A stretch of 63,837 nt of DNA, counting the filler, from Raillietiella orientalis (lineage: Eukaryota), in the NCBI GenBank assembly GCA_036172245.1. It is 4 parts of 4 records of this genome, joined end to end, with 100 filler letters (N's around TTAATTAATTAA, not from the genome) between each part and the next. Parts side by side here need not be neighbours in the genome. Positions count along the whole stretch, not along the records: positions 1 to 18,000 come from JAYWIR010000242.1; 3 more parts are not named here. The stretch is one strand, 5' to 3'. Under the pieces are notes generated by a model that saw only the letters and a list, made by a program, of their open reading frames with translations, had not been told where the DNA came from and did no database searches. A program made the translations under genes and the position numbers. Position 1 is the first letter of the stretch. Every line of letters starts with the position of its first letter. Below are positions 1 through 63,837 of the stretch, one piece after another.

Positions 1-749
1 CTTAAGATCAGCGGCAGCAATATTGCCCGTGAGCAAGGTTGACATTTGAAATTTCTGTTTGGTGCTGATTCAACTGGTTGAATGTTTGTGTAGTTGGTTT
101 GGTGGTATTTCTGTATTCTTGAATTCGTGTTTGCTTTTCAGAATCTGCTGTGTTGATTTGTTTTGGTTCATTTTTTTGGTTTGGTACATATGGTATTCTT
201 TTTGTGTGTTATTTTGTTATTGTGATTGTAAAAAATCTTTTTTATCGACATTTGGGATTCTTTCGTTTGCTTGCCCTCTATTGGCGGTTTTTTCAACTTT
301 TGTTATTTCATTCTTCCAAGTATGAGAGTGTGTTAATGTTATTTGTATTTTTTTTTAGTTGTTTTTGAATTTTCAATTCTAAGTTTTTGATTTCTATTTT
401 ATTCCTGTTTTAGTGTGAGCGTTCTATTGTCTTTCCTTGTTTTTTTTTTTCTTTTGCGTTTACTAGATGGCGTTTTCTTCTCTTTGATCGTTTAATGGTT
501 TTTTTTTCCTCGACTGTTGTTCCGAAAGCAGTTGGTGGTGATGTTAATTTAGGTATTTGGTTTCTTTTGTGTTTGTTTTTTGTTTATGTTTCTGTCTTGG
601 AAAATTTCGCAATGGACGTTCAAGGTTTGTTTTCTCTTTATCGAGTATTCTTCTCATGCTTTTCCTTATTGGTCGTTTAGGCACCCATTGGAGCATGGAT
701 TGCGTAAATTCTCGCTTTGAGCTCGTTGGTGATATCCCTCCGTTGGAGC

Positions 750-1650
750 TTCAGTACTTTTTCCTCGCCTGGTATGTCGTGTGATTACTTTTTGCGGTGA
801 TTGATCTGTGCGACTTTCGAAGGTATGTTTGTTGTTTATCCATTTCGAGGATAACAGAAGTAGGATTTCTAAGGTTGACGATGTTTGCAGGTATATTCCA
901 AGAACGAAAATCAAGTCGTTGCCTTTCCGTTAAGGACGACTGGCTTGAGAACTGTGTACACAGCTTCCAGGAGGTGTCATTTTGGAACACAACCCTTCGT
1001 TCGACGCGAAGATCAATCTGGCTTCGAATTTCTGTGTCCACGTTTGCAGGAGTGCAGGATGCGGTCCGAGCGGTGCTCCCAGCGCGAGACTGCGACTCGC
1101 ATCGTTCTCGAAGTTTCTCACGACCTCTTCGGAGAGGCGTGTACATGCGGTATGGATCACTCGTACGCACGGTTGAACTCGCGCGGAAACCACACACTTG
1201 TAAGGCAGACATCCTATTCGAAATTCGGCAGCAGATACTTGGCGTTCCTGAAGACGTAGACTTCTCTAAAGAGTGTTCGGCACTTTGCAAGACGTATCCA
1301 CGAAGTGATGTTGTTGAAGTGGTCGGACAAAAGGGGTGTACTGTACCTCAGTACAGTACGTGGCAATCTTACTCTGCTGTGCTATGTGTGTGATGCTATT
1401 CTTGATTGGAGGATTGATGGCGTTACTGAATAGCTGTAATGCAGCTCTCGATATTTGTTGCTGTTATGCCAAGGAAGCTTCAGTCTTTTCTTGTATTTCC
1501 CCATTGGCTTTTTGGACACTGTCGACCTTTCCCGGATGTTCTTGGCCACATCTTTTATGATGTACCGCTAGGTTTTTAAGGGGCGCCCCTCTGCTTGAGA
1601 ACGTAATCACGCGTCCTCGCGATGCAGTTAAAGTCTTTACAGCTTTGCAG
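750..1650 (-). mobile_element. Highly degraded LTR-retrotransposon (Ty3/gypsy-like) integrase remnant
   Basis: Minus-strand fragments in changing frames follow integrase order: HHKRCGQEHPG (H2C2 zinc-binding HxxxxHPG-like), LGAPLGPHP..QKFEA (GxPxxIxSDxGxxF-like), SSQSSLTERQ (PQSNGxxER-like). Many stops and frameshifts. Boundaries approximate. Confidence 0.4.
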
Positions 1651-2360
1651 TCTCCGCAGCTCACTTGGCTATTTCTTCCCCTTGTCTGGTACATCATTGA
1701 CCTTTTGCATCAATGCGCTGCTTCTGCTCCTTTTGGTTTCTTATCCTGACTTGCCTATTAACGTTGTATGCTCGGCTACCTTTCGCTGGTCCCAAGTCTT
1801 CCTGTCTTTTACAAAGTGTTTTTCAAGGCTCATGTTTTGCATTTGCTGTCTTCTGTCGAATCCATCTGCTTATTGGTTTTTTCAGCAAGGTGCCTTTCTG
1901 CTACAGAATTTTCTTGTTGTCCTGTTGGTCCAATTGTGGCACTGGGGTTTGAAGACGGCAGTGAAAACGAAACGTCGCTTCTCAGAGACATGCATGCGTC
2001 GTAAAAGAGTGAGCTGTAAAACGAGTCTATCGGAAGGCAACAGGCGATAAAAGAGGTGACCGACATTTCCAGCGACTGACCACTTCGCTCCTGGAAGCAT
2101 TCAGAAAGTAAAAGAAGGCCATGTGCAAGCGTACGAGGTGCTCTTTTGGTGCAGTCGCGAATTGGAGGACGCGCGCCATCGTTCAAAAAAAGAGGAGCCA
2201 AGTCTTGTAAGACGGAAACGCTGGGAATGGAAATCACGTTGTCCAGATAGCACAATGCGGCCCACCTATCTGGCAGTCGAACGCGTTTTTTGTGAGCTCC
2301 CGCGAGCGAAACAAAAACCGGTTTTCTTGAGTTTCGAAACGCGACAGTTGGAAGTCAGGG

Positions 2361-3985
2361 ATGCCTGAAGTCGCAGCAGCACCTGCGACGGAAGGCGTGA
2401 GACTAAGGTCCCCCCAACCTATAGAGGTGGTGACATGCCCCACTAGAAAATCAGCCCCCGCAACCCTGGCTAGGGCTTCGAATAAAGTGGCCGCGACGGC
2501 TCTGCTAGACGTGGCTGCAGAAGTGCAAGGCTACATCAAAGAAGGCTACAACAGAGCCCTGCTGTACAAGTTAGGGAATTTATACTCACCGCTAACTAAG
2601 CAGAAATTTAGGAACGCCATCCGTAGCATGGGCATTACAGCGAAGGAGATACTGTGCTTCTCGATCCGGAGCGGAGGGCAGTTCGCGGAGCTGATCTGCA
2701 GAGATGCAGCGCTCACGCACAAACTGCTCTGCACGCCCGTTTCCTTGGAAGGGCGGAATCTCCTCCCACACACGGTGGATCACTCGATAGTGATTCACCT
2801 TACAGGAACAACGGTGCGGATGAGCGTTGAAGCCATCCGCACTGAAATTAACAAGTTCGCTGAGATTTACGCGATGTGGAAGAAGCCCAACGCCTTCACA
2901 TATAGAGGCGCATTTAGTAAGCGACTAGCCGCTCGCGTAACTCTCCGCGAAAACATTGAAATTCCCCACAAGCTGGAGATTAACGACGAGCTCGTTGATC
3001 TCTGGTACGTAGGGAAACAAAAATACTGCGGGCTGTGAAACACGTTTGGTCATCTCAAAAAGAGATGCCTGAACGCCACATGCCCAACGTGCGGTAATAA
3101 GGGCCACACAAGAATTATGTGCCCGAAAAACGCCGCTACAACGCTTAAAACCCCTATTTTAAACGAGGGAAGAAGGCAGAAAAACAAACAATCAGCGACC
3201 AACAGCCAAACTCAGAAGAAGCCGAACAAAAGGAACAGGAGACTCAAAAGAAGACTTCTGAACCAACCGTCGGCAAGGAAGGCTGGAAATTAGTCGCCAA
3301 CAAGAAAACAAAAAATTAAAATTTCAAGAATGAGAAACCTAAAAAATCTACAAATCAGAACGCGAGCAAATCGAAAAAAACCGCGAACGGCGCAAAAAAA
3401 ATTACGCCGCGCAAAATAATAAAGGAATGCCGCGTTAACATCGAGCGCGTTCCGTCGATCGAACGTCGATCGGCAAACGCGACTCCCGCAACCGTCGCGA
3501 ACGCCTCGGAACCGCCAAAGGAAAACTGCGACAAAGACGCGAGCAGCAGCGATGACAAAAGTTTTGAGAAGGCGACGGAGGAACTCGCGGCCACCTGAAT
3601 GCAGCCGCCTAAGCTTGCAAAGAAGGCTGTGAGACGCCCGGCGGAAGCCAAAGGACCGGAAACTTCCGATTCCGAGGCGCAAGCCGGAAACGCTCCCACC
3701 GTCGCCCTCCCGAAGAGGAAGGCGGGCCGGAAGTCCCGCAACCCTATGCGCGTCGCTGCCCCTCAGGCTCAGGAGGAGGAAATGCCCTCGGGTAGCGAGG
3801 AGGCGATGTCCGCGAGGTCGCGGGATCCTTCCGTGGAAACCGCCCGGTCCGATCTTCCGATCGACCTCAGTCCGGCTGCCGACGTTCCAGTCGTTTCGGA
3901 AACGCCGTCCATGCAGGTGGACATCGACCAGCCGCCTCCCGAACAGGAGGCGGCTACACAATCGCCACCACCATCATTAGCATGA
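2361..3985 (+). pseudogene. ORF1 (gag-like, CCHC zinc knuckles) of Tx1/L1-like element family A
   Basis: ORF 2361-3038 is homologous to ORF1 of family X (YIKEGYNRALLYK vs YVAQGYRPALRYK; LEINDELVDLWY vs LQVNDTVIHLWH). It is followed by disrupted CxxCxxxGHxxxxC knuckles at ~3027-3122 and a low-complexity tail. Its stop overlaps the ORF2 start (ATGA, 3982-3985). Confidence 0.8.
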
Positions 3986-4452
3986 TGCGTGCAATCGCCT
4001 CTTGCCGGCAGCTGCGTATAGCCTGTTGGAATGTCAACGGGCTGCGTAGCGAAAGCAAGAGGCGTAGCGTGGCCGACACCCTGCGACCTTTCGACCTGGC
4101 AGTTTTTCAAGAGGTTCACGCCCTCAGGGAAGAGGACGTCCAGGAGATCGAGAGGCTCACAGGGGAAAGGCTACTTAAACGATCCGCTGGAGACCACTCC
4201 CGCGGAGTGGCCTTCCTGCTGAAGCCAGCCGTCGCAAAGGCAGTGCGCAGTGTACAGTTCGCCAAGGAAGGTCGAGTTGGGCAAGCTGTTCTCAAGTGGT
4301 CCGACTCGATCGACCACGTGGTCACGAACTTATACGCGCCCTGCAGCAGCCACAGGCGCGGAGAACGCACTGCGTTCTTTGAAGCCCTGAGGCGAGACTC
4401 GTTGGCCAAAGCAGGCGTGCGGCGGCCGCACCTGATAGCGGGAGACTTCAAT
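3982..4452 (+). pseudogene. ORF2 N-terminal APE endonuclease of family A, cut off exactly after the GDFN codons by element X1
   Basis: LRIACWNVNGL, FQEVH, NLYAP and LIAGDFN APE motifs. GGA GAC TTC AAT occupies 4441-4452, then the sequence switches to the X 5' end (CGAGTGCAGACGTG). Confidence 0.9.
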
Positions 4453-4531
4453 CGAGTGCAGACGTGTTATTCTTCGCTCTCTTCTCCGTGATTTCATCCG
4501 CTTCATCTTGGTGTCGTGCATTTTGACGACG

Positions 4532-6491
4532 ATGTCGACCAATCCCGAAGCTACTGAAGTTGGAGGTATAGCGTCCGGATCTGCAATCGCGGAACCGACG
4601 GCCTCCTCCTCTTCATCTGCCTCGCCAATGGAGAGGAGTCTTGCTGACGTTGCTGCCACAGCAGCCGTCAAAGGGGGACCACTCGACGAGAAGGAGCTGC
4701 AAGCATACGTAGCTCAAGGCTATAGACCTGCTCTCCGATATAAGGTGAGTGGTTTTCTTTCTGCGCGCGACAGGAAACAGTTCAACGATGAACTGATCCG
4801 TGTTGGCGTGCGGGAGGAGGACCTCCTCGCTATTATGCCCGTAAAAGATATGGGCTATTACAAGGTGCGTTGCAAAGACGCTGCACTTGTGCAAAGCTTG
4901 CTGCGCACCCCGTTGTCGATCCGTGGCCAGAACGTCTTCCCGTCTAATATGGATGAGTCGTTCATGGCGGAGCTTTACGGCATCGAACCGGAAACTTCCG
5001 ACCGCGAATTGGGGACTGTCGTAGCAAAATTTTCCACGGACCATGCTCTGTGGAATGCTTGAAGCACCCTTAAGGACTTCCCATCCATCGTCAGCGGTAG
5101 TGCCGCGGTTCGACAAACCATGTCGGACAGCCGGCTTCTACCCTCTAAGCTGCAGGTGAACGACACGGTCATTCACCTGTGGCATGCTGGCAAGCCTCGA
5201 CTATGCGAGGGATGCGGCGAAGAAGGGCACTATCCACAAAAGTGCCCTTCTGGTAAATGCCGCTATTGCAAGGAATCCGGGCACAACTTCGAGCATTGCC
5301 CGGATCTTGCTAGAAAAAAGGCAGCCGCAAAGCATCAACGCTCGCAATACGTCGCGAAAACGAAAAACGCGGCAGACGAAAAACAGTGCGCACGGGTTAA
5401 GTCTCGTTCCGATGAGAAGCGAAATGCCGGACAACAGCAGGGGTCCTCAACGTTGTAGCCCCTCGCGTCCAACTTAGCGGCAGGAAAGCTGCAAAAAAAA
5501 TAACGCGGAAGATCAAAGGACGACTCCAGAGCTCGTGTCAACGATCGTGCAACTGCGGTTTCAACCCAGGGCCAAACAAAGGCCAAGGGAAAAGAACCCC
5601 TGAACGGCGATCGCGGTCAAGTGGAAAATGAACATTCCACGACATTGCCCCCTTCAAAGCCGAAGAAGCCCAATGGCCAAAAAAAAAAAGGAGGCCTTCG
5701 TTCCGAATTCGGAAACCGGAAAAAATAATCGCGCGCCTTGCGGCAGCACCACGCCAGCGGAGAACCGCTCTCCATGCACACCAACGGTGAGCAAGCTCCC
5801 GACTGACAGGGATGCCACCCCGACGGAGACGACAACGCCAGTCACGCATGCAGCGCCTCTGCCGGGCGAGGAGCTAACCTCAGGAGTTCTCCCGACGCAA
5901 CAGATTGCCTTCCAATACGGCGAGAACGACTGGACGGTTGTGGAGAGAAGCGGTATGAAAAAAGCTTCAAAAAACGCTCTACAGCATCCGTCGAAAGCGC
6001 TCCTGAAGGCAAGGAACTCTCGAGTGATGAAAATGACTCGCGCAAATGTTCCTCGTGCAATATCGCGGTCTGATGCTGACATCGCGCGAGTTGTAAAAAC
6101 AGCCACCGAAAAAAGCGATGCCACATTACCAAAGAGCGCAAAAACGATCGCGGTCCAACGAAAAGACAGCCGTTGCTCTTCGCGTACCGCGAAAAGCGAG
6201 TCACGCGAACGCCATACAGACTCCGCATCGGAGAACGACCCGGTTTCCGAACGTCGAGTAACTCTTTCGGAAACGGAGTCGCGTCGCGTAAAAGCCGGCA
6301 GGCAGGAGAATACCGCCGCGGAGCAGCTTGAGTTCGTCGTAAAATCCGAGAAGAAGACACATGGGGTGGGCACCTCAACTGCATGCAGTACGACGGTGGA
6401 CGGTGGCGACCGTCCCCTTCAGCCGGTCGTGCTGCTCGCAGTCCGCTCGCCGGATAAAGCGTGCGAAAAGCCGCCGCCTTCCCAGCAGTAA
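4532..6491 (+). pseudogene. X1 ORF1, nucleic-acid-binding protein with two CCHC knuckles
   Basis: CEGCGEEGHYPQKC and CRYCKESGHNFEHC; long basic/Ser-Thr-rich tail; interrupted by stops and frameshifts. Ends in a TAATG overlap with ORF2. Confidence 0.85.
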
Positions 6492-9400
6492 TGCGGGGAA
6501 TAGCATCTTCTCGGCGTCTGTCCGTCGCGTGTTGGAACGTGAACGCACTGCAGAACGACGAGAAGAGGCGGTTAGTTGTTAACGCCTTGCGTCCCTTCGA
6601 CCTCGTGCTCTTGCAGGAAATTCACGTGATCTTTGAAGACCAGGCAGCCGAAATCGAGGAGCGCGCAGGCGGAACGCTACATTGGCGGTTTGGCGATGCC
6701 CACACGTGCGGCATCGCGTTGCTCGTAATAGAAAAAATTACGGAAGCAGTGCGGGGTGTTCGTTTCGACGACGAAGGACGGGTAGGCCAACGTGTCATCA
6801 AATGGTCCGAGTCCATCGATCTTGTCGTTACGGACGTCTACGCGCCCAATGGTTCTCGCTACCTCGAAAAAAGAGTAGCTTTCTTTGGTGAGGTACAGAG
6901 CTACTGGCTCAACGACTTAGGCCACCAAGTGGCGCACCTCGTCGCGGGGGACTTCAATGTCCACCTGCTCCCCGACGATTGGAGCCGCCTCAGAAAGCGC
7001 GCGCTGCCCATCGAGATGTGCGCGTCGGTGCACGCCGCAAACATCATGGTCAGCGAACCTGAAATGGAAAGATCGCTCGATCATGTTTTCCTCGATGAAA
7101 ACCTGCATTCGCGTGAGGGTAGGAGAGGAAGATTGTTGACTGGGCTTTCTGATCATCACAGGTTGGAGTTTGAGCTTCTTCCGCCAGGCAAGGGGCCTCC
7201 GTTGCAAAACTGGAGGATGTAGGCGGATTGGCTTAGCCATCCGGAGGCTGCAGGGCATCTCTGTGAACACCGTCGAGGCTTCGCCATTCAAGAACTCGCG
7301 GACTGCGACCATCTCAAAAGATCTGTTCGCGAGTTCTGCTGCCAATTCCCCTTGCCCTAGCTTCCACGCGGTTTCGGAAAAGGCGTGGACAACAGCACAC
7401 ACTTTCTGCAGGCTTGCAAGTTTTCCAGACGCGCGGATGTCAGGCGTCTCGTGGAGTACAAGAAGAGGGCCGAGCCCCAGGTCTGGCAGTCCGGAGCAGC
7501 ATGCCTGTTGGAAGAAAAGTGCCAGGAATGCTCGGCCCCAGCCGAAGTACACCGCATTGTAGAACGCTACTACTCCTTGCTGTACGCGGAAACCCCGACG
7601 GAGGATATTCTCTCTGAGATACTCTTGTCGCAGGATGCTCGTGTCGTCGGCGAGCAGGAACGCGAACATCTCAACGAGCCCTTCACGGCGGATGAATTCT
7701 CGTCCTCCATTGCTGGGCTGAAGAGACGAAAGGCGCCAGGCGAGGATGGACTCCCTGCAGAGTTTTCTCATTGCTTTGCAGTATAGCTCATCCCTTTGAG
7801 GCTGAGACTCGCGTCGCTGATGAGGGAATCCAAGAACGTCCCGGATTCCTTCCGCTCAGCGTAGGTGCGTCTCCTACCGAAAAACGGAGACTCGCGCCAA
7901 CTTAACAACTGGCGTCCGTTCACCTTGGTGAACTCGGACGTCAAGTTGTTTTCCAAGCTGCGGGTCGCGCGATTAGGAAGTATCGCGGAATCTGTGGTGA
8001 GCCCGGAACAAACCTACGCCGTTCCCGGACGATCCATGGAGGCGAACATCCTTTTCGCGCGTACCTGGATGCAGATGCAGGAAGTCGTGGCGCGGCAAAG
8101 CCTGGCTGAGGCGAAAGTCGCAGCCGCATGCAAGAAGAACAGGCGCCGAAGGCAGAAGGGCACGCCATGTGCCTTGGCGGTCGCAGTCGACCTCCGCAAG
8201 GCCTTCGAGTGCGTAAACCAGGGGCTCCTCTTGGAGCTTCTGGAACGCCTTGGATTTCCGGCGCATCTCCTTCTTTATTTGCACGCTTGCTGGCGTCACG
8301 CGCTAACCTGTATTTCTTTCAGCAACTGCCGCGTGTGCGGTATTCCCGTGCGCAGAGGCATTCGGCAAGGTGATAGCTTCAGCCCGTTGCTCTTCAGCAT
8401 CTTGTTTGAGTTGGTGCTTAGAGCATACAGAATGACGCTGTCTCACTTGCCAAGCTCCTGCCCGAAAACGCCTGCCGTGGCCGCCTACGCTGATGACCTG
8501 CTTCTTCTGCTCCCCATGTCAACCCGGCATCCAGTGTCGAGGATTTCTTCGACCTGATGCGTCGGGGAGCGGGCGTGAGCGTGAACAGAGAGAAGAGCGT
8601 GGTCGTTCCTGTGGGTACGTCGTGGGAGGGGCAGTCCGACTGGATCCGCCTGGGGATCCCCACGGACGGGTACTTTGAGTACCATTGCGTTTTGTGGCGC
8701 GATCTCGGCGCAGCCGAAGGGTGGTCGGACTGCCTTCAGAAAGCAGAGTTGGTTGTCAGCCCGTTCATCAACGGCAAGTTTACCTCGCAGGAACGGGCGA
8801 CTCTTTGGAACACCTTTGTGGCCCCCCTCCTCCGTCCCCTGTTTTATGTTTTGGACCCCCCCTCTGCGGCAAAACAGCGGGCTGAACGCGTGCTTAGAAA
8901 CGCTTTCTGGGGTCCGGGGAGACCCAGGATCCGCCTTGAAGACTTGGGTGCTCCACGTCAGGATTTTGGTTTCGGTATCCTGTCAATGGAGCGAATCGGA
9001 CTGCAGGTGCAGTTCCGACTGCTGGCACTGTGTGCCCAGCTGTGTACATCTCCCCTGTGTTTGCCTGCGCGCATTCTCCTGCGAAGATGCGCCGGCAGCG
9101 GAGTACTGCTCTCGCTTTTGCCGGGCACGCAATACAGGAAGCGAGGTTTTGGGCTTCCATAGCGGCAGTTGAACGCACTTCTGGAAGCCCATTCGTGGAT
9201 CTCCTGCCGCCCAATGAACTTCGAAGCTTGGCGGCAGGAGTCTGTTAAATCCTGGGCAGCGTTCCAACGAATGCGCCCTGGAGATCTTCGCCCCCTGCGC
9301 CATCTTCTTTCCCGATCTTTGGAAGAAGTTCTGCAGGACGAGGTGAAGTTTTCTACCCTGGATGCCACGCCTCTCGCCGCAGCGCTGTCTGCCTTCTAGG

Positions 9401-10082
9401 CAAGAAACGACAGTTGCGAACCGGCATGGTGGGAGGTTTCCTGCACGATAGCGGGGAAAACAAAACTTCTTGGCGCCTAAAAGACGAGTGATTTGGCGGA
9501 CGTTGCCACTCCTCGTTGTACTTCAAAGGGACTCCTCCGGTGGGCAGAAGAACTTGCTGTCACCCGCGAAGAACGTCTAGTGCCTCCACAGTGCGTTGAC
9601 AGTTCGTTGCTTTCCCTTGCTTGGAAACAAGCCGTGTTGCTTTTCGTTCACTGGGGTTTTCAGTGCAACGAGCGTTGGCATCGAGACTCCGGGGACTTGC
9701 ATCTGCCAACTGCGTACGGTGGGGGTCGACGGAGTCGATCCCGCACCTACTTCTGGACTGTGGTGTCCCACAAGCTCTGTAGCGTAGGCTGGCAACAGCA
9801 CTAATGCATCCCGTGGACACCGCAAAAGACTTGCTGCGACGATTCTTTACGCCGATCGGGCTGTCCCTAAGCGCAAGGATTGCAAACATCGGTTGCATAC
9901 GCGCGATAGTTACCGTCCGCCATGCGTTGGTAATGAATGGGCAGCACCAAAAGTTAATAGGCAAAGCATCCTTTTACATGGAAGCAACCGCTAGATGACC
10001 TCATTTGACAGAGGAGTCAAAAAGAAATCTCGCCGAAATACACCGCCGGTTTACACAAGCTCAGCAGCGGCCAACCCGGTGA
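6491..10082 (+). pseudogene. X1 ORF2: APE endonuclease - reverse transcriptase - C-terminal Cys/His domain
   Basis: VACWNVNAL, LQEIH, YAP, AGDFN, LDHVF, SDH (APE); KAPGEDG, NWRPFTLVNSDVK, DLRKAF, GIRQGDSFSPLLF, AYADD (RT); HWG plus a Cys-rich C-terminus. Multiple in-frame stops. Confidence 0.92.
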
Positions 10083-10404
10083 TCATTACCCTACCCTCCA
10101 TGAACTGATTTGGTATTTTCTTTTCACACCGGCATCCCCATAGGCTCCGCAACATTTCAGGTGTCCCCCGTTTAAATCCCCGTGAGTACGAAGCCTAACC
10201 AAAGACCCGTTACCCTTCCCCCCAGTTTTTGAATTTTGTTTGTTATCCCCTTATTCTTCCTACGTTGCGAGCGGTTTGTTTTCCAGGTTTGCGTGCCGGC
10301 TTTCTCTCTATGTTTGCTGTCCTTCTGTTGGTTCAGGACATTGTCTCTGACGAGTTTATTATTATTATTAAACGCCCCGGCGTGACCGGGTGATAAACAT
10401 GAAT

Positions 10405-13400
10405 CGAGTGCGGACGTGTTTTTCCCCGTTCTCGTCTCCAGGCTTTCAACCGCTTTATCCTGGTGTCGTGCATTTTGACGACGATGTCGACCCAACCCGA
10501 AGCTACCAAAGTTGGAGCAACAGCATCCGGATCTCGAATTGCGGAACCAACGGCCGTCTCCACTTCGTCTTGCTCGCCAATGGCGAGAAGTTTTGCTGAC
10601 GTTGCTGCCGTGGCAGCCGTCAAAGGGGTACCTCCCAACGAAGCAAAGGTGCAGGCCTACGTAGCTCAGGGCTACAATCCCGCACTTCGCTACCAGGTCA
10701 TTGGATTTATTTCTGTTCGCGACGGTAATCAGTTCAACGATGAACTGAACCTTGTTAGCGTGCGGGAGGAAGACCTTCTGGCCATTATGCCCATCAAATG
10801 CTTGGAATATTTCAAAGTGCTCTGCAAAGAGGCGGCTATTGTGCAACGCTTGCTGCGCACTCCTTTGTTTATCCGTGGTAAGAAGGTCTTCCCGTCTACC
10901 ATGGATGAGTCGTTCGTGGCGGAGCTTCACGGCATCGAACCGGAAACTTCCGACCGCAAATTGCGGACTGTATTAGCAGAATTCGCCACGGTCCATGCTC
11001 TATAGAAGGTTGGAAGCACCCTTGAAGACTCCCCATCCATCGTCAGCGGTAGTGCCGCGGTTCGGCTACTCATGCCGCACCGCAGGCTTCTACCCTCTAA
11101 GCTGCAGGTGAACGACACGGTCGTTGACCTGTGGCATGCAGGCAACCCTCGAGTATGCGGAGGATGCGGCGAAGAAAGGCATAATCCACAAAAGTGCCCT
11201 CCTAGTAAATGCCGTTTTTGCAAGCACTCCGGGCACAACTTGAAGAATTGCCCGGACCTTGCTAGAAAAAGGCAGCCGCAAAGCATCAACGCGCAAAATA
11301 CGTAGCGAAAAAGCCAAACGCGACAGAAAAAACACAGTGCACACGGGCTAAGTCTCGTTCCGATGAGAAGCGAAATGCCGGACAACAGCAGGGGTCCTCA
11401 AAGTTGAAGCCCCTCGCGTCCCACTTAGCGACAGGGAAGCTGCAAAAGAAATGGCGCGGGAGATCAAAGGACGACTCTTGAGCTCGTGTCAACCATCGCG
11501 GAAACGCGGTGTCCACCCAGGGCCAAACGAAGGCCATGGGAAAAGAACCGCTAAACGGCGATCGCTGTCAAGTGGAAAATAAACATTCAACGACCATGCC
11601 CCCTTTATGGCCGAAGAAGCTCAATGACCAAAAAAGGAAGGAGGCCTTACTTCCGGTTTTGGAAACCGGAGAAAATAATCGCGCGCCTTGTGGCAGCACC
11701 ACGCCAGCGGAGAACCGCTCTGAGTGCGCACGATCGGAGAGCAAGCTCCCGACTGACAGGGATGCAACCCCGACGGAGACGTTAACGCCGGTCGCGCCCG
11801 CAGAGCCGCTGACAGCCGAGCAGTTAACCTCAGGGGTTCTAGCGACGCAACAGGAGATCGCCTTTGAATACGGCGAGAGCGAGTGGACGGTTGTGGAGAG
11901 GAGCGGTAAGAAAAAAGCTCCAAAAAACGCTCCACAGCATTCGTCGAAAGCGCTCCTGAAGGCGAGGAACTCTCGAGTGATGAAAAAGACTCGCGCGAAT
12001 GTTCCTTGTGCAATATCGCGGTCTGATGCTGACATCGCGCGAGCTGTAAAAACAGCCTCCGAAAAAAGCGATGCCAGATTACCAAAGAGCGCAAAGACGA
12101 ACACTGTCCAACAAAAAGACAGCCGTTGTTCTTCGCGTGCCGAGAAGAGCCAGTCACGCGAACGCCATACAGACTCTGCATCGGAGAGCGACCCGATTTT
12201 CGAACGTCGTATAACTCGTTCGGAAACAAAGACGCGTGGCGTAAAAGCCGGCAGGCAAGAGATTCCCGCCGCGAAGCAGCTTGAGTTCCTCCCAATATCC
12301 AAGAAGGACACACAAGGGGTGGGCACCTCAACTGCATGCAGCACGACGGAGGACGGTGGCGACCTCTTCTCCAGCCGGTCGTGCTGCTCGCCGTCCGCTC
12401 GCCGGATAAAGCGAGCAAAAAGCCGATGCCTTCCCAGCAGTAATGCGGGGAATCGCGTCTTGTCGTCGTCTGTCCGTCGCGTGCTGGAACATGAATGGAC
12501 TGCAGAACGACGGGGAGAGACGATTAGTAGCCAACGCCCTGCTTCTCTTCCACCTCGTGTTTCTGCAGGAGATTCACGTAATCTCCCACGAGCAGGCTGC
12601 GGAAGTATAAGATCACGTAGGCGGAACGCTACATTGGCGGTGCGGCGACGCCCATACGTGCAACGTCGCGTTCCTCGTAAGAGGAAAAATTACAGAAGCG
12701 GTGCGTGGTGTTCGTCTCGACGACAAAGAAAGGGTAGGCCAACTTGTCATCAGGTGGTCCGAGTCCATCGATATTGTCGTTACCAATAACTACGCACCCA
12801 ATGGCTCTCGCTACCTTGAAAGAAAAGTACCTTTCTTTGGTGAGGTGCAGAGCCACTGGCTAAAAAAACTCCGGCCACCAAATAGCACACCTCGTTGTAG
12901 AGGACTTCAACGTCCGCGTGCTCTCCGACGATTGGAGCCGCCGCAGAGAGCGCGCGCTGCCCATCGAGATGTGCGCGTCGGTGCACGCCGCAAACTTGAT
13001 GGTCAGCGAACCTGGAATGGAAAGTTCGCTCGATCACGTTTTCCTCGATGAAAACCTGCATTCGCGTGTGGGCAGGAGAAAAAGGTTGTTGACTGGGCTT
13101 TTTGGCCACGACTGGTTGTCGTAAGTGCTCCTTCAGTTAAATAAGGGGCCTATGTTGCAAAACTGGAGGATGCAGACGGATTGGCTTAGCCACCCGGAGG
13201 CTGCGGAGCATCTCCGTGAACACCTACGAGGCTTCGCCATTCAAGAACTTGCAAACTAGGACGATCTCAAAAGATCTGTTCGCGAGTTCTGCTGCCGATT
13301 CCCCTTGCATTGCCTTCCACGCGGTTTCGGAGAAGACGTGGCCAACAGCAGACACTTTCTGCATGCTCGCACGTTTTCCAGACGCGCGGATGTTGGATGT

Positions 13401-14159
13401 CTTGCGGAGTACAAGGCGAGGGTTGAGCGTGAGGTTTGGCAGTCCGGAGCAGCATGCCTGTTGGACGAAAAGGGCCATAAATGCTCGACCCCAGCCGAAG
13501 TACGCCGGATTCTAAGACGCTACTACTTTTCGCTGTACGCGGAATCCCCGACGCAGGACATTCTCTCTGAGATACTCTTGTCGCAGGATGCTCCTGTCGT
13601 CGGCGAGAAGGAACGCGACCGTCTCAACGAGCCCTTTACGGCGGATGAATTCTCGTCCGCCATTGCTAAGCTGAAGAGACAAAAGGCGCTATGCAAGGAT
13701 GAACTGTTTGCAGAGTTTTACCAGTGCTTTGCAGTGGAGCTCACCTTCTTGATGCTGAGACTTACGACGCTGATGAGGGAATCCGGGATCGTCATGGATT
13801 CCTTCCGTTCAGCGAAGGTCCGTCTCCTGCCAAGAGGCAAAGACTGGCGTCAACTTAACTAGCGTGCGATCACCTTGGTGAACTCGTACGTCAAGTTGTT
13901 TTCCAAGCTGTGAGTAGAGCGGCTGAGAAGTATCGCAGAATTTGTGGTGAGTTCGGAACAAACCTTCGCGGTTCCCGGACGATCCATGGAGGCGAACATC
14001 CTTTTCGCGCGTAACTGCATGCAGCTGCAGCAAGTGGTTGCGCATTAAAGCCTTGCTGAAGCGAAAGTCGAGCCGCAAGCAAGAAGAACAGGCAGCGGAG
14101 GCAGCAGGGAACGTCAGGTGCTATAGCGGCTGCAGTCTTCCTTCACAAGGCGTTCGATT
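10405..14159 (+). mobile_element. Family X copy 2 (tandem with X1), interrupted in the RT domain by antisense element B
   Basis: Colinear with X1 from the 5' end (CGAGTGCGGACGTG) through ORF1, APE and RT up to ...CACAAGGCGTTCGAT (HKAFD). More disrupted than X1. Confidence 0.92.
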
Positions 14160-14160
14160 T

Positions 14161-17100
14161 TTACCCGGATTTCCTCGGAGCGTTTATTGAAACAATAAAC
14201 TTTAACAAAGACGTGCAGTTGCAGGGACATTGCTCAAGCCACGCACAAAGAAGCACAGAACCTTCTGGGTCACCGGTTTGCTTACCGGTACGGTCCACCA
14301 CGGCAGCAGGGGTTAGGGCGAAAAACAAAAAAACAAACAAAAAAGAAAAGAAAAGGTGAGGGGGAACAGGAAGGGATCACTGTAGCTGGTTGGGTCGTTT
14401 CATCCTTAGCAGGATGCAGGCGAGCTCTTTTTGTATCCCTGCATCCAGATGTGGCCATCTTGATGCACTCCTCAGTAACTGGGAGGCTGGGTGGATGGCA
14501 CTCTGGTCGCGTTTTCCTCCTGTAGCCTTGCTCCAGGCGGTGACGATCCCGCGCAGGCAGCACAAAGCTGCTAACAAGGCCGCAGGCCGAAGGGCTTCGG
14601 CAACGAAGAGAGCTTTCAGAGCGTCCCTGGGGTTGCCGCAGAGGATTCCGATGGCCACGGAAAAGCGGAACCTAAGGGGCCGAAGGGCAACGCAATCGAC
14701 AAGGAGGTGGGGGAGGGAATCCCGTTCCCCACACCTGAAGCAATTGGGGTCCAACGCTTTCCTGGTCCAGTGGTGTCGTTGGGCGTTGCAAGGGAGTCCC
14801 CAGTGCTGCAACAGGAGAGCCAATTCCTTTTATTTTAAGGGAAGCGTGGGAGTGTTTATTAGCACCGGGGGCCACTTCAAACGTTCAATGGGAACGTCGA
14901 GCATCGCGCTTTAGCGTAGAAGTCCATGAGTAGGCGTACTCGGGGTGGCAGCTTCAGTCAACTGACCCGTCTTCCACTCTTCTATCTTCTTCTCCTTCCC
15001 CGATATTGTTACTGTCACCTCTTACCTCGCCGCAAGATCGCTGTCCAGATCTTCCATCAGGGAGGGCAGTGCAGCAGCGAGATGGCTTCTTCCTGCCCAC
15101 GCTCTCTTCTTTGGATCCTTCAGGATCGAGCGGAGCGTGCAACTTCTGTAACCCCCATACAGCAACCTTCGTTTCTGTTGAGAGCGTTGCATGCCGAACT
15201 GTTCCCACGTTCGAACGGTTACCTGCAACCAGGCACTGTCGTTCAAAGGGCGACAGGTGACCAATCCTGGATTTTTAAGGTACAGCGCAGCCACCCTCCG
15301 TAGCTGGAGTCCACATCGGTTAACGCGGCGACGAAGTGCAAGAAACGACGTCAGTCCCGTCATGCTGGTGGCTTACTGGAGAAGGACACGTGCAGGCACG
15401 CACCAACAGGTGCATCACAACTCTGGAACAAGTGCGGATATTCGGAACTGGAGCTGAGGCTCCAACCGCTCCAGCGTCAGGAGGCCCAGACCACCGCCCC
15501 GACGAGGAGCGCACAAGTACGTTAAGCGGACTCGGGCCCTCCCGTTGCCCCAAATGTCTATAGGAGGAGCTTCTTTGTCCGCTTTTTAATTCTCTCTGTG
15601 AAGGGGCAAACAAAAAGCAGGAAGCGGAGTAGAGGAGCCGCGAACATGTTCCAAACCGCGGCCCGTTCCGGCAAGTGAAAGTTGCCTTCCAGGAACGGGC
15701 CGATCGCCGTCTAAACTTTTTCAAGGCTGCTGGACCACGCTTCCGCAGGGAAGTAGTCCCCCAACAGCACACCATGGTACTTGAGGCACCTCGCCGTTGG
15801 GATCCCCATACGGATCCAGTACTGCTGCCCTGCCCACGCCTCACCTACTGGCAACACTGACGGCTTCGCCCTGTTGACCTGCAGTCCCGTCCCACGGCTA
15901 AGCAGATCAAAGAATTCTCCGACCGCCTTCGCCGGGGTGTACATAGGTAACAGGAGCAGAAGGTCGTCGGCATAGGCTGCTACGGTGGGCGTGCCGGGGT
16001 ACGAGCTCGGCAAGGGGGCGAATGTCATCCTGTACGATCTCAGCACTAACACAAAATAGGTTCTGAAAAGCAGAGAAATCAGGCTATCATCCTGCCTTAT
16101 GTCGTGTCGCACCGGCAAGCCATACACCGTCTGACTGCTGAAGAAGATGCAGACAATCGCTTTCCGCCAGCAAGTGCGCAGGTAGGTGATGAAGGAGGTT
16201 GAGAAGCCCATGCGATCCTGTCGCACCAACAAAAGCTCCTGGTCAACACAGTCGAACGCCGTATGGAGATCGACTGCGAGCGCTAGGGCCCCTTTCCCGC
16301 CCGAAAGTCCATTCCCTGCCCTGCTGGCGGCCTTAAAGTGAAGTTGCCGATTTTTCCTTTCCTTTTCTTCTGCGTGTGCATCCATGTGCTCGCGAAGAAG
16401 AGGTTGGCATCCATACTTCGCCCGGAAACAGCATATGCCTGCTCCGGGCTAATTATGGATTCTGATACCTGTCCCAGACGCGAAGCCGATCGCCCGGCAA
16501 CCAGCTTGGCGTCCGTATTCACAATTGTGATCGGACGTCAGTTGTTCAAATTTCTAAGGTCTCCCCCTTTCAGAAGGGGCCTCACTCTGGCTGAACGAAA
16601 CGATGCGGGAACATCACTTTGGTCAGGGATCATCCTTGTCAGCAGAAGCAGCAGGGGTGCCAGCTCTTCCGGGAAGCTCTGATAGAACTCCGCAGGCAAG
16701 CCATCTTTCCCTAAAGGTTTCCGCCTCTTCAGCCTTCTGATACCGGCGAGAATTTCGCCTGTGGTAAAAGGCTCATCGAGGCTTAACGACTCCTCCTCCC
16801 CTATTGCCGCAGCACCATCCGTAGACAAGAGCCGGGAGGCATCTTGATCCGGGGCGCCCTGGCGTAAAGGGAGGAATAAAAACCCCGCACAAGATGCCGT
16901 ACCGACGCCGGGGACGAACATTCCTGGCTCTGGTCGTCCAGCAAGCTGGCTGACCCGGATTGCCAGGCTTGGCGTTCGGTTCCGGCGCGGTACTCGGCCA
17001 GGAGACGGACATTAGGGGTTATTTCGTACCTACGGGCCTGTAAATAGGCCCGATGTTTGCGCTCGCCGAAACCGGGGAGCAGGCGGTCCAAGGGGAACTG

Positions 17101-17486
17101 CTTGCAGAACCTTTGGACCGAGGCTTTAAAAAGATCCCAATCCAAAAGACTTTGGAGCGTGACGCCTCTCAGGAATTCGCGAAGGTGTTTCTTTGCACCT
17201 AAGAGTCGCGTCCAGTAACCCGGCAGACGCCACTCCCTGGTTGGCGGTCCCTTGTCACGAGGCCGCATCTCGAAAATTAACCTAGAATGGTCCGACAACG
17301 TCGACGCAACCCTCCCCCGTTTGCCGACCCGTGAACACAGGCCAGCATCGAGGAAGACGTGGTCGATGCTGCGGACCATTCCCCTCTCACCCACGAACAA
17401 GTTGCGCGCACGCTTGGCGGCGCACAACTCGTTCATCGTGTTCACATGTGTTTCCGGCTCACCTGTTAGCAGGCGGAGATTGAAAT
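14161..17486 (-). mobile_element. Tx1/L1-like element family B, ORF2 from the (G)DFN motif to the 3' end
   Basis: Minus-strand FNLRLL...SIDHVF...SDH, KPLGKDG, DLHTAFD, IRQDDSL, AYADD, HWGL...CFRCGERDSLPHLLVDC. The 3' end is AATAAACGCTCCGAGGAAATCCGGGTAA. The 5' side stops at ATTTCAAT (17486-17479), abutting the X3 3' end. Confidence 0.9.
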
Positions 17487-18000
17487 TTATCACCCGGTCA
17501 CGCCGGGGCGTTTATTAATAATGATAAACTCGTCAGGGACAATGTCCCCAACCAACAGAACTACAGGGAACATAGTGAAATTACCGGCACGCAGGCGTGG
17601 TGAACAAACCGCTTTCAGCGTGGGAGGAATGAGGGGAAACAAACAAAAATCAAAAACTGGAGGGATGGGTAACGGGTTTTTGGTTAGCCTCCGTACTCAC
17701 GGGGATTTAAACGGGGAGCACCTGAATGTTCCAGAGCCTATGGGGACGCGGCTGTAAAAGGAAAATACAAAATTAGTTCATTTAGGGTAGGGCAATGACC
17801 ACCGGGTTGGCCCCTGCTGAGCGTGTGTAAACCGGCGGTGTATTGCGGCGAGATTCCTTTTTGTCTCCTCTGTCGAATGAGGCCATCTAGCAAATGCTCC
17901 CATGTAGAAGGATGCTTTGCTGATTACCTCTTGGTGCTGTCCGTTGATTACCAACGCATGGTGGACGGAAACTATCGCGCGTATGCAACCGATGCTGTTC
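17487..18000 (-). mobile_element. Family X copy 3, 3' end (rest lost at the contig end)
   Basis: The reverse complement aligns with X1 ~9885-10396 (e.g. CATCGGTTGCATACGCGCGATAGTT, TTTAAATCCCCGTGAGTACG, CGCCCCGGCGTGACCGGGTGATAA). Confidence 0.93.
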
Positions 18001-18100
18001 NNNNNNNNNNNNNNNNNNNNNNNNNNNNNNNNNNNNNNNNNNNNTTAATTAATTAANNNNNNNNNNNNNNNNNNNNNNNNNNNNNNNNNNNNNNNNNNNN
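18001..18100. other. Artificial contig spacer (N run with TTAATTAATTAA linker)
   Basis: Exactly 100 nt: 44 N + TTAATTAATTAA + 44 N, identical to the two other spacers. Confidence 0.98.
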
Positions 18101-18570
18101 AAAGATGCAGCTAATGTACGTGCCAGCAGTTGCGGTTAAACGTAAGAGTTACATTAATTTTAATATTTCTTGATTTAATGAAAATTGCAGTGTTAACATA
18201 TAGGTATTGAAAAGTTTCTAGTCATTATTTATGGAAAAGAATTAGGTGCTCCAGTATAAATAATGGATACTAAAAAAAAATGAGGAGGGGGACTTACAGG
18301 ATTTGGGATAGCAGAGAGAATTTGGGGAGTTTGCTTGGTAAATGGTAATCCCAGAAGAACCCACCTTTTTAGTATTTGTATGTCGCTTATTTGATTAGGT
18401 AATAGCAATCAGTTTTCTTAATAAAGAGTAATTAGGACTTATAATCAAGATGCGGCGTGGAAAGAAATAAGAATGAGCCACAATACGTTCAATTTGGATG
18501 TACAGATGTAATTTCCTAGTGTAGGATTTAATTGCAAAGTTGTCTGAGAAAGGTAAATTGAATGCGATAG
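18101..18570 (+). pseudogene. rrnS: NUMT: degraded mitochondrial 12S rRNA (rrnS) fragment
   Basis: GTGCCAGCAGTTGCGGTTAAAC, ATTAGGTGCTCC (ATTAGATACCC-like), TCAAGATGCGGC, AATGAGCCACA and GGATTTAATTGCAAA in canonical 12S order. Confidence 0.8.
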
Positions 18571-18960
18571 CCATGTTTTAATTAGTAAGAGTTGGAAATA
18601 AGTTAAGGAGTAAGAATATAATAAGGAATTCGACGGAATTTCACTTAAAATAGTGAGTGATAGGGCCTACTAGGAGTGTTAATAAGCAGCCGCAGTATTT
18701 AGACTTGAAGGTACTACGTTAGCATAAATAATTAACCATCTAATTGATAGCGTGACGGAAGATTTTATTGGATGAAGCCCTTTTATTTTGCAATATTGAA
18801 TTTCATGTCATAGTGAAAAATTTGTACTTCATTCAGGGGATGAGAGGACCTTTTAGAACAAGTGTCTTGGGAGGATTAAGGGGGTGGAAGTAAGGTGAAA
18901 TTTTAAGATGTCATCTGTGGGGGATGGTGAAGAAAGGATCTCCATAGCTAGAAAATTATG
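18571..18960 (+). pseudogene. rrnL: NUMT: degraded mitochondrial 16S rRNA (rrnL) fragment
   Basis: AAGGAATTCGAC, GCCGCAGTATTT, TAGCATAAATAATT, GATGAGAGGACC (GACGAGAAGACCC-like) and TGGGGGATG in 16S order. Homologous to 41550-42940. Confidence 0.75.
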
Positions 18961-19029
18961 CATGGATATCTGTCTCCCATTCCCCCTCACCACTCCCTTC
19001 ACGTCCTTTTTTGAATCCAGCCGTCGTGC

Positions 19030-19800
19030 GAGGAACCTTCATTGCCACGCGCGGATGGTCAGCAGCAGCGCTCCCTTTCTTTTCCTCACCCCTTCTCTTC
19101 TCTCTTTGCAACCCGCGAGATCACGAGACTTCTGCAGAGAACGGAGCGCTTCCCGCTCGTTAAGCAGAACGAGAAGCAAGAGGAGCGGCTCTTTTTTCTT
19201 CTTTCTCCCGGTGCGGCGAGGAGGTGCATCCGCACGTTAAAGGCCGGATGCAGAGTCCTTTCCTCTGCATCCCTAGAGCGAAGGAAGCCCAGGTGGTGCC
19301 CGTCGGAGAATCATCTTCTCCGTACCGCCTTGTCCCTCTCTGCAGAGTGGGCAAGAGCGCCGCCGCCTTCCAGGGTGCGAGCGACAACGCGCGCGGAGCC
19401 GCCCGGATTCCCCGCCGTTCTACGCCGGTGGACCGAGGCCGAGGGAGCTCGTGCGGGTGCCAGGCCTCTTTCAGACAGGAGGTGCTCCTCTTCTTTTTCT
19501 TCAGCCTCCGCGGGCTGCTATCGCCCGCGTGCCTCGGAGAGAACTTCCGTCACTGGCTCGCGCTGGTCCAAAGCAGCATCCTCCCGAGGCCGCGTTCGCG
19601 GACGCCGCCTACCCCGGCTTCGTTCCTGCGTGCGGCAGCTCACGACTCGGTAGAGCGCCCGCCCGCGCGGTGGCAACCCGGCGCCCTCCTTCGCCCGCGG
19701 GCCGGCCGTCCAGCGACCGACCTGCTCGATGCCGGCGATCCGGCGGCGCAGTACGCGTCTGTCGCTCCTGGCGCAATGGTGGCCTGCTCCAGCTAGGAGT
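19030..19800 (+). mobile_element. Very degraded non-LTR RT/thumb fragment (Tx1-like)
   Basis: RAKEAQVVPVG resembles NREKSVVVPVG, WLALVQSSILPR resembles ANLWNGVLLPK, and GRPATDL resembles GRPRIRL of the other ORF2s. GC-rich. Confidence 0.3.
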
Positions 19801-20336
19801 GCATGACACGCACGCAGCGCACGGGAGTTCCAAGCACCAGGGCAACAGCAACCGAATCCTCTTTTCCATGCAGCATCAGCATAAAATTAGGAAGAGCTTA
19901 GTGTGTCCTCTTCCTCCTTTCCTCCTCCCCTCCTATTTTTCCTTCCTCTTCCTCTTCCTTTCCTACCTTCCTTCTCCTACACACTCCTCTTCCCACACTT
20001 TCTTGTTTGCCTTCCACGCGGCCGACGGCAACCTCCGACTGGAAAGGGGAAAGCGTTACGGGAAGACGAAGGTGGAAGGAAGAAAGAGCGCACTTTTGGA
20101 AAGGACGTGGGTTGCCCTCGCCATTTCGTCACAGCAGCCGGACTCTGGAGACGTTGTCCTTCCTCCCGCAGTGTAAGGATTCTCCACCGCCAACTAGGGG
20201 CGAGGGAACTTTTGGTCCCTTGGCACGCCTCCCTCTATCTCCGCGACCGTCTTTCGGAAACCGGCAAGAAGGGACTTCCTCCGGAGGACTCGACCACTCG
20301 TGCGACACTTCACGCGCTAAGGAGCAGGAGACGAGG

Positions 20337-23300
20337 GGCGGGAAAACACCGCATTGGAAATAGAAAAAAGAGAGGAATTTTTTTGATGCACTTTGAAGAT
20401 TCTATTTGGATGCAGGAAGTGAAAATAGATTGCTTCCAACCATTCTGATGTCTCAGGATTGCGACCGAAATCATCGGGAACCGGCCATGGTCGTTTACGT
20501 GCAAGTGCGGAGATTTGGCGGGAAAACACTGCATTGAAAATAGAAAAGAGAGAGGAGTGTTTTTGATGCACTTTGAAGATTCTATCTGGATGCAGGAAGT
20601 GAAAGTAGATTGATTCCAACCATTCTGATGTGTCAGGATTGCGACCGAAATCATCGGGAACCGCCCATGGTCGTTTACGTGCAAGTGCGGAGATTTGGCG
20701 GGAAAACACCGCATTGGAAATAGAAAAGAGAGAGGAATTTTTTTGATGCACTTTGAAGATTCTATTTGGATGCAGGAAGTGCAAGTTGATTGATTCCAAC
20801 CATTCTGATGTCTCAGGATTGCGACCGAAATCATCTGTAACCGCCTATGGTCGTTTACGTGCAAGTGCGGAGATTTGGCGGGAAAACACCGCATTGGAAA
20901 TAGAAAAGAGAGAGGAGTTTTTTGATGCACTTTGAAGATTCTATCTGGATGCAGGAAGTGAAAGTAGATTGCTTCCAACCATTCTGATGTCTCAGGATTG
21001 CCACCGAAATCATCGGGAACCGGCTATGGTCGTTTACGTGCAAGTGCGGAGATTTGGCGGGAGAACACCGCATTGGAAATAGAAAAGAGAAAGGAATTTT
21101 TTTGATGCACTTTGAAAATTCTATTTGGATGCAGGAAGTGGAAATAGATTGCTTCCAACCATTCTGATGTCTCAGGATTGCGACCGAAATCATCGGGAAC
21201 CGCCCATGGTCGTTTACGTGAAAGTGCGGAGATTTGGCGGGAAAACACATCATTGGAAATAGAAAAAAGACAGGAATTTTTTTGATGCACTTTGAAGATT
21301 CTATTTGGATGCAGGAAGTGAAAATAGATTGCTTCCAACCATTCTGATGTCTCAGGATTGCGACCGAAATAATCGGGAACCGGCCATGGTCGTTTACGTG
21401 CAAGTGCGGAGATTTGGCGGGAAAACACCGCATTGAAAATAGAAAAGAGAGAGGAGTTTTTTTGATGCACTTTGAAGATTCTATCTGGATGCAGGAAGTG
21501 AAAGTAGATTGATTCCAACCATTCTGATGTGTCAGGATTGCGAACGAAATCATCGGGAACCGCCCATGGTCGTTTACGTGCAAGTGCGGAGATTTGGCGG
21601 GAAAACACCGCATTGGAAATAGAAAAGAGAGAGGAATTTTTTGATGCACTTTGAAGATTCTATTTGGATGCAGGAAGTGCAAGTTGATTGATTCCAACCA
21701 TTCTGATGTCTCAGGATTGCGACCGAAATCATCTGTATTCGCCTATGGTCGTTTACGTGCAAGTGCGGAGATTTGGCGGGAAAACACCGCATTGGAAATA
21801 GAAAAGAGAGAGGAGTCTTTTTGATGCACTTTGAAGATTCTATCTGGATGCAGGAAGTGAAAGTAGATTGCTTCCAACCATTCTGATGTCTCAGGATTGC
21901 CACCGAATTCATCGGGAACCGGCTATGGTCGTTCACGTGCAAGTGCGGAGATTTGGCGGGAAAACACCGCATTGGAAATAGAAAAGAGAGAGGAATTTTT
22001 TTGATGCACTTTGAAGATTCTATTTGGATGCAGGAAGTGGAAATAGATTGCTTCCAACCATTCTGATGTCTCAGGATTGCGACCGAAATCATCGGGAACC
22101 GCCCATGGTCGTTTACGTGAAAGTGCGGAGATTTGGCGGGAAAACACATCATTGGAAATAGAAAACAGAGAGGAGTTTTTTTGATGCACTTTGAAGATTC
22201 TATTTCAATGCAGGAAGTGAAAGTAGATTGCTTCCAACCATTCTGATGTCTCAGGATTGCCACCGAAATCATCGGGAACCGGCCATGGTCGTTTACGTGC
22301 AAGTGCGGAGATTTGGCGGGAGAACACCGCATTGGAAATAGAAAAGAGCTAGGAATTTTTTTGATGCACTCTGAAGATTCTATTTGGATGCAGGAAGTAA
22401 AAGTAGATTGCTTACAACCATTCTGATGTCTCAGGATTGCGACCGAAATAATCGGGAACCGGCCATGGTCGTTTACGTGCAAGTGCGGAGATTTAAAGGG
22501 AAAACACCGCATTGGAAATAGAAAAGAGCGAGGAATTTTTTTGATGCACTCTGAAGATTCTATTTGGATGCAGGAAGTGAGAATAGATTGCTTCCAACCA
22601 TTCTGATGTCTCACGATTGCGACCGAAATCATCGGGAACCGCCCATGGTCATTTAAGTGCAAGTGCGGAGTTTTGGCGGGAAAACACCGCATTGGAAATA
22701 GAAAAGAGAGAGGAGTTTTTTGATGCACTTTGAAGATTCTATTTGGATGCAGGAAGTGAAAATAGATTGCTTCCAACCATTCTGATGTCTCAGGATTGCG
22801 ACCGAAATCATCGGGAACCGGCCATGGTCGTTTACGTGCAAGTGCGGAGATTTGGCGGGAAAACACCGCATTGGAAATAGAAAAGAGAGAGGAATTTTTT
22901 TGATGCACTTTGAAGTTTCTATCTGGATGCAGGAAGTGAAAGTAGATTGCTTACAACCATTCTGATGTCTCAGGATTGCGACCGAAATAATCGGGAACCG
23001 GCCATGGTCGTTTACGTGCAAGTGCGGAGATTTGGCGGGAAAACACCGCATTGGAAATAGAAAAGAGAGAGGAATTTTTTTGATGCACTTTGAAGATTCT
23101 ATTTGGATGCAGGAAGTGGAAATAGATTGCTTCCAACCATTCTGATGTCTCACGATTGCGACCGAAATCATCGGGAACCGCCCATGGTCATTTAAGTGCA
23201 AGTGCGGAGTTTTGGCGGGAAAACACCGCATTGAAAATAGAAAAGAGAGAGGAGTGTTTTTGATGCACTTTGAAGATTCTATCTGGATGCAGGAAGTGAA

Positions 23301-26300
23301 AGTTGATTGATTCCAACCATTCTGATGTGTCAGGATTGCGACCGAAATCATCGGGAACCGGCCATGGTCGTTTACGTGCAAGTGCGGAGATTTGGCGGGA
23401 AAACACTGCATTGAAAATAGAAAAGAGAGAGGAGTGTTTTTGATGCACTTTGAAGATTCTATCTGGATGCAGGAAGTGAAAGTTGATTGATTCCAACCAT
23501 TCTGATGTGTCAGGATTGCGACCGAAATCATCGGGAACCGCCCATGGTCGTTTACGTGCAAGTGCGGAGATTTGGCGGGAAAACACCGCATGGGAAATAG
23601 AAAAGAGAGAGGAATTTTTTTGATGCACTTTGAAGTTTCTATCTGGATGCAGGAAGTGAAAGTAGATTGCTTACAACCATTCTGATGTCTCAGGATTGCG
23701 ACCGAAATAATCGGGAACCGGGCATGGTCGTTTACGTGCAAGTGCGGAGATTTGGCGGGAGAACACCGCATTGGAAATAGAAAAGAAAGAGGAATTTTTT
23801 TGATGCACTTTGAAGATTCTATTTGGATGGAGGAAGTGGAAATAGATTGCTTCCAACCATTCTGATGTCTCACGATTGCGACCGAAATCATCGGGAACCG
23901 CCCATGGTCATTTAAGTGCAAGTGCGGAGTTTTGGCGGGAAAACACCGCATTGGAAATAGAAAAAAGAGAGGAATTTTTTTGATGCACTTTGAAGATTCT
24001 ATTTGGATGCAGGAAGTGAAAATAGATTGCTTCCAACCATTCTGATGTCTCAGGATTGCGACCGAAATCATCGGGAACCGGCCATGGTCGTTTACGTGCA
24101 AGTGCGGAGATTTGGCGGGAAAACACTGCATTGAAAATAAAAAAGAAAGAGGAGTGTTTTTGATGCACTTTGAAGATTCTATCTGGATGCAGGAAGTGAA
24201 AGTAGATTGCTTCCAACCATTCTGATGTCTCAGGATTGCCACCGAATTCATCGGGAACCGGCTATGGTCGTTCACGTGCAAGTGCGGAGATTTGGCGGGA
24301 AAACACCGCATTGGAAATAGAAAAGAGAGAGGAATTTTTTTGATGCACTTTGAAGATTCTATTTGGATGCAGGAAGTGGAAATAGATTGCTTCCAACCAT
24401 TCTGATGTCTCAGGATTGCGACCGAAATCATCGGGAACCGGCCATGGTCGTTTACGTGCAAGTGCGGAGATTTGGCGGGAAAACACCGCATTGGAAATAG
24501 AAAAGAGAGAGGAATTTTTTTGATGCACTTTGAAGATTCTATTTGGATGCAGGAAGTGCAAGTTGATTGATTCCAACCATTCTGATGTCTCAGGATTGCG
24601 ACCGAAATCATCTGTAACCGCCTATGGTCGTTTACGTGCAAGTGCGGAGATTTGGCGGGAAAACACCGCATTGGAAATAGAAAAGAGAGAGGAGTTTTTT
24701 GATGCACTTTGAAGATTCTATCTGGATGCAGGAAGTGAAAGTAGATTGCTTCCAACCATTCTGATGTCTCAGGATTGCCACCGAAATCATCGGGAACCGG
24801 CTATGGTCGTTTACGTGCAAGTGCGGAGATTTGGCGGGAGAACACCGCATTGGAAATAGAAAAGAGAAAGGAATTTTTTTGATGCACTTTGAAAATTCTA
24901 TTTGGATGCAGGAAGTAGAAATAGATTGCTTCCAACCATTCTGATGTCTCAGGATTGCGACCGAAATCATCGGGAACCGCCCATGGTCGTTTACGTGAAA
25001 GTGCGGAGATTTGGCGGGAGAACACCGCATTGGAAATAGAAAAGAGAAAGGAATTTTCTTGATGCACTTTGAAGATTCTATCTGGATGCAGGAAGTGAAA
25101 GTAGATTGCTTCCAACCATTCTGATGTCTCAGGATTGCGACCGAAATCATTGTGAACCGCCCAATGGTCATTTAAGTGCAAGTGCGGAGTTTTGGCGGGA
25201 AAACACCGCATTGGAAATAGAAAAGAGAGAGCAGTGTTTTTGATGCACTTTGAAGATTCTATCTGGATGCAGGAAGTAAAAGTGGATTCCTTACAACCAT
25301 TCTGATGTCTCACGATTGCGACCGAAATCATCGGGAACCGGCCATGGTCGTTTACGTGGAAGTGCGGAGATTTGGCGGGAGAACACCGCATTGGAAATAG
25401 AAAAGAGAGAGAAATTTCTTTGATGCACTTTGAAGATTCTTTTTGGATGCCGGAAGTAAAAGTAGATTGCTTACATCCATTCTGATGTCTCACGATTGCG
25501 ACCGAAATAATCGGGAACCGGCCATGGTCGTTTACGTGCAAGTGCGGAGATTTGGCGGGAAAACACCGCATTGGAAATAGAAAAGAGAGAGGAATTTTTT
25601 TGATGCACTTTGAAGATTCTATTTGGATGGAGGAAGTGGAAATAGATTGCTTCCAACCATTCTGATGTCTCAGGATTGCGACCGAAATCATCGGGAACCG
25701 CCCATGGTCATTTAAGTGCAAGTGCGGAGTTTTGGCGGGAAAACACCGCATTGGAAATAGAAAAAAGACAGGAATTTTTTTGATGCACTTCGAAGATGCT
25801 ATTTGGATGCAGGAAGTGAAAATAGATTGTTGCGAACCATTTTAATCTCTCAGGATTGCGACCGAAATAATCGGGAACCGGCCATGGTCGTTTACGTGCA
25901 TGTGCGGAGATTTGGCGGGAAAACACCGCATTGGAAATAGAAAAGTGAGAGGAATTTTCTTGATGCACTTTGAAGATTCTATCTGGATGCAGGAAGTGAA
26001 AGTAGATTGCTTCCAACCATTCTGATGTCTCACGATTGCGACCGAAATCATCGGGAACCGCCCATGGTCATTTAAGTGCAAGTGCGGAGTTTTGGCGGGA
26101 AAACACCGCATTGGAAATAGAAAAAAGAGAGGAATTTTTTTGATGCACTTTGAAGATTCTATTTGGATGCAGGAAGTGAAAATAGATTGCTTCCAACCAT
26201 TCTGATGTCTCAGGATTGCGACCGAAATCATCGGGAACCGGCCATGGTCGTTTACGTGCAAGTGCGGAGATTTGGCGGGAAAACACTGCATTGAAAATAG

Positions 26301-29300
26301 AAAAGAGAGAGGAGTGTTTTTGATGCACTTTGAAGATTCTATCTGGATGCAGGAAGTGAAAGTTGATTGATTCCAACCATTCTGATGTGTCAGGATTGCG
26401 ACCGAAATCTCGGGAACCGCCCATGGTCGTTTACGTGCAAGTGCGGAGATTTGGCGGGAAAACACCGCATTGGAAATAGAAAAGAGAGAGGAATTTTTTT
26501 GATGCACTTTGAAGATTCTATTTGGATGCAGGAAGTAAAAGTAGATTCCTTACAACCATTCTGATGTCTCACGATTGCGACCGAAATCATCGGGAACCGG
26601 TCATGGTCGTTTACGTGCAAGTGCGGAGTTTTGGGGGGAAAACACCGCATTGGAAATAGAAAAAAAAAGAATTTTTTTGATGCACTTTGAAGATGCTATT
26701 TGGATGCAGCAAGTGAAAATAGATTGTTGCGAACCATTTTAATCTCTCAGGATTGCGACCGAAATAATCGGGAACCCGCCATGGTCGTTTACGTGCATGT
26801 GCGGAGATTTGGCGGGAAAACACCGCATTGGAAATAGAAAGAGAGAGGAATTTTTTTGATGCACTTTGAAGATTCTATCTGGATGCAGGAAGTGAAAGTA
26901 GATTGCTTCCAACCATTCTGATGTCTCAGGATTGCGAACGAAATCATCGGGAACCGCCCATGGTCATTTAAGTGCAAGTGCGGAGTTTTGGCGGGAAAAC
27001 ACCGCATTGGAAATAGAAAAAAGAGAGGAGTTTTTTTGATGCACTTTGAAGATTCTATCTGGATGCAGGAAGTGAAAGTAGATTGATTCCAACCATTCTG
27101 ATGTGACAGGATTGCGACCGAAATCATCGGGAACCGCCCATGGTCGTTTACGTGCAAGTGCGGAGATTTGGCGGGAAAACACCGCATTGGAAATAGAAAA
27201 GAGAGAGGAATTTTTTTGATGCACTTTGAAGATTCTATTTGGATGCAGGAAGTGCAAGTTGATTGATTCCAACCATTCTGATGTCTCAGGATTGCGACCG
27301 AAATCATCTGTAACCGCCTATGGTCGTTTACGTGCAAGTGCGGAGATTTGGCGGGAAAACACCGCATTGGAAATAGAAAGAGAGAGAAATTTTTTTGATG
27401 CACTTTGAAGATTCTATCTGGATGCAGGAAGTGAAAGTAGATTGCTTCCAACCATTCTGATGTGTCAGGATTGCGACCGAAATCATCGGGAACCGCGCAT
27501 GGTCATTTAAGTGCAAGTGCGGAGTTTTGGCGGGAAAACACCGCATTGGAAATAGAAAAAAGAGAGGAATTTTTTTGATGCACTTTGAAGATTCTATTTG
27601 GATGCAGGAAGTTAGAATAGATTGCTTCCAACCATTCTGATGTCTCAGGATTGCGACCGAAATCATCGGGAACCGGCCATGGTCGTTTACGTGCAAGTGC
27701 GGAGATTTGGCGGGAAAACACCGCATTGAAAATAGAAAAGAGAGAGGAGTTTTTTTGATGCACTTTGAAGATTCTATCTGGATGCAGGAAGTGAAAGTAG
27801 ATTGATTCCAACCATTCTGATGTGTCAGGATTGCGAACGAAATCATCGGGAACCGCCCATGGTCGTTTACGTGCAAGTGCGGAGATTTGGCGGGAAAACA
27901 CCGCATTGGAAATAGAAAAGAGAGAGGAATTTTTTTGATGCACTTTGAAGATTCTATTTGGATGCAGGAAGTGCAAGTTGATTGATTCCAACCATTCTGA
28001 TGTCTCAGGATTGCGACCGAAATCATCTGTATTCGCCTATGGTCGTTTACGTGCAAGTGCGGAGATTTGGCGGGAAAACACCGCATTGGAAATAGAAAAG
28101 AGAGAGGAGTCTTTTTGATGCACTTTGAAGATTCTATCTGGATGCAGGAAGTGAAAGTAGATTGCTTCCAACCATTCTGATGTCTCAGGATTGCCACCGA
28201 ATTCATCGGGAACCGGCTATGGTCGTTCACGTGCAAGTGCGGAGATTTGGCGGGAAAACACCGCATTGGAAATAGAAAAGAGAGAGGAATTTTTTTGATG
28301 CACTTTGAAGATTCTATTTGGATGCAGGAAGTGAAATAGATTGCTTCCAACCATTCTGATGTCTCAGGATTGCGACCGAAATCATCGGGAACCGGCCATG
28401 GTCGTTTACGTGCAAGTGCGGAGATTTGGCGGGAAAACACCGCATTGGAAATAGAAAAGAGAGAGGAATTTTTTTGATGCACTTTGAAGATTCTATTTGG
28501 ATGCAGGAAGTGTTGATTGATTCCAACCATTCTGATGTCTCAGGATTGCGACCGAAATCATCTGTAACCGCCCATGGTCGTTTACGTGCAAGTGCGGAGA
28601 TTTGGCGGGAAAACACCGCATTGGAAATAGAAAAGAGAGAGGAGTCTTTTTGATGCACTTTGAAGATTCTATCTGGATGCAGGAAGTGAAAGTAGATTGC
28701 TTCCAACCATTCTGATGTCTCAGGATTGCCACCGAATTCATCGGGAACCGGCTATGGTCGTTCACGTGCAAGTGCGGAGATTTGGCGGGAAAACACCGCA
28801 TTGGAAATAGAAAAGAGAGAGGAATTTTTTTGATGCACTTTGAAGATTCTATTTGGATGCAGGAAGTGAAAATAGATTGCTTCCAACCATTCTGATGTCT
28901 CAGGATTGCGACCGAAATCATCGGGAACCGGCCATGGTCGTTTACGTGCAAGTGCGGAGATTTGGCGGGAAAACACCGCATTGAAAATAGAAAAGAGAGA
29001 GGAGTTTTTTTGATGCACTTTGAAGATTCTATCTGGATGCAGGAAGTGAAAGTAGATTGATTCCAACCATTCTGATGTGTCAGGATTGCGACCGAAATCA
29101 TCGGGAACCGCCCATGGTCGTTTACGTGCAAGTGCGGAGATTTGGCGGGAAAACACCGCATTGGAAATAGAAAAGAGAGAGGAATTTTTTTGATGCACTT
29201 TGAAGATTCTATTTGGATGCAGGAAGTGCAAGTTGATTGATTCCAACCATTCTGATGTCTCAGGATTGCGACCGAAATCATCTGTAACCGCCTATGGTCG

Positions 29301-32300
29301 TTTACGTGCAAGTGCGGAGATTTGGCGGGAAAACACCGCATTGGAAATAGAAAGAGAGAGAAATTTTTTTGATGCACTTTGAAGATTCTATCTGGATGCA
29401 GGAAGTGAAAGTAGATTGCTTCCAACCATTCTGATGTGTCAGGATTGCGACCGAAATCATCGGGAACCGCGCATGGTCATTTAAGTGCAAGTGCGGAGTT
29501 TTGGCGGGAAAACACCGCATTGGAAATAGAAAAAAGATAGGAATTTTTTTGATGCACTTTGAAGATTCTATTTGGATGCAGGAAGTTAGAATAGATTGCT
29601 TCCAACCATTCTGATGTCTCAGGATTGCGACCGAAATCATCGGGAACCGGCCATGGTCGTTTACGTGCAAGTGCGGAGATTTGGCGGGAAAACACCGCAT
29701 TGAAAATAGAAAAGAGAGAGGAGTTTTTTTGATGCACTTTGAAGATTCTATCTGGATGCAGGAAGTGAAAGTAGATTGATTCCAACCATTCTGATGTGTC
29801 AGGATTGCGAACGAAATCATCGGGAACCGCCCATGGTCGTTTACGTGCAAGTGCGGAGATTTGGCGGGAAAACACCGCATTGGAAATAGAAAAGAGAGAG
29901 GAATTTTTTTGATGCACTTTGAAGATTCTATTTGGATGCAGGAAGTGCAAGTTGATTGATTCCAACCATTCTGATGTCTCAGGATTGCGACCGAAATCAT
30001 CTGTATTCGCCTATGGTCGTTTACGTGCAAGTGCGGAGATTTGGCGGGAAAACACCGCATTGGAAATAGAAAAGAGAGAGGAGTCTTTTTGATGCACTTT
30101 GAAGATTCTATCTGGATGCAGGAAGTGAAAGTAGATTGCTTCCAACCATTCTGATGTCTCAGGATTGCCACCGAATTCATCGGGAACCGGCTATGGTCGT
30201 TCACGTGCAAGTGCGGAGATTTGGCGGGAAAACACCGCATTGGAAATAGAAAAGAGAGAGGAATTTTTTTGATGCACTTTGAAGATTCTATTTGGATGCA
30301 GGAAGTGGAAATAGATTGCTTCCAACCATTCTGATGTCTCAGGATTGCGACCGAAATCATCGGGAACCGGCCATGGTCGTTTACGTGCAAGTGCGGAGAT
30401 TTGGCGGGAAAACACCGCATTGGAAATAGAAAAGAGAGAGGAATTTTTTTGATGCACTTTGAAGATTCTATTTGGATGCAGGAAGTGCAAGTTGATTGAT
30501 TCCAACCATTCTGATGTCTCAGGATTGCGACCGAAATCATCTGTAACCGCCTATGGTCGTTTACGTGCAAGTGCGGAGATTTGGCGGGAAAACACCGCAT
30601 TGGAAATAGAAAAGAGAGAGGAGTTTTTTGATGCACTTTGAAGATTCTATCTGGATGCAGGAAGTGAAAGTAGATTGCTTCCAACCATTCTGATGTCTCA
30701 GGATTGCCACCGAAATCATCGGGAACCGGCTATGGTCGTTTACGTGCAAGTGCGGAGATTTGGCGGGAGAACACCGCATTGGAAATAGAAAAGAGAAAGG
30801 AATTTTTTTGATGCACTTTGAAAATTCTATTTGGATGCAGGAAGTAGAAATAGATTGCTTCCAACCATTCTGATGTCTCAGGATTGCGACCGAAATCATC
30901 GGGAACCGCCCATGGTCGTTTACGTGAAAGTGCGGAGATTTGGCGGGAGAACACCGCATTGGAAATAGAAAAGAGAAAGGAATTTTTTTGATGCACTTTG
31001 AAGATTCTATTTGGATGCAGGAGGTGAAAATAAATTGCTTCCAACCATTCTGATGTCTCAGGATTGCGACCGAAATCATCGGGAACCGGCCATGGTCGTT
31101 TACGTGCAAGTGCGGAGATTTGGCGGGAAAACACTGCATTGAAAATAGAAAAGAGAGAGGAGTGTTTTTGATGCACTTTGAAGATTCTATCTGGATGCAG
31201 GAAGTGAAAGTTGATTGATTCCAACCATTCTGATGTGTCAGGATTGCGACCGAAATCTTCGGGAACCGCCCATGGTCGTTTACGTGCAAGTGCGGAGATT
31301 TGGCGGGAAAACACCGCATTGGAAATAGAAAAGAGAGAGGAATTTTTTTGATGCACTTTGAAGATTCTATTTGGATGCAGGAAGTAAAAGTAGATTCCTT
31401 ACAACCATTCTGATGTCTCACGATTGCGACCGAAATCATCGGGAACCGGTCATGGTCGTTTACGTGCAAGTGCGGAGTTTTGGGGGGAAAACACCGCATT
31501 GGAAATAGAAAAAAAAAAGGAATTTTTTTGATGCACTTTGAAGATGCTATTTGGATGCAGCAAGTGAAAATAGATTGTTGCGAACCATTTTAATCTCTCA
31601 GGATTGCGACCGAAATAATCGGGAACCCGCCATGGTCGTTTACGTGCATGTGCGGAGATTTGGCGGGAAAACACCGCATTGGAAATAGAAAGAGAGAGGA
31701 ATTTTTTTGATGCACTTTGAAGATTCTATCTGGATGCAGGAAGTGAAAGTAGATTGCTTCCAACCATTCTGATGTCTCAGGATTGCGAACGAAATCATCG
31801 GGAACCGCCCATGGTCATTTAAGTGCAAGTGCGGAGTTTTGGCGGGAAAACACCGCATTGGAAATAGAAAAAAGAGAGGAATTTTTTTGATGCACTTTGA
31901 AGATTCTATCTGGATGCAGGAAGTGAAAGTAGATTGATTCCAACCATTCTGATGTGACAGGATTGCGACCGAAATCATCGGGAACCGCCCATGGTCGTTT
32001 ACGTGCAAGTGCGGAGATTTGGCGGGAAAACACCGCATTGGAAATAGAAAAGAGAGAGGAATTTTTTTGATGCACTTTGAAGATTCTATTTGGATGCAGG
32101 AAGTGCAAGTTGATTGATTCCAACCATTCTGATGTCTCAGGATTGCGACCGAAATCATCTGTAACCGCCTATGGTCGTTTACGTGCAAGTGCGGAGATTT
32201 GGCGGGAAAACACCGCATTGGAAATAGAAAAGAGAGAGCAGTTTTTTTGATGCACTTTGAAGATTCTATCTGGATGCAGGAAGTAAAAGTAGATTCCTTA

Positions 32301-35300
32301 CAACCATTCTGATGTCTCACGATTGCGACCGAAATCATCGGGAACCGGCCATGGTCGTTTACGTGCAAGTGCGGAGATTTGGCGGGAAAACACCGCATTG
32401 GAAATAGAAAAAAGAGAGGAATTTTTTTGATGCACTTTGAAGATGCTATTTGGATGCAGCAAGTGAAAATAGATTGTTGCGAACCATTTTAATCTCTCAG
32501 GATTGCGACCGAAATAATCGGGAACCGGCCATGGTCGTTTACGTGCATGTGCGGAGATTTGGCGGGAAAACACCGCATTGGAAATAGAAAGAGAAAGGAA
32601 TTTTTTTGATGCACTTTGAAGATTCTATCTGGATGCAGGAAGTGAAAGTAGATTGCTTCCAACCATTCTGATGTCTCAGGATTGCGACCGAAATCATTGT
32701 GAACCGCCCATGGTCATTTAAGTGCAAGTGCGGAGTTTTTGCGGGAAAACACCGCATTGGAAATAGAAAAAAGAGAGGAATTTTTTTGATGCACTTTGAA
32801 GATTCTATTTGGATGCAGGAAGTGAAAATAGATTGCTTCCAACCATTCTGATGTCTCAGGATTGCCACCGAAATCATCGGGAACCGGCCATGGTCGTTTA
32901 CGTGCAAGTGCGGAGATTTGGCGGGAGAACACCGCATTGGAAATAGAAAAGAGCTAGGAATTTTTTTGATGCACTCTGAAGATTCTATTTGGATACAGGA
33001 AGTAAAAGTAGATTGCTTACAACCATTCTGATGTCTCAGGATTGCGACCGAAGTAATCGGGAACCGCCTATGGTCGTTTACGTGCATGTGCGGAGATTTG
33101 GCGGGAAAACACCGCATTGGAAATAGAAAGAGAGAGGAATTTTTTTGATGCACTTTGAAGATTCTATCTGGATGCAGGAAGTGAAAGTAGATTGCTTCCA
33201 ACCATTCTGATGTCTCAGGATTGCGACCGAAATCATTGTGAACCGCCCATGGTCATTTAAGTGCAAGTGCGGAGTTTTTGCGGGAAAAAACCGCATTGGA
33301 AATAGAAAAGTGAGAGGAATTTTCTTGATGCACTTTGAAGATTCTATCTGGATGCAGGAAGTGAAAGTAGATTGCTTCCAACCATTCTGATGTCTCAGGA
33401 TTGCCACCGAAATCATCGGGAACCGGCCATGGTCGTTTACGTGCAAGTGCGGAGATTTGGCGGGAGAACACCGCATTGGAAATAGAAAAGAGCTAGGAAT
33501 TTTTTTGATGCACTCTGAAGATTCTATTTGGATACAGGAAGTAAAAGTAGATTGCTTACAACCATTCTGATGTCTCAGGATTGCGACCGAAGTAATCGGG
33601 AACCGCCTATGGTCGTTTACGTGCATGTGCGGAGATTTGGCGGGAAAACACCGCATTGGAAATAGAAAGAGAGAGGAATTTTTTTGATGCACTTTGAAGA
33701 TTCCATCTGGATGCAGGAAGTGAAAGTACATTGCTTCCAACCATTCTGATGTCTCAGGATTGCGACCGAAATCATCGGGAACCGCGCATGGTCATTTAAG
33801 TGCAAGTGCGGAGTTTTGGCGGGAAAACACCGCATTGGAAATAGAAAAAAGAGAGGAATTTTTTTGATGCACTTTGAAGATTCTATTTGGATGCAGGAAG
33901 TTAGAATAGATTGCTTCCAACCATTCTGATGTCTCAGGATTGCGACCGAAATCATCGGGAACCGGCCATGGTCGTTTACGTGCAAGTGCGGAGATTTGGC
34001 GGGAAAACACCGCATTGGAAATAGAAAAGAGAGAGGAATTTTTTTGATGCACTTTGAAGATTCTATTTGGATGCAGGAAGTGCAAGTTGATTGATTCCAA
34101 CCATTCTGATGTCTCAGGATTGCGACCGAAATCATCTGTAACCGCCTATGGTCGTTTACGTGCAAGTGCGGAGATTTGGCGGGAAAACACCGCATTGGAA
34201 ATAGAAAAGAGAGAGGAGTTTTTTGATGCACTTTGAAGATTCTATCTGGATGCAGGAAGTGAAAGTAGATTGCTTCCAACCATTCTGATGTCTCAGGATT
34301 GCCACCGAAATCATCGGGAACCGGCTATGGTCGTTTACGTGCAAGTGCGGAGATTTGGCGGGAGAACACCGCATTGGAAATAGAAAAGAGAAAGGAATTT
34401 TTTTGATGCACTTTGAAAATTCTATTTGGATGCAGGAAGTAGAAATAGATTGCTTCCAACCATTCTGATGTCTCAGGATTGCGACCGAAATCATCGGGAA
34501 CCGCCCATGGTCGTTTACGTGAAAGTGCGGAGATTTGGCGGGAGAACACCGCATTGGAAATAGAAAAGAGAAAGGAATTTTCTGGATGCACTTTGAAGAT
34601 TCTATCTGGATGCAGGAAGTGAAAGTAGATTGCTTCCAACCATTCTGATGTCTCAGGATTGCGACCGAAATCATTGTGAACCGCCCAATGGTCATTTAAG
34701 TGCAAGTGCGGAGTTTTGGCGGGAAAACACCGCATTGGAAATAGAAAAGAGAGAGCAGTGTTTTTGATGCACTTTGAAGATTCTATCTGGATGCAGGAAG
34801 TAAAAGTGGATTCCTTACAACCATTCTGATGTCTCACGATTGCGACATAAATCATCGGGAACCGGCCATGGTCGTTTACGTGGAAGTGCGGAGATTTGGC
34901 GGGAGAACACCGCATTGGAAATAGAAAAGAGAGAGAAATTTCTTTGATGCACTTTGAAGATTCTATTTGGATGCAGGAAGTAAAAGTAGATTGCTTACAT
35001 CCATTCTGATGTCTCACGATTGCGACCGAAATAATCGGGAACCGGCCATGGTCGTTTACGTGCAAGTGCGGAGATTTGGCGGGAAAACACCGCATTGGAA
35101 ATAGAAAAGAGAGAGGAATTTTTTTGATGCACTTTGAAGATTCTATTTGGATGGAGGAAGTGGAAATAGATTGCTTCCAACCATTCTGATGTCTCAGGAT
35201 TGCGACCGAAATCATCGGGAACCGCCCATGGTCATTTAAGTGCAAGTGCGGAGTTTTGGCGGGAAAACACCGCATTGGAAATAGAAAAAAGACAGGAATT

Positions 35301-35988
35301 TTTTTGATGCACTTCGAAGATGCTATTTGGATGCAGGAAGTGAAAATAGATTGTTGCGAACCATTTTAATCTCTCAGGATTGCGACCGAAATAATCGGGA
35401 ACCGGCCATGGTCGTTTACGTGCATGTGCGGAGATTTGGCGGGAAAACACCGCATTGGAAATAGAAAAGTGAGAGGAATTTTCTTGATGCACTTTGAAGA
35501 TTCTATCTGGATGCAGGAAGTGAAAGTAGATTGCTTCCAACCATTCTGATGTCTCACGATTGCGACCGAAATCATCGGGAACCGCCCATGGTCATTTAAG
35601 TGCAAGTGCGGAGTTTTGGCGGGAAAACACCGCATTGGAAATAGAAAAAAGAGAGGAATTTTTTTGATGCACTTTGAAGATTCTATTTGGATGCAGGAAG
35701 TGAAAATAGATTGCTTCCAACCATTCTGATGTCTCAGGATTGCGACCGAAATCATCGGGAACCGGCCATGGTCGTTTACGTGCAAGTGCGGAGATTTGGC
35801 GGGAAAACACTGCATTGAAAATAGAAAAGAGAGAGGAGTGTTTTTGATGCACTTTGAAGATTCTATCTGGATGCAGGAAGTGAAAGTTGATTGATTCCAA
35901 CCATTCTGATGTGTCAGGATTGCGACCGAAATCATCGGGAACCGCCCATGGTCGTTTACGTGCAAGTGCGGAGATTTGGCGGGAAACC
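20337..35988. repeat. Tandem satellite array, ~180-bp monomer, about 87 copies, running off the contig end
   Basis: Consensus GGCGGGAAAACACCGCATTGGAAATAGAAAAGAGAGAGGAATTTTTTTGATGCACTTTGAAGATTCTATTTGGATGCAGGAAGTGAAAATAGATTGCTTCCAACCATTCTGATGTCTCAGGATTGCGACCGAAATCATCGGGAACCGGCCATGGTCGTTTACGTGCAAGTGCGGAGATTT, repeated head-to-tail with a few substitutions per copy and no unique spacers. Confidence 0.99.
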
Positions 35989-36088
35989 NNNNNNNNNNNN
36001 NNNNNNNNNNNNNNNNNNNNNNNNNNNNNNNNTTAATTAATTAANNNNNNNNNNNNNNNNNNNNNNNNNNNNNNNNNNNNNNNNNNNN
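35989..36088. other. Artificial contig spacer
   Basis: 100-nt N run with TTAATTAATTAA linker. Confidence 0.98.
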
Positions 36089-38699
36089 CAGCATCAGCCC
36101 GGGAGCCAGCCTACCCCCCGAGGTTGCTCCTGGGCATGGAAATGTGACGCTGATTCCTCCTCTTTTCCATCTCACGAGTTGCACTTGGGTTTGTGCCAAG
36201 TGGTTTGGTTTCTCGTGTCACTACACTCTACTTAGTGGAACTGAAATCCGTTCCTTCTGGATGCGTGACTTTGAAATGGTGGTACCGCTACGGGCAATTG
36301 TTCTCTTTGGTGGAGGTCCTCCAAGGATGTTTCCTATTGGCTACGCAGGTCGACTGGAGTCCTCTCTCCAGAGGCCATCAGTCTTGTCGACCACCTTCTC
36401 TTCTAAGGAGTGGCGATCGTTGTGGGTGCCTGTCTTCCTTTTTTGATGCTTTTCAATGCTTTTCAATGCAGCTTTTGTTTTCTTCTCTTTCGAATTGAAC
36501 TTTTTGTTTTGACTGGTGGTTTTTTTGTTCTGCAGTGATGTCTGCGGTGTGCCTTTGTTTTCGGATTTTACCTGGGTTTGTCCTGTCTGATTGGGTTTTG
36601 GATGTTCTTTTGTGTGTCAATGCACAGCTTGCATGGTGTTTTATTTTTTTTTTTGTTTTGATCACCTGAGTGGATTGCGGGTTCGGTGATATGCCCATGG
36701 TGGGTGTGGATTTGGATTTGCTCTCTTTTGGTTCTCCTGTGTGGTGATTTTTACTTGCACTGTTTGCCAAATTATTTGTGATTTTTTGGTTTTCTCCCCT
36801 CAGCAGCCTGGTTGTTTTGCTGGCTGGCTGCGAGATTTTTGCAAGGAGTGTTTGTGATGTGATGGCCATGGCTTTTTTTTTTTTTCTTTGGTGCACGGTT
36901 GGCAGAGTGCCAACCGATGTGACCTTTTGTTTGTGGTATTGTCGGTGTATCTTGTTGACACCTTGGTTGTTGGTTCTGCTCATTGTTTTTTGTTGTTGGT
37001 CATTCCTGGTCCCTCCCGGGATTTTCCTTTGGCCTTCACCCCCCTCCCCGTCCCACTTATTTTTTTTTTGATCTACCAACATTGGAAGTATTTTTTTCCT
37101 GTGGATCACTCCTGGAGAAGAGCTTTCGGACACATGGAGCATCGGATTGGAAGGACTTGAAGCAGAACTTTCCTGGAAGTTGGAGTGGTGAGTTGTTTCT
37201 CATGTTTGTCGCATTGGTGGGTTGTTGATGAGGGATAAGATTGTCACCAATTGCAATGATACAAATTTTGTAATCAAGTTTCGCTTGGTTATGAGGTACT
37301 TCTAGACGAATAGCCCCTGTAGATGTTTATTTTCTTGAGATGTTAGGTGAGTTGATTTTCTTGTGAGTATCTGTAAATATGGTTTTGTGATGGAAAGCAA
37401 AAATGTGTGTTTTAGTGTAAATTGGCAGTATTTTGAAAGAATCGTAATCATCTGAAATGTACTTACGTCATTTTGTTGCATAACTTAGTTTTCTTGATAA
37501 TTTTCTTTCTACGAACCGTGGGCAAAGGCTTGGTCAAAGTTAATTTTAGTTTCTGTTGCTGTCAATAAAGCAGGAGTAGAGGTATTGAATTGATTTCTAG
37601 AAGAAGTGTGAATAGAGATGATGCTGAGTTTGAATTGGGAATTGACTTTGTTTGCATTTTCTTGAAAGGCAAACAGGAATCAACATTGAATGTACACTCA
37701 CATAAGCACTGTTGGCATAGCAAGCAACTGCTCCATCTGATGGGTTGACTTTATGATGCAGATCAAACATTTCTTTGCAATGTCAATTACCAATGAAATC
37801 TTGATTATCTTATTTAGCTGTATCTCATTTTCATTAGTGTTCCAATGGGTGTTCGCAATTGTTCACAATTCCTAATGTTTAAACCAATTGCTGTTTGAAG
37901 AAGAACTTTGGAAGCAGAGTTAGTAGGAGTTACTTTCTTGTATTTTAACTGGATAGATGCATAATGATCTTTCATGAGATTCATTTGGTAATGAAGTGTA
38001 TTCTCAGAACTTTCAGTTATTAAACTGAAGCTGAGAAACTGTTACACAGTTTCATGGTGTTTTCTTTGAAATTTGCTTTCAATTTGTGTTCCACTGTAGG
38101 TGTTGCTGTGCATGTATGTTGGAAATCTGTTGTTATTTTCTGTTTGGTGTATGGTTATTTGTTATCTTCTTGTGTTGGAGTTGCAGAGAGAATGCGAAAT
38201 TAACATGAAACTCCTAGCAAAGAAAGAGTGAAGAAATAAATGATAGTCGAAAATGGAATGCAGTTTCTAAAATTTGTTGGTACTCTCAAGCTAATTTCGG
38301 TTGTTGAAGCCATGTGTTTTTTGCATTGGTTTCAGTGGGTCAGGTCTGATAGCACATTCAAAAAGATCAGTTAATGTAGCTTTCCCTTTAATTTTCCGTC
38401 CGTGAAACGACTATTGTATTTATCATTGAATATTCATTACTGTGGTTTACGTATGGATTATTTTGGTTTCAGAGTCAAGGAGATATATTATATGGGAAGA
38501 ATAACGAATTGGGTGGAAGTCCATGCTCACAAGCATTGATTTGTCTCTGTTTCCTTTTTTCACAGTTCCAATAGCACAGAAAACCAAACGCTCTCCTGAA
38601 AGGGCAACTAACTGCCAGTCAGAGCTGACCCAGATTGCAGAGGTCACAGGAAATCATACTAGACACAGTGCTCAGTTACGTGGAACAAGTCACTTAAGC

Positions 38700-39400
38700 A
38701 GATGCTACTGCAGATGGCTAAATGAATCCTGAAGAATTTGAGGAGATTTCCAACACCAATGTCAAGGTGAGGAAACTAACTATCAATGGTTTTCATCATA
38801 TTTTGATCAGGATTTGCTGATGGTAATTTATGCAGCTCGGGTGTGTAGCACTCCAGTGTTGGTCAATGAAAAGCTGTGTTCACTGAATGCTGGAACATGA
38901 ATAAATTCTTTCGAACAATGTTGGTGTACGAAGTTTTTTATTGATGAGTAAGATACAACTCAAATGGGTAGCATTTTCATTTTTAATGTGCATAAAACGC
39001 TACGTATGCATGATGAAACATACAAAAAAAAGTGTTTTGGCAAGAATTGAAGTGTGTCAGCTTCTTAGGAAACTTTGGAAAACAGCATGGTGTCTTGTCA
39101 CTGGGACTGGAAACATCAGCATGCTTGGTGGTCACAATCTCCTCGTTGAAAGCCTCCCTAATAGTTGACTGCATGGTGTTGCAGGAGTACTGCTGTTGAG
39201 ATGAGAAACTCACTTGCTGCAGTCCTAGATTGATGACAACCTGCATTTTTTCGTGTTGCCTTGGGCATCCACGTGTCTTGTGAAGGCAGTTCAGGCGTGT
39301 GTATCCGATGTGTGCCGTGCACGAGTGGAATGTGGCCTTCTTTCCGTGTTGCAAAAAGGAAGAATGAACTGGATGGTGTGGATGACAGGGGCATGTTGAA
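38700..39400 (-). mobile_element. Degraded Ty3/gypsy-like integrase remnant
   Basis: HSCTAHIGYTR...WMPK (H2C2 region HxxxxHxG...WP), followed by HADVSSP (first DDE Asp-like). Heavily frameshifted. Confidence 0.3.
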
Positions 39401-40549
39401 ACAGTTGTGCTACCTCAAAGTCAGAAGGTGCAACAGAACATTGCTTCATGAACAAGGCGCAGCCTCACCGGCATCTTGTTTAGAAAGACGGAATGGACAA
39501 TTGGTTTCTAGATTCTCATGGACAAGGAAGCGAAGAATTCGGCAGCATGGTTTTGGTGGGACGCATAAATGCTTAGCGCTTTAGCGCTGGAAATGCCTTT
39601 GTTCGGTGGCATTGGTTCCAATAGGTGTTCAGTGGAATAAGGGATGATGCAGCGGTGGGTTGTGATTTTCTCGTAGTTGGGGTCCTTGTTGAGGAAGATG
39701 ATGAAGCGAGGTGGATCGTATAATCTAAGGTGACGTTGACATTTTCGTGGAGCCCAGCGTTCCGTTTTTTCTGCTTTGCATGATGCCGTGGTTGCTGAGG
39801 TCATGTGAGTTCCAGCACGATGATTTTCTCTCCCTTCCGCATGTAGTCGGCGCCGCTCTATTTGCGATTGGTTACGTGCGGTGCGTAGCATATGATATGT
39901 TTAGCTTCTGTGGTTTTTCCGCAGTTACCTTGGTAGTCGGTGTACCAATGTGTATCTTGGTGGTCGGGTTCTCTTCGCATGAGGTCTGTGGCGTTCTTCG
40001 CCGTCGTTGTTAGCTTTTGAGTGTCATTGGATTGCTTTGGAGTAGGATTGTCCGAGTCTGTTGCTTTCAGAGTTGAAGCCATTCTGTTTATCGAACGGTT
40101 GTGGTTGGTTTTCGCAAAACCCTTTTTCTGTTTTTTCCCTCTTTTCTGTATGCGAAGATCTAAAATGCATTGTGTTCCTTTGTGTTTGTAATCGATGTAC
40201 TTGATCTTGTATAGTGGGAGGATTTTCGTACGTCGGTGGGCCCCTTTCGCATGGCTGTTGGTCTTTTTGCGTTGAGCACTGCGTTTGGAGGTTTGCACGG
40301 GAGCTAGTGACAAACGTTGGATTGGTTTCAGGAGACGTATCGTGGAGGGTATTGCTGTTTGGAAGCATCCCTGGAGGTGAGCGGTTGGTGTTCAGCTTGC
40401 TTCTTTACCGAGGATTGCTTGTTTTGCTTTTCGAAGTGACCTCTCCAGTGTTTCCTCCGCGGTTGTCCATCTGTTTGAGAGGAAGCACCGCTGCGTGCTT
40501 TTTGCTTACGGAATGTTGCAACCCTTTGGAGTGTGTGTGTGTGTGTTTT

Positions 40550-41330
40550 GGTTTCCTACGCTTTTGAAAGTGTCGAGGTCAGGATCACCTTGCGTACTTT
40601 CGAAGTGGTTTTTGCATAGTCGGTGTAAAATTGGCGGAATGTGAGGGTTAGGTGTTTCGTATTGTATTTGGTCTCTTCATTTTGGGATGCATCAGGATAC
40701 AAGAGGTTGCGGTGTGGGGATTCCTGTTGCAACACGTACACGTAAGACACCAAGAAGAAGAATGCAGAAGTATCCCTCTCACTCCACGCTTGCAGAGGGA
40801 TGTCGCCGCGACAGCAGATGCCGAAGGAAGCACCGCAGCGAATGCGGAGATTCACTCGTTCGTTAGCCCACGGCCAAAAGTCTGCAATCCAGAACAAGGC
40901 TTTTCTGTGCGTCCCTGAGGCTGCCGCGGTGGGGTCTTGCTGTCGTTTGGTTACGTCCCTTTTCTCCAGGTCCAGTGATGTGGGCGGGCGATGCATGGTA
41001 GATCTCAGCGGAGCAGTAGATGCGGCTATTCCTTCCATTTGAAAGGGAGGGTGCGGTCGTTTAGGTGCGCTGGAGGCCACTGGAGATGTTTACGGAGAAT
41101 CTGCCAGCAGCTCAGTACACACAAAAGTTGTTTCGAAGGGACACTCCTGTTGGTAGCGTCTGCAAGGTAGTCCGCGTTCCAACCATGGCTAAATGTTTGG
41201 TGGTCTAAATGTTTCCTCCTGGAATGATCTCTCAGAAGACTGAGAGATCCCATTTTGATGCCAGTGTGCTCCTTCGAGGAGGACAGCACCGCGGCGGGGA
41301 AACTTCTTTCTACCCGCACGCTCATTCCGG
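40550..41330 (-). mobile_element. Degraded Ty3/gypsy-like integrase remnant
   Basis: EHTGIK (HxG), PPFQMEGIAASTAPLRST (PFxxVGxDxxGPL-like), DVTKR and RIRCGASFGICCRG (RxGxPxxIxSD-like). Confidence 0.35.
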
Positions 41331-41399
41331 CTTCCCGAATTCTGAATTCGGCTCCTGTGCATGCTACATGGGAATGGGATTTGAGATGGAGAGGATCTG

Positions 41400-43215
41400 T
41401 AAGGTGAATGCGCGCTTCACGCTTGCAAATGTGATAGTAGTTAGAAATAATGAGCTTTAGGGTGGCTATTATAAGGTTTTCATTCCAAGTTCATCTTCAT
41501 TTTTAAAGTATTACAGGAATGGAATAGAATGAAAAATAATTTATGTGAAGTAATGTTTTAATTAGTAAAATCTCAGGTGAAATTACATTCTAAAGTAAGA
41601 TTATTATAAGGAATTCCGGAAAAATTTGTTGAAATTGTTTCTTAAAGACATTTTGTTATGAATAATCTAAGGTATGATGTGCTCGGTGTATCATAAAGAG
41701 CTGTGGCATATGGACTGTGCGAAGGTAGCTTAATAATTAGCTTTTCAATTGGTAGCCTGAATGAAGGATTGTATTAAGCAAGGCTGTCTTGTTTCGTGTA
41801 TTTGAATTCAATGTTATAGTGAGAAATCTCCGATGAATTTAAGGGAGGAGAAGTCCCTTTGGTACTAGTGTCCTTAGTGGAATTGAAAGAGTGGTTGTGA
41901 AATAAGATTTGAGCTTTCCCCTATTCCCACAAGGGGAGGGGTGAATTTATTTATCCCTTTTCCAATCACGCTACGTCGGCTCATTCACTTACTACTCACA
42001 CCACAAGTGTCACTGTTCGTTTCGTTTCTGCATTTAAGGAACATTGGTTGATGTCGTTGCCCGGGCGTCATCCTCATTCCTCTTCAGGATATGGCGGTAC
42101 GTCCAGGCCGGTGCTGGTCCACACTCCTTGATACCAACGTCCTTTTGGATTAGCCTTATCAGGATTTCCATCGGAGGAGCGGCTATCCTGGCGTTTTTCA
42201 TCTTCCACCACCTCACGAGTCTGGCGGTGATAAAAAGGGCAATGGTCGTCCTTACAATGGGTTTGTAACAGGGAGCATTTCCATTTCCCTGGAACATCCC
42301 GGCAAGTATTTGCATCACTGAACTGGTCGTAAGTCCTATGATCCTTTTCAAGATCAGCCGATCGCGAAGTAAGGTGGGACAGGTTAAGACATGTAGTCTC
42401 GTGTCGATGTCTCCACATGGCATGCAGTTTTCGTTTTCGCGTCTTCCCGTAATGTACTTCATTCCGTACCCAGTCGGGATTCCTCCGTAGTAGAACATTA
42501 GGAGGTTTTCCTGGGTGTCCGGCGGTAGGTCACTCCTCCAGAGTGTGGTGCCGATCGCCAGCAAGTTCATTCTATTGCTCCCGTAACCATCGGCGGCTCC
42601 TTGGATAGCACCGGTGTCCTGGTCTTCTTCTTTAATCAGACTTCTGAGGTTCTGCTTGCTATTCCCGGAACAAGCAAAGTCATTGCGGTTTTTCCACACT
42701 CCACGTGTCCTTTGGGTGAATCTATCCACCATCATCTTTATATATCGCAGTATACGGGTGTGGCGTGGGAACCCTCCTCTGTTCCATTCCTGGATTCGTT
42801 GTATGGTAACTCTGGGACGGTGGTATATCCAGCTCCTCGTGTGCGAGGGCACCTGCAGCATCCAAGGGATTAGATTTCAATGACGTTTTAATAGAATGTG
42901 ATCTGGGACGGATAGTGAAGAAGTGATCTTCATGGTTTCGTAGTTTCGTGTGAAATAAGAATCATCTCGAAATGAAGGAAACGTTGCCTAAGGGAGAGCA
43001 GCGTAATTTTAACGGAGTGTTCCACTTGGTATGAAATTTTGCGACCTCGATGCGCAATTGGGTATCTTCAAGATGAATAAGGTTTGCAGTAACAGTCTGT
43101 TCGACTGCAAATCCTACGTGATTTGAGTTTCGATCGGTGTCAGGCAGATTGGTTGCTTTCTTCCAATTCTCACATAGCTTCTGAGTACGAAAGGATTGGA
43201 AATTCGGAGTACTTT
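41400..43215 (+). pseudogene. rrnL: NUMT: mitochondrial 16S rRNA, interrupted by retroelement C3
   Basis: AAGGAATTCCGG, CTGTGCGAAGGTAGC, GGAGAAGTCCC, then after the insertion CCTAAGGGAGAGCAGCGTAAT, GCGACCTCGATG, GTCTGTTCGACT, CTACGTGATTTGAGTT and AGTACGAAAGGA. 5' boundary approximate. Confidence 0.85.
41915..42871 (-). mobile_element. 5'-truncated family C relative (C3) inserted in the rrnL NUMT
   Basis: ORF 42034-42861 (LAIGTTLWRSDLPPDTQENLLMFY, CMPCGDIDTRLHVLTC) is homologous to the C2 ORF2 C-terminus. The 3' end is AATAAATTCACCCCCTCCCCTTGTGGGAATAGGGGAAA. AGATTT occurs on both flanks (41905, 42872). Confidence 0.9.
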
Positions 43216-43419
43216 TTGAATAAGGAAGAATGATGATATCCATGAGTGAGTTTTGTAATGTTTTACATTGTACGATGATTGTTTTCTATGTGATTTGTTT
43301 GAGAGTTTGTATTTATGGAATGGATTTATTGAAAGTGGAGTTGAATACTATTTTATTCGAATAGTAAAGTTTCTTAGTAGGGAGTGATTAGAAATTGGAA
43401 GTTCTTTATTGAAGAAGTT

Positions 43420-44220
43420 AAGTGTGTTGATAGCTATTCGGGGAAGATGAAGAGTGCGGATGGTGTTGTTAGTCAGTGTATCATTTGTGACTTTAATGGA
43501 GGGTCATATTTCAGGGGGGGTACAGTGGGGCGAAAGGCCCGGTGAGGTGTTGATGGATGGAAAGAAAATTGGTTATAAGGTGGGTGCTTTGATTATGGTG
43601 GCAGAAATGGTGCAGATCGGAAGGGTTGATGCTAGAGGTTGAGGGTTGATGGGAGGGGTAATGTTGTTTGCGCGTTATTTAACGGGGAGAATATACGGGG
43701 TATGAATGGGTGGTTGTGCTAGTAATAGTAAATATAGATATGTCGAGTGGTAGGTCGAGTAGCTCAAATGATTTCTTATGAAGTATGTATAATTGTTGTA
43801 TTAGCGAGTGCGATGGTACATATGAAAGGATACGAATGACAGTTGGAAGTGAGAAGAAGGCTAACGTTTTGTAGGTTACGCGGATTCGTTGTATGAGTTA
43901 TTTATTTTTTTTCGTGGAGGTTAATCGTTTGCCATATGACTTTCTGGAAAGTGAGTCTGAATTAGTATCTGGCTATAATGTACAGTATGGTGGAAGGCTA
44001 TTTGTTTTCTTGTTTTTGTCAGAATGTGGATTTCTTATTTATTGAAGATTGGTTCCGCGATGAATGTATATGGGGGGTTATATAGTGGGACTTTAGAGTT
44101 TGCTCGTAATGTATGTGATTGTATGATTACGAGGGGTGATGCCTCGTTCTCGTTATGATAAGTTAACATATATATGTGTTGAAGTATTTTGCTGTATTGT
44201 GTGTTTGATTTTCCATTATG
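43420..44220 (+). pseudogene. nad1: NUMT: nad1
   Basis: VLLVSVSFVTLME (VAFxTLxER-like), [35 protein letters not shown] and PRSRYDKL. Frameshifted. Confidence 0.88.
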
Positions 44221-44270
44221 AGGAGGGAGCGTAGTAATGATGAGAATTCGTAGTTAGTATGACGGGATAG

Positions 44271-44324
44271 CAAGAATGAGTTTATGAGAATATGAATTGT
44301 GGGTATCAAAGGATTCTTTCTTGA
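44271..44324 (+). tRNA. trnP: NUMT tRNA-Pro-like pseudogene (T-arm reduced)
   Basis: CAAGAA...TTCTTG acceptor stem, AGTTT...AGAAT D-arm, degenerate TGG anticodon loop. Confidence 0.45.
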
Positions 44325-44339
44325 TGGTCAGTTTGAGGT

Positions 44340-44395
44340 TGCCTTTAATTTCCTTTCGATTTACAAAACCAATGTTTGAATGAAACTAAGAAGGC
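44340..44395 (-). tRNA. trnT: NUMT tRNA-Thr pseudogene
   Basis: GCCTT...AAGGC acceptor stem and TTGGT-TTTGTAA-ATCGA anticodon arm (TGT). Confidence 0.7.
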
Positions 44396-44400
44396 TGGAT

Positions 44401-45475
44401 TTAAAGAGGGAACGTAATGGAGAATGAAAAATAAAGGAGTGATGTAATTTGTGGGAGAGGTGGTACTGATGAGGTGATGGTTTGAGTTCCTAATCACGTA
44501 AGAATTAAGAATGATGATAGTAGAAGTGAGAGGAGAATTTTTTTTCTGGGGTTGTAAAGGGAAGATGGTGGCGTTGGAAGTTTGTATATTGGTAGAGTGG
44601 TAAAAATGAGGATTCTGAAGATTAGGGCAATTACTCCTCCTAATTTCTTTATGGATGGATCGTAGGATGGTATAAGCGGATAGGAAGTCTCATTCGGGTT
44701 GAATGTGCGAGGGAGTTGTCAGGCGGTTGGAAAGTATCGAATTTTCTTCAGATATGAATATGTATGGGAAAAAAGTGGATGTAAGTAGGAGGAATGTGGT
44801 GAGTGGTAGAAGGCTTGTTGAATCTTCAATGATGGAGAATGGACGGAAGGGTAGCAGATCTAGGTTTCCTCTGCTTCCTAGAGGGTTTGAGGAGAAGTTT
44901 CTGTGGGGGAAAAATAGGTGTGATAGAGAGACGATCACTCTAATGAAAGGCAGGATGGAGTGTAGGGAAAAGAAGCGATTGAGAGTAGGGTTGGATACGA
45001 AGAAATTTCCTCGTAAAACTAAAATGATGCGTTGTCCAATGAGGGGGATGGCGGAAAAGAGGTTAGTGACAACTGTAGCGGTTCAAAGAGATCTTTGTCC
45101 TTATGGGAGAACACAACCTGGGAATGATGTTATTGTTAGTAAAATGAGGAGAAGTTATCCTGATAATCAGGTTATAGTGTTTCTGTAGGAAAAGAAGTAT
45201 AATGCGGGGAAAGTGTGCAGGTAGATTGCTATGAAAAAAAAGGAGGCGGCGTTGGCGCGGATGTGTGGTATGAATCATCCGTTCTTGGTGTTGTGCATTC
45301 TGTTGACGATTGAGGAAAAGGCTTCTGAGGCATGGGGGGTGCATTGCATGGAGATGATAATGCCTGTAAGTAGTTGGCTGATTGGAAAGATTCCTATCAT
45401 GTTTCAAGAGTAAGAAATGTTTGACGGTATGGGTATGTTAATTGCGTGACTAATGTTTTTGTTTAGGTTTGTCAT
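44401..45475 (-). pseudogene. cob: NUMT: cytochrome b
   Basis: ATG at 45475, PSNISYSWN, NPTLNRFFSLHSILPF, NPLG, TTPSHIQPEW (TGA=Trp, invertebrate mitochondrial code) and KLGGV. Stops and frameshifts. Confidence 0.92.
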
Positions 45476-45895
45476 TAAAGAAGAAAGCGAAGGGGTGTTT
45501 TGTTTTGTAAAATTCTGTATGGGATAATGATTGATGTTAGTATTAGGAAGGATATGAGGAATCAGGTTATTGGAATGTTGTGCAAAGATAGAATGATTTC
45601 TGATGAGTAGGATGAAGAGTGGAAGGTGGGTTGAGGTGAATTAGGCAAGAGCAGTAATAGGGGGTAAAGATAAATGGGGTTCATTGAGTGAGAATAATTC
45701 GTTATATGTTAAAGTTGTTATGTAAGAGATGATGATTAGGCTTCCTGCGACGTAAACGAGGAATCTGATGATGGCATATCATGACGTTATGGAGAGGAGG
45801 TTGATGGTGATGGCAATAGCTAGTGAAGTTATGGCTAGGAAGAGGGCTATGATTATTGGATAGTATATGAGCAGTAAAGGAGAGATGCAGCTGTA
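45475..45895 (-). pseudogene. nad6: NUMT: nad6
   Basis: FLVYVAGSLIIISY motif and PLR C-terminus. TAATG overlap with cob. Confidence 0.75.
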
Positions 45896-45904
45896 ATTAT
45901 GTGT

Positions 45905-45960
45905 ATGCAAGGGGTGTGGTGCACGATTGAATCTGGAGATTCGTTTGGAGATGTGTCCAG
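45905..45960 (+). tRNA. NUMT tRNA-Gln-like pseudogene
   Basis: GGTGT..TGCAC D-arm typical of invertebrate mt trnQ. The anticodon loop is degenerate. Confidence 0.3.
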
Positions 45961-45978
45961 GACTAAGGTCGTAGTAGA

Positions 45979-46230
45979 GATGGGTATAGTTATCGTATTT
46001 TGATTAGGTTTATAGAGATTTTTTATAAATAAGCGGCATATTTGAAGGGGGTCGTTAAAGCTGGAAATGATAATGTTGTGTAGTTGAGGTAATTTTTTTC
46101 TTTTTTTTTTTTTATGGTGGAAATGGGTGTAAGTTGTAGTGGGTATAAAATGAGATTCATGATGGTATCGAGTATTTGTGAGAGAGCTATGGGATGATGT
46201 TGAAATGTTTACGATGAAAGATTCTCATGT
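45979..46230 (+). pseudogene. nad4L: NUMT: nad4L
   Basis: KRHI...LKLE and SICESAMG (CExxxGL-like) motifs. Confidence 0.65.
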
Positions 46231-46289
46231 TGCTGTAATGTGTGTGGTTGTGTGTAGGGTAGTTAGGATAATGATGCTTTTGAATTGAT

Positions 46290-47778
46290 GCCAAGATAGT
46301 TTAATGAGAATAACGCTTTGTGGTATGGTTTTCACCCGGGTAAGCCGGGGCTTTTATTATTAAAAATTTTAGAATTATGTATTTTATAATAAAGTCCTGT
46401 CGTGTATTGTCTTCCGCCCTTCTGCTTTCCGACCGGTATGCCCGTAAGATCCTCTCCACTGCCGAAGGGGTCGGGAAAAAGTGAGAACAAAAAAAAAAAA
46501 AGAAAAACGCTTGGGGGACAATGTTTATGGGGAGGGAAGGGCAGAGAAGGGTTCACGGTACGCCGCACGGAGGCCTCAGCATCTAGTTCTGGATGCGAAC
46601 AAGTGCTGGCAGAATTTTACTAAGCCGGCGCCAACGGGAAGCCTTCTCCATGGAGATGACTGCCAAGTGGATGGCATTCCGACTGCTGCGGCCTCTTCTT
46701 GACGCGTTCCACTTGTCCAATATTCCTCGTATGCAGCAGAGAACTTCAACACACGCGGCACCTGACACGCAGTTCCGCATCAGGAGGAGACGAAAAATAG
46801 TTTTAGGGTCGCCCACAGGAACGTTTAGTGCCGAATAGGATCGATCGCACGTTCGGCGGAGCGCAACACATTCGATGAGTAAGTGGGAGAAGGTCTCCCT
46901 TTCCCCACACTCTGTACAATGGGCATCCAGTCTGCCCAATGTCCAGTGAGACAGGCGTGCTCTGCTCAAAAGTCCCCAATGGAGCACAAGCAGCGCCGTC
47001 TGCTGCCAATCAAAAGGGAGAGTGCCACTGTCCCAATACGCCGGAGGCCACTTCACCTCCTCCGGACGGATGCCGAGCAGCTCGCCCGAACGCACAATTC
47101 CATTTGGCGGGACACTCGGGGTTGTAGAGTCGGCTTGTTCCTGGGACGTCCACGCCATCATCAGTTTTTTCCTGCCTCCGATGAGGCAGGACACTTCCCA
47201 CGATGCCTCCTCTTGGCTGTCCCTGGCTTATCCGTGGGAGGGCAGCACGGGGGCAAGGGAGGTGAATGAAGCCCACAAAAGCTTTTTTGGGTTGGAAACG
47301 ATCTCCCGCAGGGGCTGGCCAGCGTTTCTGCCTCGACGGAAGCAGGAGAACTCCAGATCTCTGGAGTCGTTGATTTTTGCCCACGCGGAAACGGACTCCT
47401 GGAGCCAAGTAGTCCAGTTTGGAGTACTGCAGGAGATCCAAGGGTTGTTCTTCACCAGGGACACCAATTCTCGTAGCTGAAACCCACAATGATTAAGTCT
47501 ACCGTCGTTGGCTACTAGGATTGAGGTCAATCTGTTGCCCTGTGGGTGAGGAGTCGTGCGGGCGCACACCATGGTGCTGTCCAATATTTTGCCACAAGGG
47601 CAAGTTTCCTAATTTGGAGTTGCGCTCCATGCACTCCAACGTCAGCAGACCAAGTCCACCGTCGCTGCGTGGAGAGCACAAGCCTTTCAGTGGGACGCGG
47701 GGCCTCGCGGTACCCGAAAGGGTTCTCCCGTGGGGTTCCTTGTCCGGGCCCTTTGTGGTGTGGTAGGTCGTTATTGGC
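46290..47778 (+). tRNA. trnH: NUMT tRNA-His split by element D (halves 46290-46329 and 47765-47778)
   Basis: GCCAA...TTGGC acceptor stem reconstituted across the insertion; TTGTGG (GTG) anticodon; lies immediately before nad5. Confidence 0.7.
46330..47750 (-). mobile_element. 5'-truncated Tx1/L1-like element D with a 14-bp TSD
   Basis: ORF2 C-terminus (RPRVPLKGLCSPRSDGGLGL; HWGL...CTECGERETFSHLLIEC). The 3' end is AATAAAAGCCCCGGCTTACCCGGGTGAA. TSD: CTTTGTGGTATGGT (46316-46329) / CTTTGTGGTGTGGT (47751-47764). Confidence 0.92.
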
Positions 47779-47779
47779 G

Positions 47780-49320
47780 TTGAATTATATAGTGGTGTTA
47801 TTAAGGATAATGGTTGTAAATGTTGGTTTGTGACTTGTCTGTTGAAGTAGGATGGTATTAATTGAACGATCATTGGTAAGGCTGAGAGGAGAAGATTGAG
47901 GTTTGTTGTTTATTTTGGATGCTAAGTGTTTATTGTTTCTAAGGTATGTGATGGTTATTTCTTTTTTAGTTATGATATACAGTTTCGAATATATGGAGTG
48001 GAAGAAGAAGTGATTTTTTATATTCGTATTTCGGTTTGTAGTGAGAATGCCATTATTAATTATGAATAATAGTTTAGTGACTATTATTTTGGATTGCGAT
48101 GGATTGGGTATTATTTCTTATTGTCTGGTTATTTTTTCTATGAATTGTGGTTCTAATTATGGAGGTATGACTACTTTTTCGACTAATGGTATTGGAGATG
48201 GTATTTTATTGAGGGAGGGTAGTTGAGTTTTTGAGAGATTAGGTATTAACGGTTGATGTTTTTTGGTAGCGGTGTTAATTAGAATGACTCAGAGTGCACA
48301 GTTGCCGTTTAGTGCGCGGTTACCGTAGGCTATGGGAGCACCTACTCCGGTTTCAGCTTTAGTACATTCGTCAACGTTAGTAACTGCGGGAGTGTATTCA
48401 ATGATTCGGTTTAATGAAATTGGGATGGTCAGTAGTATGGTGGTTAATGGTGTATTCGGTGATGATGGGTAGGATAGAGGTTGATGTCAAGAAGATTATT
48501 GCATACTGGATGTTGAGGCAATTGGGTATGATGTTCGTGGGGCCAGGGTTGGGTATGGTAGGATGTTGGTATATTATCATTTATTGATTCGCGCTGTATT
48601 TAAATCGTGTCTGTTTTTATGTGCGGGATTCGTTATTCATACGTATGATGGGGGGAAGGATTTGCGAGTTATGGGGGGTAGAGGGACAGGGAATGTAGTT
48701 TTGGGTGTTATTTATAACGTTAGGATTGTGGGGTTTCCTTTCATGAGAGGTTATTGTAGAAAAGATTATTAAGTGGAATGAATAGGATATTCAATGTGGG
48801 GCGGTGCAGTAGAAATTTTGATTTTTCTTGGGTTAGTGTTGCCTGTGATTTATGGGTATCGGATGTTGGGTGGATTGATAGGGGGTGTAAATGGCGTAGA
48901 GAGGGGTGTTGGGATCGATATTCTGTTGTGGTAATGGGGTTAAATTTCGTGGTAGCGGTAGGGGGTAGAATGATTCTGGAAGGGATTGAGGGATTTACGT
49001 TTTCTTCAATGGAAAAATGTGCAACGATTGGAAGGGTATTTATTGGTTTCTTGTTTGTAGGTGTTGCGAGTTTTGTATTTGGCGGTCGGGCATATGTAAT
49101 GCTGATTATGGGTTTGCAAATTGATGGGAAGGCTAATATTAAGGAATTGGTTAATCCGTGTTAGTATAGTTGTGGAGATAATTGATAAGGGTTGAATGGA
49201 GTGAGGGTGTGTGTGGTAGGTGGCGGTGACTGTACGATGTTGTGGGTAGGAAGAGTATTCTGTCAAATGTTATGGAAAGTGAATATTTTATTGCTTATTT
49301 TGTTATGTGTTATTCAGGAA
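47780..49320 (+). pseudogene. nad5: NUMT: nad5
   Basis: [48 protein letters not shown] and HLLIRAVFKSCLFLCAG. Confidence 0.92.
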
Positions 49321-49704
49321 GAATGATTTTTGTAGATGACTTTGTGTGAAGTGAAGTTTGCGAATTTTCGTATTTTTGTGGGAAAATTTTCAATTTACAT
49401 TTGTGGGTCGAGGAGGTGGATGTTCTAATGATTCTTAATGGAAAAGTTCATATACCATGGGTGGGGTAATTGATGAGGGGTGGATGTGGCTATTAGTAAG
49501 GGGAGTATTAGTTATCGTTGAGGTGATATTTATGATTGTTACGTGTTATTTAAGATGAGTGATTTTATAGATGACTTTGTGTACATTTAGGTTTGGGCAT
49601 CTCAGAATCCCAATGGAATGAAATTTTAGAATTGATCTCTGGGAATGTTGTGGTTTAGTAGAGAAAGACGAATTTAAGGTTAGGGCGAAACGAACTGTGT
49701 CATC

Positions 49705-50050
49705 ACTTTTGTCTACGAATATTCATGAGATGGAGCCGTTATGAAGTTCCTATTTTAATCCTGAGATTAAAAAAAGAATGAATGATATTAATGCAATAGC
49801 TGTGGAAAGTGTAAGGGACAGTGGGAAGAGGGGTAGGGGGAGGATAATGGCTAATTCCATATCGAAAAGATGATTGCAACTATGTAGAATTGGATGGAGA
49901 ATGGGAAACGTGAATTGTTTTCTGGATCAGATCCGCATTCGAAGGGAGTTGAAGTATTGTAATTCAATTGGGGTGTTGTTTTAATGATTCTTGCGAGAGA
50001 AAGAGAATGAGAGCGATAATAATAATAAGAGATGGTAGAAATAATATTCC
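49705..50050 (-). pseudogene. nad3: NUMT: nad3
   Basis: TPFECGSDP, RFPFSIQFYIVAIIF and ELHNGSISW. Confidence 0.85.
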
Positions 50051-50057
50051 TTAATAA

Positions 50058-50427
50058 AAGAGACACAATGGTATGCCACTGTTAAGGGATTCCAAGTCTC
50101 TGATGTTGTCTCATTGTATGAGGTGTGGTTATAGGATATTGGTTGCAATTATCAATAAAATTGGGAATTTCTGTTTGCAAAACACACGTTATCATTTGAA
50201 CTATGATTTGAATTGCCTTTTTAGCTTATGCAGAGCGAAGCGTTGAAAATGCTGAGGAAATAATGGACGATTGATGGAGAGTTTGAGTTGGTGGAATTTT
50301 TCTCATTAACAGTGATATGCTTCAGCTCAACTGAAATTCTTATCTTGAAGGGATAATGTATACAAAGAGAATTACTCTTTATTTCTTAATAATTGGAAGT
50401 TATTTGTACTGTACATACTGAAAGAGT
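50058..50427. tRNA. NUMT cluster of degraded mt tRNAs between nad3 and cox3 (S2-like, two A/C-like, F, N, W, G)
   Basis: trnG 50373-50427 (-) has an ACTCTTT/AAAGAGT stem and a TTCCAA loop. Other loops: CTTCAAG (W, -), CTGTTAA (N, -), TTGAAAA (F, +), two TTGCAA loops, and a D-armless GAGACA...TGTCTC unit (S2-like, -). Only trnG is secure. Confidence 0.5.
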
Positions 50428-50429
50428 AT

Positions 50430-51045
50430 GTTCACATGTATGAGAATAAAAAAAGGAACAATCATACAACATTTACGAAATGTCAATATCAGAGGGGGAG
50501 TTGGAATGATAGATGGTGAAGGTGAGTGATGGAGAGTGTAAAAATTTCGGTTCCGGATAAAGTGAGGCAGATAAGACCGGCAAACACGTGTAAACCGTAC
50601 AATCCTGTTGCAATGAAGAATGCTGAACCGAGTATTGAATCTGTAATAGAGAATTCGAGTATGAGGTATTCTATGTCTCGAGTTGTAAGGAATCTGAATC
50701 CAATTGTGGTGGTAATCAGTAGGGATAAAAATGAGGTGGAATACTTTTTTTTTGAAGAGACAGTGATGCGTTCGTGTTACTGAGATACCTGACCTTACTA
50801 GGAGAATGGTATTAAATAGAGGCCGTCCTATGGAGGAGGATAGGTCAAGATTGGGGGAGGTTAAGAAAATCTAAATTGTGGATTGTCTCTTAGTCTCGAG
50901 TGAAAGAATAATCAAAAGAAGGAAAGGAATGAAAAAATTTCTGAGATAATAAATATGATTATTGCAAATTGAAATGCTTTTATTACTTTGATTGGGAGGA
51001 TACCGATAAATGTGGCCTCTCTCTTTCTCTCCAAGTTGAAAATAT
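50430..51045 (-). pseudogene. cox3: NUMT: cox3 (5' truncated)
   Basis: REATFIG, FIISEIFSFLSFF, FFIATGLYGLHV and WYWHFVNVVWLF. Confidence 0.9.
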
Positions 51046-51559
51046 CGTTTGTGTCAACCGAGAACGTTGTGGAAGGTTGGAAAAGGGGTGAGGGCTCAGC
51101 TCGGTTCTTGGAATGCCCGGAAAGAAGCCTTCGCAAGAACTCGAAAACAGACACTCACACCGATTCTTGGATCACGCGACAGAACTTCCGATAGTCGTGT
51201 ATGCCTCAATTCCACATATTCGTAGACAACATTCCTGGAACTCCAGGAATCGGAGAAGAAAGAAGACAAAGAATTTCCGGTGTTTACGAGATGCAGGGTT
51301 CGTCCCTTCATCTGCCGTGTCAATCGACAGAGTTTAGTTATCTGTAATCCGTGTATCCGAGCAGAATGGGATGCGTGCAAGAACTCTGGGAAGAGAACGC
51401 GAATATCGAGAGAACTGCTCTCCAGTTCTAAACGTGAGCTCAGGACATCTCTTGAAGATGACTTTCCGTCACACAGAGGTATGCCTTTATGCTCCCAAGT
51501 CAGTGCTGTTCCATTCCTGCCCTCAGTGATCGCACCGTCGGAGTCCATGCACAAGGAGA

Positions 51560-51754
51560 GGGCAGGTTAGGGGAACACGTGGTGAATGAAGGCAGAGTAA
51601 CGTAGCGTCGTATTATATTACCGTGCTACTGTTGGTAGCACCTCCTGGTTGGAGCAATGGCACCCTCCCCTTGGATTGGCAGGAGACGGCGCTGCTTGTG
51701 ATCCATTGGGGGCTTCTCTGCAGAGTACGCCTCTGTCAGTGCACCCGTGGGAGT
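51560..51754 (+). mobile_element. Short Tx1-like ORF2 C-terminal fragment F
   Basis: GTLPLDWQETALLVIHWGLLCRVRL, near-identical in motif to element D (GTLPFDWQQTALLVLHWGLLSRARL). Confidence 0.75.
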
Positions 51755-52400
51755 TTCTCACCCGGTCACTCAGGAGCGTTTATTAATAAACACAGTACAT
51801 CTGCGGTACTAGGCCCCGCTACGGCCAATGGTTCATGGGACCTGCCAGGAAGCCGGTTCTCAGACCGGCTTGACTCTCCTTGAAAGCGGAGTGGAATAGG
51901 GGGTAAAACAGAAAGGAAAATAAATGAAACCAACAAAAAAAAAGAAACTATTTGGGGGACCGCGAAGGGATCAAAGTCCGCTGGAGGAAGAGACCATGCT
52001 TTCTAGGATGCCCTCGAGGACCCTCGTCACAGCTCCAGGATGGGACCAGCCGATCGCGATCCTCAGGTAGCGAACCGCGTGTACGATGGGGTCCCTATCG
52101 CTGCTTCCTCTGTTGGCTGCGCTCCACGCAGCCACAATCCCTCGGAGGCAGCAGAGCGCTGCCAGGGTTGAGGCTGGTTGCAGGGCGTCTCGCACGAAGA
52201 GGAGTCCAGCGGTTGCCTCTCTGTTATCTGCAAGCCTCCATGATGGCACCGACAGGAAACGGAAGCGATTTTCCCTCGTCGGGCGCGCGCACGTCCGACG
52301 AGCAGACGATTCCAGCAAGCGGACTGGCATCCGGCTGCCTGTTCCGTACGTGTGGAATGTGCTTCCCCCATCTGCCTTTTCTCTTCGCATGCGCGGCTCA
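51755..52400 (-). mobile_element. 5'-truncated Tx1-like element E (3' end)
   Basis: LAALCCLRGIVAAWS is shared with B. The 3' end is AATAAACGCTCCTGAGTGACCGGGTGAGA. Confidence 0.8.
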
Positions 52401-53836
52401 CTCCGGAGGTCAACGGAATGCTGGAACGATGACTTCCGAGAATTGGGAAGTGAACGACAGTTGTCGTCTTGTCATCACACTCGAGGAAGAGGCGTGCGCC
52501 ACGTGGAATTCGTAGGTCGAAGAGACATTAGGAATTTGTACCGCGAGAATTCCTGAAAACGTCCTCAATGCCGGCTTCTGCGCTTTCTGCGTGGGAAGAT
52601 GGAATTACCAGAGAAACGCTGTGCGACCTTTTTTGACATCTGAGAGACGAAAAAGTGGCATTCCGTCTGCAGCAGAAAAACTTCATTTTTCTGATGTCGA
52701 TTCGTTGAAATTCATCAGTTTCATGGGATTTGGTTGCGGTCGTCGTCGCTTCGTCGCAGTTGATGCACGATGATTACCAGGAAACGGAAGATGCGGATCG
52801 GCCCGTCATCAAATTTGGCACAACGAGCAATCGGCAGCTGGCTGGGCAGAGAAGACTGGAGAACTGCGGACCACAAAGGCCATCAAGCTACTCTACGAGG
52901 AAGGCGATTCTCGATGTGATCGCCTGGAAAAGGGACGCAATTCCCATTCTGCCCAACAAGCTCCCTTTCCATTGACTCCTGCTTTGTCATCGCGCGCTGG
53001 AAAGGATGGAAAACCAGGACTCCAGTGTAGAAGACACCGCATTCCGTGGAGACAGCCTGAAATCAGCACCGTGCCTCGTTGACTAAGACTTTGATCAGAA
53101 AGCGGCCGTCTTCAAGAAGGTAGGGTAGCTGCTGAGAGTGGTTCAAGTTCTCCGGGTTCTACCTGGAACAGACTGCGTCCGTACTGGTAGAGAAAGACAC
53201 GATCTTCCACCACCTTTTGAAGCGTGACACGTTGTGGCAAGAATCCGCTGCTGCGAACATCTCGTGAGCGCCAGCTCGTGAGCATAGAGTCTGGTCCATC
53301 GACTCGGGAGAATTGTTTTCCTGAAGGTGGTGGAACAGCCGCGGATGACGTCCCCTGAATGCACCACGCGTTCCGTTCTTCGCCATGGGAAGAAGAATAG
53401 AAGCTGCCCATCGGGAAGTCGCAAGTTCAGAATCCATGGGGAACGAGAAACGCGCATGCAGAAGCATACCAACATTCCAACCGTAAATTGGGACTTGATC
53501 ATACCGAGATTACAACAAGCTGTTCTCCAAATAGTAAAACACCGGGAAACGGAGTGGATGCGCTCTTCTGCAATCTCTCTCGTCCTCCATCAACACATCT
53601 CTGGAGAGGAGCATATCGTTGGAGATCGCTTTCCAAGAGCTGAGAACTTGTTGTCCGTGACTGACCATAGTAGGGAAGAAACAGATATCTGATACCTTCC
53701 CTATCATCAGCAAACAGTGGTCGTGTTCGGCGCACTCAAAATTAGTTGGCTTTCATAGTTCCACATAACCGACATCTTGATTTGCCGCCAAGTCGGAAGC
53801 TGCCCGCTCTGGCAGCCGCCTTCCAATGGTGTCCGC

Positions 53837-53936
53837 NNNNNNNNNNNNNNNNNNNNNNNNNNNNNNNNNNNNNNNNNNNNTTAATTAATTAANNNNNNNN
53901 NNNNNNNNNNNNNNNNNNNNNNNNNNNNNNNNNNNN
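53837..53936. other. Artificial contig spacer
   Basis: 100-nt N run with TTAATTAATTAA linker. Confidence 0.98.
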
Positions 53937-56203
53937 AGTATCTTTGGTAGAAGTACTCCGTTCCACAGGTTGGCTCTTCGCTTCATGTTAAAGTCCGCTC
54001 GGGTGTACTTTGCTGCTTCTTTGGCCGTTTTCCCCAGGATTTCCGTCCACAGCAGTTTCGACGCAGAGTCGTCGCCGATGTAGACTCCCAGGTACTTGGC
54101 CGTCTCCACCGTGCGGAATCCATTCCCCGTGAGAGTGGAGAGGTTCAGGATTCCGACGGGCAAAAGCTGGCTCTTTTGGGCGTTGATTTTCAAGCCCAGT
54201 CCCTGTTCCATGAGGTCGACCACATCCAGGAACGCTCGTTGACTCCTCTCTCCCTTGATGAAGAAGAGGAGATCATCTGCGTATGCCAGATGGGTCAGGT
54301 GCTGACCATCAATGGAAATCCCTGATAGACGACCGCTTCTCTCGATGTAAGAAGACAGCGCCTCCATGTATATGACGAACAGCATTGGACTTAGCGAGTC
54401 GCCCTGCCGGACTCCTCGTTCCATCCTAATTGCTGCCGTCTCTTGGCCGTTGATTTTGATACGGCAGTACTGGTTTTGGAGTACCGCCCTCACGAAGTTG
54501 CTGAAGTGTTCCGGAAGCCCAAGCTTCTCCAGAACCTTCAGCAGCATCCCGTGGTCGATGGAGTCGAAGGCCTTCTCCATGTCGGTGAACACCAGCACCA
54601 GGTTCTCGCCGACGTATCGGCTGAGACCGACGGTGGCCTGGGCACACTTAACATTGTCAGACATGTGTCGTCCTGGGACTGCACACGTCTGGACCGGAGA
54701 GATCAGCCTCGACATGACCCTGCCTAAGCGGTTGGACCAGATCTTCGCCAACCACTTGGCATCTGAGTTTAGGATCGAGATCGGCCTCCATTGAGCGATC
54801 TGCGTGAGATCGCCTCCTTTTGGCAGCAATCTCATCCTACTCTCGTAGAAGGATTCCGGAAGTCGTCCTTCTTCTCGGATGCAGAGTGTCAACTGGTGGA
54901 ACAAACGCAGGTAGGCGTGCAGGTACCGCTGATAGTGCGAGATGGGTACACTATCAGGGCCTGCTGCCACATCCTTGCGAAGCTGCCCAAACGCAGTCTT
55001 CACTTCCTCTTCGGAGAACTCCTCCTCCAGTCTATTTCTTTGGAGGTCGTCCGTCCTCTTCTCGAGGTAACCCAGGAAGGCTTGCTGACTCGAGCGGCAG
55101 AGATCTTGTCGTCGGAAGTGTCTCGCGTAATGCCTGTGAAAGGCTTCCGCGATATCCTCCGACGTGTGCCGCTCTTGGCCGTCGTACTGGATGCAGAAGA
55201 TATCTGTGGCCAGATTCCTCTTTTCCAGCACGCCGACCTCCCCTTTCGTGTTCTGGAAGACGTACCGACTCTCGTACTGATCGAAGTACTTCGAGAGGGA
55301 GCGATCTTGGATGTTCAGCTCCCGGTACGCTTCCTGCCTCATGCGCTTACAGAAGTACTGCATATTGCAGAACAGATGGATTCTGTGCTTCAACCGGTCC
55401 CAGTCGGCGACCCTGCGGATGGTAGTATCTTGCAGGATCGCCTCGATGACTTCCTGGTGACCGGGAAGCGTTTCGAACCAGGCGGGCATGCAGATGAGCG
55501 CCGCCCTGGTGGCCTTTTCTTTACGAGGATTCTCAGTGCGGAGTGTAAACCGTACCAATGGGTGATCGGACAACAGGTGTGGGATGTCACGAAAACCCTG
55601 GATGCGGTTGTCTATCTCCGCACTGTGGAGGACGTGATCGATCGGCTTGTGGCTAGCTGTTCGCCACACAAGTCCGAACTCGTCGGACAGCCGCCGATAC
55701 GCCGCTCTTCCTCTTGCATCCTGAGAATATTTAATTTCATCCAGGATGTTGAAATCCCCAGCGACGATAACTATGTCCTTCGGTGCCACTCGTTTGCGGA
55801 GTTCTTCTTGCAGCTTCTCCGCGCACCGATGCTTGATCTTGTGCGGTCCGTAGACGTTCACCAGGAAGAGGTGAACGTTACTGGACCAGGACAGTCGCAC
55901 GCCGATTACTCTGCCAGGTACCGGACAGAAGGTTTCCAAAATGGTGTGGGCGAGCTCGTTCTTGATGAGGATCGCCACCCCCATGGTCTTCTTCTGTCCC
56001 TCGCTGGCGAACAGTTGTCCGTCGAATCGGCGTTCCATCTCCAGGGCGTTCTGTTGCCCGAGACGGTGGATTTCTTGGAGGCACACCACATTAAATTTTG
56101 CGATGGTCCGCATGATGATCTTTCTCTTTCCCTGGTCCGTCAGTCCATTCACATTCCAGGAGGCGATGTTAATCCTCCTGGCACTGGACAGCGACGAGGC
56201 CAT
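53937..56203 (-). CDS. C1 ORF2 (APE endonuclease + reverse transcriptase), uninterrupted up to the gap
   Basis: IASWNVNGL, LQEIH, NVYGP, AGDFN, IDH, SDH; AAGPD, QWRPISILNSDAK, DMEKAFD, GVRQGDSLSP, AYADD, KYLG. No stops. Confidence 0.93.
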
Positions 56204-56218
56204 GAAAGGGGGGGAGTC

Positions 56219-58150
56219 CTACTTCACCTTTCTTGCCTTCCTTAGCTTCTTCTGCTGGGGAGACTTATTCAGTTTCCCTGCTGAAGAAGTGGGTTTTTCA
56301 CTGCCGGCATCACTCTCGGTGCCGGTGTGATCAGTGGACTCCTGTTCGTCCACAGAGCGTTCCGCCTTGGCGACCACCTTGCGCGGAAGGGTCTCCAGCG
56401 AGACCGTCGCACAGAATGCCGCCTTGAGGTCGCCTAACTGATCCTCCAACTTTTCCCGCTCTCTTTCTACAACCATGCGGTTGACGTCGTCTTGGACCTC
56501 ACAGATGCGGTCCAGGATTTTTGTCTGTTCTGCCTCCGGTTGGCCCTGGCGAACCTCTTCCGCCAGTTTTATCACTTCCTCGGAGAGTTGCAGGGCCTCC
56601 TGCGTCTGCGTGACTGGTTCTGGCGTCTTCTCCTCCTTCTCCGTTTCCTCCGCCACCTCCATGCTCTTGCCTACCACTGCTTCAACTACCGGGGTTTGAG
56701 GAATCTGATGCTCCCTTGCGAGCATCTTCCTTTTCCCCTTCTTCCCCACCTTCACGAAACCGTCCGCCGAAACCGGAGCGGCCTCTCTTGCTTTCCTCTG
56801 TTTTGCTAGCTGAGGTTTGATTACCTCAGCTAGCACCCTTTCCCTCACTTGGGACTCTCCTCTAATCGTCCGGTAGTTTGCATACTCCGGACAACTCCAT
56901 TTCGCATGCCCTGGTTGCTTGCAGAAGGAGCAAAGCTCGAGCATGCTACAGTTCCGGACCTGGTGGCCCTGTTTCCCGCACCTGAAGCAGCGAGATCTAG
57001 GGCAGGCACCCATCCGGTGGCCAAAGTCCTTGCAACCGAGACAGAAGATCGTTTGCTGGCGGTACCTGACGTTCACCTCTTGCGAGGCTTCGTCAATGTG
57101 CAGCAAACCCGGGATTTGGGCACCTTCCTTAAGTTTAATATTGGCGAATACTTCGCCCGAGAAGATGTCTCCGAAGATGTTCTGGAAGTTTACATCCAAA
57201 ACCTCCCCGTATTTCTCCAGGAAATCCCACACCGTTTTTTATTCGGTGAAGATTCCCACTCCGCTGAGATGGACGGTGGTGTAACGCATTTCGCCTACGC
57301 CTTGTACCATTTTGCCTTGAATATTGATACCCTTTTCGATTAGGGCCTCCCGCAATTCTTCGCAGTCCGTGTACAGTGTAACACCTGACGTGCTAGGAAT
57401 GATCGCTTGGAGACGATCAAAGTCGACGTTGGTTTCAAAGTGAGCACAGTACACCTCTCTTACATTATTAAACCGGATCAATCCGGTCTTGAACATAATT
57501 GGTTTCGACGCTAGACTTAAGCCAACCATTGGTTCTTTGCATCGCGTGATGCGTCCAGTCGTCGGCTTCTTAAATGTTCGGTTTGGCTGGGCAGAGGCCT
57601 GCCCCGCCGTAACCGCCGCATACGAAAACGGCTTTGTAGCCGAACCCGAACAAGATGGCGTCGCCATGTACGCCGCGTGGACGCCCGGGGCTCCCGCCTG
57701 GGATGCCGCCGCCGCCGCTGCGGGCGCAACCCTCGTCGTCGCCGTCGCCGATGTCGCCGTAGGCGGGACCTTCGGCATCGCCGCCGCCGGCACGACCTTC
57801 CCCGCCGCGGGCGCGATCCTCGGCGTCGCCGCCGCGGGCACGACCTCCATCGCCGTCGCCGCGGGCACGACCCTCGGCATCGCCGCCGCCGGCGCAGCAA
57901 AGCCTGCCGCGGGCGAGACCCTCGGCGTCGCCGCTGCCTCCTCGCCACTGCCGCATATTACCTCCATGTGTTCTTCCATGGGGGTCGACGGCTGCTCCAC
58001 TTCCTGTAGGTGCCTCCTTGCGGCTGCCGTTGCTGCCGCACTTCCTGTTTGGAGGACTTCCACCTCGGGTCCTTCGGCGCTGCTGCTGCTGCTGCTGTCG
58101 GGTATTTCCCTCGGTGGCACAGTCACTTCCACACTATTCTTCACCAGGCA
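56219..58150 (-). pseudogene. C1 ORF1 with three CCHC knuckles and a single nonsense codon
   Basis: CLGCKDFGHRMGAC, CFRCGKQGHQVRNC and CSFCKQPGHAKWSC. TAA at 57239-57241 sits where C2 has Gln. Ala-rich repeats at ~57700-57935. Confidence 0.88.
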
Positions 58151-58152
58151 CT

Positions 58153-58269
58153 TGCCCTGTGAGGGCACACAAAAATTGCCGCGGCAGTGGTTTTACGCAC
58201 TGCCTTGGCGGGGTATTGGGTAAAGTTTTCAACTAGCAATAATCGCGGCTCAGTCGCCTTCCTCGCCTA
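58153..58269 (-). ncRNA. U4: U4 spliceosomal snRNA sequence lacking its first ~23 nt
   Basis: TAGGCGAGGAAGGCGACTGAGCCGCGATTATTGCTAGTTGAAAACTTTACCCAATACCCCGCCAAGGCAGTGCGTAAAACCACTGCCGCGGCAATTTTTGTGTGCCCTCACAGGGCA. Contains the metazoan U4 core GCGATTATTGCTA(A/G)TTGAAAACTTT..CCAATACCCCGCC, the kink-turn 5' stem-loop, the central stem GGCAGTG/CACTGCC, the Sm site AATTTTTG and the terminal hairpin TGCCCT-CAC-AGGGCA. Confidence 0.93.
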
Positions 58270-58430
58270 TTTTCCCCAGGTCCCACAAGGGGTGGGGTAA
58301 ATTTATTTTCTGTAAAACATTCACACTACAATCACATTCATACACTTCAACTTTTCCTCATTTGTCACTGGTCACTTTGGCACTTGTGCTTAAAGTTCAC
58401 TTCTGGGCGTCTGAAAAGTCACTGCTCTAC

Positions 58431-61400
58431 TTACCTTGGATCCGCTTGGGTTCGGAGACTTCCTTCTATCCTTCTCAGGATGTGTCGGTAGTTCCAAACT
58501 TGCACTCGTCCGCAGTTTCGGATGCCAATCTCCTTCTGGATCAACCCTTGCAGGATCTCCATCGGAGATATGGCAGTCCTCGTGGTCCTCATCTTCCACC
58601 ACCGCACAAGGATGGCGGTGATGAAAAGGGCGATGGTCACTCTGACCATGGGGTTGTAGCGTGGAACTGTTCCAGTTCCCTGGAACATTCCTGCCAGAAC
58701 GTCCATGGTCGAGGCGTTGTTCAGCCCGATGACCCTTTTCAGGGTTGTCCACTCGGATTGCAATGTGGGGCAGGTCAAGACGTGTCTACCTGAATCCAAT
58801 CCACCACATGCTTTGCAGGTTTCTTCTTCTCGTCGTCCCGTGAAGAGCTTCATTCTCGTGCCACACAGGATCCCCCCATGATAGAACATGAGGAGATTGT
58901 CCTGTGTATCGGGTGGTAGGTCACTCCTCCATAGCACCGTACCGATCGCTAGTGGATTGAATCCACTGCTTGCGTATCGGTCGGCAGCATCTTGGAGGGC
59001 ACTGTGGTCTTGTTCTTCCCTGATGATGTCCTTCCTGTTCTTCTTCGTTACCCTGGACCACGCATGGTTAGGATGGCTTTTCCATACCTCGCGGGTCTTC
59101 AGGGTAACGGATCCACTCATCCTTTCCACGTGACGAAGTACCCGTGAATGATGAAGGTATCTTCGCCGTGTCCAGGATTCCAATTCTCCGAAGGTAACTC
59201 TGGACCGCTGGCGTATCCAGCTCCTCGTGTCATCCTGTACGGGGAGCATCCAAGGGATAACCAGGATGGATTCCTCCTGCCAGAGTTCCTTGCTTCTCGG
59301 GATGATCTTGATTCCCTCGCTCTTGATCAGTCTTTGCTTCCGCCTCCACGTTGGGTCGATGGTTGACCATTCGTCCACTCTGCCGACGAGCGCAGTCATC
59401 AGGCCCCTCGAGTTATTAATTAACAACGAGTATGCCCTATGCGCCGCGTACGGCCAGTCGTCCCAGTTGGAAGACATCTCCAGGATGTGTCGCACGTCCA
59501 TGTTGTTCACGGCGTGTGCAGGCGACTTCATCCCGGTTCCTCCCTCCTCCCTTGGACGACAAAGTGGCTTCAGGCGTACTCTAGGACGGTATCCTCCCCA
59601 CAGGGTCTTCCTCTGCAGCTTTTCCACTTCTCGCTTGGTGTCTTTCGACATGTTGCTGAAGGCCGCTCCGAAAAGTACCTTCGGAAGGAGAACTCCATTC
59701 CAAAGGTTGGCCCTCTGCTTCATGTTGAAGTCCGAGCGCGTGTACTTCGCTCCTTCTTCAGATACTTTCCCCAGGATTTCCTTCCACAACAGTTGGGATG
59801 CGGATGCATCACCAATGTGGATACCTAGGTACTTGATCGTGTCCACCGTACGGAAACCTTCACTCACGAGTGTTGTGAGGTCCAGGATGCCGACGGGCAA
59901 GAGTTTGCTTTTCTGGGCATTGATTTTAAGCCCCAATCCTTTCTCCATGAGCTCAACCACATGCAAGAAGCCTCGCTGATCTCTCTCCCCTTTGAGAAAG
60001 AAGAGAAGGTCGTCCGCGTAGGCGAGATGGGTGAGTCTCTGTTGGTCCACTTTGATTCCTCGGAGATACCCGGTTCTGTCGATGAACGACGAGAGGGCCT
60101 CCATGTAGATGACAAACAGCATCGGACTTAGCGCGTCGCCCTGACGGACTCCGCGTTCCATCCTGATGGCTGCTGTCGCTTCCCCATTGACGGTGATGCG
60201 GAATTCTTGGTCTTGTAGGATCATTCGCACGAAGTTGCGGAAGTATTCTGGGAGGCCCAGTCTTCCTAGAATCTCCAGCAGCATCTCATGGTCCACCGTA
60301 TCGAAAGCCTTATCCATGTCAGTGAAGCCTAGTACCAAGCTCTCGCCGATATATCGGCTGAGTCCAATGGTAGCTTGATGACACTTGACATTGTCCGACA
60401 TGTGGCGTCCAGGCACCACACATGTTTGGACCAGAGAGATCGGCCTCGGCATGACCTTGCCGAGGCGGTTGGCCCAGATCTTCGCCAACCACTTGGCATC
60501 GGAGTTGAGGATCGAGATTGGCCTCCATTGGGTGACCTGCGTGAGGTCGCCTCCTTTTGGTAACAATCTCATCCTACTCTCATAGAAGGATTGCGGTAGT
60601 CGTCCTTCTTCCCTGATGCGTAGCGTCAGCTGGTGGAACAAACGCTGGTAGGCATGCAGGTACCGTTGATAGAGTGAGATGGGAACATTATCAGGGCCCG
60701 CTGCCACATCCTTGAGAAGGTCCTTGAACGCAGCTTTCACTTCTTCGGAGATTTCCTCTCCCAGTATCTTTCGATTCTTTCCATCGACTCGTTTCTCCAG
60801 ATGTTTCAGAAAGCTATTTTCGTATAATTTGCACAGATGTCTGCGTCGGAAGTGTTCCACGTAATGCCTCTGGAAGGCTTCAGTGATGTCTTCCGACGCG
60901 TGCCTGGCACGACCATCGTACTGGATACAGAAGATATCTGTTGCCAGATTCCTCTTCTCCAGCATTCCCACTTCTCCCTTGATGCTTTGGAAGACGTACC
61001 GACTCTCGTACTGTTGCCAGTATTTCGAGAGGGAGCGATCTTGGATGTTCAGCTCCCGGTACGCTTCCTGCCTCAATCTCTTGTCCCCGAACTGCATGTT
61101 GCAGAAGAGGTGGACACGATGTTTCATGCTATCCCAGTCGGCGACTCTGCTGATGGTGGTCGACTGCAGAATCGCCTCCACGAGCTCTTGGTGATAGGGA
61201 TGGGTCTCGAACCATTGGGGCATGAGAGAATTGCCTCCCTCGTTGCCTGAGCCATGTCGAGGGTGTTTTCTGTCCGCAAGGTGAACCTCATCAACGGATG
61301 ATCGGACACAGAGTGGGGAGTGTCTCGAAAACCGAGGACTCGGTTCCCAATGTCGGCACTGTAGAGGACGTGGTCGATCGGCTTGTGGCTCGCAGTCAGC

Positions 61401-61939
61401 CACTGAAGTCCGAACTCGTCGGAAAGCCGCCGATACGCCTCCCTTCCTCTGACGTCCCGGGAATAGATGACTTCATCCAGGATGTTGAAGTCCCCAACGA
61501 TGATGACGATGTCCTTCGCCTGCACTTTCTGGCGGAGGGCTTCATGAAGCACCTCCGCGCACTGGTGCTTTAGGTGGTGCGGCCCGTAAACGTTCACCAG
61601 GAAGAGGTGAACGTTCGCGGACCAGGACAATCGTGAGACGAGAATTCTTCCAGGGACGGGACAGAAGACTTCCAGGATGGTGGCGGCAAGGTGGTTCTTG
61701 ATTGCCGTTGCCACCCCCATGGTGTACCTCTGTCCCACGCTGATGAACAGTTGGACGTTCATTCGTCTCTCCAATTCCAGGCTGATCTGCTGCCCCATCT
61801 CGTGGGTTTCCTGCAGGCAAACGATGTCGAAGTGCCTGATCTTGTGGGCCTTTCTTCCAGTTAAGTTCCCTCTTGCATTCCATGCCAATGACCAGAGGCG
61901 AGATGGTCAGTCTCCGGCTGTCGACAAGGATGAGGCCAT
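58431..61939 (-). pseudogene. C2 ORF2 (APE-RT-C-terminal Zn finger), two lesions in the APE region and otherwise open
   Basis: WNARG, LQETH, NVYGP, VGDFN, SDH; QWRPISILNSDAK, DMDKAFD, GVRQGDALSP, AYADD; CKACGGLDSGRHVLTC. Frameshifts near 61880 and 61240. Confidence 0.92.
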
Positions 61940-61949
61940 AAAGGGGGTG

Positions 61950-63809
61950 TTAATTTTTGCCTTCCTCAGCTTCTTTTGGCGGGGAGACCTTTCTTCTTAC
62001 CGCCGTCGAAGCTGGCTTCTCACTCCCGGCATCGCTCTCTGTGCCGGTGTGGTCTGTCGTATCGTTGTCGTGTTCGCTGGAGCGCTCGAGCTTGGCAACT
62101 GTTTTGCGCGGAAGGTTCTCCAGAGAGACCTTGGCGCAGTAGTTCGCCTTTACGATGTAGAGCTTGTTCTCCAGCCTGCCGCGTTCTTCCGGGTCTATGA
62201 GGGCGTTGATTCCCTCTTGTGTTTCACCAATGCGTGACAGGAGCTTCGCCTGCTGCACTTGGTTCACCTCCGTCTGTACTTCCTCCGCCAGCTTCACCAC
62301 CTCCTCGGTGAGCTGCGCCGCCTCTTGCGAAGCCGGGGTAGCTTCGGTGATTTCCATCACCTCAGCTTCCGGCACTCCCTTCTGCGCAACAACCTCCTGC
62401 TGTTGCTCCACTACCTCGCCAACCGCCTGCTCGCCAACCGCCTGCTCGCCAACCGCCTGCTCGCCAACCTGCTGCATCTCCTCGCCTACCTGCTTCTCGG
62501 CCTGTGCAGAGGAGGAGGATTCGGGCTCCCTCACGAGCATCCTCCTCTTGCCGCCCTTCCCCACCGTCGTAAAGCCGTCCTCAGAAACGGGAGCGGCCTC
62601 CTTCGCCTTCCTCTGCTTCAGTGCTCTCTGAGGCTTGATCACCTCTTCGAGCACTCGCGCCCTGACCGGTGACTGGCCCCTCATCGTCCGGTAATTGGCA
62701 AACTCGGGGCAGCACCATTTTGCGTGCCCTGGGGCCTTGCAAAATGAGCATACCTCCGGCATGCTGCAATCACGGACTTGGTGGCCTTGCTTCCCACAGC
62801 GGAAGCATTTCGATCTGGGACAGACACGCTGCCTGTGGCCAAATGATTTGCAACCGTTGCAGAAAACGGGTTGCGCCCTGTATCTCACAGAGACTCCCTG
62901 ATCGTCACCCTCGAAATGGATGGTTCCAGGAATCTGGGCATCCTCCAACAGCTTCATCCTTACCGTCGCTTCTCCCGAAAAGATCTTCCCCGAAATGTTG
63001 TGGAAATTGCTGTCCAGTACCTCGCCGTACTGTGACAGGCGTTTCCACACCGCCTTCTGTGTAATAAACGGCCCTAGCCCGCTCAGAAAAACGGTGGTGT
63101 ACGGCATTTCGCCAACTCCACACACCATTTTTCCCTGGATGTTGATTCCGGTTTCAATCAACGACTGCCGGAGTTCTTCACAATCGGTGTAGATCGTGAA
63201 CCCGAATGGCCCGGGCACGATCGCCTGAAGCTTATCAAAGTCTACCTGTTGCTTGTACAGCGCCAGGTAGACTTCCCGAATGTTGTGCATTCGTATTAAA
63301 CCGGTCCTGAACGTGACCGTCTTCACGTTTGGGCCCAACTTGACGATGGGCTCGTCAACGTCCCTAATGGGCCCGGACTCGGGCTTCCCAAATTTTCTCT
63401 GCGGCTGGGTTGTTGCCGTCCCAGCCGCCACCGCTGCATAAGAAAATGTTGCCGCCGCCGGCGGCCGCCCCACGGTCGCAGCCGCCGCCGCGCAAGATGG
63501 CGTCGCGTCATTAGCAACGGTTGGGCCTAGGAGCCTTGCCGTTGCTAGGGGCGCTTCCGCCGTCGCCGCCGCCTTCGCAGCCACCACCGTGGCCTGCCTT
63601 GCCTCCACCACCGGTGTGGCGCCAGAAACACACGATTGCCCTACCTCCATGGGCTGAGGCTTCTCCGTGGTTCCCATCCACCGCTGTTCTTGCATCTTGA
63701 CGGGGTGCTGCTGCACCGCCGCCGGGGAGGGTCGCGACTCCTCCACCTTGGACTCCCTCTGGCTGCTGCTGCTGCAGTTGCTGTGGGACGTCCTTGGTTG
63801 CGCACTCAC
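61950..63809 (-). CDS. C2 ORF1, intact, three CCHC zinc knuckles
   Basis: 619-codon open frame with CNGCKSFGHRQRVC, CFRCGKQGHQVRDC and CSFCKAPGHAKWCC. True start uncertain (first ATG ~63695). Confidence 0.9.
   Translation of the reverse strand: MSAQPRTSHSNCSSSSQRESKVEESRPSPAAVQQHPVKMQEQRWMGTTEKPQPMEVGQSCVSGATPVVEARQATVVAAKAAATAEAPLATARLLGPTVANDATPSCAAAAATVGRPPAAATFSYAAVAAGTATTQPQRKFGKPESGPIRDVDEPIVKLGPNVKTVTFRTGLIRMHNIREVYLALYKQQVDFDKLQAIVPGPFGFTIYTDCEELRQSLIETGINIQGKMVCGVGEMPYTTVFLSGLGPFITQKAVWKRLSQYGEVLDSNFHNISGKIFSGEATVRMKLLEDAQIPGTIHFEGDDQGVSVRYRAQPVFCNGCKSFGHRQRVCPRSKCFRCGKQGHQVRDCSMPEVCSFCKAPGHAKWCCPEFANYRTMRGQSPVRARVLEEVIKPQRALKQRKAKEAAPVSEDGFTTVGKGGKRRMLVREPESSSSAQAEKQVGEEMQQVGEQAVGEQAVGEQAVGEVVEQQQEVVAQKGVPEAEVMEITEATPASQEAAQLTEEVVKLAEEVQTEVNQVQQAKLLSRIGETQEGINALIDPEERGRLENKLYIVKANYCAKVSLENLPRKTVAKLERSSEHDNDTTDHTGTESDAGSEKPASTAVRRKVSPPKEAEEGKN
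62415..62470. repeat. 15-bp tandem repeat (about 3.5 copies) encoding EQAVG in C2 ORF1
   Basis: CTCGCCAACCGCCTG repeated; absent from C1. Confidence 0.9.
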
Positions 63810-63827
63810 TGTTTTTCACTATTCACT

Positions 63828-63837
63828 TGCCCTGCGA
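63828..63837 (-). ncRNA. Probable last 10 nt of a second U4 snRNA sequence (window edge)
   Basis: TGCCCTGCGA vs TGCCCTGTGA at 58153-58162. Both are followed on the minus strand by AGTG and then element-specific sequence. Confidence 0.55.

Follow-up and report, generated by a model that had tools for sequence, protein, structure and literature searches.

Copies of a retrotransposon in the genome of Raillietiella orientalis, here termed X, are joined to the codons for the G-D-F-N catalytic motif in the endonuclease genes of other retrotransposons. This raises the question of whether X aims at these codons, or whether the junctions descend from one insertion that was later copied. The window, i.e. 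the whole stretch of DNA analysed, is 63,837 nucleotides in length and consists of four pieces joined by N44-TTAATTAATTAA-N44 linkers. X copies were mapped by BLAST of the full-length copy, X1, against the window. Three were found, all in the first 18-kb piece, and the entire evidence comes from this one contig.

Structure and termini of element X

X is a decayed LINE of 5944 bp, with coding regions for an endonuclease of APE type and for a reverse transcriptase (RT). X1 (4453..10396, plus strand), delimited by BLAST, translation and Pfam, is a full-length, decayed copy. It has a 5′ UTR of ∼80 nt, an ORF1 that starts with the ATG at 4533, a spacer, and an ORF2 with the endonuclease at 6488-7222, the RT at ∼7600-8900 and a C-terminal region; the 3′ UTR ends in ..AAACGCCCCGGCGTGACCGGGTGATAA. 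The Pfam profile Exo_endo_phos matches 6458-7219 over profile positions 3-225 of 225 (E 9.1e-12), and RVT_1 matches 7865-8554 (E 2.9e-18). Thus an APE-like endonuclease is N-terminal in ORF2 with the RT downstream, the arrangement that defines APE-type LINEs. ORF1 carries a candidate CCHC knuckle whose spacing is visible in translation, with a zf-CCHC_2 match of E 1.4e-4 (22 bits, below the cut-off of 27). The reading frames of X1 are broken by several frameshifts and stops.

The second copy, X2 (10405..14157, plus strand), represents X positions 1-3756. It is 85.0% identical to X1 by BLAST (553 mismatches and 11 gap columns in 3749 aligned bases, a divergence of 14.8%) and breaks off directly behind its RT motif, at the codons H-K-A-F-D, where another LINE, termed B, cuts in with its 3′ end. 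The third, X3 (17487..18000, minus strand), is the 3′ end of a copy, X positions 5435-5944, and is truncated by the end of the first piece at 18000; its BLAST match to X1 covers 17994-17487 at 86.5% identity (divergence 13.2%). All X copies are dead, X1 and X2 being ∼15% diverged with an amino acid identity near the neutral expectation. A CpG-decay clock for ordering the insertions was dropped because CpG observed/expected is ∼1 in all elements.

Both visible 5′ ends of X, that of X1 at 4453 and that of X2 at 10405, begin with CGAGTGC, and both visible 3′ ends (X1 and X3) read ..GACCGGGTGATAA. The last 27 nt are identical between X1 and X3, whereas the rest of the copies is 13% diverged. Precise and constant 5′ and 3′ junctions of this kind characterize site-specific LINEs. 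No ribozyme was found at the X 5′ end in an Rfam search of positions 1-18000 at E <= 1, the sole match being a chance one to a bacterial sRNA. Folds of the 3′ hairpins of X, B and two relatives, D and E, have z-scores of -0.6 to -1.6, which are not significant and have descriptive value only.

By sequence comparison, the X endonuclease is closest among solved structures to the human L1 endonuclease. All five PDB matches at E <= 0.01, the best with E 1.7e-5, are to human L1 EN or to loop chimeras of it, and the R1Bm and TRAS1 endonucleases are absent from the matches at this threshold. A C-terminal Cys/His motif in ORF2 is a feature of the L1/Tx1 group. A candidate for such a motif is visible in the translation of B (CFRCGERDSLPHLLVDC) and in that of a further LINE family of the window, C (CKACGGLDSGRHVLTC); X1 is frameshifted there.

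Host elements and the insertion site

Two LINEs serve as hosts of X. Host A (2331..4444, plus strand; translation, Pfam and tblastn) has an ORF1 in the open frame 2331-3038, followed by a K/E/S-rich spacer and by the N-terminal half of the ORF2 endonuclease (3982-4452), which runs to ..IAGDFN; its 5′ end is undefined and lies at or before ∼2361. Exo_endo_phos matches A over profile positions 3-155 of 225 (E 2.8e-9). Host B (14158..17478, minus strand; translation and tblastn) lies antisense inside X2. It consists of ORF2 from just past F-N, with the C-part of the endonuclease, the RT (RVT_1 E 8e-6, 26.1 bits, below the cut-off of 29.6) and a putative C-terminal CCHC region, and of a 3′ UTR that terminates in ..AAACGCTCCGAGGAAATCCGGGTAAAAA at 14158. 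In tblastn comparisons the endonuclease of A has 48% amino acid identity to that of X1, and its ORF1 29%; B has 48-52% identity to X1. With identities of ∼48-52% and a shared type of 3′ end, A and B are classed by sequence as sister-family LINEs of X. The hosts had been described in the earlier note as competitor LINEs; they are LINEs, but as sister families of X they are not unrelated competitors. The halves A and B are complementary without overlap, and the two are assumed to belong to one family.

At the first junction, positions 4435-4452 read ATAGCGGGAGACTTCAAT, in frame with the N-half of A's APE endonuclease, and X1 begins right behind ...GGAG ACTTCAAT, the IAGDFN codons of A. The target copy itself, ACTTCAAT at 4445..4452 (plus strand), comprises the D-F-N codons and is directly 5′ of X1. 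At the second junction X1 terminates in ...GACCGGGTGATAA at 10396 and is followed by the 8-mer ACATGAAT (10397..10404, plus strand), a 6/8 match to ACTTCAAT, with X2 starting at 10405. At the third, on the minus strand, X3 ends in GGGTGATAA at 17487 and is followed directly by a target copy, ATTTCAAT (17486-17479), which supplies (N)FN in B's frame, and then by CTCCGCCTG. Past X3, F-N-L-R-L is in frame in B, and this frame is open down to 16801. X is co-oriented with its host at both host junctions.

The alignment of A's endonuclease ends exactly at X1's own GDFN (X1 nt 6488-6958), and B aligns colinearly with X1 from just past FN (X1 nt 7013-7597, 48% amino acid identity). Hence the two host junctions are at homologous codons. 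Checks of sequence and frame bore out the earlier note: the three junctions are at the positions it gave, X occupies, in sense, equivalent codons in the endonuclease genes of two hosts, a target-like 8-mer separates the tandem X1 and X2, and X is an APE/RT LINE with exact termini. The probability that the 8-mer before X1 and that after X3 would match at 7/8 or better by chance is, by our own arithmetic, ∼25/65536. Chance is therefore dismissed as the cause of the match, and the real alternative is that the junctions are not independent. The relatives D and E have the 3′-tail type of X but other flanks, so that the 8-mer does not belong to a tail common to the clade.

The presence of X at the same codons in two related copies suggests that it aims at that site. 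With moderate confidence, X is taken to be a target-site-specific non-LTR retrotransposon of L1/Tx1 type whose preferred site is the G-D-F-N codons of the sister family A/B. A bottom-strand nick by its APE endonuclease, between GGAG and AYTTCAAT, would free a 3′ OH to prime reverse transcription of the X RNA, whose 3′ end would consist of a conserved hairpin plus GGGTGATAA. A nick in the top strand between AAT and CTCC would then give an 8-bp duplication, and X would land in sense orientation, splitting the host endonuclease gene. A target site duplication of ∼8 bp had been proposed before, and the geometry of bottom-strand nicks at GGAG^A... and top-strand nicks at ...AAT^CTCC fits it. The X1-8-mer-X2 tandem would have arisen when X inserted again, into the copy of the target made by the duplication, or, alternatively, from a read-through RNA carrying the target.

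The G-D-F-N position of the endonuclease is occupied in both A/B members of the window (2/2) and in none of X1, X2 and the family C copies C1 and C2 (0/4). X1's own GDFN codons, GGGGACTTCAAT at 6947..6958 (plus strand), continue uninterrupted into GTCCACC. The own sites of X have GGGG (X1) or GAGG (X2) before the 8-mer and GTCC after it; the occupied host site has GGAG and CTCC. In all four empty sites the 8-mer is identical or almost identical to the target, but GGAG and/or CTCC are missing beside it. Empty and occupied sites differ at a synonymous base of the Gly codon and at the next codon. The 8-mer at X's own GDFN is identical to the target and yet unoccupied, so that specificity would have to rest on a few flanking bases. 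The empty sites suggest that occupancy is decided by a few bases next to the 8-mer. Four empty sites with near-identical 8-mers also make it doubtful that, as had been supposed, the target cannot easily mutate away. A model based on flanking bases would explain how X spares itself and how the host family could escape, and it is simple and testable.

On the assumption that A and B are one family, the target can be reconstructed from the left half of A and the right half of B. The reconstructed site has dyad symmetry, GGAG-N8-CTCC, which is missing at X's own GDFN sites and at those of the unrelated family C. On each strand the proposed nick would be 5′ of a CTCC, and one recognition specificity could therefore make both nicks.

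Both host-flanked X junctions in the window (n = 2) are at the site, together with one tandem junction (n = 1); all are in one 18-kb contig and may stem from non-independent events. Kojima's working threshold for a site-specific LINE is >20% of flanks at the target (PMC4494074).

Nesting order and alternative origins of the junctions

The locus is a nest in which A received X, X2 received B, and B received X3. B's complete, A-tailed 3′ end (..CCGGGTAAAAA) adjoins an internal position of X2, as if B had inserted on its own into X2 and had been hit by X3 afterwards. This nesting, with the B 3′ end complete inside X2, makes it probable that the two host junctions go back to independent events. 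The claim that the X3/B junction arose independently thus gains support, the B 3′ end in X2 having the pattern of a separate target-primed insertion.

The main alternative is that one ancestral X insertion took place in one A/B-type element and that all or part of the resulting composite later multiplied, either by duplication (segmental or inverted) or because a composite A/B::X transcript was mobilised in trans via its B-type 3′ end. The A/X1 and X3/B junctions would then be copies or halves of a single event, the X1-X2 tandem would be due to unequal crossing-over, and no target specificity would be needed. This is rather unlikely, with the following points in its favour: everything is in one contig, X3 is cut at the contig end and B's 5′ half is unseen; X1-X2 (14.8%) and X1-X3 (13.2%) divergences are alike, as for copies of the same age; and A and B are complementary, non-overlapping halves. 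Also, TCGAACGC occurs both in A's 5′ flank and in B's 3′ flank, which could be taken to mean that a single A+B element was duplicated. Yet for an inversion the break would have to coincide exactly with the end of B's A-tail, and inversion of A's 3′ half would not produce the junction of the B A-tail with X2 that is seen. The single-element version also requires X sequence upstream of A, and none is there. A single A+B element with an inversion was accordingly rejected as the main reading, as the upstream flank of A is not X and the B A-tail is directly on X2. Copying of the composite is a further difficulty. When the endonuclease gene is split, no ORF2 is left to act in cis, and retrotransposition would need rare trans-mobilisation. 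Lastly, the X1-X2 tandem, whose copies begin at precise, full-length 5′ ends and are separated by a target-like spacer, has the usual signature of site-specific LINEs.

Insertion might also be guided by homology without any endonuclease specificity, through pairing of X RNA or cDNA with the sister endonuclease sequence or, as a variant, through read-through X transcripts that carry a downstream AYTTCAAT. The GDFN codon sequence is common to host and X, and a read-through X RNA might just as well have ended in the 8-mer, a case that sequence cannot separate from a duplication. However, the host is joined to the termini of X rather than to its internal GDFN region, these termini have no extended homology to the host flanks, and X's own GDFN sites, which should be the best targets, are empty (0/2). 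Guidance by homology is thus improbable. Weakest is an assembly artefact, a chimeric path through the repeat graph such that some of the B/X2, X3/B and tandem junctions are not real: the assembly is fragmented (pieces of 18.0, 17.9 and 17.7 kb), with the end of the contig falling within X3, but mis-joins are expected at long shared repeats and not at an 8-mer that links an exact terminus to a coding motif, the X copies are 13-15% mutually diverged and hence not collapsed, and two junction types agree on one site, all of which makes an artefact very improbable.

Relatives and comparison with known systems

Close relatives of X were few among the proteins searched. The X1 RT gave four matches among longer proteins, the only close one being P0001 (JGI, 619 aa), with ∼58-63% identity to X1 and B. 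The X1 endonuclease gave 191 matches at E <= 1e-3 in an exhaustive search of representatives, with P0005 (a 106-aa fragment, 66%) alone being close. Many of these endonuclease alignments stop near GDFN because it is the last strong motif, and such stops do not point to insertions. None of the 12 cluster members of endonuclease relatives that were looked up has a name, and the Protein Atlas returned only generic Exo_endo_phos clusters for the X1 endonuclease. The truncated endonuclease ORF of A (169 aa) had no match at E <= 1e-3 in a word-index search of proteins of 92-296 aa, nor had the X3/B junction ORF (236 aa) among proteins of 129-413 aa. The endonuclease profile gave 239 pattern matches in metagenome contigs and 27 in prokaryote genome contigs, with none confirmed in either, and the X 3′ 24-mer had no exact match in metagenome contigs; these searches thus yielded no copy of X from elsewhere.

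In the Zepp elements of Chlorella, LINE copies are nested in LINE copies, but are not known to sit at one conserved codon position. The Zepp nests resemble the X locus as LINE in LINE and are not known to involve two reciprocal families. R1 and R2 of arthropod 28S rDNA share with X, as proposed here, a strict site, a sense orientation in a transcribed multicopy unit and inactivation of the host unit. Unlike X they target rDNA, and R2 has a restriction-like endonuclease and a 5′ ribozyme. A further possible likeness between R1/R2 and X is dependence on host transcription (PMC4494074).

Closer to X are the L1-related Tx1 elements, which are documented as sequence-specific, with transposons among their targets (PMC4494074, PMC1950540). 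The endonuclease of Tx1L of Xenopus laevis nicks its target sequence specifically (PMC1950540). Tx1-Mar families are found in Mariner-N4_AMi, Tx1-9_AMi in Harbinger, and Tx1-8_Crp and Tx1-4_AMi in LTR retrotransposons (PMC4494074). Like X under the proposed reading, Tx1L and the transposon-targeting LINEs of the Tx1 clade have an L1-related APE/RT, insert at one defined position in a multicopy mobile element and use other transposons as a safe harbour. X differs from the Tx1L cases in that its host and guest are sister families, and its placement in Tx1 is tentative. Within the available text of these sources, the targets reported comprise DNA transposons and LTR retrotransposons, genes for snRNA and 5S, and microsatellites, and none is the protein-coding catalytic motif of a LINE endonuclease. 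The literature searched, with subscription journals and Repbase Reports outside its scope, likewise contained no LINE aimed at the endonuclease codons of another LINE. The targeting of other transposons by Tx1 elements has precedent, and a target in LINE endonuclease-coding sequence would be a new form of it.

Landing sites of site-specific LINEs are known in rDNA, snRNA genes, microsatellites, DNA transposons and LTR elements. If the proposed specificity is true, the coding sequence of a LINE endonuclease catalytic motif would represent a new class of LINE target, and the transposon families would be in direct conflict, with each insertion killing a competitor and perhaps borrowing its promoter. 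A role of X as a hyperparasite or as a system of transposable element control is speculation. For engineered site-specific retrotransposon insertion, an L1-type endonuclease that cuts a short, defined target would be of interest too.

Perhaps the two sister families even target each other's catalytic-motif codons, with X inserting in sense at the G-D-F-N of A/B, and A/B in antisense at the K-A-F-D of RT motif A. This is quite doubtful, but if true it would amount to an arms race within one genome, where the most constrained coding sequence of each family is the landing pad of the other and is disabled by it. As an antisense RT fragment the upstream flank of A was a weak lead only: it had no Pfam match at E <= 10 and no tblastn match in 1-2300, and its Smith-Waterman score was 13, within the range of shuffles (mean 11.9, maximum 15). 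The same flank carries TCGAACGC, which reads K-N-A-F-D in antisense, and the B 3′ end adjoins X2 exactly behind H-K-A-F-D.

Junctions of the LINE X with its host elements

All evidence relevant to insertion of the LINE termed X lies within the first piece of the window (positions 1–18000), where BLAST with X1 as query reveals three copies. X1 (4453–10396) is 5944 bp in length. X2 (10405–14157) encompasses X positions 1–3756 and is 85.0% identical to X1, and X3 (17994–17487, minus strand) encompasses positions 5435–5944, is 86.5% identical to X1 and extends to the piece boundary. The junction of X1 with host LINE A (2331–4444, plus strand) reads ..ATAGCGGGAG ACTTCAAT / CGAGTGC.., that of X1 with X2 reads ..GACCGGGTGATAA ACATGAAT / CGAGTGC.., and that of X3 with host LINE B (14158–17478) reads, on the minus strand, ..GACCGGGTGATAA ATTTCAAT / CTCCGCCTG.. 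All three are as written in the earlier note.

At the translated amino acid level, the A frame up to X1 ends in ..HLIAGDFN and lies in an open frame that matches Pfam Exo_endo_phos over only profile positions 3–155 of 225. The frame past X3 reads FNLRL.. and is open over 228 codons. In tblastn alignments, the endonuclease half of A aligns with the endonuclease of X1 itself and stops exactly at its GDFN, and the B part is colinear with X1 starting just past this motif. Thus, the two host junctions are at homologous codons. The proposal that X resides in the GDFN catalytic-motif codons of host endonucleases, co-oriented with the host in both cases, is therefore borne out by the junctions, frames and tblastn alignments. 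The A ORF2 frame runs past GDFN into the X 5′ UTR and has its stop at 4489–4491, 42 nt upstream of the X ORF1 ATG (4533). It is speculation that a host-promoted chimeric transcript could let X be translated by reinitiation.

Properties of X and related elements

X begins with a short 5′ UTR, followed by ORF1 with a CCHC knuckle (weak Pfam match), a K/E/S-rich spacer and ORF2, which has Pfam matches to APE endonuclease (E 9e-12) and reverse transcriptase (E 3e-18). The 3′ UTR terminates in a small GC hairpin and GGGTGATAA. The endonuclease appears to be L1-like, as all five matches to solved structures (E <= 0.01; best 1.7e-5) are human L1 EN or L1 EN loop chimeras. X1 and X2 are dead and contain several frameshifts and stops. 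Over 3749 aligned bases there are 553 mismatches between them, and their amino acid identity of 72–76% is close to the ~70% calculated for neutral divergence. The CpG observed/expected ratio is ~1 everywhere, and thus provides no CpG clock for ordering the insertions.

Hosts A and B are relatives of X, with 48–52% amino acid identity to X in endonuclease and RT and 29% in ORF1 (tblastn). The B 3′ end (..AAACGCTCCGAGGAAATCCGGGTAAAAA) has the same architecture as that of X. Two 3′ fragments of X/B relatives are found on the minus strand of the third piece, one at about 47861–46332, ending in ..CCCGGGTGAAAA, and one at 52276–51755, ending in ..GACCGGGTGAGAAA. Both display the X/B tail type, i.e. 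an AT-rich hairpin, a GC hairpin and GGGTGA(n)AA, but their flanks are unrelated, and the 3′ flanks (CCATACCACAAAG.. and CTCCCACGGGTGC.., respectively) are not endonuclease sequence. AYTTCAAT is thus no general tail of the clade.

LINEs of another family, C2 (about 63837–58272) and C1 (about 58250–53937), are arranged head to tail on the minus strand of the fourth piece. They share 75% DNA identity and have intact GDFN codons; C2 has an intact 1013-codon open frame in its RT part, and C1 is cut at the piece boundary. The C2 3′ end (..CCCCTTGTGGGAcctGGGGAAA) is also found in a third copy, at ~42873–41925 in the third piece, where the flank differs. No common target is therefore evident for these 3′ ends.

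An RT search yielded one close clade relative, P0001 (JGI metagenome), which is roughly equidistant to X and B. An exhaustive search with the X endonuclease gave 191 matches, one of them close (a 106-aa fragment). Searches with the two junction ORFs returned no related protein of comparable length, and the X 3′ 24-mer and endonuclease profile have no match in metagenome or prokaryote genome contigs. No second X locus was found by any external search (proteins, metagenome contigs, prokaryote genome contigs).

Insertion history and the proposed target

The complete, A-tailed 3′ end of B directly adjoins X2 position 3756, as would be expected had B entered X2 by target-primed insertion. Most parsimoniously, the elements form a nest in which X inserted into A, B into X2, and X3 into B. 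In this history, X would have inserted separately at least twice, each time at the same codons of a different host copy, and the X and A/B families would have been active in the same period. Duplication of an A/B::X composite as one unit is less likely; the lack of overlap between A and B, the truncation of X3 by the contig end and the similar pairwise divergences among X copies would fit it. Inverting the 3′ half of A would require a break precisely where the tail ends, and this was rejected as the main reading; a lone A+B element lying in X2, which is the simplest reading, is ruled out because the A upstream flank is not X sequence.

Site-specific insertion by X is the best explanation of the junctions, with moderate confidence. 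An 8-bp duplication would result from a bottom-strand nick between GGAG and AYTTCAAT and a top-strand nick between AAT and CTCC. The left side of A and the right side of B together form GGAG-N8-CTCC, a dyad. Each nick would then be just 5′ of CTCC (top ..AAT^CTCCGCC, bottom ..AGT^CTCCCGC), and therefore one recognition specificity could make both cuts. GDFN sites in the window are occupied in A/B (2/2) and uninterrupted elsewhere (0/4 occupied), a post hoc count of tiny numbers. At the empty sites, the 8-mer is flanked by GGGG and GTCC in X1, by GAGG and GTCC in X2, and by GGGG and ATCC at both C-family sites in the fourth piece. These fit a GGAG-N8-CTCC target, and the flank differences suggest how X could spare its own copies. 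They also suggest that a host family could escape by a synonymous Gly-codon or conservative next-codon change, which runs counter to the claim that the target is hard to mutate away.

With site-specific insertion, the X1-8mer-X2 tandem could have arisen through insertion at the upstream copy of the duplicated target, where the bottom-strand site would be kept intact; X1 would then be the younger of the two. An RNA that had read through and carried the target would yield an identical sequence.

The B 3′ end (14158–14185) adjoins X2 (14135–14157) exactly past the RT motif-A codons H-K-A-F-D, in antisense, and its flank in X2 is TCGAACGCCTTGTGAAGG. The A upstream flank (2262–2300) holds TCGAACGCGTTTTTTGTGAGC, with the antisense reading K-N-A-F-D. 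Common to both flanks is TCGAACGC, an 8-mer with a chance of roughly 0.002–0.003 (by arithmetic) of occurring within ~100–200 bases; no RT homology upstream of A is shown beyond it. It is only a lead (n = 2, post hoc) that the A/B family may have its own preferred site in RT motif-A codons.

Known site-specific LINEs and window composition

One source on Tx1-clade LINEs describes target preference as common and names as targets U2/U5/5S genes, microsatellites, DNA transposons (Tx1D piggyBac, Mariner-N4_AMi, Harbinger) and, for Tx1-8_Crp and Tx1-4_AMi, specific LTR retrotransposons (PMC4494074). A LINE living in another transposon is thus already established. A second source reports that nicking by Tx1L EN is confined almost entirely to its target (PMC1950540). 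A full-text literature search, with most subscription journals and Repbase Reports outside its scope, found no account of one LINE targeting the motif that encodes the endonuclease of a second LINE. Such a target, if true genome-wide, would be new beside the known transposon targets. Hyperparasitism or TE control by X, as raised in the earlier note, is unsupported speculation.

The window has four artificially joined contigs or pieces (18000, 17888, 17748 and 9901 bases) and three N44-TTAATTAATTAA-N44 linkers (18001–18100, 35989–36088 and 53837–53936); adjacency across linkers is therefore meaningless. A satellite array at ~20200–35988 has a 180-bp unit in at least 87 copies, mostly 92–98% alike, and displays strong GC skew (about 0.23). 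Divergence is greater in each sixth or seventh unit, where the spacing is 179 bp; this suggests a higher-order repeat. Stretches of very high GC skew (0.56–0.58 in 2-kb windows, GC ~39%) at 44001–50000 are probably G-rich simple or low-complexity repeats.

Follow-up and report, generated by a model that had tools for sequence, protein, structure and literature searches.

Diverged LINE copies joined to U4 snRNA sequence suggest a U4-homing family in Raillietiella orientalis

The window analyzed here is a stretch of 63,837 nucleotides from the Raillietiella orientalis assembly GCA_036172245.1, composed of four contig pieces, and the evidence concerning two LINEs and the U4 snRNA sequence that adjoins them comes from one 9.9-kb piece (53937-63837). 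The two LINEs, C1 and C2, are members of what we call family C, and they share their orientation with U4 (Table 1). Read along the minus strand, the order is the end of U4, C2, a 117-nt segment of U4 from nt ~24 to its 3' end, and then C1, with U4 as the only sequence between the elements. This is the order given in the original prediction, and we confirm it, with the upstream end of U4 represented by 10 nt. A third copy, C3, lies on another piece of the window.

Table 1. Coordinates of family C elements, associated U4 sequence and linkers, counted along the whole window.
Feature	Position	Strand	Remarks
C3 target-site duplication, 3' copy, 12 bp	41896..41907	-	exact; same count of 2 matches as the 5' copy
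C3, 5'-truncated family C copy, 1041 bp	41908..42948	-	in non-U4 DNA on another contig piece; tail ...GGGGAAAGCTCAAA
C3 target-site duplication, 5' copy, 12 bp	42949..42960	-	TCTTATTTCACA on minus strand; 2 window matches, 0 expected
Linker, N44 + TTAATTAATTAA + N44	53837..53936	.	identical ones at 18001-18100 and 35989-36088
C1, second family C LINE	53937..58152	-	5' end complete (AGTG); ORF1 with one in-frame stop; EN and RT open
U4 snRNA fragment, nt ~24 to 3' end	58153..58269	-	Sm-site-like AAUUUUUG and 3' hairpin; nothing else separates C2 from C1
C2, full-length LINE, 5558 bp	58270..63827	-	begins AGTG; ends in conserved hairpin, then AAAA
C2 3'-terminal hairpin	58274..58297	-	C3 counterpart at 41918-41941
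C2 reverse transcriptase and C-terminal region, 990 aa	58431..61403	-	RVT_1, E 1.3e-31
C2 APE-type endonuclease domain	61124..61888	-	Exo_endo_phos, E 2.1e-14; frame differs from RT, frameshift near 61.2 kb
C2 ORF1, 619 aa as listed	61950..63809	-	CCHC zinc knuckle
10 nt before C2 5' end, TCGCAGGGCA	63828..63837	-	9/10 positions match U4 3' hairpin end at 58153-58162; end of window, perhaps of contig too

Identification of the U4 sequence is based on a cmscan search of the whole window against Rfam, which returned a single U4 match (RF00015, 58155-58292 on the minus strand, 61.6 bits, E 2.7e-11) that was the sole match at the gathering threshold as well as at E<=1. When 58100-58272 was scanned alone, the U4 match was 5'-truncated and covered model positions 21-138 with 56.6 bits (E 1.6e-12), so that both scores lie above the RF00015 gathering score of 46. 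In the whole-window alignment, model positions 1-20 were placed on the 3' tail of C2 with low posterior and a gain of 5 bits, and we therefore assign to U4 only the 117 nt at 58153-58269, which is the extent and starting point originally predicted. So small a gain at so low a posterior does not support the idea that the tail of C mimics U4 nt 1-20, and a mir-34 hit of 16.4 bits within U4 is weak and was taken as noise. The U4 sequence is a fragment rather than a gene, as it is truncated at model position 21-24, lacks the U6-pairing 5' region, and has AAA in place of the partner bases in the basal helix of the 5' stem-loop. Neither U4 nt 1-23, a snRNA promoter, a native U4 3' flank nor a complete U4 was seen within the window, so that the regeneration of U4 put forward in the original prediction stays at the level of a prediction.

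The coding regions of both elements indicate their affiliation. An ORF2 with an N-terminal Exo_endo_phos domain followed by a reverse transcriptase is characteristic of APE-type non-LTR elements of the L1/Tx1 superfamily, and this arrangement is found in C1 within one 772-aa ORF (E 1.4e-16 and 9.1e-34 for EN and RT, respectively) and in C2 with the two domains split over two frames. By its predicted domains, family C is thus an APE-type LINE of this superfamily. C1 is cut within ORF2 at 53937, where the contig piece ends at a linker, and its 3' flank falls outside the piece. The nearest relative of family C with a solved structure is human L1 ORF2p (E 5.2e-52), and its best relatives among 1.84 billion representatives are 28-35% identical, the named ones being from an alga, a plant and a turtle. 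A zf-RVT domain was not detected in C, an ORF2 protein search returned nothing above 32% identity, a protein atlas gave generic RT clusters only, and an ORF that runs from U4 into ORF1 of C1 had no match in a protein search.

At both visible element 5' ends AGTG stands directly behind ...CAGGGCA, as the original prediction had stated, and neither junction with U4 shows any filler. The window contains exactly two copies of CAGGGCAAGTG, at 58149-58159 and 63824-63834 on the minus strand; this count is within chance, with two matches at one mismatch arising in 22 of 100 shuffles, and it is the position at both element 5' ends that matters. At the other end of C2, the tail finishes with ...GGGGAAAA at 58270 and TAGGC... 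begins at 58269. The 10 nt upstream of C2 are consistent with the end of U4, a length that is too short to serve as proof.

C1 and C2 are clearly diverged, as had been claimed, with 74.9% identity over 2513 nt. Comparison of 531 RT codons gave a dS of 1.02 and a dN of 0.168 (dN/dS 0.16), and 228 EN codons gave a dN/dS of 0.27, values that led us to reject tandem duplication followed by neutral decay; ORF1 was left out of this comparison because its alignment has a stop or frame problem. Because dN/dS is 0.16-0.27 at a dS of about 1 and each copy carries only one disabling lesion, C1 and C2 are two separately evolving active lineages, both of which are associated with U4. The two diverged lineages (dS 1.02) thus have in common what is expected of target-specific LINEs, namely the orientation of the target and a shared association with it, both being located behind ...CAGGGCA. 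Two lineages under purifying selection with an identical U4/element 5' junction also rule out a one-off template-switch chimera, an outcome that had been named as one that would undo the prediction.

The 3' end of the element can be delimited by comparing C2 with C3. The last ~50 nt, hairpin included, are common to both and the sequences part immediately after, which places the true element 3' end, as far as this alignment defines it, at ...GGGGAAA(A/G). Since similarity stops right after the shared hairpin end, U4 is flank and not element tail. The hairpin itself has as its sole support one compensatory pair (A-U in C2, U-A in C3), as it is no more stable than shuffled sequences (z -1.2 and +0.16). 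The expectation that C 3' ends are flanked by U4 held for C2, which is followed by U4 nt 24 (TAGGC...), and failed for C3, whose flanks are non-U4 DNA and carry a 12-bp duplication; specificity for U4 is consequently not strict. A U4-homing reading has against it this off-target case, one of two 3' junctions in the window, together with the missing 3' flank of C1, the absence of U4 nt 1-23, of a promoter and of a native U4 3' flank, and the mere 10 nt upstream of C2.

Additional copies were sought in public sequencing runs. Three runs were listed, no RNA run among them, and only one, designated X1, contains the window (0.57 of sampled words); it consists of Logan contigs from the same organism and may be the source sample of the assembly. 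In one X1 contig the alignment stops exactly at 58269 and picks up again at 58546, within C-like ORF2, with a flank of at least 63 letters that is known from the alignment summary. This suggests another C copy with a different 3' UTR that is joined to U4 at the identical base. Two other X1 joints (58309->58506 and 58309->58545) were left uncounted, as their short sides of 30 and 21 letters may miss U4. X1 contigs also cover C2 with 0-3 differences, one of them reaching the U4 boundary, and among the X1 records listed none bridges the U4 junctions at high identity. One record extends 19 letters beyond 63834. Summed contig depth in X1 indicates that family C is low-copy.

Tandem LINEs occur elsewhere in the window as well. 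Contig piece 1 has LINEs of other families in head-to-tail order, separated by only 4 nt and by no small-RNA gene, so that a U4 target is not needed for tandem LINEs in this genome, a point against our main reading. Scans for the junctions beyond this organism gave matches that we judge to be due to chance: a metagenome scan for the motif of the U4 end followed by AGTG returned 70 loci, 8 of which come from one project, and a genome-contig scan for the tail/U4 junction returned a single match, on a Kribbella contig. Protein or DNA similarity to C was found at none of the 71 loci from the two kinds of scan, and Rfam detected U4 at none of the 16 that were scanned for it.

Rotifer R9 reportedly renews its target through a long target duplication. 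With R9, R2 and R1, the proposed behavior of family C shares target-promoter dependence, target sequence on the RNA and target renewal. Those elements differ in having rRNA targets and, in R2 and R9, a restriction-like endonuclease; they differ also with respect to a ribozyme, as cmscan at E<=1 found neither a ribozyme at the 5' end of C nor any other Rfam family at the element ends, with U4 alone reported in the window. R2 and R1 are co-transcribed with rRNA, and target sequence on their RNA aids the formation of precise 5' junctions (as cited in PMC4494074).

Closer parallels are found among elements that insert into small RNA genes. For example, Mutsu, a Tx1-group element of about 5.5 kb, inserts about 20 nt into 5S genes and leaves a 5'-cut remnant downstream (PMC5340908). 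Family C resembles Mutsu (5S rRNA) and Keno (U2), which also belongs to the Tx1 group, in being a two-ORF APE-type LINE of about 5.5 kb, and also in its association with a small multicopy RNA gene as site, in the gene's orientation, at a few tens of nt from the gene 5' end and with a 5'-cut remnant downstream (PMC5340908; PMC4640811). Unlike these two elements, family C has U4 as its apparent target, and its 5' end directly adjoins the target RNA at that RNA's complete 3' end. Utopia, a NeSL-group element of U2 genes, is preceded in Phytophthora by intact U2 genes and followed by U2 nt 39-end, and it is like family C, as proposed here, in its snRNA gene target, precise 3' junction and tandem insertions (PMC4640811). 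It has a restriction-like endonuclease, whereas family C has Exo_endo_phos. The Utopia authors attributed the intact gene upstream to deletions inside arrays, and they reported no element that begins directly at a snRNA 3' end (PMC4640811). The list of snRNA-gene-targeting transposons in the same paper was limited in 2015 to Keno and Utopia (U2), Dada-U1 and Dada-U6 (PMC4640811). The original prediction regarded U4 as an unreported target, and we likewise found no report in the literature of U4 as a transposon target.

Fusion of snRNA to LINE sequence is known from a different setting. A Tx1 machinery has been described that appends U1/U2 sequence to 5' ends through template switching (PMC4494074), and in U6/L1 chimeras and SINEU 5' additions, as in family C, a snRNA 3' end is fused in sense to the 5' side of a LINE, which has been explained by template switch or RNA ligation (PMC4494074; bioRxiv 10.1101/2025.02.02.635956). 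U6/L1-type chimeras mostly contain the entire snRNA, together with a LINE part that is 5'-truncated at varying positions, and they lie at ordinary sites with short duplications (PMC4494074; bioRxiv 10.1101/2025.02.02.635956). The arrangement described here is not of this type, as the LINE 5' ends are complete, U4 is cut at nt ~24, and its upstream neighbour is the exact 3' end of another LINE.

These features, from one short assembly fragment, suggest that family C is a U4-homing LINE family that prefers U4 snRNA genes, though not exclusively, and inserts in the orientation of the gene. We give about even chances to the specific proposal that family C inserts at U4 nt 23/24 and acquires the upstream U4 via RNA. 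According to this proposal, the bottom strand would be nicked between U4 nt 23 and 24 to start target-primed reverse transcription (TPRT), and after insertion U4 nt 24-end would be located directly behind the conserved 3' hairpin tail of the element. The upstream U4, up to its 3' hairpin, would be derived from RNA and not from a staggered cut of ~120 bp, either because a read-through transcript of U4 and element serves as template or because the reverse transcriptase jumps from the element 5' end to the 3' end of U4 snRNA. By either route the U4-complementary end of the cDNA could pair with the U4 5' part upstream of the nick, which would restore a whole U4 and permit a second insertion. The resulting order would be U4 end-C2-U4(24-end)-C1, with C2 as the later arrival. 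We prefer an RNA route for a 117-nt "duplication" that ends at the U4 3' end because C3 exhibits the short usual stagger of 12 bp. The original prediction had left a choice between a target duplication of ~120 bp and U4 carried as the head of the transcript; the 12-bp duplication of C3 makes the former less likely and favors an RNA-derived head.

An alternative, which we consider rather unlikely, is that U4 genes are not targeted at all and that one or a few events of serial template jumping created a concatemer at an arbitrary location, with the reverse transcriptase passing from C1 RNA to the U4 3' end, exiting near nt 24 onto the 3' end of C2 RNA and, with C2 copied in full, returning to U4; the pieces of U4 would then be RNA fillers. 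Double template jumps (PMC2104539) and snRNA 5' additions (PMC4494074) are both documented, each upstream partner does terminate where its RNA has a complete 3' end (in the U4 3' hairpin or the C2 tail), both LINEs have complete 5' ends, and the LINEs of other families on contig piece 1 also abut 3'-to-5' at a distance of 4 nt. However, the arrangement is the reverse of known snRNA/LINE chimeras, in which it is the LINE that is 5'-truncated and the snRNA that is mostly full length (bioRxiv 10.1101/2025.02.02.635956). Serial jumping further requires that the enzyme leave U4 reproducibly at nt 24 and each time land on a C tail, with the same break base present in a second contig, as well as the co-copying of two lineages at a dS of about 1, and the U4 junctions lack filler whereas contig piece 1 has 4-nt spacers.

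Less probable still is insertion into U4 with a true long target-site duplication, in which one strand would be nicked at nt 23/24 and the other ~120 bp away, immediately beyond the U4 3' end, with duplication of U4 nt 24-end as DNA in the manner of rotifer R9. C2 would then have the same U4 segment on either side, with which the visible 10 nt agree except at one position; the identical 5' junctions of the two copies would also fit a precise second nick. Against this, the only clean off-target insertion (C3) has a 12-bp duplication, the one mismatch in 10 nt calls for a later mutation, and a second nick at the end of the mature RNA is a coincidence for a DNA cut but natural for an RNA end. We think it very unlikely that U4(24-end) is instead a 3' appendage of the element, acquired by 3' transduction or as a snRNA-derived tail, with units of C plus U4 piece stacked head to tail through recombination or because new units insert at the 5' ends of C. 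A repeat unit from AGTG to tail plus U4 would tile the contig exactly, and the second contig (X1) also has U4 from the same base after C-like sequence, but in C3 no U4 follows the hairpin tail and the copy is bounded by a target duplication of its own, and the C2/C3 hairpin occupies the extreme 3' end, where an initiation site of reverse transcription would be expected. Amplification of one ancient U4-LINE chimera by tandem duplication or unequal crossing-over, or an assembly artefact of a repeat-rich region, is scarcely credible: the 9.9-kb piece does have repeats at both ends, it comes from an assembly with pieces joined by linkers and the X1 records listed do not bridge the U4 junctions at high identity, but long open frames with a dN/dS of 0.16-0.27 at a dS of about 1 indicate divergence while coding, and X1 contigs match C2 with 0-3 differences, one of them up to the U4 boundary.

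Going beyond U4-homing with an RNA-derived upstream U4, we tentatively raise the possibility, doubtful as it is, of a LINE lineage that lives inside U4 genes, rebuilds an intact U4 ahead of itself upon each insertion, and uses the U4 promoter to obtain a read-through transcript. The first ~25 nt of C, which are conserved, could double as the 3'-end signal for the rebuilt U4, an idea that derives from the 3'-box motifs.

Target-specific LINEs are rare outside of rRNA genes and microsatellites, and their known targets would gain a new one with a U4-homing family. Such a family would also provide a natural case of a 5' junction that carries the whole 3' part of a target RNA, which bears on how APE-type LINEs complete their 5' ends, on the borrowing of snRNA promoters, and on how a low-copy essential gene family tolerates a parasite. 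Should the array be a template-jump concatemer instead, it would still be a clear example of serial jumps among two LINE RNAs and a snRNA. Site-specific LINEs are studied as safe-harbour insertion tools, so that a new specificity is also of practical interest. If the lineage does rebuild U4, then insertion would cost the host none of its U4 genes, the target would be self-renewing and U4-LINE arrays would grow, and family C would occupy a self-renewing safe harbour within a Pol II snRNA gene.

Three identical 100-bp linkers (44 N + TTAATTAATTAA + 44 N; 18001-18100, 35989-36088 and 53837-53936) divide the window into four separate contig pieces (18000, 17888, 17748 and 9901 bp), across which features are not readable. 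A search of the whole 63.8-kb window against Rfam (gathering threshold and E<=1) returned a single RNA family match, U4 snRNA, whose alignment contains the conserved single-stranded core, the central stem-loop, an Sm-type site AAUUUUUG and the 3' hairpin. When 58100-58272 was searched alone, the match was 5'-truncated (model positions 21-138, 56.6 bits, E 1.6e-12); positions 1-20 of the full match are adjoining tail of family C, the LINE family under study, aligned with low posterior and worth only 5 bits. As AAA also stands in the alignment where the basal helix of the U4 5' stem-loop should have its 5' strand, the U4-derived part begins at about nt 24. Thus cmscan bears out the U4 identity and the start near nt 24 given in the original prediction. 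No complete U4 was seen by Rfam in the whole window at E<=1, the sole match being 5'-truncated. The last ~22 nt of two family-C tails, at 58271-58292 (-) and 41916-41938 (-), were placed by cmscan on U4 model positions 1-20, a likeness that is probably chance.

Coordinates of the U4 locus and of other repeats in the window
Feature	Position	Strand	Remark
U4 snRNA (RF00015)	58155-58292	minus	cmscan, 61.6 bits, E 2.7e-11
U4-derived stretch	58153-58269	minus	117 nt; starts at about nt 24
C2	58270-63827	minus	5558 bp; directly upstream of U4 stretch
C1	53937-58152	minus	directly downstream of U4 stretch
C3	41908-42948		third C-like copy; different piece from U4 locus
B-type 3' end / next LINE 5' end	10370-10410 (10398/10402)	plus	4 nt between
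B-type 3' end / next LINE 5' end	17470-17510 (at 17478)	minus	4 nt between
180-bp satellite	20337-35986		87 copies, 92% matches, strong G-over-C skew
Non-C LINE remnants	46583-47194, 47646-47792	minus	zf-RVT domain (E 2.8e-05), weak RT match
96-bp inverted repeat	46941-47036, 51649-51744		82% identity; arms about 4.6 kb apart; G-skewed DNA

C2 has a CCHC knuckle in its ORF1 and also encodes an Exo_endo_phos endonuclease (EN) and an RVT_1 reverse transcriptase (RT). Its EN and RT lie in different frames, which points to one frameshift or assembly error near 61.2 kb. C1 has an open EN+RT frame and one in-frame stop within ORF1. The closest ORF2 relatives are 28-35% identical (among 1.84 billion representatives), the named ones belonging to an alga, a plant and a turtle, and human L1 ORF2p comes nearest among solved structures; on these grounds we assign family C to the APE-type L1/Tx1 superfamily, within which a Tx1-like position is putative. 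The window contains two instances of CAGGGCAAGTG, one where U4 meets C1 and one in front of C2, 10 nt from the window end. Nine of these 10 nt agree with the U4 3' end, but the stretch is too short to serve as proof of U4. With U4 ahead of C2 limited to these bases, the predicted arrangement of U4 between C2 and C1 and a common 5' junction is confirmed. A motif, CATGGAGGTA, is common to C1 (57955-57975, -) and C2 (63640-63660, -) about 170-190 nt into the element and may be the true ORF1 start.

C1 and C2 are 74.9% identical in DNA, and their differences are overwhelmingly synonymous (RT: dS 1.02, dN 0.168, dN/dS 0.16, 531 codons; EN: dN/dS 0.27, 228 codons); the C-terminal region of C2 versus C3 gives dN/dS 0.22. 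This synonymous excess, together with only one lesion per copy, shows C1 and C2 to be distinct lineages whose divergence took place during activity and before insertion, and the identical U4 3' end junction stands in front of both.

The final ~50 nt, which end ...CCCCTTGTGGGA...GGGGAAA, are common to C2 and C3; right after this tail the two split, C2 continuing into TAGGC... (U4) and C3 into GCTCAAA and unrelated DNA. Additionally, an exact 12-bp direct repeat borders C3 on both sides and occurs nowhere else in the window (0 occurrences expected by chance). These observations show that the 3' end of family C is the hairpin tail, with U4 as flank, that family C is able to insert outside U4, and that its normal target duplication is short. 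The same hairpin is found in both tails, and at one pair the change is compensatory (A-U in C2, U-A in C3); neither hairpin is more stable than shuffled sequence.

A further copy may be present in one public run from the same organism, which contains 57% of sampled window words and may be the source sample itself. Among its contigs aligned to the window at >=80% likeness, one has its alignment break off exactly at 58269, where U4 begins, and resume at 58546 in C ORF2, across a stretch of unread sequence. Judging from alignment coordinates rather than letters, we take it to be another copy, which has a different 3' UTR and is joined to U4 at the same base. Two more joints at 58309 were left out of the count because their sides were too short. 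In metagenome and prokaryote contigs, the junction motifs gave nothing beyond chance matches.

The main rival is an array in ordinary DNA made by serial template jumps, from C1 RNA to U4 snRNA to C2 RNA to U4 snRNA. Contig piece 1 carries head-to-tail arrays of other LINE families with no small-RNA gene between elements, so that tandem LINEs here need no U4 target. However, U4 is broken at a fixed base in two sightings, the U4 junctions lack filler bases, and the snRNA/LINE chimeras described in bioRxiv 10.1101/2025.02.02.635956 show the reverse pattern, the snRNA being full length and the LINE truncated; we therefore consider serial jumping unlikely. A single template-switch accident, which would have made the U4 piece a one-off chimera, is ruled out by two diverged lineages with the same junction, as is tandem duplication followed by decay, against which dN/dS also speaks.

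In those arrays, the 3' ends of another LINE family, B (...CCCCGGCGTGACCGGGTGATAAA, with hairpin), are followed by 4 nt and a LINE 5' end starting AATC. Full-length B (AATCGAGTGC...) begins at 4450 and again at 10402 (4450-8208 and 10402-14157 are 85% identical), and at 4450 the B 5' end cuts the endonuclease ORF of another LINE (4027-4452) exactly at its GDF/N motif (4441-4452). B may target this conserved endonuclease-coding site; alternatively, the initial bases of B may stem from a target. Elsewhere, the satellite fills nearly all of contig piece 2, and the inverted repeat could represent DNA transposon ends.

For the precise junction of C tail with U4 nt 24, seen in C2 and in the public-run contig, the simplest explanation is target-primed reverse transcription that starts where U4 is nicked, between nt 23 and 24. 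A parallel is Mutsu, which is described as inserting into 5S genes about 20 nt from their 5' end and leaving a 5'-cut remnant downstream (PMC5340908). The upstream U4, with its mature-type 3' end, would probably have been copied from RNA. Of the two origins originally proposed, a ~120-bp target duplication becomes less likely and an RNA-derived U4 more likely than a 117-nt staggered cut, since the off-target stagger of C3 is 12 bp and an RNA end explains the junction just past the terminal hairpin. Such RNA could be a read-through transcript from the U4 promoter, or be reached by a jump from the element 5' end onto the snRNA 3' end; addition of U1/U2 sequence through template switching by Tx1 machinery is described (PMC4494074). 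The identical junctions (two of two) slightly favor an inherited read-through junction, a choice that sequence alone cannot decide. By either route, base-pairing of the cDNA to U4 nt 1-23, which lie upstream of the nick, would rebuild an entire U4 and would explain the later entry of C2 in front of C1. A related pattern is described for Utopia in Phytophthora, where intact U2 precedes the element and U2 nt 39-end follows it (PMC4640811). The piece carrying the U4 locus (53937-63837, 9.9 kb) has both ends inside repeats, and its end cuts C1, so the C1 3' flank, a predicted second U4 from about nt 24, lies outside the assembly. A self-renewing U4 target remains a proposal.

As of 2015, the snRNA targets listed for transposons were U2 (Keno, Utopia) and U1 and U6 (Dada) (PMC4640811), and "U4 snRNA" has zero occurrences in a 2022 Dada survey (PMC8869645). 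In agreement with the original prediction, no report of a U4-targeting transposon was found in the accessible full-text literature, a scope that lies outside Repbase and subscription journals. The pattern linking U4 and family C is clear and not a one-off, its basis being one short contig. An unpublished or database-only record may exist. We rate family C as a candidate snRNA-gene-homing APE-type LINE, known in kind, whose target would be new and whose 5' junction is unusual.
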